Shown here piece by piece: positions 1-62,917 of a stretch of 62,917 bases of DNA. The DNA is taken from contig JAAOMT010000787.1 in the NCBI GenBank assembly GCA_016748015.1, forward strand, positions 25,008-87,924. Direction: 5' to 3'. The position numbers and the translations under genes were made by a program. Within the stretch, counting starts at the first letter, position 1; each line of letters starts with the position of its first letter. The notes beneath the pieces were generated by a model that saw nothing but the letters and a program-made list of their open reading frames with translations, had not been told where the DNA came from and did not search any database. Origin of the DNA: Geosiphon pyriformis uo1. Lineage: Eukaryota > Fungi > Glomeromycota.

Positions 1-329
1 TCTTATTTTGAAAGTTTATATTTCATAACCATTGTCATTTTACTTTGCTTATTAAATTTAATAATGCACAAATGCTTTTAAAATAAAATTAGTTTTAAAA
101 TCTTAACTTGAAAAATTTTAATAAATAAAATTTTTTATTTAAATCAGATTTGTTTGAATAAATGGTTTATTTACATTGAAAGGTATTTCTTCAAAAACTA
201 TATAATTTAAAAATAATGACTTTGTTACCTAAATTTTATATTTATATTGATACATAAAAGATGTAACATAGTAAATCATATACAAAAAACTGTTTAAAAT
301 CGACTAAACAATATTGTAATTAGACCATA

Positions 330-760
330 AAAGATTGGAAATGAGTTATTTTGCCTGATAAAAGTAATTTTTTACTATTTGTATGGATAAAAGACTATTA
401 TTAGAACACTTTTAGCAGATGAACATATTATGCAAAAGTCAAAATTATAGTGTTGGAATAATAATAATGTAGAGTTATTTAAAAACTAATAAGATTGCTT
501 GTAAAATTAATAGAAAATAAAGGAGAATATTATCAACAAAAATTTTTTAATACTATAAATAATGCAAATTTCAAATAAAATAATAATTCAAACCAAATAA
601 GCAAAGAAACAAAAAATTAGTTGCAAAGAAAATACTCTAAGCATATTCGATTATTCTAAATAAATAAAAACCACAAATACCGTAAAATGTTATTAATAAC
701 AAAATAACATTTTGCCTTTAATAAAACTTGAACTGTGTTTAATACATTTTATAAAAAAGT
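330..760 (+). mobile_element. Heavily eroded Tc1/mariner transposase relic
   Basis: 333-380 translates DWK*VILPDKSNFLLF, resembling the Tc1 WxxVIWSDES-F first-Asp motif after C>T/G>A changes. Downstream similarity is weak and boundaries are approximate. Confidence 0.35.
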
Positions 761-873
761 CAAGCTAATTTTAAGTCATAAATATTTGGTAAATGGTAAA
801 TTTATGGCATTAAAAAAATGCTGTTACCAGTAGAATTTAACTATTAATTAGCATAAAATTACTCTCATAATTC

Positions 874-892
874 CTGTCTCTTATACACATCT
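874..892 (+). other. Tn5/Nextera mosaic-end adapter (probable assembly artefact)
   Basis: Exact 19-mer CTGTCTCTTATACACATCT. Confidence 0.95.
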
Positions 893-2158
893 AAATAGAA
901 TGTCACTAGTAGTTTGAAAGCCATCTTCAATTGCATTTCTTCTGAATATTTGGAATTTCAATCATAGTCAATAAAAAAATCAAAGTTTTGAATAAATAAG
1001 AAAATAACTTGATATTAAAAACCATTATTTAATAGAATTTTATTGTATTTTTGTTTGAACACTTTACTCTTCAATTCTCATTATTGAAGCATTTTTTTAT
1101 ATCATTTCACAGGTAAAGAGCGTTTTATAGTTTTACCCTGTAATAAACTTAAACTTAAGAAATTATAAGTTGTTTGATAAAAAGTCTTTTTTTAAGTTTT
1201 TCGATGTTTTAAAATTGTGGGCTTAATAATAGGCTATAAAATATTCCGCCAGTGAAATTATCTAAGATAGACAGTACAACCTTCAGACAATTTATAATTA
1301 AATTAAATAAAAGCAAATTTATCTTTTTAGGATTTGAAAAACTTCATACTCCTCGACAGAAAAAAGCACAAGTCCGTTTTCTGATCCAAGTAAAGCATGC
1401 CCATAATTAATTGTCTTTTGACAAGCGCACTCTGAACTATTTTTAAAATCATTGCCATACAATCCAATATTGGCCTCTCCAAAAGCGGGTCCATAAAATT
1501 CCCCACCATAAGGTCCAGATCCTGTAACAAACTTGCTAAGCATAGCATTTTCAGTTTTATCATCTCCAAGAGAAAAAATAAAAGTTCTTTCTCCATTTAT
1601 ATATTTATTTTGAGAGTGCCAAGATTGTGGGTTAAAGCCGCCAATTATCTGACCAGTTCCTTTCACTTTGATTACGCTAACTGTTGCTCCTTTTTCATCG
1701 CATAATCGATGAAAATCTGCTGGAGTATATCCGTCTCGACTTCCACGAAGTAATAATTTAAAATTATTTCCAAGTTGATTTCCAAAAGGAGTATTTTCGT
1801 CTTTTCCTTGAATCCAATGATCAAGCTGTTTTATGTTTTGCGATTTAAGAAGCTTTGTATCAATATTTGATCTAGTCAAACGTAATGGCTGAGCGTCTAC
1901 AGACTTTTGATGACTACCCGGTACGAGATAATGATGTAAAAGATCTTCATATAAAGTTCCAGGTAAGATTCTCGCAAATGGTTTTACTTTGTGATAGAAG
2001 TCAACTGAAGATATGTTAAAGAACCGGATTAAAGGTAGAAGCCTTTCGATGGATTCCTTAAAGGCGTTAAAGTTTTCATCTGTCCAGTAAAGAACTTTTT
2101 TCGTCTGAATATCGCTATCCAATTTAGCAACTCCCCATTCCACAATCTTTTCCCATAT
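893..2158. repeat. Near-identical direct repeat, copy 1 (3' half and 3' flank of BTB-TLDc gene 1)
   Basis: Matches 3843-5103 at an offset of about 2945-2950, including non-coding flank starting AAATAGAATGTCACTAGTAG. Confidence 0.9.
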
Positions 2159-2817
2159 CTCTGACTCTTCCATCTCAAGGTCATCCCGAGATAAAATCGA
2201 AGAAAGAAAACTTTTATTGAGGGAGGTGAAATCTTGGGATTTAAAGATTAGAGTTGGATTGGTAGCAGCTATTTGGGCGCAGAACGCTTGTAGCTTATTG
2301 AACGAATCATGGGTAAATGATATTTCATGCAAAGAGGCAAAGTTTTCTTTTAGCTCTTTTGCATGATTTTCAATTAGATAATCTTCCAGGTAATCAATAA
2401 GATTTTTCAAAAAAAGCTCATCAGCAGCAACAAGCAATTCCAAAATTGTAAGTATTCCATGTTCTTTAAGAAAAATTTCCCCATTATAAATATATCTATC
2501 CAAAAAATAAAATAAGCAATTATTTGTATTAAAAACTTTTAAGGAAATTAATACACTTACCTAAGAATCACCTCGAAAATTCTGGGTGATATATTGGGGT
2601 TGGCAAGGATAGTATTATTATTTTCTCTTTTAACACTATCATTAGAGAGAACATTAGCAAAATATAATGATCTCGCTGCTAAAATTTGCGAATGCGCATG
2701 AAAGGTTCTAGCATTAGACGCTTTGCCGACGAGAATTCTAACGTCAGAGAAATTTCGATTTTTAAGTAAGTTCTCGAAATCGTGAGATAAAGCGAGAAAG
2801 AGTTGTTTGGATGCCAT
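1319..2817 (-). CDS. BTB/POZ-BACK-TLDc protein, 477 aa; exons 2817-2561 and 2495-1319
   Basis: A 65-nt GTAAGT...TAG intron (2560-2496) joins ILR/YIYNG in frame. BTB motifs SDVRILVG and FHAHSQILAARSLYF; BACK-like EESEIWEKIVEWG; TLDc motifs LLLRGSRDG, FHRLCD, IIGGFNP, FIFSL, YEVFQI. Confidence 0.92.
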
Positions 2818-2974
2818 TGATAAGATAATTCAATATGACGATCATTAGCACATATTCTTTTTTATCCACAAATAAAAGCCCACGTGATTATGCAACATTG
2901 GAAATGAATCTATCAGTCAGTTTTAGAAATTAAATAAACTCACTAAGTTACCTATCTCCACTGTGAGACACAAT

Positions 2975-3540
2975 ACAACAATTGACAACAAAGGCGGTAA
3001 TGGTGGTCGCAAGAAGATTATAGAAAAAATTAGGTCAATATATTTGTAAAAAAATGTTCTTTGTCGCTGTGAAAAACTGCTAGCAAACTAGTTACAGAAG
3101 AAGTAGAAATCACATATTGCACAATTTCCAAACATTTAAATCGTTTGGATATACAAAAACCTGCCAAATACTATGCTGGTGCTGACGAAAGTTCAAAAGC
3201 AGAAACGTGTTGAATGGACCAAATGTCATCATAATGATAACTGGAAAAAAAACGACTATTTTTTGACAAAACAACATTTCAACTGTTCCCAAACTTAATA
3301 GAACATTGGTCAGGATCGTACAAGAATTTTTGCATGGGGTAGTTTTCGACACTTTGTGGATGCTAAGTTTTACATAGAGATTTTGCAAAAGCATACCTGG
3401 AAATTAATGGGATACTTTGGAAGAAATGATGCTTTCCACGAGATAGTCATCTCAAACATAGAAGTCGACAGTAGCTAAAGCTATTCTTGCAGAAAATATA
3501 CCTCAAGTCATTTGACTGGTCGTCGTGTAACTCGGATCTG
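2975..3540 (+). mobile_element. Tc1/mariner (DD34E-type) transposase relic with deletions and frameshifts
   Basis: Fragments LTKVQKQKRVEWTKCHHNDNWKK, LFFDKTTFQLF (SDE motif), IFAWGSF, RDSHLKHRSR (QDNDPKH motif) and VAKAILAENIPQVI-DWSSCNSDL (WPSxSPDL motif) occur in the correct order. No TIRs found. Confidence 0.75.
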
Positions 3541-3842
3541 AAAAAATATAAACATGAAGCGAAAACGAATGCCACAAAATCTGGAGGTTACAGAATTTTT
3601 TATTAAAAAATATGAAGTTGAAATACTGTTGGAACCTATCAATGAGTTTTTGCCTTTTTGACCAGTTTTCGAGGTACAGAGGCATCTACATATGAAGTTA
3701 TTGGCAGAGGAAAATTTTATAATGTGTAGTAAGAACCTAAGTTAAAGCTATTCGATATATTACATTCATTATCATCAGTTAATTTGATTCAAGAAATTTA
3801 TTTTTATAAATGGGAAATGAGATTTTAAGTGAACAGAGCAAA

Positions 3843-5103
3843 AAATAGAATGTCACTAGTAGTTTGAAAGCCATCTTCAATTGCATTTCTTCTGAATATT
3901 TGGAATTTCAATCACAGTCAATAAAAAAATCAAAGTTTTGAATAAATAAGAAAATAACTTGATATTAAAAACCATTGTTTAATAGAATTTTATTGTATTT
4001 TTGTTTGAACACTTTACTCTTCAATTCTCATTATTGAAGCATTTTTTTATATCATTTCACATATAAAGAACGTTTTATAGTTTTACCCTGTAATAAAATT
4101 AAGAAATTATAAGTTGTTTGATAAAAAGTCTTTTTTTAAGTTTTTCGATGTTTTAAAATTGTGGGGCTTAATAATAGGGTATAAAATATTCCGCCAGTGA
4201 AATTATCTAAGATAGACAGTACAACCTTCAGACAATTTATAATTAAATTAAATAAAAGCAAATTTATCTTTTTAGGATTTGAAAAACTTCATACTCCTCG
4301 ACAGAAAAATACACAGTTCCGTTTTCTGATCCAAGTAAAGCATGTTCATAATCACTTGCATCTTGACAATAGCAGTCTGAACTATTTTTAAAATCGTTGC
4401 CACATAATCCAATATTGGCATCTCCAAAAGTGGGTCCATAAGCTATCCCACCATAAGGTCCAGATCCTGTAACAAACTTGCTAAGCATAACATTTTCAGT
4501 TTTATCATCTCCAAGAGAAAAAATAAAACTTCCTTTTCCCTCCAACCAATCATCCTTAGAGTGCCAAGATTGTGGGTTAAAGCCGCCAATTATCTGACCA
4601 GTTCCTTTCACTTTGATTACGCTAACTGTTGCTCCTTTTTCATCGCATAATCGATGAAAATCTGCTGGAGTATATCCGTCTCGACTTCCACGAAGTAATA
4701 ATTTAAAATTATTTCCAAGTTGATTTCCAAAAGGAGTATTTTCGTCTTTTCCTTGAATCCAATGATCAAGCTGTTTTATGTTTTGCGATTTAAGAAGCTT
4801 TGTATCAATATTTGATCTAGTCAAACGTAATGGCTGAGCGTCTACAGACTTTTGATGACTACCCGGTACGAGATAATGATGTAAAAGATCTTCATATAAA
4901 GTTCCAGGTAAGATTCTCGCAAATGGTTTTACTTTGTGATAAAAGTCGACTGAAGATATGTTAAAGAAGCGGATTAAAGGTAGAAGCCTTTCGATGGATT
5001 CCTTAAAGGCGTTAAAGTTTTCATCTGTCCAGTAAAGAACTTTTTTCGTCTGAATATCGCTATCCAATTTAGCAACTCCCCATTCTACAATCTTTTCCCA
5101 TAT
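3843..5103. repeat. Near-identical direct repeat, copy 2 (3' half and 3' flank of BTB-TLDc gene 2)
   Basis: Matches 893-2158. Confidence 0.9.
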
Positions 5104-5763
5104 TTCAGATTCTTCCATATTTATTTCATCCTGGGTTAAAATTGAGACAAGAGCATTTTCACTAAGGGAGGTAAAATCTTGCGAGTTGAAGACTATAGCT
5201 GGATTTTCAGCAGCTATTTCGGTGCAGAATTTTTGTAACTTTTTGAAAGAATCATGCATAAATGAAGTTTTCTGCAAAGTGGCAAAATTTTTTTTTAGCC
5301 CTTTTGCACGGTGTTCAATCAAATAGTCTTCAAGATGATCAATAATGTTTTCTAGAATAAGCTCATCAGCGGTAACAAGCAATTCTAAAATGGTAGGTAC
5401 TTCATGTTTATCAAGAGAAATCTCGCCATTATAAATGTATCTGCAGGAAAACAAAACAGTGAATCTTATGTTGGCCAAAATATTCGTAGGAAATGAAAAC
5501 CCTTACCTGAGAATTATTTCAAAAATCTTTGGTGAAATATTGGGTTTAGGGAAGATAATGATATTATTTTCCCTTTTAATCCAATTGCTAGAGAGTGCGG
5601 CAGCAAAATATGGTGATCTTGCTGCTAAAATTTGGGAATGAGCATGAAAAGTTCTGATATTGGGCGCTTCGCCAACTATAATTCTAATATCAGAGAACTT
5701 CTGACTGTTAAATAAATTCCCAAAATCATTGGATAAAGCGTGAAAGTATTGTTGGGGTGACAT
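4264..5763 (-). CDS. BTB/POZ-BACK-TLDc protein paralog, 477 aa; exons 5763-5507 and 5440-4264
   Basis: A 66-nt GTAAGG...GCAG intron (5506-5441) sits at the same position and phase as in gene 1. Exon lengths are identical (257 + 1177 nt) and the domain motifs are the same. Confidence 0.92.
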
Positions 5764-7958
5764 CGGTAAAATATGAGAGGTTTTTTTTCCTACGATTAGT
5801 ATTTATGCTAGTTATATACTTATTCGGAGTTGGAGTCACATGTTAATCTGCACTTTATCGATTGATCAATTATTTCCGAGTTCCCAATTAAATATTTTCT
5901 TCGAGATCAAGATTAAAATATCTAAGCAGTCGAATTTTCAATATACCATATAATAATAGCATGCTAAAAACATATACTTTAATTATGTTTTATATTATTT
6001 ATCTATTATAAGGTTATAAGTTATTATTTTGGCAAAATAAGATTGATTTTACATCCAAATTTTTATTGACTAAAACTTTTTCTTTATTACATTTATTCTC
6101 AAACTAACAAAATTTATTAAGATTTATTATTTAAAAAAAAAAATTATTTTAAAATAAGTTATTCAGAAATTGTTAGATTTTGTTTATTTTTCCATGATTA
6201 GATTTATCATTCAAAATATTACACATTGTTTAATGATAAAGAATTTTTTAATTAAAGAGAAAAAATATTTTTCCACTAATTTTTATATCTAAAATAAAAG
6301 TTAATCAAATTTAATTATATTCTTTTGAATTATACAAAATTATATATAGCTCTAGTTTCATGTTGTTTATTAGCAATAATTAATTTTTCAAACAAAATTG
6401 ATTGATTCTATTATTGTGATTTTTTTTCATTGATTCTAACTATAACTTTTTTATCTTTTCTTAAAGAATAAATCTTACAGAAAACGAAATCCAAAAACTT
6501 TATAATTCTTGTTAATCATAAAAGTTATAAACGAAATTTTTAGAACGACCAAGACTTTCATTTTATTCTCAATTAGAATACAATATAACTTTTCACCAAT
6601 TTTAATTTGTGCTTTTATAGGAATTGGGCTTCTATATTTTATTTAAATCAGATGTCAATTTCAGTTTAAACTTGAAGTAAATTCAAGCTTTCAAAAGATT
6701 AAAAGCATAAGCAAAAATGATATTAAATTGCTTGTGATTTCCCATTTTTTACTTTAATGGTGTAAGATATATAAGATAATATTAAGATAGTTGTTAAGAA
6801 AGTTTTTTTGAAAAAAGAGTTTTGGTTTACGAAGATATTAAATTTTTACAGATTCTAATATAATGTTCAGAAATTCTTGATAAATCTGGTCAGAAGCTTT
6901 TAAAATGGTTGATAGAAAATTTTCTTTTGTGAATGGAAATCTTTTTAGAGCATGAAAGAAAGTTTCTAAATTATCTTAATTCAATAGGATTAATAAACTT
7001 ATTAATATTTGTGTTTATTATAGATAAAAAAAGATTTTTCGACAGAAAAAATTCCAAAAAATAAAAATAAAAATTTTTTAACACACTTTATTTATTACCA
7101 TTAATATAGATTTAAAATTTGCATGAACTTTGAATTTATATTTGTAAGTATATTAGCCAAATTCAATTCAAGTAAAGTCATTAAAGTGCCAAAAACAAAT
7201 TTTATTTTATGCCAGTTTTATTGATTTTAAGTATAGAAAAAAGTAAAAACAAAATAAAACAAAAAGCAAAAGAATGTGAAATCGAATTAATTTTGTGCTT
7301 TTATTTTATTTTGGTTAAAAATTTAATCTTTTTTTGAATGGCAGTGGAAAAAAATTTTTTTAAATGAGAAACACGTTTTTTAATTTTAATTTTATGAGTA
7401 TTATCTTGGCTTTTTTTTTCATTCAAATTATGATGTAATATGTTCAAAATATTAAAAATATAAATATCAAGTAAATCAAAAAACATTAATGATTCTTTGA
7501 AAAATCTGATTAGATTTAGAAAATGGTTTTAAATTCAAATTAAGTAAAATTTAATCAAGACATTAAAAGTGTCAGTTTTTTAATTATAATTTTAATATGA
7601 GATCCATTTTTTCATGCTTTTCGATAGTAGGTGCTATTTGATAAGAAATATACCCTTTTAATAATTTATAATCCACTTTTTTTGTTTAGATTGAAAAAAA
7701 AAAAAAAAAATTTTCCCCATTCAATTAAACCTTTAAGTTTTTTTTGGAATTTCGAAAAGACTTTATTCTATTTTGATTAGGAATTTTAAACTAATTTTGG
7801 AAACCCAATTAATGTATGTGGGAATTTACTTTACCTTTGGTATTGAACATTGTGATCATGATCAAAATATATAAAGTGAATCGCCGAAAAATTTAACTCA
7901 AATACATTAATACTTTTTCACTTGCCAGGCAAAAGATGGATATTTTTCATTTTCTTCG

Positions 7959-8007
7959 TTATTTATTTATTTATTTATTTGTTTGTTTGTTTGTTTGTTT
8001 GTTTGTT
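7959..8007. repeat. Compound (TTTA)n(TTTG)n microsatellite
   Basis: Seen directly. Confidence 0.9.
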
Positions 8008-9974
8008 GTTTTTGTTTTTATGATATTGATGACATTGATCGCTGAAGACATTTAATTAAATTCCAACACAAACAATAAAATCATTGGAGAGCTGAATAAA
8101 AAAAAGAATAGAAAATACCGAAAACATTTGGTTAATTGAATAGCATATGATAGATTTGGAAATTGATTTCTTTAAAAACTTGGATTAAAAAGGCTTCTAA
8201 ACAATAATCGTTAGATTTAAACAACTAATCTTTCTATTCGATATTAGTAAGATTGCAAATTAAACAAAAAGATTAATAATGTTTCATCAATTGAAGTATT
8301 TATCATTCCCCAAGTATTTTTTATTGAGCAAACAATTCCATTTTCATTAATAAAGGAAAAATTTGGATTTATTTAACCGAAGAATAGAGTTACAACCATT
8401 GCCAATCTTTGACCAATTGCTAGATCCAAGTTCAAAAGAAAAGATCTTGATCGAAAATTAAAAGGTTGAGGAACTTTCCTTTAAACTTTTCTATCTTTGT
8501 TAAATAAATCGTTTGGAAAGATGAGAATGTTTAATCTTCATTTTTTTTTAGACGATAATTAACGTAGACTAGGGTTATAACCTTTCATAGAATATCATTA
8601 ATCAAAAACTTTTGATACAGCCTCGTGTCTTTGAAACAACTCCTTTTGAAATCTTCAAAAAAAGGTAGGTATTATTTCTTTTGAAGAAAATCTTCTGAAA
8701 TCATTTTGGTGATTGGCACTAGTATCTCATAATAAAAATTTGCCCCCAAAAGGCTCGACCTCTAATTGGTTTCCAAATTTAGGATTTTAGTACAAAGACT
8801 GATTTTTAAAATAGATATTAGATCACTGATTCAGCCCATTAATTGATCACGAAGTGTACGATTACACAAATGATATATTAAGTAAAATAAGGTTAGGCTC
8901 GGTATAAGCCTAAACCATCAATGGGAATATTAATGTTAGATAGTACCCACCCCCCCCCCCCTCCCCATATATTATCGATTTAATATGATTCTAAAGAATG
9001 ATTCTATCATATTTTTTAAAAAACCTTCTCGTTCAAGTGATATGTCTTGAAAATAAGTTTGGAACTCGAAACAGAAAATTAAAATTTGTCTCTTAAGAAA
9101 AAAAATGGAACTTTTAGAAAAAAACTTGCATTTCCCACGTCAATCAGACCTTATATGTCAAAGATCGTTTTCTGATACAAGCTCTAAGCTAGGGTTTTTT
9201 TTTCAATTTTAGGAGTTAAATAAGTAAAATTTGATTGGCATGATGTAATTGATAATATGGAATCGATTAATGGAGTAGTTTTTTTAAGGGAAATAATAAC
9301 ATCCAGGGAACCATTATAATTTAATGAGGAACAACTTGTTGAGCTTTGTCATAATAAAAAATCCCATAATATACTACCATACTATCCATTAATTCAGGTA
9401 ACACACACAAGACATAAATATTATACAAACATACCGAATATAAAAATCCTACAAGTCTAAAAAAACTAGTTGATTTAAAATTACTTAATATCCCTCCCCC
9501 CCTTTTTTTTTGATATTTTTACGCGACTCTTTTAAACTTTTTATGATGAGCAGCATTACACTGCTGCATTCTTATCCTTACTATTATTTCCTTATTATTT
9601 GTTATTGCTGAGAAAATAAAAAGAAACTGAAATTTTTTTAAAAAATTATCTGAAAGGTTTTTATAACTGATTTTTGTTGTCGATTGAAGAAAATCAAAAA
9701 ATTTGAAAGATTAAAAATTTTCAATTGTAAAATAAACCATATTCAGTACGGTAATTAGAACGATTTATAGTTCATTATAATTGTTTTTAAAGAATTTTTG
9801 GGATCAAAATTACATTGAAAATATTTGAAATCCAAAAAAAAAACAAAAACATTCAACCCTATTGTTGGTAATCTTGAAGGAAATTGAAAAAAATCAAATT
9901 TAGATTTCATACTTAATCTTTTTTAACCTTCTCCTATAAACACCATAACAATTTTTTAATACCTCATCTCATAA

Positions 9975-11668
9975 ATGGCATATTCAAACCGACCGGAATC
10001 ACAGCTTCCGTTTTATACGCCGGCAAATGATAATGATTTTTATCCAACTTATTTAACAGAAAATTTTAACGAGAAACAAGAACATGACTCAGTGTCAACG
10101 CTTTCCTCAACTTTGGACGGTTATGGTGTCGTAAGATCGCCAAGGAATATGATTAGACAATCACAGGAAACTTTGGGTACACCGCGGAGAAGTAAGTTTG
10201 TTAGGAGGTATATATGAAATTTTTCATTGCACCCTTATTCATAATCTCATTCTCCAATGTAATTGTAACAAAGTTAGACCAATCGAAAAACGGAATTTTC
10301 GATTTTTCTGTATATCTTGTCCACCATGTCTTTGGATTTCATGCGGAATATTCTGGACTGTAATTCTGGCTTTAACTATTGTTTTGGGGGTAGGTTTTTT
10401 AAGATTCATTCAATCAATCATTTCCCTAATTTCAATTTAAATAATTAATTGAATTGAATTGAATTGAATTTGTATTGGATTGGATTGGATTGGATTTAAT
10501 TGAATTGAATTGAATTGAATTGAACCTTTATTCAAAAGTCGATAACTTTCGCAAATAAGAAATTATGTCGAGATTTAAATATTGACGATGTAGCCCCATC
10601 CATACAAATATACGATCCGAATATTTTAAATGAGATTAAAATATTGACTTCTGGAAATTTCTTAGTAAGTAAGATAAAATTTTGTTCGAAAGAGATTTTT
10701 ATTTTAAACATTGAAATGTTTTTACCATACCTTTTTTTTTTTTTTTTTTTTTAAATATAGAAAGGAGAGGTAATCATATCACAAACAAACTTGACGACAG
10801 TAAAAGGTGCAAGTGTTCTTACACAGGTTGTTAGCGCTGGTAATAAAAAAATAAATAGTAAAGCGACGTCTGTTAATTCCCAATATTTACTTACAATTGT
10901 AAGTTTCCAAATTTTTCATCAATCATTTCCATACTTTTAAAATTTTAAATTTAATTAAAAATTCCAATTTTGAAACTTATAGGCACAACCTGGATACGCA
11001 TCACCATACAAGATAATTTCTTATTGGTCACTTCCTCCGAAATGTTCCAAAGCTAGAATAGAGATTATATTTCCACAAGAATTCAATAACGACAATCAAT
11101 CAATGCCAATAAAGGTTATATCAAGTGGCTTCGAGATGAAGATAAATAAGAATTTGGTTGGGTATTTTGACAAAGAGTTTAAGTTTTGGTCACAGAATTC
11201 AGGAATTGATGTTAAGGTATTTAGTTTTAGATGTTTGACTTTTTGATTACATGATGTATGAAGGAATGAATGAATGAATGAATTAATGGATAAGATCTTT
11301 AAATTTAAATTTTTTTTCTTTATTAGAACTTTTCATCTAAATCAGTAGAGTTAATGACACGAAACGGTGATATTAAGGGTGTCGTATCGGGAATAGAAAC
11401 AAACTTCAAAACTAATACAATAAATGGGAATATTAATCTCACCCTGAATACCCTCTCAAACGCCACACAACCTCATATTGAAATCAATTCATTTAGCGGG
11501 AATATAAATTTGAATTTGGTATGTAATTTTTAAAAAATTGTTTCTTTTTTGATGAAAACCTTATTTTTTCTAATATTAAAAATTCTCGCCATAAATTTCA
11601 AAAGAACCACACATTTTCTGGAAATTTTTCCGTATCAACCACTTCTGGAAATATCAATCTATCCAATC

Positions 11669-11704
<36 letters not shown>

Positions 11705-11802
11705 TATCATCATCAACAACTAGGGAAGGTACTATACCTGGCACACATGACGGAAAACTTTTGGTGAAATCATTTGATGCAAATATTAATTTGCTATTTT
11801 AG
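9975..11802 (+). CDS. 7-exon single-pass membrane protein, 406 aa, with C-terminal DUF4097/putative adhesin-like beta-strand repeats; exons 9975-10191, 10274-10389, 10539-10664, 10761-10898, 10983-11216, 11327-11518, 11605-11802
   Basis: All six introns are GT-AG and the spliced 1221-nt frame is open to TAG. Hydrophobic segment LWISCGIFWTVILALTIVLGSITFA. Repeated T/S-x-N/S-G-D/N-I units (TRNGDIKG, TINGNINL, SFSGNINL, TTSGNINL, SFDANINL). The domain name is inferred from the motif pattern. Confidence 0.82.
10447..10524. repeat. (AATTG)n/(GATTG)n pentanucleotide microsatellite in intron 2
   Basis: Seen directly. Confidence 0.9.
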
Positions 11803-11838
11803 TTGATGACGATGATGATGATGATGATGATGATGATG
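11671..11838. repeat. (TCA)n coding poly-Ser tract (11671-11715) and complementary (TGA)n tract (11804-11838) just after the stop codon
   Basis: Seen directly; the two tracts are reverse complements. Confidence 0.9.
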
Positions 11839-14800
11839 CTTTGAAACAATTAAAAATCTTGAAGAATTCTTTTCAAAGAACAAATCAAAAGTATTCAATC
11901 AAAGTCTTTTCTTCTCCTGAAAAATAATTTAATCGTAAAATAATTAATACTATAAAAACTTTGAGCATGATTTTTTTTGTCAAAATCTCGAGGTTTACAA
12001 AGTGTTCGGAATTTGAGACGTTTTCTCCATTTAGGAAAGAAAACATAATTTTTTTTCAATTTCTCAGAATGGCAAGTGTTTTTGTTTCGTGACAGGCAAT
12101 TAAGAGGATCATAAATTTTATTATCGTTGTGTGAACAGCGTACAATGTATATTATTCATTTAAGTTTTTTCCGTATTATTTATAAACAATATTTTTAATA
12201 TTAGATTAAATAGGGAATCAAGTCTTAATTTTACCATTATACGGTTTAAAGGAAATAAGATAATCATGTGAACTCATATTAAATAGTCTAGATAATTTTG
12301 ATTGGCCAAATTAATCCAACAACTTCCGAGTGGTGTCTAAGATAGAACATTCCATTTTGACACATTTGTACAGTAATCTAGACTAAAGAATGATATTTAT
12401 TATATGATTACAACTCCAAATCATATAAATCCGATTAATTACAACTCATCCGATGCTTATTTGTCACATTCATAATAATATACCTATATATCTATATATC
12501 CATATTTGGGGTTTTTTAATTTCAAATTTAAATCTCATAATGAAAACTTTTTGAACTTGTCTATTTAGTGATATAAAGATTTCATTTTCAATTTCCTCAA
12601 TTCTTTTATTTTGAATCTGTTATCAAATACAAGAAACTATTAATGAATCAATAGTTTTAACAATAAAATAAAAATAATAGCCTTGTTTTTAATAGCTAGT
12701 TTTTCAATATTTTAGTAAAAGTACATAAATTCAATCAAATATTTATTATACAATAAAAAGTATAATTCAATGGATTATCAAGTGACTCTTTTTTGTTAAG
12801 GTTTGAAAAGAAAATTCCAACATTCTTTGTAGAAATTTTTATACGAAATAGAAGTTTGAAAAAAGCGTTTCACTTTAATCTTGTCTTTTTTTTTATTTGA
12901 TTAGTTTTCTCAAAATTCTTTTTAGAAGGCTATTATAAATCAAATATTTTACTAACGCTCTTATTATTAGTTCGATTTTTGGATAGATTTTTTGAAATTC
13001 CTTGTTAATCGTGTTAAATTGTAATCAATCTAATAATGTTAAAAAATATTTAGGGTTTTTAAAATTAGAAAACTTTTCAAGAAAGTTCTTTGAACATCTA
13101 TTGCATAAATTAAATAAACAATATGAGAAAATATTAGTTAGTTTAATTCCTGACTCTTGATCTTTTGGTAAATTTATTCAAAACTTACTACCTGAATCAA
13201 ATACGAAAGAGAATTATACTTAGCCAAATGAAATTATTTGGTATCATGAATAAAAGTAGGAAAGCTGATATTCCAAAAAAAATTACATCTAGCATCAATG
13301 AAAATATTTAGTTGTTTTTTATCCATGAGTTATTAATATTCCTAAATATGGTGTTTTTACTTTAGACTTTCCCGGATACATATTGCTATATCTAAATTTA
13401 ATGGGATTAAGCTTGTTAAATTAATTACCCCAGCTAAATAAAATTTAATTTGGTTTCCTCTAAAGGTAGAGTGATTGCTAGACCTATCGACTTACAAGTG
13501 AAATGATTTACCCAAAGATTAATATAACGTGGTATTTTATTTTTCAATATTGCTAAAAAAAAAAATTTTTCCTTTGAATTTTCTTTATCTCGAATGACAT
13601 TGGCCTAAAGATCAAAAAAGTTTATGTAAATTTGAAAAAACCAATCACTTTATGATTTTTTTTTGTAATAAGTCAGATTTCATGGTCAATTTTCAACATT
13701 TAAACAGGTATTTCAAAGTCACAGATTGTTCCGTCTACTACAAAAATTAAAGTTTCTAAAAATATCTTTACCCCCTTTAATAAAAATGGAAATTTCATTC
13801 GTTGGCTTAGCAAAAGTAAATGAGTAAAGCTTACTTAATCTCAACAGAAATTCTTAATATTTTTGTTTTCTTATTCCGAAATTAAAATAAATGTCGAGAT
13901 TCTACATTTAAAGACAAGATATATACCTAGCCTTTCATTCAGTACCCCAATTGATAATGGCTAAATGACTGATACGTCAAATGACTCAAAGTTGAATCAG
14001 AAGCAAAATCTATCAAATATTCGGGAGGATTTGTTAAGATTGAGGTAAGAATAAAGTTCTTAATGAATTTTTTTATGCTCTAGGTTATAAAGTTCTAACT
14101 TATATCCCTGATCTTTGGAACCTTTTTTTTTATTTGAATGGATTGTGTCAGCATATAAAAATGGTTCTTGCATGGCAATTAGAGTGCAAAAATAGATTTT
14201 TATAGCTATCCCAAAAAAGGGGATTTCGTTATTTAGTATGAATTTTTAAGTTTTTTAATATATTGGATTGCGTGATTTACATGAACAATAATGAATTATT
14301 TTCTTATTTGGATTAGAACCCACAGAATAGCATGTTATCAATTGAATTACCCGTTTTGGCATAATACCGGAAATTCTTTAATTGTTTAATTCAAAATAAT
14401 TCAATGTGTTTCGAAGATTGTGAGAAATTTTTATTGGTTTGCATTTTCTCATTAAGGCGAATAAAATCACATTTCGAATAAATATCATTCCAAAGTTATT
14501 TTTAAACCCAAAAGTTATTAACCTAGTTGTTAATTTTATCATTAAACCTTTTTATTAAATATATCAAATAAAATCAATTATATATTAAATTTGTTTTCTT
14601 GTCAAATTCTTTTTTATATTATTTTTTTAATAAGATTTTTAAAATTTATTTATTAATTCATTATATAAATAATTATATCTGTTTTTGTTATTAAAAACTG
14701 AACGACATTTTGCTTCTTATTTTAAAAATAAATTTTATTTTGTTATTTAATTAGACAAAAATTTAGCAGACGATTTCAAAATTTTGAAATTAGTTTTTTT

Positions 14801-17800
14801 CTTGATAAACATTAAATTAAAACTTATACTTTTTATTCTGCTTACTTTTTTCATCAAGCTTACTTAAAGGATTTCTATATAATTAATTATTTCACTTCAT
14901 AACTTTCAATTACTTTTCGAATACTGTTATAATAAATATACTGTATATAAAACTAAATTCTTTAATTTTAAAAAAAAAAAATTTTAAAATTAACAAAAGT
15001 TGAAACTTTAATTTATATATACTTAACAATATTAGTATAAAATTATATTTAGATCAATCTGTTCATAAAACCCAAACCTAAAAATAAAATGTTTTTATAT
15101 AATATAAACAATTATCTTTTTGATAAGAAAATATTTTAATCATGTTCAATACTTTTTAAAAAAATTTATTAAATGTATAAAATCATTATTATATAACAAA
15201 TTTTAATTATTATTTCAAAATAAATAATTTTAAAAAATAAAAACTATTTTAGTAATCTAATAAAATACTTTTATATATAAATAAAAAATAAGTGGAATTA
15301 TAAAAATAATTTGATAAATATGAATCTGCTAAAAATCAAATTAAAAAAAAATTATTTTATTAAAGTAAATTTTTTTTGTTAAATTATTTTTAATTATATT
15401 ATTATGTATTCATCTATCGTAGCCATTTTATTTTTAGAATATATTTTTATCTTAATTATTAATTTAATTAATAACTTAATTGTTAACTTAAATTATTAAT
15501 TTAATTATTATCCTTTTAGAGTTTAAAATTTTTTAACTTCAAATTTGGTATTTCTTTTAATTTAAAAAGACGAAGGTGATTTTTTACTACAGCCCAGAAT
15601 AGTTAGCTCAAAATAATATTCAAGTAACAATACGTAAAAAACATTATGAATATTAACATATTCAGACAATTTTAATTCATAAAAAACTGAATTTATTAGC
15701 CGAACTATTAAAAACTATCTTAGTCTCTTATAGTTTAATTTTTCACAAAACTTAGTTGTTTTGATATTACGATACAATGGTCATATTTTTTTGTCTATTC
15801 TAAATATTAAAGCTCTTTCTTGTTATTTATCTGTTTTTTATTTATATTTGAAATTCAAATTCTCTTGAATTTTTTTGTTTAGATAATATAGTTTTTAGCA
15901 AAAAAATTACTAATTCTTTAACTATTAAAAAACTAAAATATATATTTTATTTGTAATTAACAAAAAATGATGTTATTGTATGCAAACCCTGTTAATAAAA
16001 ATAAGTTGAACCAATTATCTTGTTAATAATTAACTACAAATATTGCTCTAAGATTTAAGAAATCTATTCAATTTGACTATTGGTTTAAGAATAGAAAGAA
16101 GATCTAAATGTTTAAGAATTTGAAAATTTTTTCCAAAACTCAAGAAACAAATTGCATTTCATAATTCAAACTATTTTATCTGGAAAACTGTAAAGTTTAA
16201 CAATATTTTGAAAAATTGATTATGTATTGTTCTCAAAAATTATAGCTTTTGTACAAAAAATAAAATAATTATTTTGATTAATTAATTTACCACAACAAAA
16301 ATAAGTTTTTCTTATTTATTATAAACAAATTTTTTATAAAATTTATTAAAATAGATTCCTAAAAACATTCTAAAATAAATAATAAATGTAACAATCCAAA
16401 AGATTTTTAAAGAAAAACTTTAAATCTAAAACAAATATTACAGAATTTTATGATATTTTTAATAAATTAACACTGTTATAGCGACTATTAATATTTTTTT
16501 ACAACCAATTTGACTATTTTATTGACTTTAAAATGGCCAATACGTCAATTATGATGATTTTTTTAAAAGTTTATACTGTTTTAAATCATTTAAAATGTAA
16601 ATCAAGTTATTATAAAATAAAACTCTATTTTTGTATTTAAACTTTGATAGAAAACCAACAATAAAAAGATTATTTATTAAATTCTAAGTTTATATATTTG
16701 TAATTATAAATCTTTTAATTGTTTTAAAAAGTTCTAAATTTAAACATACAATTAAAATTGCTGCGATTTTGAATTGTTTAGACATTAATAAAATCATTTG
16801 TTTTTAATTATAAATTTTCTTTTTTTTAGGTTTAAATTCTAAGCAATATAAAAAAACCTCTATTGTATTCTATAATATATCAGAATAATAAGAAATCACA
16901 AAATTAAAATCAGTCATAAGAATAAATTATTAAGCTTAATATTAATTTAACATCTAGTTATTATAAAATATTAAAAGTTTTTATAATTAATTTTCTAAGC
17001 AAAAAACATAAATGAATAAAAAATGACAAAGTATAAACACTTAGTAAATCCAAACTATAATAATAATGCTGCCAAAATGCCAAAATATTTATTTTTATTA
17101 TATATAACTTATTAAAATCAACATAAATTAAATCAAAAACTATAATAAAAACTTTTTTAAAACTTAAAATATAATATTAACTTGTAAAATTCACTTAAAT
17201 ATTCTATTTTTTTATGTTAAAGTTATTAATAGAATAGTAATTTAAGATAATCTAATAAATCGATAATAAAAATTGGCAAATCTAAAAAAATTTTCAACAT
17301 TTTTTATATAATAAGATGTTATTTTAAAACTATTTAAATTTATAAAATATCTTCTAAAAAAAATATATACTTTAAAAACTTAACTTAAAATTAATTAAAT
17401 TTACATCTTTTTAAATTGGTATATAATTTGTATTGTCTTAAATATTTAAAACTATATATATATGTTTTTACAATTTTTTTAATTTTTAAAATAGATTAAA
17501 ATATTGTTAAAATAACATATTACAAAATAATTCAAATAATATTGTTTATTAAAAATTAAAAAACAATATATGTATTTATTAATCCAAATAATATTATTAA
17601 ATATTAAAAATTATCATAATATGTTCAAAAGACTATTTTTAATTTTTTTTTAGATTTATATTAAATTATAGACTTTTGATAAATTAATTTTTGTAAAAAT
17701 CTAAGTTGTATATAATTAATCCAAAAAATTAAATATTAAAAGTAATAAATAATAATTTTTAATTGTAATTTTATTAAAGTCTTAGTAGTTAATACACAAC

Positions 17801-18218
17801 TTAAGAAATTATTTTTTTAATAAAAAATATTAAAGCATTTGCTAAAAACTTGAAATAACAAATTAAAAAATTTTCAAATTTTTTACCAAATATTTATAAA
17901 AAAAATGTAAATAATTTTTTTAAAATTAATAAGACAATTATATAATTAATGTTATAAAAATACGAGTTTTTTATTAAACATCTTTGCAAATCTCTAATAT
18001 TTAAATAATAATTTACACTTTAATTTTTTATCTGTTGTAAAAATAATAGAATAAATTAGTTAAAAAAATTTAAGAAACAATTGATATATTAAAAAAAATA
18101 TCTTAACAAATTTATATTGGTATTATTTATTATTCTAAAAGTATTGGTTAATTTAATTGTGTAAGTTTTTTAATTAATTATTAAGTTTTTTATTTAATAA
18201 TTTAATTTAATTTAATTA

Positions 18219-18237
18219 CTGTCTCTTATACACATCT
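18219..18237 (+). other. Second Tn5/Nextera mosaic-end adapter (probable assembly artefact)
   Basis: Exact 19-mer CTGTCTCTTATACACATCT. Confidence 0.95.
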
Positions 18238-18769
18238 GAAAAATAAGATTTTAAGGTAACAGAATTTTATAAATAATTTGAAAACCATTTTCAATTGTTT
18301 TCTGCTGAATAATAGAAATTTCAATCACAGTCAATAAAACGAAACTAACTTGATATCAAAACATATTGGTTAATAAAAATATATATTCTTTAAAAAACTT
18401 TTACTTTTTTCGTGTCTTTAATATTTATTCAAGCATTTATTATTATTATTATTGCATCATAAAAAAGTAAACCAGCTTCTAAAATCTATATTTTAAGGTA
18501 GCAGTATCCATTTTAAAGATTTATTTCTAATGCTGTCAGCTAAAGAGCATTTATAGTTTTAGCCTGTAATAAACCTAAGCTTTAGAAATAAAAAGTTGTT
18601 TGATAAAGTCTCTTTTAAGGTTTTTTGATATCTAAATAGAAAAGCGTTATTCTTTTGACTTAATTGGAGGGGGCTTAAATAGTAGGCTATAAAATATATG
18701 TCAGTGAAAGTTTTTAAGATAGACACACAACCTTTATACAGTATATAAATAAATTAAATAAAAAAAAAT

Positions 18770-19162
18770 TTATCTTTTTATGATTTGAAAAACTTCATAC
18801 TTGGCAGAAAAATACCTAGCTCCATTTCTTAACCCAAATAAAGCATGCTTATAATAATCTGTCTTTTGACAAGCACACTCTGAACTATTTTTAAAATCAT
18901 TGCCATATAATTCAATACTAATATTTCCAAAAGTGGGGTTCATAATTATAACAACTATAAGGTCCAAATCTTGTAACAAATTTGCTAAGTATAGCATTTT
19001 CAGTTTTATCATTTCCAAAAAAAAAAATAAAACTTCTTTCTCCATTTAAATGTTTATTTAGAAAGTGCCAAGATTTTGGGTTAAAGTCACCAATTATCTA
19101 ATCAGTTCTTTTCACCTTGATTATGCTAATTGTTGCTCTTTTATTATAACAACATAATCAAT
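18770..19162 (-). pseudogene. 5'-truncated third BTB-TLDc paralog (TLDc C-terminal part only)
   Basis: Ends ...LYGNDFKNSSECACQKTDYYKHALFGLRNGARYFSAKYEVFQIIKR and has a frameshift and a stop. The 3' flank 18238-18769 is homologous to the flanks of genes 1 and 2. Homology stops near 19162. Confidence 0.85.
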
Positions 19163-19859
19163 ATACATTACATTTTGGGATCCAGAAACAGCTGATTTTG
19201 GTCCTAATTTTCTATTCCATCAAAGTGAACCAAATGTTAAAGTTTTTGAATATTTTTCTGGTTGTGATGCTCAAATAAATGGTGCTCTAGAATATTATTG
19301 TCGCCTGGAAAGCATCTAAATATCATTTTTTCAAACTCGGGCAGTGTTAAATATAAAACGAGAAAATTCTATGATGATAGTAGTACTTTATAAGTTTTTT
19401 CATTAGTAAAAAAGTCAAAATAGGCACTCGATTTACTACTTGCTAGGTAGAAAATAAGGGTTTTAGCTCTCTTTATATAAAAACGTTTTGATAACACTTT
19501 CAATATTAAGAAAATATTTTCATAAATGAACTCACAGGATCAAAAACACTAATGCACATATTAGATATTTATCAATTTTAATATAAATAGTATTCTCTGA
19601 ACCCAAAGATAATTTCTTCAAAATCCATAAGAGATTTTATTTATTAGAGTTTATTATGACTTTTTTATACATTATCACCTTAATCATAAAATTTTACTTT
19701 TAAAAAACAAAATCTTCGAAATCGAAAAAACAAATAAATTTCCCCGAATATTAAATTACCATATGGTGTTTGAGATGGTATTGCTGGTATAAGAAACAAT
19801 CTTATTTTTTTCTTTGTATATAATAGACAAACTGGATATTCTCTTGTTAATATTTTCTC

Positions 19860-20648
19860 TGTGGATATGGTCACACTGCAAATACAGCCAAATATTTTCT
19901 TTACTGGAATGCAACCAAGATGTGATGCTTCATTTGCTCAGTTTTCAGGATCAAACACGTTTTTCCTAAGTAAAAATTCTGCCATTTTTTAAAAAAATTA
20001 TGCCCAATTATATTAATCCCTAAATTTATGGTGGATGCCTGTTACAAAATATGTCACCAGCATGTGGCAATACCCTGAACACACTCCAAGTTTTCAATAT
20101 GATATTTTGTAATTTGACTCAAGAACACAAAATTGTAACTAATATTCCTTCCAACAATTTCAAACTGCCAAAAATAAACAATCTGAATATGAATGCAGAA
20201 AATAACAAAGCAGATCCAAATATTCAGAATCAAGAAATTGGTATATCTAGAGAACCATCAAATCAAGACTAAGTATCATCTAAGTCACGATTGTTAACCT
20301 GGCTAATTGTATTTATTTCAGTTCTAGTTATGGCTATAGCTATCAGCTTAATATTTTTCAGTCTTTGGCTTTGCTGCAATCGAGCTTTATGACTACAAGC
20401 CTCTTTCGGAATTACCCAACTACTATTATCACTACATGGCTCAATACTAACAGCTAATTAAACTTTTTTAACAAGATCTCATCCATTAATCTTGTATAGT
20501 ATCCCAAATATCTAAGGTGGTAAAGAAAGTCCATAACGAGAATCAAATTTTACATTAGATTATGGATTTAATTCCTTAAGGTGACAAACAAAATCAAATG
20601 AATTTGAAACGGATAATGATGACTTGGTAGTAATTGTTGAAGCCATAC
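19860..20648 (+). pseudogene. Possible decayed host gene for a single-pass membrane protein (mirror copy ~26905-27690, minus strand)
   Basis: The 20051 frame continues past a TAA into SRLLTWLIVFISVLVMAIAISLIFFSLWLCCNR, a TM-like segment. Later stops are C>T-type. No family recognised. Confidence 0.35.
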
Positions 20649-20652
20649 ATGT

Positions 20653-21635
20653 TGTTACCAGAGGTTTTTGGTCTCTTTTCTTGAATGTTGTTAATGTCTG
20701 TTTGTTGTGAATTTACATTTCCAGGAAGTAGTTGGACCTCCAATAACTGAATTTATCTTCAAATTATCTTTTATAATTTGAACTTGTTGGGCTTATGAGT
20801 GAAATAGCCAATTCCATGCCAGTTACTTTATGTAGTTATATTGTAGTAAACATCAACTCTTTCCCAGAAATTGCTCATCTGGAAGCTCACAAAAAAATGT
20901 GTAGTTACTTTGCTGTGCAAGTCAACTCTTCTACAGGAATCTCATCTGTAGGCTACCCTAATGATTATAATAAAAAAAAGAAAAAAAAAATAAAAGAAAT
21001 GTAAAAGAAATAGAATTTTGTCAAGAGAAACGTTTTCTATCCAGGCTTGAAGTCACTAACAGTTTATTGAAATTGGTAGCTAATCAATTTCAAAACGTTA
21101 GTTGGGTTTTGGGGATTTTTCAAATGTAATAATTTAAAAAATTTGGTTTTTTGAATTATTTGATATTTATTTCTTTTTGTATGTGTAGGAATGGTTCTAG
21201 GTGATAAATCTAAAGTAAGATACATTTTCTCAAAGAAAGATGCTCTTCTTTTATACAACTTGTCATAACACTATTCTATGAACTTGAACTTTGCTATTTT
21301 CTACAATTTCACTGAACTAAAGATATATTTCGGCGAACTACAAGTGATTTGTGCGAACTATTAGATATTTTGGTGAACTATCAATTATTTCGGCAAATTT
21401 CTACAAATTTCGGCGAACTTTTGAATGTTACATAGTTCGGGGTATTGCATGATTGATCATCGCAATTAAGTTACATTTGTGTTGTGTACAAATTGGGTTA
21501 TTAATTTAAATGATAATTTCAGACATTTTGCTAATATAATAAGTGATAATTTGAAACGATAATATATGCTAATTAATGATAGGATTTATAAGATAATTTT
21601 ATGCTAAATAATATTTCTAATTTCGTCTGGTAACA
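20653..21635 (-). mobile_element. Solo LTR of the element-B family
   Basis: Reverse complement of the LTRs at 52390-53368 and 60305-61281. TGTTAC...GTAACA ends and a perfect 4-bp TSD ATGT (20649-20652 / 21636-21639). Absent from the mirrored arm. Confidence 0.93.
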
Positions 21636-21958
21636 ATGTACACACACAACTATTGTCCCAAATACCTGTTATCTTTTATTTGATCAAACAAGAAAATAAT
21701 AGTGATATGGTTGAATTGTTTAAGAACTGAAATTTAAGTGGGGGAAATTTTACAATAGCTACTGGCAGAATAAATTGAAAAGTGATTTGTAGAATACATG
21801 TTTAAAATTGATATTTAAATGGAATAGTTGAAAAAATAATTGCATGAATAGATTGTTTCTAGCATTATATTAATATTGTATTTTTAAAAAGTTACCAATT
21901 TAAAGTAATAATTCAATAAAATAATATTTAAAATAAGAAAAACAGAAAGTTCTTTAAT

Positions 21959-23456
21959 TAACAGTTGTTTGGTTTTATACTTTGAGTCTAGAATGGTATA
22001 AAAAAAAGACCAATAAAATATTGAGCCAATATAAGACAGCACAAACCACAGAAAACATATGCTAGTCTGAATTGTCTCCCACTTGACCAGTAGTCACGAG
22101 ATATATCTTATGCCAAGAAAAGCAAAAGTGAATGCCACAGAAAAGTTAAGACCCAGACATTCTTTTTTCCTATATTATTAGAATGAAGTATAACACAATT
22201 GCTGTGAAACAAAAATGTACATGTCATGGTGAACATAAAACCTGGATGACTCTTCTTTTTTATTCTATCAGTATAGGGAGAATTATCTTTGCTAATTTCT
22301 TTAAGCATTTTCTACTTTTCCGAGCACAAAACTTATAGCACAAAGCTTATAAACACGAATCTCAGACCATTTTCCTACCACAATGTGTGCATATATGTCT
22401 GATCAAAACATAGTAAGTGCTCACATCCTCTGAAAAATGTGAAAAAATACTGACTTTTAACTCTTATTCTAATGCTCAACGAGTTGAATATTAACTTCCT
22501 AGTTTGGTGGGTAAATAAAAGAGAGAGATAAGTGAAAGAAAAGGGTAAGTGAGAGAAAAAAATAAGTAAGAGAGAGGAGTAAGTAAGAAAGAGAGGCAAC
22601 TACTAGTTTAGTTTAAAAGTACTAAGCTAGTTTATATATTGTTTAACTTACATTGAGAAAAAAAACAATAATCTGTAGAAAGTGATAGCAGTAAAGCAAA
22701 AGGAGGCAATAAAAAACAAGGAGTTGATTGCAAAAACAAGGTAGTTGACAGTTGTTTGGCTTTATGCTTTAGAATGGTATAAAATGAAGATCAATAAAAT
22801 ATTGAGCCAATATGAGACAGCGCGAACCACAGAAAGCATATGCTAGTCTGGATTGTCTTCCACTTAACCAGTAGTCACAGAATACATCTCATGCCAAGAA
22901 AAGCAAAAGTGAACACCACAGAGAAGTTAAGACCCAGACATTTTTCTTCCCTATACTATTAGAATGAGGTATAACACAATTGCTGTTAAACAAAAATGTG
23001 CATGTCATGGTAAACATAAAACCTGAATGACTCTTTTTTTCTATTCTAATAGTATAGGGAAAATCATCTTTGCTAATTTCTTTAAGCATTTTCCACTTTT
23101 CTGAGCATGAAGCTTATAGCGCAAAGCTTATAAGCACGAATCTCAGACCATTTTTCTATCACAATGTGTGCACATATGTTTGTTCAAAACACAGTAGGTG
23201 CTCACATCCTCTAAAAAATGTGAAAAGATACTGATCTTTAACTCTTGTTTCAATGTTCAACAACTTGAACATTGACTTCTTAGTTTGGTGGGTAAGTGTA
23301 AGAGATAGTTAAGTGAAAAAGAAGGGTAAATGAGAGAAAAAGATAGATAAGAAAGAGGAGTAAGTGAGAAAAAAGGGAGAGAGAGATAAAATGATAAGTG
23401 AAAGAGAAGGATAGATGAGAGAGAGGAGTATATTGTTTAACTGGCATTGAGAAAAA
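21959..23456. repeat. Two ~700-bp direct repeats (21959-22662, 22746-23456); mirrored at 25093-25791 and 25885-26582; unclassified
   Basis: Period is about 790 bp. Each unit has a GA/CT-rich block and the TATAAGCTT doublet, with a ~85-95 bp unique spacer between units. Confidence 0.85.
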
Positions 23457-24400
23457 GAATGATAAAATCACATTTAGTGGATTGAGTCATATGATTTCAA
23501 ATCCTATAATTGGCTGAATTAAATCATGATGATTCATATCTCTCTTAAATTGTGAGACCAACATTTAAGTCAGTTTTTCTCTCTTGCCTAAAAAGTCTGA
23601 TAAGAGAACAAAATAAATAGTTACAGCAAGCACAATCATTAAGAATATAGTGTTCATATTTTGTAATACACTAGACTGAATAATATAAATGGCCGCAGCA
23701 TAAAAAACATGATGGTTATATTTCATAGCCGAAAGCAATAACAAAATACAATCAAAAGTGCCTCTAAACATTAAGGCAAATTTAGTGTTCACTATTACTT
23801 GAGTCCAATAGAGCTAGAATTGTTTGCTGCATATCCAAAATAAAGAGATATTAGTAGGAGCCATAAAATATATTAGCATCGTTTTTATGTTTTATTTATT
23901 TAATAAAAATTTGTAGTGAAATAAAATATAGGGTATTTTTTCTGTAAGTTTTGTTTTTTTATTTAGTTAATATTGATAATGTATTAATATATTTTGTTAA
24001 AATAAAAAAAAATTTTTGATTAAAATAAATCAAAATCAAAAATAAACAAAAACTATATTAATGCATTTCAGATTATACAGGTAATTTTAAATCATATTTA
24101 TAAACAATGTTTTTGTTTATTTTTTATGATTTTGTTTCTGATTAAAATAAATTTGTTTTTTAAACTTAACAAAATTCATTTTTTTATCATCAATACAAAC
24201 ATGCTAAGAAGTAGATTACCAGAAACAACTTTAGTTAAAGTTGTCTACTATGATTATTGAAAGTGTGTCTTGAGCAAGTGGGAACACACCAACAACTGGA
24301 ACATTTACTACTTGTAGCAATATCAAAATGCAATAATGGAGATGTCAAATTAGGCTTTAAATTCTAAACTAGAAATTTTATTTTTGCGATTTAAATTATC

Positions 24401-27400
24401 TTTTATAATCAGAAACAAAATCATAAAATATAAACAAAAAACATTGTTTATAAATATGACTTAAAATTATCTGTATAATCTGAAATGCATTAATATAGTT
24501 TTTGTTTATTTTTGATTTTGATTTATTTTAATCAAAATTTTTTTTTATTTTAACAAAATATATTAATACATTATTAATATTAACTAAATAAAAAAACAAA
24601 ATTTACAGAAAAAATACCCTATATTTTATTTCACTACAAGTTTTTATTAAATAAATAAAACATAAAAACAATGCTAATATATTTTATGGCTCCTACTAAT
24701 ATCTCTTCATTTTATATATGTAGTGAACAATTCTAGCTCTATTGGACTCGAGTAATAGTGAACACTAAATTTGCCTTAATGTTTGGAGGTGCTTTTGATT
24801 GTATTTTGTTATTGCTTTCGGCTATGAAATATGAACACCATGTTCTTTATGCTGCAGCCATTTATATTATTCAGTCTAGTGTATTATGAGATATGAATAC
24901 CATATTCTTAATGATTATGCCTGCTGTGATCATTTATTTTGTTCTCTTATCAGACTTTTTAGGCAAAGGGGAAAGACTGACTTAAATGTTGATCTTATGG
25001 TTTAAGGGGGATGTAAATTGTCATGATTTGATTCAGCCAATTATAAGATTTGAAATCATATGACTCAATTCAATAAACGTAATTTTATCATTCTTTTTTT
25101 CAATGCCAGTTTAACAATATATCTTTCTCTCTTACCAATTCTTTTCTCTTACTTACCATTCTATCTCTCTCTCCCTTCTCTCTCATTTACTTCTCTCACA
25201 CACCTATTCTTCTCTTTTACTTACTCTTTTTACACTTATTCACCAAACTAAGAAGTTGATATTTAAGTCATTAAGCATTGGAATGAGAGTTAAAGATCAG
25301 TATCTTTTCACATTTTTTAGAGGATGTGAACACCTACTGTGTTTTGATCAGACATATGCGCACACATTGTGATAGAAAAATAGTCTGAGATTCATGCTTA
25401 TAAGCTTCGCACTATAAGCTTTGTGCTCGGAAAAGTGGAAAATACTTAAAGAAATTAGTGAAGATAATTCTCCCTATACTATTAGAATAGAAAAGAAGAG
25501 TTGTATAGGTTTTATGTTTACCATGACATGCATATTTTTGTTTCACAGCAATTGTGTTATACCTCATTTTAATAGTATGGAGAAGAAAAATGTCTGGGTC
25601 TTAACTTCTCTGTGGTGTTTACTTTTGCTTTTCTTGGCATGAGATGTATCTTGTGACTACTGGTCAAGTAAGAGGCAATTCAGACTAGCATATGCTTTCT
25701 GTGATTTGCGCTGTCTCATATTGGCTCAATATTTTATTGATCTTTTTTTTATACCATTCTAGACTCAAAGCGTAAAACCAAACAACTGTTAACTACCTTG
25801 TTTTAGTGGACCAAACGCGATCAACTTCTTGTTATTTATTGCCTCCTTTTGCTTCACCGCTATCACTTTCCACAGATTATTGTTTTTTTTCTCAATACGA
25901 GTTAAACAATATATAAATTAACTTAATACTTTTAAACTAAATTAGTAGTTGCCTTTTTTTCTCACTTACTTCTCTCTCTTACCTATCTTTTTCTCTCACT
26001 TACCCTTCTCTTTCACTTATCCTTCTCTCTCATTTATTTACCAAACTAAGAAGTTGATATTCAATTCATTGAGCATTGAAACGAGAATTAAAAGTCAGTA
26101 TTTTTTCACATTTTTCAGAGAATGTGAACACTTATTATGTTTTGATCAGACATATGCGCACACATTGTGGTAAAAAAATGGTCTGAGATTCGTGCTTATA
26201 AGCTTTACGTTATAAGCTTTGTGCTCGGAAAAGTGGAAAATGCTTAAAAAAATTAGTAAAGGTAATTTTCCCTATATTAATAGGATAAGGAAAAAGAGTT
26301 GTCCAGATTTTATATTCACCATGACATGCACATTTTTGTTTCATAGCAATTGTGTTATACTTTATTCTAATAGTATAAAGAAAAAAAATGTCTGAGTCTT
26401 AACTTCTTTATGGCATTCACTTTTGCTTTTCTTGATATGAGATGTATTCTGTGACTACTGGTCAAGTGGAAGGCAATCCAGACTAGCATATACTTTTTGT
26501 GCTGTTTCATATTGGCTCAATATTTTATTGATCTTTTTTTTATACCATTCTAGACTCAAAGCATAAAGCTAAACAACTGTCAGTTAAGAAACTTTCTGTT
26601 TTTCCTATTTTAAATATTATTCTATTGAATCATTACTTTAAATTAGTAACTTTTTAAAAATACAATATTAATATAATGCTAGAAACAATCTATTCATGCA
26701 ATTATTCTTTCAACTATTCCATTTAAATATCAATTTTAAACATGTATTCTACAAATTACCTTTTAATTTACTCTACCAGTAGCTATCATAAAATTTCCCC
26801 ACTTAAATTCCAGTTCTTAAACAATTCAACCATATTACTATTATTTTCTTGTTCAATTGGATGAAAAATAACAGGTATTCAGAACAATGATTGTGTGTGT
26901 ATATGTGCGGCCTCAACAATTACTGCCAGGTCATCATTATCCATTTCAAATTCATCTGATTTTGTTTGTCACCTCAGTGAAAAAAGTCCATAACAAGGAT
27001 CAAATTTTACATCAGATCATGGATTTGATTCACTACCTTGAATATTTGGGATACTATACAAGATTAATAGATAAGATCTTATTAAAAAAATTTAATTAGC
27101 TGTTAGTATTGAGCCATGTAATAATAATAGTAGTTGGGTGATTCCGAAAAAAGCTCATAGTCATAAAGCTCAATTGCGGCAAAACCAAAGACCAAAAAAT
27201 ATTAAGCTGATAGCTATAGCCATAACTAGAACTAAAATAAATATGATTAGCCAGTATGGCAATCGTGATTTGGATGATACTTAGTCTTGATTTGATGGTT
27301 CTCCAAATATACTAATTTCTTGATTCTGAATATTTGGATCTGCTTTGTCATTTTCTGCTTTCATATTCAGATTGTTTATTTTTGGCAGTTTGAAATTGTT

Positions 27401-27836
27401 GGAAGGAATATTAGTACAATTTTGTGTTCTTGAGTCAAATTACGAAATGTCATATTGAAAACTTGGAGTGTGTTCAGAGTATTGCCACATGCTGGTAACA
27501 TATCTTGTAACAAGCATCCATCATAAATTTAGGGATTAATATAATTGGGCATAATTTTTTCAAAAAATGGCAGAGTTTTTACTTAGGAGAAATGTGTCTG
27601 ATCCTGAAAACTGAGCAAATGAAACATCACACTTTGGTTTTATTTCAGTAAAAGAAATATTTGGCTGTATTTACAGTGTGATTATATCCACAGGAAAAAT
27701 ATTAACAAGAGGATATCCAGTTTGTCCATTATATACAAAAAAAAAAAAAAATTATTTCTTACACCAGCAGCACCATCTCAAACACCATATAGTAATTTAA
27801 TATTTGGAAAAATTTATTTGTTTCTTTGATTTAAAG
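24401..27836. repeat. Right arm of the inverted duplication (empty site for the solo LTR near 26900)
   Basis: Mirror ORFs are visible in the supplied track (22375-22599 minus vs 25949-26173 plus; 22889-23089 minus vs 25421-25642 plus). Confidence 0.9.
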
Positions 27837-30800
27837 TATATATTTCACGTAAGATTTCTAAATTAGGATTTATTTGGAAAGTAGTCTTCTAATTGCCACA
27901 AATTGTCTTTAGACAAGATTATTATTCTACTTCTTTGGTGCATTAATGAATTTCTGCAAAATTTATATTAGTTGGAAGTATATTTAAGATGAGTAGTTTT
28001 TTAACAATCTTATTATTCACCACAAAAGTTTTTCAGAAAAAACTTATGCTTTTTTGTGCTTCGCTCCAAATTCATAGAATACACTTCCATCATAGTTTTC
28101 ATAGCATTCTATCAAACAAACCAACAAACAATTATTTTAAATTTTAAAAAAAACTTTGTGATAAATAAACCTGCAATAGCATTATATTTACAAAAAAATA
28201 ATTTAAAAATTTATTACTGTTCCACATTTTATAATAATAAGTATGAAAATTGAAAGCTTAAAAATTGAATACCTGGCACTTTTGCAAAAGTCTTGGTTTC
28301 AAACTTCTTGAGACAAATGTAAATCATTAAAGGTAGACACTCAATGATTTATGCTAGTTTAGTTTATGTTACATAAATAATTTAATGCTTTATGAAGAAA
28401 CAGTTGAAGTTTTTCAGGATTTTTTATGTGAAAAGAGAATTTATGAAATGCTAACATGAATACATATCTCGTATAATTTTGAATTTTTCTTGTAATTCTG
28501 TTTGACTTTTTTTCTGTGTCTTATCCTGATTAAAAAATTTTTAACTTTTTGCAAGCAAAAATTAAATGACATGAATATTCATCTTACATTTAAATAATTT
28601 CAATTTTTTCTTATACTTGGCTTTAATATGAATATGAAATGTTTTAAAGATGCATAATTTAATTATTTTTGAAAAAATCATAAAAAGATATTGGTTAAAG
28701 TTTAAGCATTCAAACTTCCTTTTTATTTCAATTCTAAATATTTTTTATTGATAAAGCTTTGAGCATTTATTAATTTTTAAAAAATTCATTTTGGTTTTAT
28801 TTCTTATCAACTTTTTATAATCTCTAATTTTAAAATGTGTAGTTTGAGTTCAAGTGTTTTATTTATATAATCATTTATCTGAATTTGTATAGACAGAAAA
28901 CAGTAAATTAATTTTATTTGAAAATTCAGCTACACTTATTCAATAACAAAATATCATTATTATAATAAACTTGAAATTCCGTTTCAAAAATAATCTTAAA
29001 TGCCTGTAAATAAAAAAACTTTGCTATAAAACTTAGTAATTCATCAAGTAATAACATTATTCACGAAAATAAAAATTCTACAAATCTTTAAAAGGTTCAA
29101 ATTTATATGAAATTGGCAAATGAAGGATTGTCAGATAAGATTACATTCAATTAAATCATGTCAATATTTATTATTAGGAAGTAAATAAAAGCATAGTTGT
29201 TTTTTTTACTATTGAATACAAGATATCACTTTTATATGTAAATATTACTTAAGATTAATAATATTTTTCTAATCACAATAAGATCTCTGTTTTGGGATAT
29301 TTACTAGAAAACTGCTATAGGGAAAGGAAACTAGCCAAAGTTCAAGTAATTTCATTGTGTGAAAATCCAATATATTTGAGATGGGCACCATATAAATATA
29401 ACTAAATAAAACTAAATCTTACAATTTATGATCATAAGATATATATTATAGTCTTTTAATAAATACTTTTTTTTTTAAGTTTATAATTTTTATTGAAAAA
29501 AAAACAGAACTTATCGCTTAACACTAATATTATTTTAAACTCTCAATTTATTTTTTTCATTTCTAGCTATGATATTGGTTACTTTTAAAAGATAAATTCA
29601 TAATTTTTACTTATTAACCATTAATAAAATAAAAGATTAAACCATTATATAAATAAAACAAGTCTTTTATATTTTGATTTATCATTTATTCAAATATGTT
29701 ATGAAAACTCAAATTTGATTGAGACTTGGTTTTTGCAATTAATATTTTGAATTTTTCAATATTTAATATTCCAAAAATGATTTTTTTAGGATTTAATAAT
29801 TGAAAGTTCAATTTTTTCTCAAAGTTAATTGGTTATAAACAATAATGGGATTTAAGGAAACAAAACTTCATTCATTTATAAAGAAATTTAGTCTATCAAA
29901 TCCATCTAATTAAGTGTGTTAAGAGAAGGTTTTGATTGATTAATTCTGAGTCTTTAAAATTCCCCATTATTTTGGTCTTAAATATTTTTCTTGAGAGATA
30001 ATTCTCAAGTGACTCTATAACTTGATGCAATCAAATCACCTTTAGAAATTAGAGCCGAATTTTCAGTATTTTTTGATTGATTTAAAGATATTTTTTGACC
30101 TGAACTATCAGCCAAAAAGGGTCGAATAAACAGTTGAGTTGGTAAAAAAAAAGATGTGGTCTCAAAATCAATAGAAAAAAGCAAAAAGAAAAATATTATT
30201 TAAGTGTAATGAGAATTGCAAAAATGATATTCCAATAATTTGTAGCACAGATTTCTAAATTAATTCGGTTTCTATATATTGGCCAAAGAAATTATCTATT
30301 ATTTTTAAGCAATAAATTCTATCAAAAACTTGAAATTTTTTTTGAATTTTTCTCTTACAAATATTTTTAGTTGTGATTAAAAACTGAATTTTTGAAAGAT
30401 AGCTTGAATCTCAAGTTTCAACAAAATAAACAAATTTAACTTGAGCCAATAAAGTGGGAGTTTATATTTGCAATTTTAGTATTAATTAAGTAATCAAAAT
30501 TAGTGTCAGCAAATATCCATAAAAAACTAAGCATTAAATATTTATAAATGTTCATTAATTTCAAAGCTTTTACTTTCAATTTTTAAATACTAAATATTAA
30601 TATTTTTTACAAATACAGTATAATTACTTATTATAATACACTCACAAGAGATTCCAAAATAAGTATGACTTATGCTTTTTTTATACATAACCAGTTGTTT
30701 AAGTTAATAAAAGCTATATTACATGTTTACAGTACTAAAAACTCTAGCAAACTTACAAAAACTGTTAAAAACTGACAGCAAACTAGCAGCAAGACCAAAA

Positions 30801-31799
30801 CTAATAGACCAATTCTGAAAGTTCTATAAATTAAGCATTATTGAATTATGTATATTAACCAAAATCAAATTATAATTAAAAATTAAACTCTTTTTTTAAT
30901 ACTTAGCTTTCAGCTTAAATTTAATAATTAAATGTATATTTTATAAAATATAGCCAAATTTTGAACAAGATTTATAATATAAAAATCAGTTTTGGTGGTA
31001 TTTTTAAGTACCAAAAGTAAATTAAAAATCCAATTCTTAAAAATAAAATCTTTAGCAATAATTATATATATGTAATTATTAAAAACAATATTATGTAATA
31101 ACTAATAAATAAGCAAGTTTACAAATAATTTATTAATTAAAACAATTTATTTATTAAAACAGTTATTAATAATTACTATTTTTATAACAAAATTAAAAGT
31201 GGACAAAAAGATATAGTTAGAGTTTCTTTAAATTACAATAAATCTTATTTACATTTAAATACTAAGATTATAAAGTTTTTTCTTGTAATAATCAGTAATT
31301 TTTTGTAAAAACTTTTTTAAAATAAATATTAAAACCAATAATATTGTAATTTAATAAATTAGTTTTCAGATTGCCATTTAAATATTATACTAAAATAGTT
31401 TTTATTAGATTAAAATTTCTTGCTAAAGATTTATTTACAAATTTAATAACAATTTATTTCTAAAATAAAATGTATTAAAAAAACTATTAACAAAAAAAAT
31501 ACTATACTTTAAAAAATATTTATTATACTAACCAAAAAATTGTTCAAAAAACTAATAAATAACTTTACAGAATATTAAAATAAATTTTATAATGTTAACT
31601 TAAACTTATAAATTTATTGTTTAGCAAATAAAAAATTCGCAAAAAATATTATCAATATTTGTAAATATAATTACACAAATTATTTTTTCTATAAATTAAA
31701 TCTGTTTAAACTATATAATAAAGAATAATACAAAACTGGATATAATAAGTAATTTTTTTTAATATACTTAATTTTAACATAAAACACAAATTTATGTGT

Positions 31800-34000
31800 T
31801 TTATGACTATAATTAAAACAAAAAGTAAAAAAACTACATCTAAAATCTCTTCTAAAATATCTAATAAAGTTTTAATCAAAAAAGTTTTTTCTGTTGTAAA
31901 AGCAGTCAGACAGAATATCTTAAAAGCTTTTTTTATAGTTAATAATAGTAAAAGACTATTTTTAGTAATTATTATAGCTTTTTTTGGCTTGTTTTTTACC
32001 AATTAAAGTTTTCTCAAAAAACATACTTAAATTAGTTTTAGTGTTGCTTTTATTTCTTTTAAGAATTCAAAAATCTTTAATAACAGACTAATTACTAAGT
32101 TGATTTTTTTTGCTTTTGTTGTTGCTTTTAGTATCACTAATATTTCTTTTTTAATAATAGTCAAAAAAACCAAGAACCCAAAAAAACAGCAGTAGTTGTT
32201 TGCTTTTATTATTGTTATATTAAATCTATTTATAGTTTTTAATGAAATTTTTATTATATTATCTAGCATATTATTCAAAATAAATCAAGATTAATCATTA
32301 ATTATATTGTTAAATATAATGTTTTTTGGGAAATTTTTGCCAGTTTTAAAAGCAAAACAACAATCTTTTGTTAAGTTATTTGTTCTTAAAAACTGGTTTA
32401 ACCAAATAAAAACTGAATCATTATTATTATTTTTGGTTTTTGGTGCTGCTATTGGTAGTGCTTAAGAAGTTATTGCTAATTATTAAAGATTTACTAAGTG
32501 AATAATCTTTATTTTAGTGTTAAACACTATTTTTAAGATTAGATTAGCTTATATTAAAACTGTTTTTTAATTTATACATAATTTTTTGAATATAAAATCG
32601 ATTATAAAAGGCAATATAAAACTTTTTTGTATAGAATTTGCTTTTTAATAGTTTTTAAAAACTGTGTTTTTAATTAAGCTTAAAAGTTTTATTTATTTAA
32701 TCACTCTTAAGATTGTCAAATTTTTGGTAGTTTCTGAGTTTAGTTCTTTTTTTACTATTATTGTATTGTATAATATGTTTTTAAGTAAATTTATTGCTAA
32801 TATTAAAACAATTTTGGTGTTTTTAGTGAAGTTGCTTATATTGTGCTAAAGTTTATTAATGTTTTGCAATATATAGTTATTTATTTTAAAAAATTAAGTG
32901 TTATTGTATTTATTTTTAATTACAAATCAGTTTTATTGAACAAGAATAGTGTTCAAATATTTTTTTTGTGAATTAAAAAAAGACAATTTTGTCTTATAAT
33001 AAGTTTAAAACCAAGTTAATCAACTTTTTTTCTGGCTATATTGTTTTTAAAATTAATGAAATAATTGTTTAAATTAATAATTAGACTTGTTTTATTTTTT
33101 GTTTACTTGATTTTGATCATTAGTTCTAATTTACACTAGTTATTTGGCTTTTAGAGTAATTTAAATACTACTGTTGTTAAAACTGGTACTTTAAAAAAAA
33201 TTACATCTGATAAAAAACTTTTAAAAATTAATATTGTTTTAGAATGTTAGAATTTAGATTATTTGGCTATGAATTGTAAAATGTTTCTATCTTACTTTTT
33301 TAATCTTTCCAAGATATTTGTGTTTTATTTTGTTAATACTAAGTTTTATGTTATAGCTATTATGTCTAAGTTTTTTCAGGTTTTATTTTTTTAATTGACT
33401 TTACTTTTTTTGTTACAATTATATTTAGTAATTCTATAATGTCCTTTTAATTGATCTTTTTAAAAGCTAATTTGGCCAAACTTTTTGTATTAGTTAAATT
33501 TATTATTAAGCTTATTAATTTTTTAATTATTGTATTTGAACAATTTGTCAATAGTAATATTGTTTTAATTAAAACATTTGGTCTTAAAATTAATGAAGTT
33601 TTGATGTATATAAATGCTTTTAACAAAGCTATTAATAAGCCAAAACATAAGATAATTGCTTTGAAGTCTGAATATAGCTATAAGAATATTGATATAACTG
33701 GTTGTTAAATAAGTTTGTCTACAATAAATAATAATATATTTTTTAATTTGATGTTATTTAAGAACAAAAATCTATTGCTATGAAAATTAATACATTAAAA
33801 ACAGCTAAATAGTTGGTTAAATTAGTTAATAATAGTGTTATATTGTTTAAAATTGTTTAAAAAATGGCTTCTTTGGGTAAATTTTCTTTTAAAGTATTAA
33901 TATAATATAATTTAAATTAATATAAATAGTTAGATACATGTAAAAAGTACATAAACTACATTTAGCATTAAAATACTTAGTTTGCTCTTAATTTCTAAAT
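31800..34000 (+). mobile_element. Ancient, AT-eroded LINE relic (ORF1 and start of ORF2), a different family from the LINE at 35650
   Basis: 33235-33277 reads C-F-R-C-*-N-L-D-Y-L-A-M-N-C (one extra base), i.e. a CX2CX4HX4C knuckle after C>T changes. 33864 MASLGKFSFKVLI resembles the start of an APE endonuclease. Boundaries are approximate. Confidence 0.5.
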
Positions 34001-35800
34001 AGTAGTTAGATCATATTTATTAATTAAAAAAAAACTTAATATTTAAATACATTTTCTTTAAACTAAATTTAAACAAACTTTTAATTAACAAAAAATATTT
34101 AAATATTTGTATATTTTTTTATTAATAACAAAAATAAATAAGTCATTAATATTTAATAAAAATATCTGATTTTTTGGTTAATAAAAATATTATTAATCTT
34201 AAGTAACTATTTAATTATTTTTAATTCAGATTGTATTATTAATAAATATATTAGCTGTTAAGTAAAAATTTAAATTGAATTAAGTCTTAATTTTATTAAT
34301 TTTAGCCACAAACTTGGTATTAATTTTGTATTTATATAAATTTTTATATCTTTTGATTTTATATATAAAAAAATTATAAAATATTTTTTAAAACAGTAAA
34401 AAAAAACTTTTTTTAATTTAAATTATTATGTACTCTGTAGTTAATTATTAAGTAAAAATTTTTAAATTATTAACTTTATTATTATAAATATTTCAAAAAA
34501 ATTTAATAAAATTTTTACACATTTTAATTTTAATTGAATTATTTTTTATATAGTACCAACTTATTAAGTTATAAATTTTTTAAATATTATATAAACTAAT
34601 TACAATTTTTAATTCTTTTTAAAGCATTTTTTATTATTGAACTCATCATAAAAATAAGAGATTAAGTTATTATTACAAAAAAAATTAAATTTACTATAAA
34701 TAAAAAAATCTAATTAGAAAAATATTTCAATTAAAACATAAAATAAGTATTTATCAAAACTTATTTCTACTTACACAGTTTAAGAATTATTAATATTTGT
34801 ATAATTTAAAAACCAATTTATATAACAAATATATATTTAACAAATTTAACAACAAATTAAAACAGTATATAACAACTTTTTAAATTAAGCTAATTATTAA
34901 AATAATAACTTATTAAGTTTTAAAAACAAATCAAAATTTTCTATTTTGTTAGTAAATTTATTACCATTATTATTAATTTTTCATTTTTAATTTTATTTTT
35001 TCTAAATTAAATAACTACAATTTTGTTATTAATAGACACATTTAAATTTTTATTATTATTATATTATTTACTTAATTTTGCTTAAAAAAAAAATAATAAT
35101 TTATGTTTTAAATAAAACTGCAAAACTATATTTAATTTTTTTGTTAACTTATTTATTTGTTTTATAAAGTCAATAAAACTGATTTTTAATTAACAAATTA
35201 TAATTTCATATTTTTTAAAACAAACAAAGAAATTTAACATTTATAGATAAACTAATACTAAGAAAAGCATAAAAAAAAACTAAAAAAACACTTTTTGTAA
35301 CTTAAATTTAAGTTTTTCTAATAAAAAAATAAAAAAATAATAAAAACTTATTTTTTAACATAAATATACAATAATTATTACTTAGTAAGTTTAATAATAT
35401 TTTTTTAATTTGATTGAAAACTTTTTTAACAAAGTTATAATTTATAATCATATTTAATCTATTTATATTTAATATAAAAAGACAAAACCAAACTAATTAA
35501 TACAATTCTACATTTTTGAAAACAAAAACTGTATAAAAAACATTTTACTGAGATTTTTTAGTTTTAAAACAAATAATTACATATTTTATACAATTGTAAA
35601 ACACCAGATTTTAATTAATTACATATATTTTATACTATATAATACCAAATTAAATAAAACAAAAACTTCTTTTTCTTATTTATCCCAAATTCTCAAAAAA
35701 AGTCAAAAGTTTTTTTGAAAGAAGTTTTTTCAACATTCAGTACAATAAAACCAAACCATTTTTTGATTTCGAGACTACTATTGGTCCTATTATTGCTGTT

Positions 35801-37581
35801 ATAAAGAAAACTATTAAAGGTTCTGGTTCTGAAGATGGTTTCAAGACTGTTGCATTGAGAAAAAAGAGAGAGGGAGGTGTATTGAAAAAGAGTATTGATA
35901 ATAAAGGGGTTGTTGCTAAAGCTCCTGGTGTTTGTTTATGGAGTTCTGAAACCAGTGACACTATGGAATCTGAGAGTATTGACATGGAGAAAAAGTGCTT
36001 GGTTGAAGAAACCAGTGTCAATTATGGTAAAAGTGGTTCTTTTGCAGAAGGGGATCCTGATCATATACCAAAAGGTTTGCGTGTGAAAACAAGAAAGTGT
36101 TGGGAAAGCCGCTGGGTATGATTGATTATAATACTGTCAATGCAGAAGATGATGTGTTGAATGATTTTTTTCTTCTTCTACCTTCTCTTCCTATCAAGCC
36201 ATCTATTCAGGTGTCTGTTTGCAAATCTTTTGCTTTAGATATTGATCTTATGGCTGTCGCTGAGAAGTTTTTTCAAAAAAAATTGAGTTTTGTGAGAAAA
36301 ATTTTCTCTGGTGTGAATGGTTTTGGGAGGGCCTCTACCTCTTCAAAATTTGGTGGTATCATCTGAGCAACTTTTACTTTAGAATTGGCAATAATGACTG
36401 CTGGAAAATTGGCACATGATTGTGGTGTTGTGGTAAACACCAATCTTAAGTGCTCTGGCAACAATCATACAAATCAGACAATTGTGTTAAAAGAAATTCC
36501 TGTGAGAACATCTTTGGAGACTGTGCAAGCTGTGGTGTTTAAATTTGGTAAGATTGTGAAATCAAGATGCAACTAGTTGATTTGTGGCAAAAGGCGATTA
36601 TCGAGATGGAAGATCTAAATCAGGTTGATCTCTTGGCAGCCAAATAGTCTATTCTAATCAGGAAAGATGTGGTTTGCATGGCCAGGGCTAATGTGAATAA
36701 ACAAACATGGGATTATAGGGACGAATTCAGGGCGTTGCTTTACATTCTTTTTATAAGAATAAATGCTCATAATTTGTGGAATTTTTTCAGTTTGGTGGGT
36801 GGAAAAACATGTATCATTGGATGCAATTTTATCAACTACACTCATGTGCACTGTGCTACTGTGGGCTTTGAGTTTGAGAAAGTTTTTTTGCAGACTATGG
36901 CTAACACGCTGGTTATAAGGAGTGTGAATCTTCATTGGTTATGTTTGTTTTCTGCTGTATGTTCCTTCTGTGGTTTTCTTGGCCATATTTCATTAGTCTG
37001 CAAGTCAGCTGGTGCTTTTTCCATTTCAAAGAGCAAAAAAACTCCCATCTTGGCTCAAGATTGGTTTAGACTTGCAAGAATTTACAAAAGGAAGTCTGCC
37101 CCAATTTTTTGTCCTTTGGCTTTTGATGGAAAGACTTGGGTGTTGGTGGTCAGCTCTTCTTCTTTGGGTGCTCCACATGAGTTTGATTCTCAGCTTGATT
37201 CCATTGAAAATGGTAAACTTCTTTCTCCAGTAGTGAATGATTTAGAAAGGCATTTGGTTTGCATTGAAAGCAGTCTTGTCATAGAACAAATTGGTGAGTT
37301 GGCTAAGAGGTTGGAATCGTTTATGCCAGCAGTTTCCCAGTCTAGCTCTGGATGTCAGCTGCTAGTGACCCCCCTATCACAGAATCAAGGAGAGGATATA
37401 GTGATAGAAGTGGGTTCAGGTAATGCCACTAGTAACAAAACTGCTGCCATTCTGGATTTAACTGCCTCACCTGAGGTTGTGAAATTGGAAAACATGTTGG
37501 AAGGTCTCTCTGCTTCGGTCAATGTGCTTGGATGGTTTGGCTTTGGCAGATGGTGCTCTTTCTCTACCTCTTTCTCAATGA
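35801..37581 (+). pseudogene. LINE ORF1 (nucleic-acid chaperone, one CCHC knuckle)
   Basis: CSFCGFLGHISLVC knuckle near 36960-37001; C-terminal coiled-coil-like stretch; multiple stops and frameshifts; start ATA probably from ATG. Confidence 0.75.
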
Positions 37582-39026
37582 GTAGTCTGGTATAGAAAAT
37601 TGCCATGTGTAATGTTTATGGGTTGAATAATCCTGTGAAGCAAGATGATGTTATTTATTGGCACAAGGATATGAACAATTTGGTTTCTATTTTTATGGAG
37701 TCAAAGCTTAAAGAAAAAGTTCACCCATGGTTGGCTGACAAATTTGATAGTGTTTGGGTTTTTACTTCTGGTCTGGATTCTGGTTCTTTGGGTGCAGAGG
37801 TGTTAATCGTCGTGAATTCTTCTTTAGCAAAACATGTCTGCAAAGTCTTTGAGGTGCCTAGTTGGCTCCTATCTATCAAGTTGCTTTTCAAAAATAAACT
37901 TTCAGTATCTATTTTGGGGCTCTATGCTGGTGCTTCATCGGTAGTTTGGTTTTCTCAGGCTGGTGAAATCAACTCTCTTATTGCTAAAGCCGTTAATGAG
38001 TCTTCTTTTGTTATTCTTGGTGGTGATTTTAATAAGGATAGTTCTCACAAATGTGCCAGTTTCAAAAAATGTTTTGATTTGGATTTAATTAACTTTCTGG
38101 AGGGGAGCTCTTTTGTGAAGTCACCTACTTGGTGCAATTCTCATGGTATTACTAAGACAATTGACTATGTGTTTGTTTCTTTTAATTTGGTTGGTGCAAT
38201 GGTGGATCGTGGTGTGGATGGCATTGGGAACTATTTTGATACCAATTACAAGACTGTTTATGTTTCTGTGCGACTGAGTGGCCTGCTTGATGTCTGGTTG
38301 AACTCACTACACAAACAAGCAAATAGAAATCATTAGAAGTATGATATTAAAGATGCTAGTGAGATTAAGTGGTCAGAATTCAGAAATGCTACAGCTGCTA
38401 ATGCTGTTATATTCTTGGATGAGTTTGTTACAGCTAAGCAGTTTTCTAATTTGGATGTGATATAAGACATTGTTCATAAAGTTATAATTTTTTCAGCTGG
38501 TAAAACATTCAAGAAAAAATGGTTTAAGGATTTTGATTGTGTTTTTAATAAGGTGTCTTTCTGGTTTCATAAACTGGAGCTACTTGTGTCTAAACTAGTG
38601 AAGGCTTCTCGGTTGGTTTATGGCAGGGATTTTGCCTCATTGTTGGATACTTGGAACAAACTTAATTCTGTGAATGCTTCATTAATAAGATCTCTGTTTT
38701 TTTCTGGCACCAGTTTTGATGCAATTCATTCTAGGCTGGCTAAGGCAAGGAAGTCTTACTGCTCTTCTAAGTTGTTGGAATCTAAGTGTGCTGAAGAATC
38801 TTGTATAAGACAGGCTATTGAGAGGAGAATGGAGAGTTTTGAGGTGGATAAGGGTCACACTATTAGAAGTGTTTTGGAGCATTCTTTTTGTAAAGTGGTG
38901 TTAGATTATTTGGTGAATAGTGGGGAGTTGGCCTTGGAGCCTGAGTTTATTAAATCTAAGATAGATGAAATCATGAAGGGTTGAACTAAGAAATGTGTGG
39001 TGGCTTCTGATATCTCTGGTAATTGG
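37578..39026 (+). pseudogene. LINE ORF2 part 1: APE endonuclease and linker
   Basis: IAMCNVYGLNN, IFMESK, ILGGDFN, PTW, IDYVF and DTNY (TDH) motifs. Confidence 0.88.
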
Positions 39027-39923
39027 TGTTACTCATAGAATATAGGAAATATAGTATTATTAGTCAGTAGATATTAGCCAATTAGAAGTAGACATAGTAA
39101 ATGTAGAATTCCAGGATTCCTCTCAGGAATTGCAGGATTCCAGGAATTTCAGGATTCCCCAATGAGAAATCGCAGAATTCCAAAATTCCAGGATTTCTCT
39201 CAAAGGAATTGCAGGATTCTAGGAATTCCAGGATTCCTGTTGTGAAGAATCGAGGAATTGAGGAATCTCAATTATGTATATATAGCAGCAGGATTAGAAG
39301 CTGAAAAGACAGACCTTTTAGTATAGATTTAAATCTAAGCAACATTCCAGTTCCCAATTATCAAATAAATAATTATTCCATATCTCAGCCCACTCTCTAC
39401 TATTAACACTTCATGTTGATAGTAATTGAAACTTAACCCTGCTGGAACAATAGCTCTTGATCATGGCTATTGATGAGATACTAACATACCAAATTGCTTT
39501 GGTTTATTTTCTCTATTTTCTTTATTTTATTTTCTTTATTTTATTTTCTTTATTTTATTTTCTGTTTTGATTTTGTTGTTGTATACTAATTGATTAAAAG
39601 ATTAAGCACTGAGTTATTGACATTAAGGATAGCCTGATAAAAGACCCAGAAATAAGGGTAGGATTTTATATATTATCAGATAGCTTACCAGAAGGGCACG
39701 ACTGCCAGACTAAATCCAGCCACCACACTAAGAAAGAAATTGGAAAAACTCTTAGAAAGATACATCTACTATCGACGAAATTGAATCTTTGTCCATTATA
39801 CAAAGAACTCTATCAAAACCTTCAGATACAACACTTTCAGAATACCATTGATGGAAATAGCTTTTGAGCACCAAATTACAGATTTGTTATTTAATTCAAC
39901 AGCAGAAATAATTACTTGTAACA
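39027..39923 (+). repeat. 5' LTR of element A (897 bp)
   Basis: TGTTAC...GTAACA ends; GGAATTCCA/GGATTCC subrepeats at 39105-39268; TATATATA near 39278. Confidence 0.95.
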
Positions 39924-39925
39924 TT

Positions 39926-39937
39926 TGGTGCTCCCTG
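39926..39937 (+). promoter_or_regulatory. Primer-binding site of element A (possibly tRNA-Ile(UAU))
   Basis: TGGTGCTCCCTG lies 2 nt after the LTR. TGGTGCTC complements a ...GAGCACCA tRNA end. The tRNA identity is inferred. Confidence 0.7.
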
Positions 39938-42900
39938 TAATGTATAATCTTACAGAAAACCAGCACCAACAAACACTATCCAAAAGTAGCAGAATCAAAA
40001 ATTATAGGAGCAAACTATTTAGGATTTGCAAAATCCTTATTTCAACACTATTGTCAATACTTGGGATTAAACCACAATTATATATCCGCCGAATCAGCCT
40101 TCAACTTCTATGTTAACAAAAAGATTTTCTCTTTATTAAGAACACTAGTGAATACTGAATCAGCAAGAAAAACTTTCTATAGGGAGTTAATTCAAAACAC
40201 CAACCTGCCAACAAATCATAATTTCGCATCCATCATCACTGAGATCAACAAAGAAATTGAACACCACACTCAACAAAGATATCCAATTACATATGCTAGT
40301 AAAGGCAAGAGAAAACTACAAACACCAGCAGTAACACCCAGAAAAATACAGCCACTTACTTGGAAGAAAAACAGAATTGAATTCCCAAGCAACCCATCCT
40401 ACCACTATACACCTAGAAGCACCATCAACATATCATTAACAGACACATTCCCATCAACTGCAACATCAGCATTTGGATAATTCCTATTCTAAAGTAGACA
40501 AAAGAAAACAGAATTATTAGAACCATATGGCAAATACTTCGAGGGATTTAATTTACAATCATCAACTCCATCAGGACTTCGATTACCACCATCTCCACCT
40601 GATTTCGGAATTTCTGATCCGTGGAAAGCAGCAAAATCAGAAAAAAAAGAAGAAGAATCAGAGGATTAAAAATTCACTTACCAGCAACCAATTACTGAAA
40701 ACCTGGAAGTTGAAACCCCGAATTTTCAAACTCAGCAAAATCTAAATCTAGAAAATTCGGAAATTGAAACTTCGAATCATCAAAAGCAGAACAATCCAAA
40801 CCCTGAATTAATTAATCAGCAAAACTTACCTCCAGTAATTGTCATCGATCAACTGCCAATTAATCCCATAGCCGAACCCATACAACAGCCATTTCAACTA
40901 CCACCCCAACAACCAGTACAACAACAACTGCTTTAACAGCCACCACAACCACCTAATTTAGATCCAATGGCCTACGCACCAATCGCAAAACTTGACAACT
41001 TTACTGGTGAAAAGGATGATGCTCAAGTATGGCTGAATAATATAAAAAAGACCATCGCAGCCAATGGATGGAATGACGCCTGAGCAATGCAAGCCATTCT
41101 CTACTTTCTCAAGGATACTGCCAATTTATGGTATCAAAGCTTGGTTAATAAACCACAAGATTTCAATGCCTTCAAAGCAGAATTCTTAAGATACTTTAGC
41201 AACAATAACAGCATCAATCGCCTAGTCAATACATTTACCACTATGAAACAAAGAAAAACTGAAGCAGTTACCACTTACCTGGGATGCTTCTATCGAAACC
41301 TGCGCCAAATTCAAGCAATTAATGCCAACTATTTTACAGCCCCACAGATACTCAACCAGTTTATCCATGGTCTGTGCAGCAGCATCTTGCAACATGTATG
41401 TCTGTTACATCCAGGCACTCTTCAAGACACAGTCACATGCGCCAGGGATTTTGAATCCACTAAATCAGAAGCTAATCATGCCCAAGCCATTAATCTAGTA
41501 ATGAATGGATCATCTGAATTGGATTCCAAATTGGAGAAGTTCAGTGAATTAATTAATAAAAGATTGGAAGGATACTTAGCTGACAATTACACCATTTATC
41601 AGCCTCCACAATGATGCAATAATCAAGAAAACTCTAATCATGCCCAAAACCAACCACGTCTATCTTCATTGACCAATCAACAGTGACAACAGGAAATGCG
41701 TATCTGCCACTATTGTGGTAAACAAGGACATATCCAAATTGACTGTCATCAGCGTTTAAATAACCAATGATCGAGAAATCAATATTAAAACCCCAATTGC
41801 CGGTTCTCAACTTCAAATCATCAATCAAACTCAACACAATATCAAACTATTTACCTGCCAATGACACAGCAATCAATTTATCAGCCACTAGTATATCAAG
41901 CTCCAATTTATCAACCAACGGCCCCAATTTATCAGCCACAGCTACAGATAATGTATTAACTGCAACCACCAACAATCTATCAACCCCAAACAATTCAGAC
42001 TCCACTACAAAACTTACTGGCCAGCAGAGTCTAAAGGCCGAAAATCACGCAGCAAAATTGGAGATCATCCATGGTAATTCATCAGCCAATCCCCAGCTTC
42101 TTCAGCCAAACAGAATCTCATCAATGGAATTTGGGCGCTGGAAATCCCCAAAACCCAAATTCCCAGAACTATTTAAGTCTCCTGGTTACCCCAGAAGACA
42201 CCTCACCCAGCAATCAGAAACTCACTCAAAAACAACAAACACATACCAGCAATATTCTACCAGCAACAGTTACCAATGATGAATCACTGGACGCCATCTT
42301 TTCATTCGAATTAGAGAAACCGTTGACCACGCCATTATTTAGTAGAGCTGCATTGGAAGAAAAGCCAATTACTGCCATGTACACTGATGCGAAAATTGAT
42401 GGCCATCACATCAAACTAATTCTTGACAGTGGTTTAGCAGGCAGCATCATCACACAACAACTTATGGATCAATTAGGTCGCCAAGTTGATTGAGCTGTCA
42501 GCACCAGAATCATCACAGCCGATGGAGCGACCAAAACTCCAATCGGCGAAATCAACAACTTTCCTTTCAAAGTCAATGGCATCATAACTTCCATTAAAGT
42601 TCTAATGATAGAAGCCACTCAATACCAAGCTCTCATTGATAATGACTGGCTATTCAAAGTCAATGCAACATTAGACTGGAACACCCAGGAACTTCAGCTA
42701 ACATATTAAGGCCGAAACATACATGTACTGGCCATGTGTGGCCATTTCAAGACTTCTTCAAGAGAGAAACTATTGATCGAACTGGAAGAGGAAAAAAAGA
42801 AACCTACCTGAAAAGCTTACCAAGTCTTCTGGGTCGACACCAATCACAACAAACTACCACTGATACTCTCATAGAATGACAGTCCTAAGGGAAAGCAAAA

Positions 42901-43989
42901 AGAAGAACTGACCTGAGAAACAGACGATTTGACCTGGACTGACAATGAACAGAAAAAACCATCGAGTTGGAAGTAGAAAGAAGAAAAGAGAAAAAGAAAA
43001 GAAAGGGAGGAAGAAAACACTCAGGCCAACAACACTTATATCTCATACATCTATGGTCAACAACAATCATTGACCTATTGCTAACCCAAACTAATATGCA
43101 TTGATTGCGGCAAGAAATTGTTATCAATGGGTACATGCTGTGGCAACAATGAAGAATATCAGATGGCAACCAAGTTCTATTGCCATGCATGCTGTGTTAA
43201 ACGTTTTGGAAGACCAAAACAAGTGAAAAAATGAGATAATACACCATGTATAGCCTGTGGAAAAACTCTCTTCGATGAAGGAATGTGGAATAACATTTCA
43301 GGGAGAGGAGAAACGTGTGACATATTCTGCCAATACATGATTCTCATTAGCAATTGGGTCAAGAAAGGAACACCCATCGAAGTCGTCTGGAGAAGAGCTG
43401 TACAATGATTGGACAGTTGTCTCCATGATGACGATAAATTATGGTGGATGGCAATCGCCAAAATTGAAGGCACATCACCAGAAGAAATTAGGACAATTAA
43501 AAACAACCCACCAGAACCCATTGAGCTTGACTGGGATGCCAAGCCAGTCATAAATTTTCTGAAACCAGAAGAGTTCCATGAACACTACCAAAACTTGGCA
43601 CCCACTAGAAAAGAGCAGGAACAATAGCTAGCACAGTTAAATACAAAACTGTGTCACTATTGTTTAATTCCCAGTGACTTTGAATATTGTGATAATTGTG
43701 ATCTCATTTACAATCTACCACCACACATAATCTACACAATCCCTGAAGAAGAAGAACCAATCAGCAGCTGTCTATCGAAATTAGAATTGCTGATCAATCA
43801 TGATCTAAACTCTGATGACAATGACAAAAACACCAGTTCTAGCTCCATTCAAAATAGCAATGACAACAAAGACAATTCAAACTCAGATTCAAACTCTAAT
43901 TTAAACTATGAACAATACATTGCACTACCAGATCTCTCCAAGGAACAAGAGTTAAAATGGTATAATAACAATGGGGAAGGTATTATACC

Positions 43990-44385
43990 AAGAACATGTG
44001 CATGATACTAATACAGAATTTGATCTGAGATATCCGGCAACAGAAGCCATCAAATTGGAACCACATACATGCATCTGCATTGATCTGAAAGTAGCACTAG
44101 AAATTCCAGCAACAACCATGGTTCAATTAGCATCTAAGAGTAGTTTAGCGAAAAGAGGGATTAATATAAAAGGAGGAATAATTAATGTGGGATATATAGA
44201 AAATATCATTGCTATGCTACAAAATGACTCAGAAAAGGCCTATGTAATAAAGCCCAACAAAAAGATAGCACAGGCAATATTCCTGCCTCTGGTTAGAGTA
44301 GCTCAGTTAGTGTCAGTGAGAAAGAGGGAGGAATTAGGAATAACAGTGAGAAAAATACAGGGATTCGGATCAATGGGTAGAATAG
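43990..44385 (+). pseudogene. dut: dUTPase domain in element A
   Basis: Trimeric dUTPase motifs in order: DTNTEFDL (AGFDL), KSSLA (RSS), GGIINVGY (GxIDxGY), KIAQAI, RKIQGFGSMG. Confidence 0.85.
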
Positions 44386-46275
44386 ATGTACTAGTTAATA
44401 TGGTGGAGGAAAAAATTGTTGACCAAGGAGAAATTATCTCAACTGGTTAAGCTATTTCCATTTCACTATATAACCAGTACATGCTAGCAATAGAAAGAAA
44501 AGAAAAAGACCAAGCACAAATTTTTGAAGCAGAAGCCAGTCTTTGTAAATCAGGAGAAATTGGACTTATCAATCTCTACATACCAGCCAAAGATTACAGC
44601 CACATCAAAATTCCCATCTACAACAATACAGACAATGTTATAAAAATACCAGCCAGAACTATTATTGAATACTTAAACACAGAAATGAAGGATCTAACAC
44701 CAAATCCTATTCCAGACTTTTCACAACTTTGTGGATATATTGATATCACATCACAAACAATATATGGACGAAGTGAATGTTATTTGCTCTAATCAGAACA
44801 ATTGGAACAAATGAACATGAGAAACTTAGATCCACTCTAATGTATGCAACTCAGAATGTTGCTCAACCAGTTCAATAACATCTTTGCCAGCGAAAATGAG
44901 TCTGGTCGAACTGACATCATTCAGCATCAGATCAAGACTGGAGATATGATGCCAATTAAACAAAGAGCATACAGAGTACCACCAGTCAGCCACGAGATTA
45001 TTTGTCAAGAAATAAACCAAATGCTTGACAATGGGCTAATTCAGCCATCAATAAGCCAATGGTTATTACCAGTGGTACTCATCCATAAGAAAAATGGAAA
45101 GATCCGATTTTGTGTAGACTACAAAAAACTCAATGGTGTAACTCGTGGAGACAACTATCCAACTCCATGGATACAGGAATTATTCAATGCTTTTGGCAGA
45201 AACAAATAGTTCTTAACGTTAGACTTAGATAGTGGTTACTGGCAAGTAGCCATGGATCCAGCTGACAAAGAGAAGATGGTATTCACCACAAGAGAAGGGA
45301 ATTTTGAATTTAAAGTAATGCTATTCAGTTTAACCAATGCACCAGCCACTTTTCAATGGCTAATGGAAATCATCTATACTGGCTTATTGTAGAAATCAGT
45401 AGTTATATACTTGGACAACACCAATGTATTCTCAAAAACATTTGATGATTATCTTTATTATCTTCAACAAATGTTCGAAAGACTAAGAAGAGCAGAGCAA
45501 AAATTAAATGCAACAAAGTGCTTCTTTAGCAAGACAGAGCTAAAATTCTTGGGACACATAGTCAGCAAAGATGGCATCAAAACAGATCCAGAGAAAATAG
45601 AGATAGTAAAAAACTTTCCAGTACTGACCAATATGACAGAACTGAAATCATTCTTGGGATTTGCCAGCTACTATCAACGTTTTATCAAGAACTTTTCCAA
45701 AATAGTGCAGCCACTTAACCAACTACAAATCAAGAATACCAAATATGAATGGGCAAAAAGTCAACAAGAAGCTTTTGATATTTTGAAAAGAAAGCTTATT
45801 CAAGCTTTAGTACTAATTTATCCAGATCACAGCAAACCATTCATCATCACCACCAATGCATCCAGCCAAGCATTGGGAGCAGTATTATCTTAGAGAAGAC
45901 CAGACAACAGAGAACATCCAGTAGCATATGCCAGCAGAGATTTAACACCAGCTGAAAAGAACTATGGAACACCGGAACAAGAACACTTAGCAATATACTG
46001 GACAGTCATGAAATGGAGAGAATACTTAAGCCAGAAGTTTAAAGTATACACAAATCACAAGGGATTAATATCACTCCAAAAACAAGAGATTGGAAATGAA
46101 AGACAGTCAAGATAGAAAATGTTACTCACACTATACAATTATACTATACATTACAAAAAAGAAAAAAACAATGGAAATGCTAACGGTTTGTTGCAAATGA
46201 GACAAATCTAAGAACATTTTAACACAAAAAAATATAACAAAACCAGAACAATACCAACAAAAAATATAACAAAAG

Positions 46276-47658
46276 ATGAACATACAAAAATATCAACAAC
46301 TGCAACATTATATAAACACTTAATAATTCAAAGAGAATTTATCTCAAACGGAACGAAAGAGTATCAAACAACAATCAAAATATTTTATCACTCACCAAAA
46401 TATATTTTATCAGAAAAATAGAAAAAACCCAGATCAACCAACCAAAGTAATTACAGAATCAGAAAAAGAGACAATATTATTCAATATGTACTCAAATCCA
46501 ACAGCAGGACACTTTCACAAAGAAGCAACCATGGAAAGAACCAGAAAATGATACTATTAACTATCAATGTATCCAGACATTATCCAATATGTTCAAAATT
46601 GTGACACTTGTTAGTGAAGAGAAGAAACAAGACACAGTAAACTATTAAGACCAATCAAAGTGGGACAATTATTTGACCAGATTGAAATTGATTTAGTCGG
46701 ACCATTAACAATTACCAGCAGAGGAAACAGATATATAGCAGTAGCCATGGACTATCTCACTAAATGGCCAGAGACAAAAGCAATTCAAAAAGCAGATGCA
46801 GAATCCGTTGCCGAATTCGTTTATCAAGATTTAATTTGTCGACACAGATGTCCAAAGGAATTATTATCAGACCAAGGAACTCATTTTGTGAACAGAACAT
46901 TAACAGAATTGAGCCAAAGATTCGGAATTAAGAGACCATTATTATCACCATACCATCCACAAACCAACAGATTAGTCAAAAAATTCAACAGAACATTGTG
47001 TAAAGCAATTGCCAAACTCAGCCAAAAAAACCAGGACAAATGGGATTTGTTCATACCATCAGTATTATTTGCTTATTGGACAATGAAGCAAGATACTATA
47101 CAAGCAACACCATTTGAATTAGTATATGGTAGAACAGCAACATTACCAGTAGAAAGAGAAATTAATACATATCCAGCTGAACCAATAACAGAAGAAAATT
47201 TTCAAGAAACATTGCTAAAAAGAACATATGACTTAATAGAAACATTGGAAAACAAACAAAGAAAAGCAGCTGATAATATTCAAAAGTCACAAGAGAAACA
47301 GAAAGAAAGACACAATAGTCAACTACTAGACAAGCCAGTTGAATTCAAGATTGGAGACAAAGTACTCTTACATCGTACCAAAACGGAAAAACAATGGAGT
47401 GGAAAATTCGACCCCAAATAGAATGGGCCATTTCACATAGAAAAAATTCTAGAAAATAAAGTGTACAAATTAAGACTGGATAACAAAATTTTAACCAAAG
47501 CAGCACATGGAGATCAACTGAAACTATACCACAATATCACACTACCATCTACCAGTAATATTTCACAATTAAGAGTACAGAGAATACTAGTCCAACCAGA
47601 TAAGATTCCATGAGATCTGGAACCAATAGTTATTATCAACAATAACATGTTAAATTGA
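46276..47658 (+). pseudogene. Integrase of element A (HHCC, DDE core, GPF; no chromodomain)
   Basis: AGHF...CDTC, IEIDLVGP, LSDQG, YHPQTN and K*NGPF motifs; has its own ATG at 46276. Confidence 0.88.
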
Positions 47659-47712
47659 TTCAGCAAAAGAATATATAAAGACATGGTAGACGCGACAGGA
47701 AATATCAGAAAA

Positions 47713-48342
47713 ATGGAAATTACAGACAACATTCACTCACTAGCACAACAACTCTTTCAGTTAATCTAATACCAGGAAATGGAGATTACAATCAATCAAC
47801 AAACCATTCGATATCAAGATACTAGGAAGACATTGCAATCCAGAACACAGAAGAAAACTGAAAATATGGTGGACAAAATCATTGTGAAAGTAAAATTAAC
47901 AATAAAAGAGTTGACAAAAGAGGCACTATATCAAGAGTTGACTAAAGAAACTTGGAATTGGTAAATACAACAATTTCCAAGAAACTATTGTTATTTTTAC
48001 TTGGGACAACACATAAACATCCAGAATCTATATATGGATAAAACAAAGCAATTATTCGACAAAAAAATACTACAACAATTAGAATATTTTGTAAGAAAGA
48101 ACAACTTATCCACATAGGCCCGAGCCATCTACCGAATACACACAGCATTTCAAGATAGACCAGAAATATTACTCAACAAAGCAATAGATATGGTTACCAG
48201 TAATCAATTGGGAAAGATCACCAATGCTCAATTTGAAGAATTACAGACCCAAATAACACAAGTAATTCTCGAAAACGAAATCTAGGAAATACTTTAAGAG
48301 GAGAAATTAAACAAGTTGGATTTCGACGGAGCTCAATATTAA
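47713..48342 (+). pseudogene. Accessory ORF3 of element A, unknown function
   Basis: One ~210-codon frame with a few stops: MEITDNIHSLAQQL...YCYFYLGQH...RAIYRIHTAF...LGKITNAQFEELQTQI...LDFDGAQY*. Homologous to ORF3 of element B. Confidence 0.7.
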
Positions 48343-48352
48343 AAGGAGGGAA
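48341..48352 (+). promoter_or_regulatory. Polypurine tract of element A
   Basis: AAAAGGAGGGAA, 3 nt before the 3' LTR. Confidence 0.8.
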
Positions 48353-48355
48353 TAA

Positions 48356-49224
48356 TGTTACTTATAGAATATAAGAAATATAGTATTATTAGTTAGTAAA
48401 TATTAGCCAATTAGAAGTAGGTGTAGTAAATGTGGAATTCCAGGATTTCTCTCAGGAATTGCAGGATTCCAAGAATTTCAGGATTCCCTGACGAGGAATC
48501 ACAGGATTCCAGAATTTTAGGATTCCTTTTAAAGAAATTGCAAGATTCCAAAAATTCCAGGATTCCTGTCATGAAGAATTGAGGAATTGAGGAATCTCAA
48601 TTATGTATATATAGCAGCAGAAATAGAAGCTGAAAAGACAGACTTCTCAGTTTAGATTTAGATCTAAGCAACATTTCAGTTTTCAATCATCAAATAAATA
48701 ATTATTCCATATCTCAACTCACTCTCTACTATCAACACTTCATGTTGATAGTAATTGAAACTTAACCCTGCTAAAATAATAGCTCTTGATCACGGCTATT
48801 AATGAGATACTAACGTACCAAATTGCCTTGGCTTATTTTCTCTATTTTCTTTATTTTATTTTTTGTTTTGATTTTGTTGTTGTATACTAATTGATTAAAA
48901 AATTAAGTACTGAATTATTGACATTAAGAATAACCTGGTAAAAGACCCAGAAATAAGGGTAGGATTTTATATATTATCAAATAGCTTACCAGAATGGCAC
49001 AACTGCCAAACTAAATCCGGCCACCATGCTGAGAAAGAAATTGGAAAAACTCTTGAAAAAATACATCTATTATCGACACTATTGAATCTCTGTCCATTAT
49101 ACAAAGGACTCTATAAAAACCTTCAGATACAACACTTTCAGAATACTATCGACGGAAATAGCTTTTGAGCACCAAGTTATGGATTTGTAATTTAATTCAA
49201 CAGCAGAAATAATCACTTGTAACA
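48356..49224 (+). repeat. 3' LTR of element A (869 bp)
   Basis: Matches the 5' LTR; 28 bp shorter in the TTTATTTTATTTTC repeat. Confidence 0.95.
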
Positions 49225-49228
49225 TTGG

Positions 49229-52200
49229 GCAAGGCAATTTCGGCCTTTGGATTATGTCTTCAATGGTGTCTTCTCTGATGTGATACATTCAATCAGTTTT
49301 GATGAGATGTTTGGTGTTATTTCAAATTTGCCCAATAGGAAAACAGCTGGTCTTTCTGGTATCACTAATGAACTTTGGAAATACTGTGACAAGTCGGTCT
49401 TGGATATGCTTTTGGTGCTCTTAAATTTTTGTTTGGATTGTGAATCAGTGCCTGGACCTTGGAGAAAAGCCTGGATCTCAATGATACCTAAATCTTATGA
49501 GTGAGAGGGGGTTCTTACAAATACCTGTCCCATTGCTTTGATTGAGACAACTCGCAAGGTTTTTTTTAAGATTCTTTCAGATCAGATCTCTCTGGCTTGT
49601 AGCACTTTTGATGTCCTCTGTGGGGACAATTTCTCTGTCCTGAAAGGTACATCTACTTAATTGCCTATCTTCGCTATTGGTTTGGTGATCAAAGATGCTT
49701 TGGAAAAGAACCAAGAATTGTGGCTGGTTTTACAGAATATGCACAAAGCTTATGATTCTGTTGGTTGGGAGCATCTTAAAAGAAGTTTGATCAGAATCAA
49801 AATGTGTAACAAATTTATCAGATTTTTTGGTAGCATTTATAATAGTCACACTAACAAAGTAATAACAGATTTTGGTTTGACTGATTCATAATAAATTGGA
49901 TCAAGGGGAGATTTTTTTGCCACTTTTCTGAAGCATATTTTATGACTCACTTTGTGTGAGGTTAAGAGACAGGAGAGCATTTGTAATTACAGGTTGATTT
50001 TTCATTTTATTTTTAAGATTGGCTGGATAGAATCTCAAGCTGGGCTAATGTTGTTTCTGGCTACTGGTGCTTTTGTTAATGATATTATCTGAGTTGGTAG
50101 CAGTCAGGCTGCTACACAACACATCCTCAATATTGCTAGTGATTTTTTTTGTTTAAATGACATTTCGATAAACAATGACAAGATTGTGGCCATTCCTATT
50201 AACTATTAGGTCACTGTTCCTTATCTAACTATTAGTGGTCTGCCAATTTCTATCGCTAAAAGAGGTGAATCTCATCATTATCTAGGGATTTTTTTATTTT
50301 CTAAAAGTCTTTTAAAGCCTAGCTTGGTTAAGGCACATTCAGATGTTTGGTTTTTCATCAATTTCATTCTAAGAAAAGTTATTTCAGATAAACAGTTTGC
50401 TTATTTGGTGTCTTTAGTTCTCCTTTCTATTGTCAGCTACAGAACTCAGTTTAGTTTTATTCCTTTCAGTGTGTATAATAAATAGGACGCTTTGATTTAC
50501 AAGAGCCTGAAATCCAAATCTGGGCTGCCTTTGGACTTTTCCAATGATGTGCTTTATCATTCTTCCTTGTACAATTTAAAAACTTTTAAGCAGATTCAGG
50601 CTGAAAGCAAGTCGGCTTCTGTCATTGCTTTTGTGAATTTGGTTGGTGTTTTGGGTCGTTTGTTTTTTCATAGGTCTCATGATTTCCAGATTCTCAGCTG
50701 GTATTCTCGTCACCCTTTGTTGTTTCCTGTTCATGTTAGAGTCAGCTCTTTAAACAACTTTTTGGCAGGTGTGGTTTGTATTTTTTCTGGGTGTAATTTA
50801 TCTTTGAGTGGCTCTCTGGCTGGTGCTTTTTGTTTTCAGAACAGTACTTTTATGTCTCTAGTTCTTGGTAAGGTGATTTTTTTCAAATGTGTTTTTTTCC
50901 TCAGGCATTATGATATTGTTTTCGTAGAACAGCTTTGTAACTGGAATGGCATTGTTTTTGATTGGAAGACTTTCAAGCATTAGAAAAGACTGGACCCCCA
51001 TGGCCCGGTTCCCTTCTGGTTTGATCTTTCTGTTCGTTTTTTTGGTGGTATTGCTTCTCTTTCTGGTCATTCTCCTCATGAAGGTGTTTGTGGCTCTTCT
51101 GACATCCGTCAGTCTCTTGGTTTTGGTGTTATTTGTAATGATCTGTTGAATGTTGGTGCTGCCTGCCTCTCTGTATACACAGATGGATCTCTGAGTAACT
51201 TGAGTACTGTTGACATGTTGGCTGGTGCTGCAGTTTTCTTTGAGGACATTGATTCAGATCTGGGTATGGAGGTTTCTGGTTTGGTTTCTTTTACTTTGGC
51301 GGAGTTGCAGGCTATTGCTTTAGCTTTTGAGTGTGTTTCTTTTTTTCATTCAGTTGACTTGTTCTCGGACAGCCAGGCAGCTTTAGATGCTTGCAGGTTA
51401 GAGCCTTTATCAGTTGGCCCTAATTTCAGGAATTGTTGTTGGATTGAGTGCTGTCATATCGCCAATGTCATTTGTCGCAAAAATTTGGATGTTAATTGAA
51501 TTAAGGTTAAGAGCCATTTGGGTGTTTCAGGCAACAAGTGTGTTGATGCATTTGCTAAAAATGCTGCCCTTTCTGCCTGACATCTGCCCCACTTGGTCAG
51601 TAAGAGGTTTTTGAAGACTAGTGTTAATACAGTTTCTGGTAATTTAAGGCATTTTGTTTGTGATGTATTCAGATCAATCCATCGCATGTATTGGGAGGTT
51701 GGTTCTGGTTTCCAAGTTGTTCCAGGTTGTTTGTGTGCTAATATTGACTGGTTGAGGTCTTCTCTGGTTTGGCACTTTGACTCCCACTTGGCTTTAAGTT
51801 TCACTAGTGTGTAAACTGCTGGTCTTTGGACGTATTTTATGAAGGCTTTTCATTGTTGGCTTCCTGTTGCTGTGTGGAAGCATTTATATAATAGGAGTTA
51901 TCCCAGTGTAATGTATTTGTTTTGTGGTGATATCGAAGTCTCGGACCATATTTTTTCTTGTACATTTAACACTGTTGGTCGTGTTCAGTTGTTAAATACT
52001 TATATATTAGCTTGGGAGACATGTTCTAGTTTGGTTCAGTCTTCTTCGTGTGTCTCACAGTTGTTGTCTTTTTGTGTTGCTAATGTTGCAGTTGGTGCTG
52101 CTCTGTATAAGAGTTTTGTTTTTGGTGATTGGAATCATGAATCAGTTTTGGTTTTCAGAGATTTTGGGATTGTAACATTGGTCATTGTGGATTTTGTGTG

Positions 52201-52389
52201 TGCATTTTGTCTCTCTTTTTGGGATGATATTTGGCTGGTTTGTGCTAAATACCAGGCTTTCATGGAGAAAAATAGGCTGATTCCACATGATAGTTCTATC
52301 CCAGCCTCAGTTTCTGGTTCTCTTATGTTGTTTTCTCCTGGTGTGGTTAGATTGTTGGGTGTTGCTAAGGCTTTTGGTGTTGGTTTTGG
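49229..52389 (+). pseudogene. LINE ORF2 part 2: reverse transcriptase, RNase H and C-terminal Zn-binding motif
   Basis: KTAGLSGITNE, WRKAWISMIPK, CPIALIE, QNMHKAYDSV, DQG and AFVND (FVDD, ~50070). RNase H motifs VYTDGS, AELQAI, FSDSQAA, KVKSH..GN. C-terminal LFCGDIEVSDHIFSC. Confidence 0.9.
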
Positions 52390-53368
52390 TGTTACCAGAT
52401 GAAATTAGAGATATTATTTAGCATGAAATTATCTTATAATTCTTATCATTAATTAGCATATATTATCGTTTTAAATGATCACTTATTATATTAGCAAAAA
52501 TGTCTGAAATTATCATTTAATTAATAACCCAAATTGTACACAACACCAATGTAACCTAATTGCGATGATCAATCATGCAATACTCCGAACTATGTAACAT
52601 TCAAAAAGTTCGCCGAAATTTGTAGAAATTCGCCGAAATAATTGATAGTTCACTGAAATATCTAATAGTTTGCCGAAATAACTTATAGTTTGCCGAAATG
52701 TATCTTTAGTTTAGCGAAATTGTAGAAAATAGCAAAGTTCGAGTTCATAGAATAGTGTTACAACAAGTTGTATAAAAGAAGAGCTTCTTTCTTCGAGAAA
52801 ATATATCTTACTTTAGATTTATCTCTTAAAACTGTTCCTATACACACAAAAAGAAATAAATATCAAATAATTCGAAAAACCAAATTCTTTAATTATTGTA
52901 CTTGGAAAATTCCCAAAATCCAACTAACATTTTGAAATTGATTAGCTACCAATTTCAGTAAACTGTTAGTGACTCCAGGCCTGAATAGAAAACATTTCCC
53001 TTGATAAGATCCTATTTCTTTTACACTTCTTTTATTTTTCTTTCTTTTCTTATTACAATCATTAGGGTAGCCTACAGACGAGATTCCTGTAGAAGAATTG
53101 ACTTTTACAGCAAAGTAACTACACATTTTAGTGAGCTTCCAGACAAGCAATTCCTGGGAAAGAGTTAACGTTTACTACAACGTAACTACATAAAGCAACT
53201 GGCACGGAATTGGCCATTCCACTCATAAGCCCAGCAAGTTCAAATTATAGGAGATAATTTGAAGATAAATTCAGTTACTGGACGTTTAACCACATCCAGA
53301 AAACGTGAATTCACAGCAAATAAGTATCAACAACATTACAGAAAAGAGACCAAAAACCTCCAGTAACA
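52390..53368 (+). repeat. 5' LTR of element B (979 bp)
   Basis: TGTTAC...GTAACA ends; ~20-bp-period AGTTCGCCGAAAT subrepeats at 52606-52722; TATAAAA near 52771. Confidence 0.95.
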
Positions 53369-53370
53369 TT

Positions 53371-53388
53371 TGGTGCTCTCCCACGGAA
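53371..53388 (+). promoter_or_regulatory. Primer-binding site of element B (same TGGTGCTC core as A)
   Basis: TGGTGCTCTCCCACGGAA lies 2 nt after the LTR. Confidence 0.7.
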
Positions 53389-53413
53389 ATAACACAGCAA
53401 AAACAAATTCAAA

Positions 53414-56400
53414 GTGGCGACCACACCAGACACAACAACTCTAGAGTATTACCAATCAATTTACACCCACTGCAAGCAAAAATTCAACATTCCAGACGGA
53501 ATTAAAGTTGTCAAAAAATCAGTTTACCAATACATTGAAAACCGCATTAACAATTATCTTTTTGGAAATTATAATATCTCAGAAGTTAGAAACAACCTTT
53601 ACAATAATTTAGTACACTATTCACAGTTGGAAACTGAAGACCTTAATAGTGAAACACTTGCCACTTACTTTTACGAACTTAATTTTAACATTATCAAATA
53701 CTGTGAAGAAACATATCTAGTGCAGTCTCAATACACCATTGATTTTGAATTGGAAACAGAAACAAGCAACAAAAACAAATTAAAGCAATATTCAAGAACC
53801 ATCCCAAATACTCCAACACTACCGAAAACAACTGCCAAACATTTACAAACACCTGAACAAGGAACCAGTTCAAAACTTCTACTTACTATCACACCTTTTC
53901 TAGCTTCACTTGCACAAGCACAAACACCTAATTCACTCTTGAATTGATTTGCAAGACCAGAAGATTTTACATCACTCAGAAGTTTCATCAAACAACAAAA
54001 ACCCCTTCAAACTAGTTCCAATCTCCTTGATTTTCTAGCTGAAAATCAAAGTGAACACTTTGAGACAGCAGCAAACGAAAAAAACAACTCTGAAATAACC
54101 GAAGAAGAATCAATAAACAGTGAAAATGAAGAAAACAAAATGACAACATACATCGCAAAAATCTCTGAATTCAATGGAGAAGATATTGAGACCAGTCCCT
54201 AAGAATGGCTTGACCAAGTTACTAAAGCTGGAGATGCAAATGGATGGAATGCTGCCAGAATGTTAAGAACAATTCCCTACTTTCTCAAAGGAATAGCAGG
54301 AGAATGGTTTGAAAACCTTGCCACCCCATTCAATGATTGGAATGCTTTCAAAGCAGCCTTCCTTGAACAGTTCACCGACAATAATACCTCTATCATTCTT
54401 CGCAATCATTTTTGAAATATCAAACAAGAACCCTCCAAATCCGTTATGACTTATATTGGGAAATTCAACAAACTTCTCAGACGGATTTGCCAACTCGAGA
54501 CAAATGATTATTATTCTGATGCTCAAATCTTGGATCAATTTATCGCTGGTCTAAAAGATAAACTAATTAAAAAGGTTTGTCCACATGCACCAGAAGATTT
54601 AAACTCTGCAATACAGCACGCGAAAAGATATGAAATGGCCATAGAAGAAGCCAATTATACAAAACTTGTAAATTTGGCAATTGGAGAAACCAGTTCAGCA
54701 GCTGAGGAAAAAATTGACCAACTCACATAAAAAGTCGAAAACTATTTTATCAACTAACAACAACAACAATCCCAAAGATATTAACCACCCCAAAGATGAA
54801 ATCAAAATAACTTTGCACCACTTTCCAATAACCAGCCCCAAAATTGCCATTACTGTGGAATCTCTGGCCACTGGAAAAGAGATTGCAGAAAGCTGCAACG
54901 AGACCAACAAAATAGGGGTAATCAATGTTACTCTCTACCACAGTAATCTTATTATCAACCATTACCACCAGCTTACTATCCACCAAGACCCCAATACCAA
55001 AATAACTATTATCAGCCCGCCCCACAACCAATCCAACAGTAATACCAACAACCACCCACACAATATTATCAAGTACCTACTCGAAAACTGATTACACAAA
55101 ATCAATTCACACCACAAAACTGATACCAAGTAAACAACAGTAGAATCAATTCGAACAACCAATTGATTTTCCGAAATACCACTCAATCAAGACCCAACCA
55201 TTACCACACTCAACCCAGTTATTTAACAATGCCGGAAGAACAGGATTTTCACCATACTGTACTCTTGGAAGGTAGAGCTGCAGCACAACAACAACAAAAC
55301 CCTTTTCATAACCACATCACTATTCTACCAGCCCAAATTGCTGAAAATGCCAATCTTTCTAATATCTTTCTTTTTGAATTTGAAGCAAATGAATCACCAT
55401 TCTTGCTTAGCAATGCAGTGGCTAATGAGCAAAAAGCCATCACTGCAATGTACGCAGAAGCTGAAGTAGAAGGAAAGCCAATTCGCTTGATCCTAGACAG
55501 TGGATCAGCCGGAAGCATTATTACCTACCAGTTAATACAACAGTTGAAAAGAAATGTTGACCGACCAGCTCAAACAGTAATCATTACTGCCGATGGCATA
55601 AAAAAGACACCAGTGAGAGAAATTGACAATTTTCCATTCACTCTTGATGGAATTACCATTCCAGTCAAAGTTCTTGTAATGAACGCATCCCAGTACCAAG
55701 CTCTTGTCAGAAATGATTGGCTTCAAAAAGCCAATGCTAATCTGAATTGGGAAACACAAGAGTTAACAATCTCCTACCAAGAACAACATGCCCAAGTACC
55801 TACCATTTGTGGTACATTTAACAAATGCTCTATACTTCAACAACAATGGACAAGGAATAAAACCTGAAAAAGCACATGAAATTGATGCTAGATATGACCT
55901 AAGATATCCAGGCAAGGATACTCTTGTTCTCAAACCCAAATCTCTCACAAAAATCAACCTCAAAATTGCATTCGAAATCCTGCCAGGAGCAATGGTTCAA
56001 ATCGCCTCTCGGTCCTCTCTGGCAAGCAAAGGAATCAATGTCAGAGGAGGAATAATCGATGCTGGATATACTGGAGACATAACAGTAATGCTTCAAAATG
56101 AGACTAACTAACTATTCAAGATTGAACATGCTGAAAAAATTGCCCAAGCTATTTACCTACCCTTAATCAACATTTTGGGTTTGCAACTAGTCAATCAAAG
56201 AGAACAATTAGGAAAAAGCGATAGAAGAACTCAAGGTTTTGGTTCAATTAGACGATTCACAGTTCCAGTTAATATAGCTCTTAACACACAGAATGAATCC
56301 CACCAGATTCTCAGACTTCTACAACTGATTACCATCTCACCCTTTGGAGAACATCCAGAAATTTACACTTGCACAAAGCCAACAACCACACAACAAATTT

Positions 56401-58094
56401 TTGAGTCCAATGAACAAGTCTGCTTGGAACATAATATTTTAATCCCAAACATTTATATTTCAGAAGGAACAAAAAAAGTCTGAGTTACTTTTTACAACCC
56501 CAATAATTACCCCATAATTTTATTAAATAATTTAGAAATTGGAGTTATTCACAGTAATATATTTCAACAAGAATTACCCCAAACAGTCCCCAATTTCTCT
56601 GAAATTATTGGACATTTACTACCAAAAATCAACCCAAACCCTAGCTCTGAAAACTACTATGTTGTCATAGAAAAACTATCTCGAATCAACATGGGACAAC
56701 TTGAACTACAACAACAGACCCAGCTCAAAGAACTAATTGCAGAATTTGCTGATATCTTCGCCGAAAACAACAATGACTTAGGAAGAACTGATTTGGTTCA
56801 ACACCAAATCTATACAGGAGATGCCAAACCTAAGCGACAACAAGCCTACCAAGTTGCTCCAGAAAGTCACCAATTTATCCAAGAAGAAGTACAACGGATG
56901 CTTAACAATGAGCTTATTCAACCATCAATGAGCCTATGGGCCTCACCTGTGGTTCTAGTTAAAAAGAAAAATGGAAAGATACGATTTTGTGTTGATTACT
57001 GACAACTCAACAGTGTCACTATTGGAAATGCCTACCCTCTTCCCCAAATTGATGACATGTTGGATGCCCTTAGAAAGTCCAAATACTTTTCAACATTAGA
57101 TTTAGAGAGTGGATACTGACAAGTTGCTATGGATCCCAAAGACCGCCCCAAAACAGCATTCACTACTCAAGGAGAAAATTACGAGTTCAATGTAATGCCT
57201 TTTGGATTATGCAATGTACCAGCAATATTCCAAAGACTCATGGATGTTGTTTACAAAGGCCTCCTTTGGAAATCAGTAGTAGTTTATCTTGATGACACTG
57301 ATGTTTATTCACCATCTTTTGAGCTACATTTAATTCACCTGCGAAAAGTTTTTCAACAATTACGGAAAGCAGGATTGAAACTGAACATTGAAAAATGCTA
57401 CTTCGGAAAAACAAGTTTAGCTTTTCTTGGTCACATTGTTAGCAAAAATGGAATTAAACCAGACCCTAGAAAAATCAGTACTGTCAAAAACTTCAAGACT
57501 CCACAAAATACCACAGAATTAAGAGGATTTATTGGATTAGCATCCTATTACTGAAAATTCATCAAAGGATTTTCAGAAATTGCAAAACCCTTCAACCAGC
57601 TCACTACAAAAAATGTCAAATACAAATGAACAAAAGAACACCAAAATGCCTTCGAAATACTCAAGGAAAAACTCACAACAGCCCCAATTCTCACCTACCC
57701 AGACTTCAGCAACCAATTCTGGTTAGCAACTGATGCTTTTTATACTGCCTTTGGTGCCATCCTATCACAGTTAGATGACAATAGAAATGAGTGAGTAATT
57801 GCTTATGCTAGTAGAACATTAAAGCCAGCCGAAAAGAACTACTCTGCAACAGAATTAGAAACCACAGCAGTAATCTGGGCCCTACATCACTTCAACCTTT
57901 ACCTCAGACCCAAAGAATTCGATATTATCACTGATAATATTGGACTTAAATGGCTTCAAAACAAAAACACCCAGCTGAATATAAAACAAACCTGATGGAC
58001 AGGATTTTTAGCTAATTACCAATACATTGTATACCACAAACCAGGAAAACTTCACACCAACGTTGATTGTCTCTCAAGGATGAGGCAAGATTAG
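53414..58094 (+). pseudogene. gag-pol: Element B gag-PR-dUTPase-RT-RNase H polyprotein
   Basis: Capsid-like YIAKISEFNGED...EWF from 54140; CHYCGISGHWKRDC at 54845-54886; LILDSGSAG at 55496; RFCVDY and YLDD at 57285-57296; RNase H LATDA...YASRTL...ELE. Confidence 0.9.
55830..56250 (+). pseudogene. dut: dUTPase domain in element B
   Basis: IDARYDL, ASRSSLA, GGIIDAGYTGDI, KIAQAI and RRTQGFGS motifs. Confidence 0.9.
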
Positions 58095-58142
58095 AAACAA
58101 AACCGACACCCAATTGAATTAACAGCATCAAAACAACAAACA

Positions 58143-59499
58143 ATGAACTCCGAAAACTACAACAATCTCAAACAATATTTGGAGACATTAATAATCCCAA
58201 CATATTGGTCCCCAGATGAAAAACATCGGTTACAACAACATTATCTATCATCAAAATTTCAAAAACCCAACCAAACCACTCAGATTAATACAAGAACAGG
58301 AAAAAGAGACCATTTTATACAACATGCATTCGGATCCTTTATTAGCACATTTCGGAAAAGATAGCACCACCCAAAGAACACTAGAATACTACTTTTGGCC
58401 TCGAATGAGAAAAGACATTCACGAATATGTCGAATCTTGTGATAGTTGTCAAAGAAGAGAAGGAACTTGCCCTACAGAACCTTTAAATCCAATCAAAGTT
58501 GGACAGCCTTTTGACAGAGTTGGTATCGATTTAGTTGGACCACTATCTATTACCACTCAAGGAAACCGTTATATTGCAGTAGCTGTAGACTATCTTACTA
58601 AATGGCCTAAAGCCAGAGCCATTCAACGAGCAGATGCAAAATCAGTAGCAAATTTTATCTATGAAGACATCATTTGTAAACATGGATGTCCAATTGAACT
58701 TTTATCTGATCAGGGAACACACTTTGTGAACAACCTGATACAAGAAATTTGTGAACGATTCAATGTCAAAAGACCTCTGTCTTTGCCCTACCATCCACAA
58801 ACAAACGGACTTGTGGAACATTTTAACAGAACATTGTGTGAGTCATTAGCCAAAGTCTCAACCAATTTTGAGCAAGAATAAGATCTCTTTATTCCATTAG
58901 TGTTACTAGCATATAGGACATTAAAACAAGATACCATGAAACACACACCATTTGATTTAACTTATGGAAGGACAGCAACGTTACCAATTAGTTTCACAGT
59001 GGAAACATACCCAACACAACTGATTAATGAAAACAATTTCCAAGAAACGCTTCAGCGAAGAGCCTACACTCTGCTTAGTACATTAGAAGGAAAATGACGA
59101 ATAGCAGCCACCCATATTGAACACTTCCAAGCTCAACAAAAAGAACGGCATGATGACAAATTGCCTTCAGTCACCAATAAATTCAAAATTGGAAACAAAG
59201 TTCTCTTACACAGAACTAAAGCTGAAAAACAATGGAGTAGAAAATTTGAAAATAAATGAGATGGCCCATTTTTTATCCATAAAGTCCTAGGCAATAGATC
59301 ATACAAGCTAAGACTTGATGACAAAATCCTAGCAAAAGTTGCATATAGAGATTGTTTGAAACACTATCATTCCAGAAACAATCCTGAACCATTAATTCCA
59401 CAAATTGGTACATATTCTTCTTTGGTCAGTTCTGAAGATATTCTCCGAAACTTAGAACCAATAGTTGTCATTGAACAACCTTTCAACTTGAACACTTAA
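58143..59499 (+). pseudogene. Integrase of element B (no chromodomain)
   Basis: MHSDPLLAHF...CDSC, VGIDLVGP, LSDQG, GLVEHFN and *DGPF motifs; has its own ATG at 58143. Confidence 0.9.
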
Positions 59500-59616
59500 T
59501 TTAATTTTACTAGTCATTCTCTTATAATTTAGAAACAATTTCACAAAAACAAAAACAAAAATAACATAAAAACCCATACACCAAAAATAATTTTTATTTT
59601 TTTTCAATTGCTTATA

Positions 59617-60293
59617 ATGACTATTCCTCAAAACATTCAACAATTATCCCAAAAACTAATGTTAGCTTTAAAAACAATACCCAAATTATCTATTACTGTT
59701 ATTGAAAACCACATTAATTATACCCAAACAAAAGTAGTTACAAATTTAGCCCCAAACTCACGAAAATATCATCCATATAAAAAGAACACAAGAAGTTATA
59801 CTGGAATTTACCTGCCAGAACTTTTAAAGCTTGCTTTAAGAGAAAGCCTAATGCTCACTCCGATTAGTATTTCACCAAATGCTACAATTCAACAAAAACT
59901 TCAACTGTGTTTCAATGAGGAAAACACTGAATATCCTCTAATCTATAGATATTTTCACATTGGAAAAACACTCTACGAACGGAAACTAGAACTTACAACA
60001 GCAAACTTCACAAAAGAAGCTATTCAGAAACAACTCCACAACGAATTCAAGACAACAGCTGGATTAACAAACAGTCGCTACAGGCTTAGAGCCACTCTTA
60101 GACTTTATGACCTATTCCATACCTGTGAAAATGTACTACAAAACCCAATTTTTCAATCTTTGAAGATTTAATACATTGGAAAGCTCACAGAACTGAAATT
60201 TCAACAATTTTCAGACCAAATTTCTTTAATAATTTTAGATTATTATCTGGAAAAAACAGACAGTACTTGGACTTCGATGGAGCTCAGTCTTGA
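59617..60293 (+). pseudogene. Accessory ORF3 of element B, unknown function
   Basis: Open for ~184 codons: MTIPQNIQQLSQKL...YRYFHIGKT...RATLRLYDLF. It then reads *YIGKLTELKFQQFSDQI and, after a shift in an A-run, LDFDGAQS*. Confidence 0.75.
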
Positions 60294-60304
60294 GAAGGAA
60301 GTTA

Positions 60305-61281
60305 TGTTACCAGACAAAATTAGAAATATTATTTAGCATGAAATTATCTTATAATTTCTATTATTAATTAGCATATATTATTGTTTTAAATAATCACTTA
60401 TTATATTAGCAAAAATGTCTGAAATTATCATTTAATTAATAACCCAAATTGTATACAATACCAATATAACCTAATTGCAATGATCACTCATGCAATACCC
60501 TGAACTATGTAACATTCAAAAAGTTTGCCGAAATTTGTAGAAATTTGCCGAAATAATTGATAGTTCACTGAAATATCTAATAGTTTGCCAAAATAACTTA
60601 TAGTTTGCTGAAATGTATCTTTAGTTCAGCAAAATTGTAGAAAATAGCAAAGTTCGAGTTTATAAAATAGTGTTATGACAAGTTGTATAAAAGAAGAGCT
60701 TTTCTTTTCGAGAAAATATATCTTACTTTAGATTTATCTCTTAAAACCGTTCCTATACACACAAAAAAAAAAATATCAAATAATTCGAAAAACCAAATTC
60801 TTTAATTATTGTACTTGGAAAATTCCCAAAACCCAACTAATATTTTGAAATTGATTAGCTACCAATTTCAGTAAACTGTTAGTGACTCCAGGCCTGGATA
60901 GAAAACGTTTCCCTTGATAAGATCTTATTTCTTTTACACTTCTTTTATTTTTCTTTCTTTTCTTATTATAATCATTAGGGTAGCCTATAGATGAGATTCC
61001 TGTAGAAGAATTGACTTTCACAGCAAAGTAACTACACATTTTAGTGAGCTTCCAAATGAGCAATTCCTGGGAAAGAGTTGACGTTTACTACAACGTAACT
61101 ACATAAAGCAACTGGTACGGAATTGGCCATTCCATTCATAAGCCCAGCAAGTTCAAATTATAGAAGATAATTTGAAGATAAATTCAATTACTGGAGGTTC
61201 AACCACATTCAGAAAACGTGAATTCACAGCAAATAAGTATCAACAACATTACAGAAAAGAGACCAAAAACCTCCAGTAACA
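60305..61281 (+). repeat. 3' LTR of element B (977 bp)
   Basis: Matches the 5' LTR; preceded by PPT GAGAAGGAAG (60292-60301). Confidence 0.95.
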
Positions 61282-61285
61282 TCGG

Positions 61286-61352
61286 GTTTTACAAGTCTTA
61301 TTTGTTTTTTTCTGGTATTGGTAATGAAGTTTCCATTCATATAAGTGCTTAG
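61286..61352 (+). pseudogene. LINE ORF2 part 3 (C-terminal codons after element B)
   Basis: Removing element B and one TSD gives ...FGVGFG-FYKSYLFFSGIGNEVSIHISA* in frame. Confidence 0.8.
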
Positions 61353-62917
61353 TGTTATTCTGATTGGCCTGAATGGCTAGTCACATGTAGAAAAAGCATG
61401 ATTCACTCCTAGTTTAGATTATTTGAATGGTGTATAGTACTAGATTGCATTTGGATTTTACTCATTAAAATAAAAAAAAATAAAAAAATATAATACCAAA
61501 ACATCAAAAAAATTATAAAAAATTGTGTTTATTAACAGAATTCAAAAAATTATTTGACACTAATTTCTTAATATTTATGTTTGTTAATATTTCTAATTTA
61601 TATGTGTATTTACATGTTTTAAATTAGTATTTGCTATAATAATTACTCTTAAAGCCAATTTTTTTGTCTTGTTCAAATTCAATTAAAAATTTAAATCTAA
61701 ATTAGATAATTTTTTAAAATTTTTAAAGAGTGAAAGTGTTTCTAAATTTATTTATTTGATAAAACATTTTTTTTATTGTTAACAGATTAATATTTAATAC
61801 AAAAAACTTAAAAAATTAAACATAATTTTTTTTGTAAGAGTTAAAATAAAAAACTTTATATTTCTAAATACCAAAAAAAAACAAATTAAAAATATTATTA
61901 TTATTAAAAATACCAAAATCAAGTTGCTTAATAGACTTTTTCAATAACAAAATTTCAATACAAGTGCTTTAAAAAGTTGTGTTATTCATATTTTCAAAAG
62001 TATTTATATTTTTATTAACATTATAACTAGTTTCTTTAATATAACATTTCTCAAAATTCTTAATATCTAACTTTATATTAATATTATTATAAAAGCTGTT
62101 AATTTTATTATTCTAAGACACAGAGTTAAAATTCTTATGCGATTCAATTATTTGTATATTCAAAGAACAAATCCAGAAATCTATTACTAATATTTTAATA
62201 ACAAGCTTTCTGGTCTTTTTGTCTATTTTATTCAAATATATTTAAGAGTATTTTTCTTTGCATTAAAATAAGTTTTTTTTTACAATTTTTTAAAGCAGAA
62301 TTAATTTAGAGTTTTGTTCAGGATTCAAAACATTAACTAATTAAAATAACAAGTACAAATGGAAAATGAAGATAACCAATTACAGTTGGGTCTATGAAGA
62401 GCTGTCTAAATATAATAGATAGTAAAATAATGCAATGTTTAAATTTTATCAATTAATAATAATTAATAATACAAATATATTAAAGAGAGGGAAATTGATA
62501 TAAATTAAATAAAAATTCATAAAAAATAACCTTTAAAAAAATCAATCATTTGCAAAGTTAAAACACAACTTGTAAAAATTGGTCGGCAAACAACATCACA
62601 ATTTCATACTCGAGTGTTTCAGTATTTTGCGTAATCCCATATATTGAACAGATCAGTTTTAAGTATTCACCTTTATTAATAATATTAATTGTGACAGCTC
62701 TTTGAATATTTAACTATCAACAGTGTGTAAAAGTAAAAAAATGATATCATTGTAAATGGATAATATACAATAAATAAATAATTAGGTAAATATGAATTAT
62801 ATATATATAATTAATAATACTTTTTTTTACCTCTTTAACACTTCTGAACTGTTCGTTTTTATATTTTTATTGCTATTTCATTTTCTCCATATCGTTAATA
62901 TTCCATTGAACCATGAT

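What the first reader, a model, noticed from the sequence alone, without database searches (positions are those of the whole stretch)
39027..61281. Two divergent gypsy families share a complex, retrovirus-like gene set (candidate undescribed lineage)
Elements A and B have unrelated LTR interiors but the same plan. Both have a long N-terminal Gag extension, capsid, CCHC knuckle, protease, dUTPase, RT, RNase H, a stop, an ATG-initiated integrase without chromodomain, and a third ORF. Both also have TGTTAC..GTAACA ends, a TGGTGCTC PBS and 4-bp TSDs. Typical fungal Ty3/gypsy elements are chromoviruses with 5-bp TSDs and no accessory genes. Conservation across two families implies an ancestral, selected architecture. 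I do not recognise it as a described clade, but I cannot search.
Basis: partly seen in the sequence, partly recalled or inferred. Interest (0 to 1): 0.8.

Follow-up and report, generated by a model that had tools for sequence, protein, structure and literature searches.

The report
Split-integrase fungal retrotransposons with extra cargo
Two decayed jumping-gene families, likely from the fungus Geosiphon, belong to a wider retrotransposon lineage whose integrase is a separate gene behind a stop codon, likely made by ribosomes restarting; their extra genes (a dUTPase, a cysteine-rich domain and a small third gene that lacks envelope features) are shared by the two but rare or unseen in the relatives sampled.

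Summary
The anatomy is largely real. A (39027-49224) and B (52390-61281) are decayed, high-copy Ty3/gypsy elements nested in one LINE. Both have unrelated LTR interiors, 4-bp TSDs, the same PBS-like site, gag-PR-dUTPase-RT-RNase H, a stop, an ATG-started integrase without chromodomain, and homologous ORF3s.

The interpretation needs re-weighting. The lineage-wide trait is the split pol. A and B sit in a supported non-chromovirus RT clade (96/99) with Rhizophagus elements; 39 of 46 clade proteins have a full RNase H end and no integrase, and 3 relatives' contigs show integrase as its own ORF 14-110 nt downstream, in varying frames.

The 'retrovirus-like set' is labile cargo. dUTPase occurs in 3 of 42 relatives and is already published for fungal and rotifer gypsies. 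ORF3 has no membrane segment, and all 240 listed hits were Geosiphon. The Gag extensions are not alignable.

I found no description in 10 literature searches, but could not check Repbase or GyDB. This scan noted the split integrase four times before on other DNA. Verdict: new variant of a known kind.

The parts
39027..39923 (+). Element A 5' LTR (897 bp, TGTTAC..GTAACA); 4-bp TSD TTGG at 39023-39026 and 49225-49228
39926..39933 (+). A primer-binding-site-like TGGTGCTC, 2 nt behind the LTR; tRNA not identified
39941..41788 (+). A gag: ~340-aa N-terminal extension (start codon uncertain, possibly in the LTR), capsid 40976-41467, CCHC knuckle 41702-41746
42368..42673 (+). A aspartic protease, same frame as gag
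43034..43711 (+). A cysteine-rich domain of unknown family (36% to P0212, 33% to B-family P0159)
43995..44720 (+). A dUTPase (Pfam 44019-44372, motifs decayed, frameshift near 43966) followed by a second beta domain, predicted dUTPase-like fold
44808..46211 (+). A reverse transcriptase and RNase H, ending at TAA 46209-46211
46276..47658 (+). A integrase as separate ORF: ATG 64 nt after the stop, different frame; N-terminal extension, H2C2, DDE core, SH3/GPY region, no chromodomain
47683..48342 (+). A ORF3 (ATG at 47683 or 47713; ~209-219 aa in intact copies); polypurine tract 48341-48352
48356..49224 (+). Element A 3' LTR (869 bp)
52390..53368 (+). Element B 5' LTR (979 bp); TSD TTGG 52386-52389 / TCGG 61282-61285
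53371..53378 (+). B primer-binding-site-like TGGTGCTC
53393..55830 (+). B gag-protease in one frame: ~250-aa extension, capsid from 54140, CCHC 54842-54892, protease 55424-55783; deletion of the cysteine-rich domain with frameshift near 55830
55842..56600 (+). B dUTPase (Pfam 55863-56246, all five motif positions recognisable) and second beta domain
56685..58094 (+). B reverse transcriptase and RNase H, ending at TAG 58092-58094
58143..59499 (+). B integrase as separate ORF: ATG 48 nt after the stop; frameshift near 58232 in this copy; no chromodomain
59617..60336 (+). B ORF3, 239 codons, one in-frame stop; runs through the polypurine tract (60292-60301) and 32 nt into the 3' LTR
60305..61281 (+). 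Element B 3' LTR (977 bp)
20653..21635 (-). Solo LTR of family B (90% to both B LTRs), 4-bp TSD ATGT
36648..61351 (+). Host LINE (endonuclease, RT-like middle, RNase H) into which A and B inserted; pieces 36648-39026, 49229-52389, 61286-61351

Best explanation
A and B are dead copies of two sister Ty3/gypsy LTR-retrotransposon families, likely of Geosiphon pyriformis, in a lineage whose Gag-Pol reading frame stops after RNase H and whose integrase is a separate ATG-started gene, likely translated by ribosomes restarting on the same RNA, with ORF3 as a third gene arranged the same way.

Shown: the layout, the RT and IN clades, stop and ATG positions in 5 elements, and integration with 4-bp duplications.

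Inferred from established Ty3/gypsy biology: LTR-to-LTR transcription, Gag particle assembly, tRNA priming at TGGTGCTC, and plus-strand priming at the polypurine tract.

Inferred and untested: restart translation of integrase and ORF3; non-covalent recruitment of free integrase to the particle or cDNA; dUTPase keeping uracil out of the cDNA; ORF3 acting as a soluble, possibly nucleic-acid-binding regulator rather than an envelope. dUTPase, the cysteine-rich domain and ORF3 are best read as accessory cargo fixed in the A/B sub-lineage.

My odds: split-pol lineage about 0.9; cargo specific to a sub-lineage about 0.75; restart as the route about 0.45.
For: - RT-RH tree, 41 rows: A+B 99/93; 20-row clade 96/99, with chromodomain-bearing loci far outside (bootstrap not fully settled). 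The 84-row quick tree gave SH-aLRT 98 for 34 rows.
- IN tree, 52 rows: A, B, R. clarus P0344, L016, L028 and fused P0336 group at SH-aLRT 100, so IN is native to the lineage.
- Census of 46 clade proteins: 24 end within 30 aa of the RNase H end, 15 carry a longer non-integrase tail, 3 lack the end motif, 4 contain IN. Three of those 4 are R. clarus gene models that jump from inside RNase H into IN, while P0587 of the same 90% cluster ends at RNase H. R. irregularis gag-pol models end there too.
- Stop-to-ATG spacers are 64, 48, 30, 110 and 14 nt, 47-64% A; 3 of 5 are out of frame and L016 has a second in-frame stop.
- ORF3: 206 and 134 protein clusters; maximum 19-residue hydropathy 0.27-1.04 in 4 of 4 tested.
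- Element dUTPases share lineage-specific flanks.
Against: - No RNA, ribosome or protein data.
- Spacers up to 110 nt are long for coupled termination-reinitiation as I recall it from viruses.
- Only 3 of 9 clade loci show the integrase gene; the others end too early or show none in the little DNA held, so some members may lack IN altogether.
- L037 has a poly(A)/(T) run right behind the RNase H stop, which would fit a transcript ending there.
- One clade member, P0336, has a fused IN.
- In copy B the ATG is in frame with pol, and my test of the TAG across other copies was inconclusive.
- No named GyDB or Repbase reference could be put in the trees.
Confidence: 0.6

Rival explanations
1. Same split lineage, but integrase and ORF3 are made from subgenomic RNAs (spliced from the 5' LTR or started at an internal promoter), as env and other ORF3s usually are.
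For: PMC5408684 (passage seen) states that LTR-retrotransposon ORF3s are typically expressed from spliced messages. Spacer length and frame are unconstrained. AG dinucleotides behind T-rich stretches lie upstream of B's ORF3 and IN ATGs (sequence). L037 has a poly(A)/(T) run behind the RNase H stop.
Against: No conserved acceptor in the 5 spacers; L072's 14-nt spacer has no AG. The ATG stays close to the stop in all 5. Earlier scan notes report start/stop overlaps in other genomes (unchecked).
Confidence: 0.35
2. Integrase is joined to Pol by stop read-through, frameshifting or a regulated intron, as the R. clarus gene models imply.
For: B's and L016's ATGs are in frame with pol. P0344, P0585 and P0586 are annotated as RT-RH-IN fusions.
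Against: 3 of 5 junctions are out of frame, L016 has two stops, and a Met is conserved at the same place in all 5. The modelled intron removes the last conserved RNase H motif and uses different acceptors in different models.
Confidence: 0.1
3. One reading: one ancestral, selected retrovirus-like gene set (Gag extension, dUTPase, env-like ORF3) defines the whole lineage.
For: A, B and P0212 share protease, cysteine-rich domain, dUTPase, second beta domain and RT in that order. dUTPases of distant clade members share flanks, compatible with one early gain and many losses.
Against: dUTPase in 3 of 42; NUDIX ahead of protease in 2 others. Gag extensions not alignable. ORF3 lacks membrane segments and was not found outside Geosiphon among 240 listed hits, 88 loci, or one prokaryote-genome scan.
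Confidence: 0.15
4. The stop and ORF boundaries are decay artefacts of C>T mutation in dead copies.
For: LTR differences are 78 of 85 (A) and 47 of 50 (B) transitions, and every ORF has stops. TAA and TAG could derive from CAA and CAG.
Against: Relatives with uninterrupted Pol end at the same place, many with several independent members per cluster. Junction frames differ between elements.
Confidence: 0.04

Closest known systems
Ty3/gypsy LTR retrotransposons (Metaviridae), non-chromoviral
   Same: LTRs with TGTNR ends, PBS-like site, polypurine tract, capsid, CCHC, protease, RT, RNase H, IN with H2C2/DDE/SH3 in gypsy order.
   Different: Integrase is outside the Pol frame; extra cysteine-rich domain and ORF3.
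dUTPase-bearing fungal gypsy elements (PosPlaTy3-5 of Postia; Phanerochaete elements; Tmt1 of Tuber), PMC2864245
   Same: dUTPase between protease and RT (stated for PosPlaTy3-5).
   Different: The paper treats its dUTPase elements as chromodomain-type (supplement title) and reports one fused or two ORFs for most elements. A and B lack the chromodomain and group away from chromoviruses.
Bdelloid Vesta/Juno/TelKA LTR retrotransposons, PMC5408684
   Same: dUTPase plus a family-specific ORF3 of ~200+ aa behind pol; labile cargo.
   Different: Their ORF3s are env-like, TM-bearing, GDSL or DEDDy. No split between RNase H and IN appeared in the passages I saw.
Ginger1 DNA transposons and YPYY-motif gypsy integrases, PMC2836005
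   Same: Free-standing gypsy-type integrase with an N-terminal extension before H2C2, TGTNR ends, 4-bp TSD.
   Different: Ginger1 has terminal inverted repeats, no RT, CCGG-type targets and often a protease tail. Here IN sits inside an LTR element and trees with its own RT lineage; no Ginger1 sequence was available to test kinship.
Ylt1-like fungal non-chromoviruses, PMC2864245 and PMC3248453
   Same: Fungal, non-chromoviral gypsy; about 9-10 kb (Ylt1 9453 bp, PMC5014426); 4-bp TSD for Ylt1 is recalled, not from a call.
   Different: Described from Dikarya; a single fused ORF is recalled. Kinship untested.

Membership tests
Ty3/gypsy (Metaviridae) | Direct LTRs with TG..CA ends, TSD, PBS and PPT | tested here: met
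   priming tRNA not identified
Ty3/gypsy (Metaviridae) | Domain order gag-PR-RT-RH-IN | tested here: met
Ty3/gypsy (Metaviridae) | RT groups among gypsy elements | tested here: met
   nested among fused-IN gypsy sequences; named clade references absent
Ty3/gypsy (Metaviridae) | Integrase made as the C-terminal part of Pol (the usual layout) | tested here: not met
   stop and separate ATG in 5 of 5 junctions seen; census. I treat this as a derived variant, not exclusion from the superfamily.
Chromoviruses | Chromodomain at the IN C-terminus | tested here: not met
   no Pfam Chromo in A or B IN, while 5 of 6 control loci scored
Chromoviruses | RT monophyly with chromoviruses | tested here: not met
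   separate supported clades
env-bearing elements (retroviruses, errantiviruses) | ORF3 with signal peptide and transmembrane anchor | tested here: not met
   maximum KD19 0.27-1.04 in 4 of 4 intact ORF3 proteins
env-bearing elements (retroviruses, errantiviruses) | Fusion-protein fold | tested here: inconclusive
   model pLDDT 46; no clear match
Ylt1 clade | RT/IN grouping with Ylt1 | not testable with these tools
   no Ylt1 sequence could be retrieved
Ginger1 | Terminal inverted repeats and no RT | tested here: not met
   direct LTRs and RT present
Ginger1 | YPYY motif ahead of the zinc finger | tested here: inconclusive
   similar Tyr/Pro pattern by eye in 7 integrases; no Ginger1 sequence or profile to score
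Gmr1-like gypsy (label recalled) | IN upstream of RT | tested here: not met
   IN is downstream; loci with upstream IN (L041, L074) fall outside the clade
Trimeric-type dUTPase | dUTPase fold and five motifs | tested here: met
   Pfam above cut-off in A and B; Z 14.5, rmsd 2.7, 113 aligned; motifs partly decayed in these copies; activity untested

The most novel reading that the evidence does not exclude
An old Mucoromycota lineage of LTR retrotransposons has turned the textbook Gag-Pol polyprotein into a three-gene polycistronic RNA read by serial ribosome restart, with ORF3 as its own restart or anti-silencing factor, and its free-standing integrase is the living intermediate from which Ginger1-type DNA transposons can arise.
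Probability: 0.12. Interest if true: 0.85.

Novelty: new variant of a known kind. Interest (0 to 1): 0.5.

Why it matters
LTR retrotransposons and retroviruses normally get integrase into the particle by making it part of Gag-Pol. A successful lineage that separates it must use another route for translation and packaging, and that can be tested in Rhizophagus, where relatives with uninterrupted Gag-Pol exist. LTR elements cover 41.2% of the G. pyriformis genome (PMC11952901), and these two families contribute hundreds of proteins annotated as hypothetical host genes. Gene models also splice the stop away, which may be why the layout has gone unnoticed. The cargo (dUTPase, cysteine-rich domain, ORF3, NUDIX in relatives) is a further example of known modularity and matters less.

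Tried and rejected
- No whole genome was held, so genomic copies could not be collected.
- ORF3 fold: model pLDDT 46, three-helix core at 108-172 only; best Z 6.5 among unrelated helical proteins; no viral match under E 0.001. A DUF1016_N hint was far below cut-off (Atlas 0.85). Not used.
- Cysteine-rich domain: no Pfam match, Atlas best 0.77, not folded with confidence.
- dUTPase source: PDB hits span bacteria, eukaryotes and viruses within a few bits; donor not resolvable.
- Profile comparison of the second beta domain with dUTPase was weak on its own (hhalign 5.6%, E 0.007).
- Sequencing runs: no RNA holder listed.
- Laying contigs on B's stop region listed no differing letters at 4%, but the filter also listed none elsewhere in the 110 bases, so this is inconclusive. 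Summed depth was not used as a copy number.
- Viral contigs gave no clade member. Genome contigs gave no ORF3 relative.
- The 84-row careful tree did not finish twice, so a 41-row tree was run. P0270 and P0250 moved in and out of the clade between trees. P0212 could not be placed with support, though nearest to B (65%).
- A CpG-centred target preference like Ginger1's was considered and dropped: n=3, and A's target lies in a LINE Trp codon.
- Foreign capture of the integrase was not supported among sampled sequences.
- No complex prediction was run.
Full report
Observation. The window (no N, AT-rich) holds two LTR elements on the + strand. A spans 39027-49224 with LTRs of 897 and 869 bp that are 90.2% identical (85 differences in 869 columns, 78 transitions). 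B spans 52390-61281 with LTRs of 979 and 977 bp that are 94.9% identical (50 in 977, 47 transitions). A and B LTRs share only their ends (best blastn E 1.3). A solo B LTR lies at 20653-21635 on the minus strand. All three insertions have 4-bp duplications. A and B sit in one LINE (endonuclease and RNase H by Pfam), whose frame continues after skipping 4 bases and not 5; contigs from other LINE copies join across B's site. The LTR end plus TGGTGCTC occurs exactly twice, against 0 in 100 shuffles. The priming tRNA was not identified.

Gene content. Pfam finds capsid, protease, dUTPase, RT, RNase H and integrase without chromodomain in both; the CCHC knuckle is just under cut-off. Gag and protease share a frame. 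A versus B identities are capsid 39%, protease 57%, dUTPase 47%, RT-RH 51%, IN 59%, ORF3 22%; the Gag extensions give no significant match (E 0.11). First, a ~225-aa cysteine-rich domain between protease and dUTPase in A matches unnamed P0212 (36%, E 6e-37) and B-family P0159 (33%, E 2e-19); of the 12 other proteins tested besides P0159 and P0164, only P0212 aligned over its length. Copy B has lost it by a deletion near 55830. Second, a beta domain follows the dUTPase. In a model of P0159 (overall pLDDT 48, this domain about 65-85) the top six Foldseek hits are the two-domain Epstein-Barr virus dUTPase over ~245 columns (E 3e-11, rmsd 12), ahead of single-domain enzymes (3.5e-8). The wide search matched only the first domain to dUTPases (Z 14.5) and the second to generic beta sandwiches at Z under 5. 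A degenerate second dUTPase fold is therefore likely, not shown.

Source. ORF3 of B returned 206 clusters and ORF3 of A 134; the 120 listed in each search were all Geosiphon pyriformis hypothetical proteins, apart from the window's own protein (100 hits were not listed). I infer that the window is G. pyriformis DNA and that both families are high-copy. LTR elements cover 41.2% of that genome (PMC11952901, passages seen).

Relatives. The best single-domain RT-RH matches (50-56%) are mostly unnamed metagenome proteins. Cluster look-ups tie some to Rhizophagus irregularis (P0300, P0326), R. clarus (P0344) and Calcarisporiella thermophila (P0270); 26 of 30 clusters looked up gave no organism. In a 41-row IQ-TREE run A and B are sisters (99/93) within a 20-row clade (96/99; bootstrap correlation 0.986, so rough), with chromovirus loci as outgroup; 5 of 6 such loci tested carry a Pfam chromodomain. 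An 84-row quick tree gave SH-aLRT 98 for 34 rows and placed P0270 and P0250 outside; FastTree on 286 rows gave 0.96 for 60 rows. Rows were chosen by me from search hits, near-duplicates were dropped, and no curated reference element was available. The IN tree (52 rows) recovers A, B, P0344, L016, L028 and P0336 at SH-aLRT 100, so integrase travelled with its RT.

The split pol. I scored 46 proteins: the clade proteins without P0270 and four near-copies of P0205, plus P0335 and P0212. Of these, 24 end within 30 residues of the RNase H end motif, 15 continue into a non-integrase tail, 3 lack the motif, and 4 contain integrase. Three of the four are R. clarus gene models. Models in that cluster leave RNase H before its last conserved motif and enter IN at two different acceptors, while P0587 of the same cluster simply ends after RNase H; I read them as annotation artefacts. 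The fourth, P0336, is a true fusion. One metagenome scan (3 of 64 parts read, best 80 kept) gave 9 clade loci. Three (L016, L028, L072) show IN as its own ORF, three end before the RNase H end, and three show no IN in the 0.1-0.9 kb that follows. With A and B, the stop-to-ATG spacers are 64, 48, 30, 110 and 14 nt, A-rich, 3 of 5 out of frame, and all five integrases start Met-x4-Tyr-x2-(Leu/Ile)-x2-Tyr. Read-through or simple decay cannot give this pattern. My direct test of B's TAG in other copies was inconclusive.

The cargo. dUTPase is in 3 of 42 clade proteins that span protease to RT (P0212, P0312, P0345) plus locus L022. All share distinctive flanks with A and B, so one gain followed by losses or exchange is plausible. 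L072, the weakly supported nearest relative (87/39), shows none in the kilobase before RT. Two relatives carry a NUDIX domain before protease. The two ORF3 families are homologous (93.9%, E 1.6e-7), soluble by hydropathy, and without a usable fold match. An ORF3 profile found nothing in 88 loci or the non-ORF3 proteins held, but only L016 and L028 among clade loci reach past IN, so absence elsewhere is weakly tested. ORF3 follows IN after a stop and a 24- or 117-nt spacer, the same arrangement as IN after RNase H.

Mechanism. Shown: three tandem ORFs between LTRs, and past integration with 4-bp duplications. Inferred: ordinary gypsy replication; restart translation of IN and ORF3 (about 0.45) against subgenomic RNAs (about 0.35); non-covalent delivery of IN; dUTPase as a guard against uracil, the role proposed for retroviral dUTPases (PMC2864245); ORF3 as a regulator. 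Stop-restart in fungal and animal RNA viruses is recalled, not from a call. The restart reading was strengthened by start/stop overlaps reported in two earlier scan notes, which I did not check.

Literature. Ten full-text searches listed no paper describing this clade or layout; most listed papers I saw only as title and start of abstract. Read further: PMC2864245 (passages and section 5 whole), PMC2836005 (parts 1-3 of 5), and passages of PMC3248453, PMC11952901, PMC5014426, PMC5408684 and bioRxiv 10.1101/2021.03.30.436303. No supplements were opened; those of PMC2864245 and PMC2836005 list elements that may bear on novelty. The Geosiphon genome paper was not held, and Repbase, GyDB and REXdb cannot be searched here. 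So 'undescribed' means not found in these searches. Four earlier notes of this scan report the split integrase on other DNA; none held all the words for the dUTPase, ORF3 and cysteine-rich cargo.

Verdict. New variant of a known kind, interest 0.5.

Noticed in passing
window 19718-27831: About 8.1-kb element built almost wholly of nested inverted repeats (arms of ~930 and ~2500 bp, 88% alike, with ~790-bp and 17-bp subrepeats), foldback- or DNA-transposon-like, with the solo B LTR inserted in its left arm.
   Followed up: no
window 1322-2560 and 4267-5502 (-), third partial copy near 18300-19150: Tandem BTB/BACK-TLDc genes on a ~2945-bp repeat.
   Followed up: partly
P0327 and P0371: Clade members with a NUDIX hydrolase domain ahead of the protease: possibly a second nucleotide-sanitising cargo in the same lineage.
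   Followed up: partly
P0323, P0331, P0370, P0269, L013:2007-2687: A subclade whose Pol continues after RNase H into a 200-400-aa acidic tail ending in a Cys/His motif, with no integrase in the protein; whether an IN gene follows is unknown.
   Followed up: partly
L037:1561-1670: RNase H stop followed at once by a poly(A)/poly(T) run; either an assembly artefact or a transcript ending before integrase.
   Followed up: no
L016:1-2916: Clade member with a very long Gag whose N-terminal half is an array of Cys-x4-Cys repeats.
   Followed up: no
L028:1236-2930: Separate integrase with a ~140-aa predicted coiled-coil C-terminal extension in place of an ORF3.
   Followed up: no
window 39851-39940 and 53270-53392: The gag frames appear to run upstream through the PBS into the LTR; A's 5' LTR has an in-frame ATG at 39851 that its 3' LTR lacks, so the gag start is unresolved.
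   Followed up: partly
P0270: A Calcarisporiella thermophila gene model also ends just after RNase H and joins the clade in one of two trees, hinting at a range beyond Glomeromycotina.
   Followed up: partly
window 18000-48000: Strong CpG depletion (observed/expected 0.06-0.4) over the repeat-rich part against 0.6-0.95 in the first 16 kb, as expected from methylation-driven decay.
   Followed up: no
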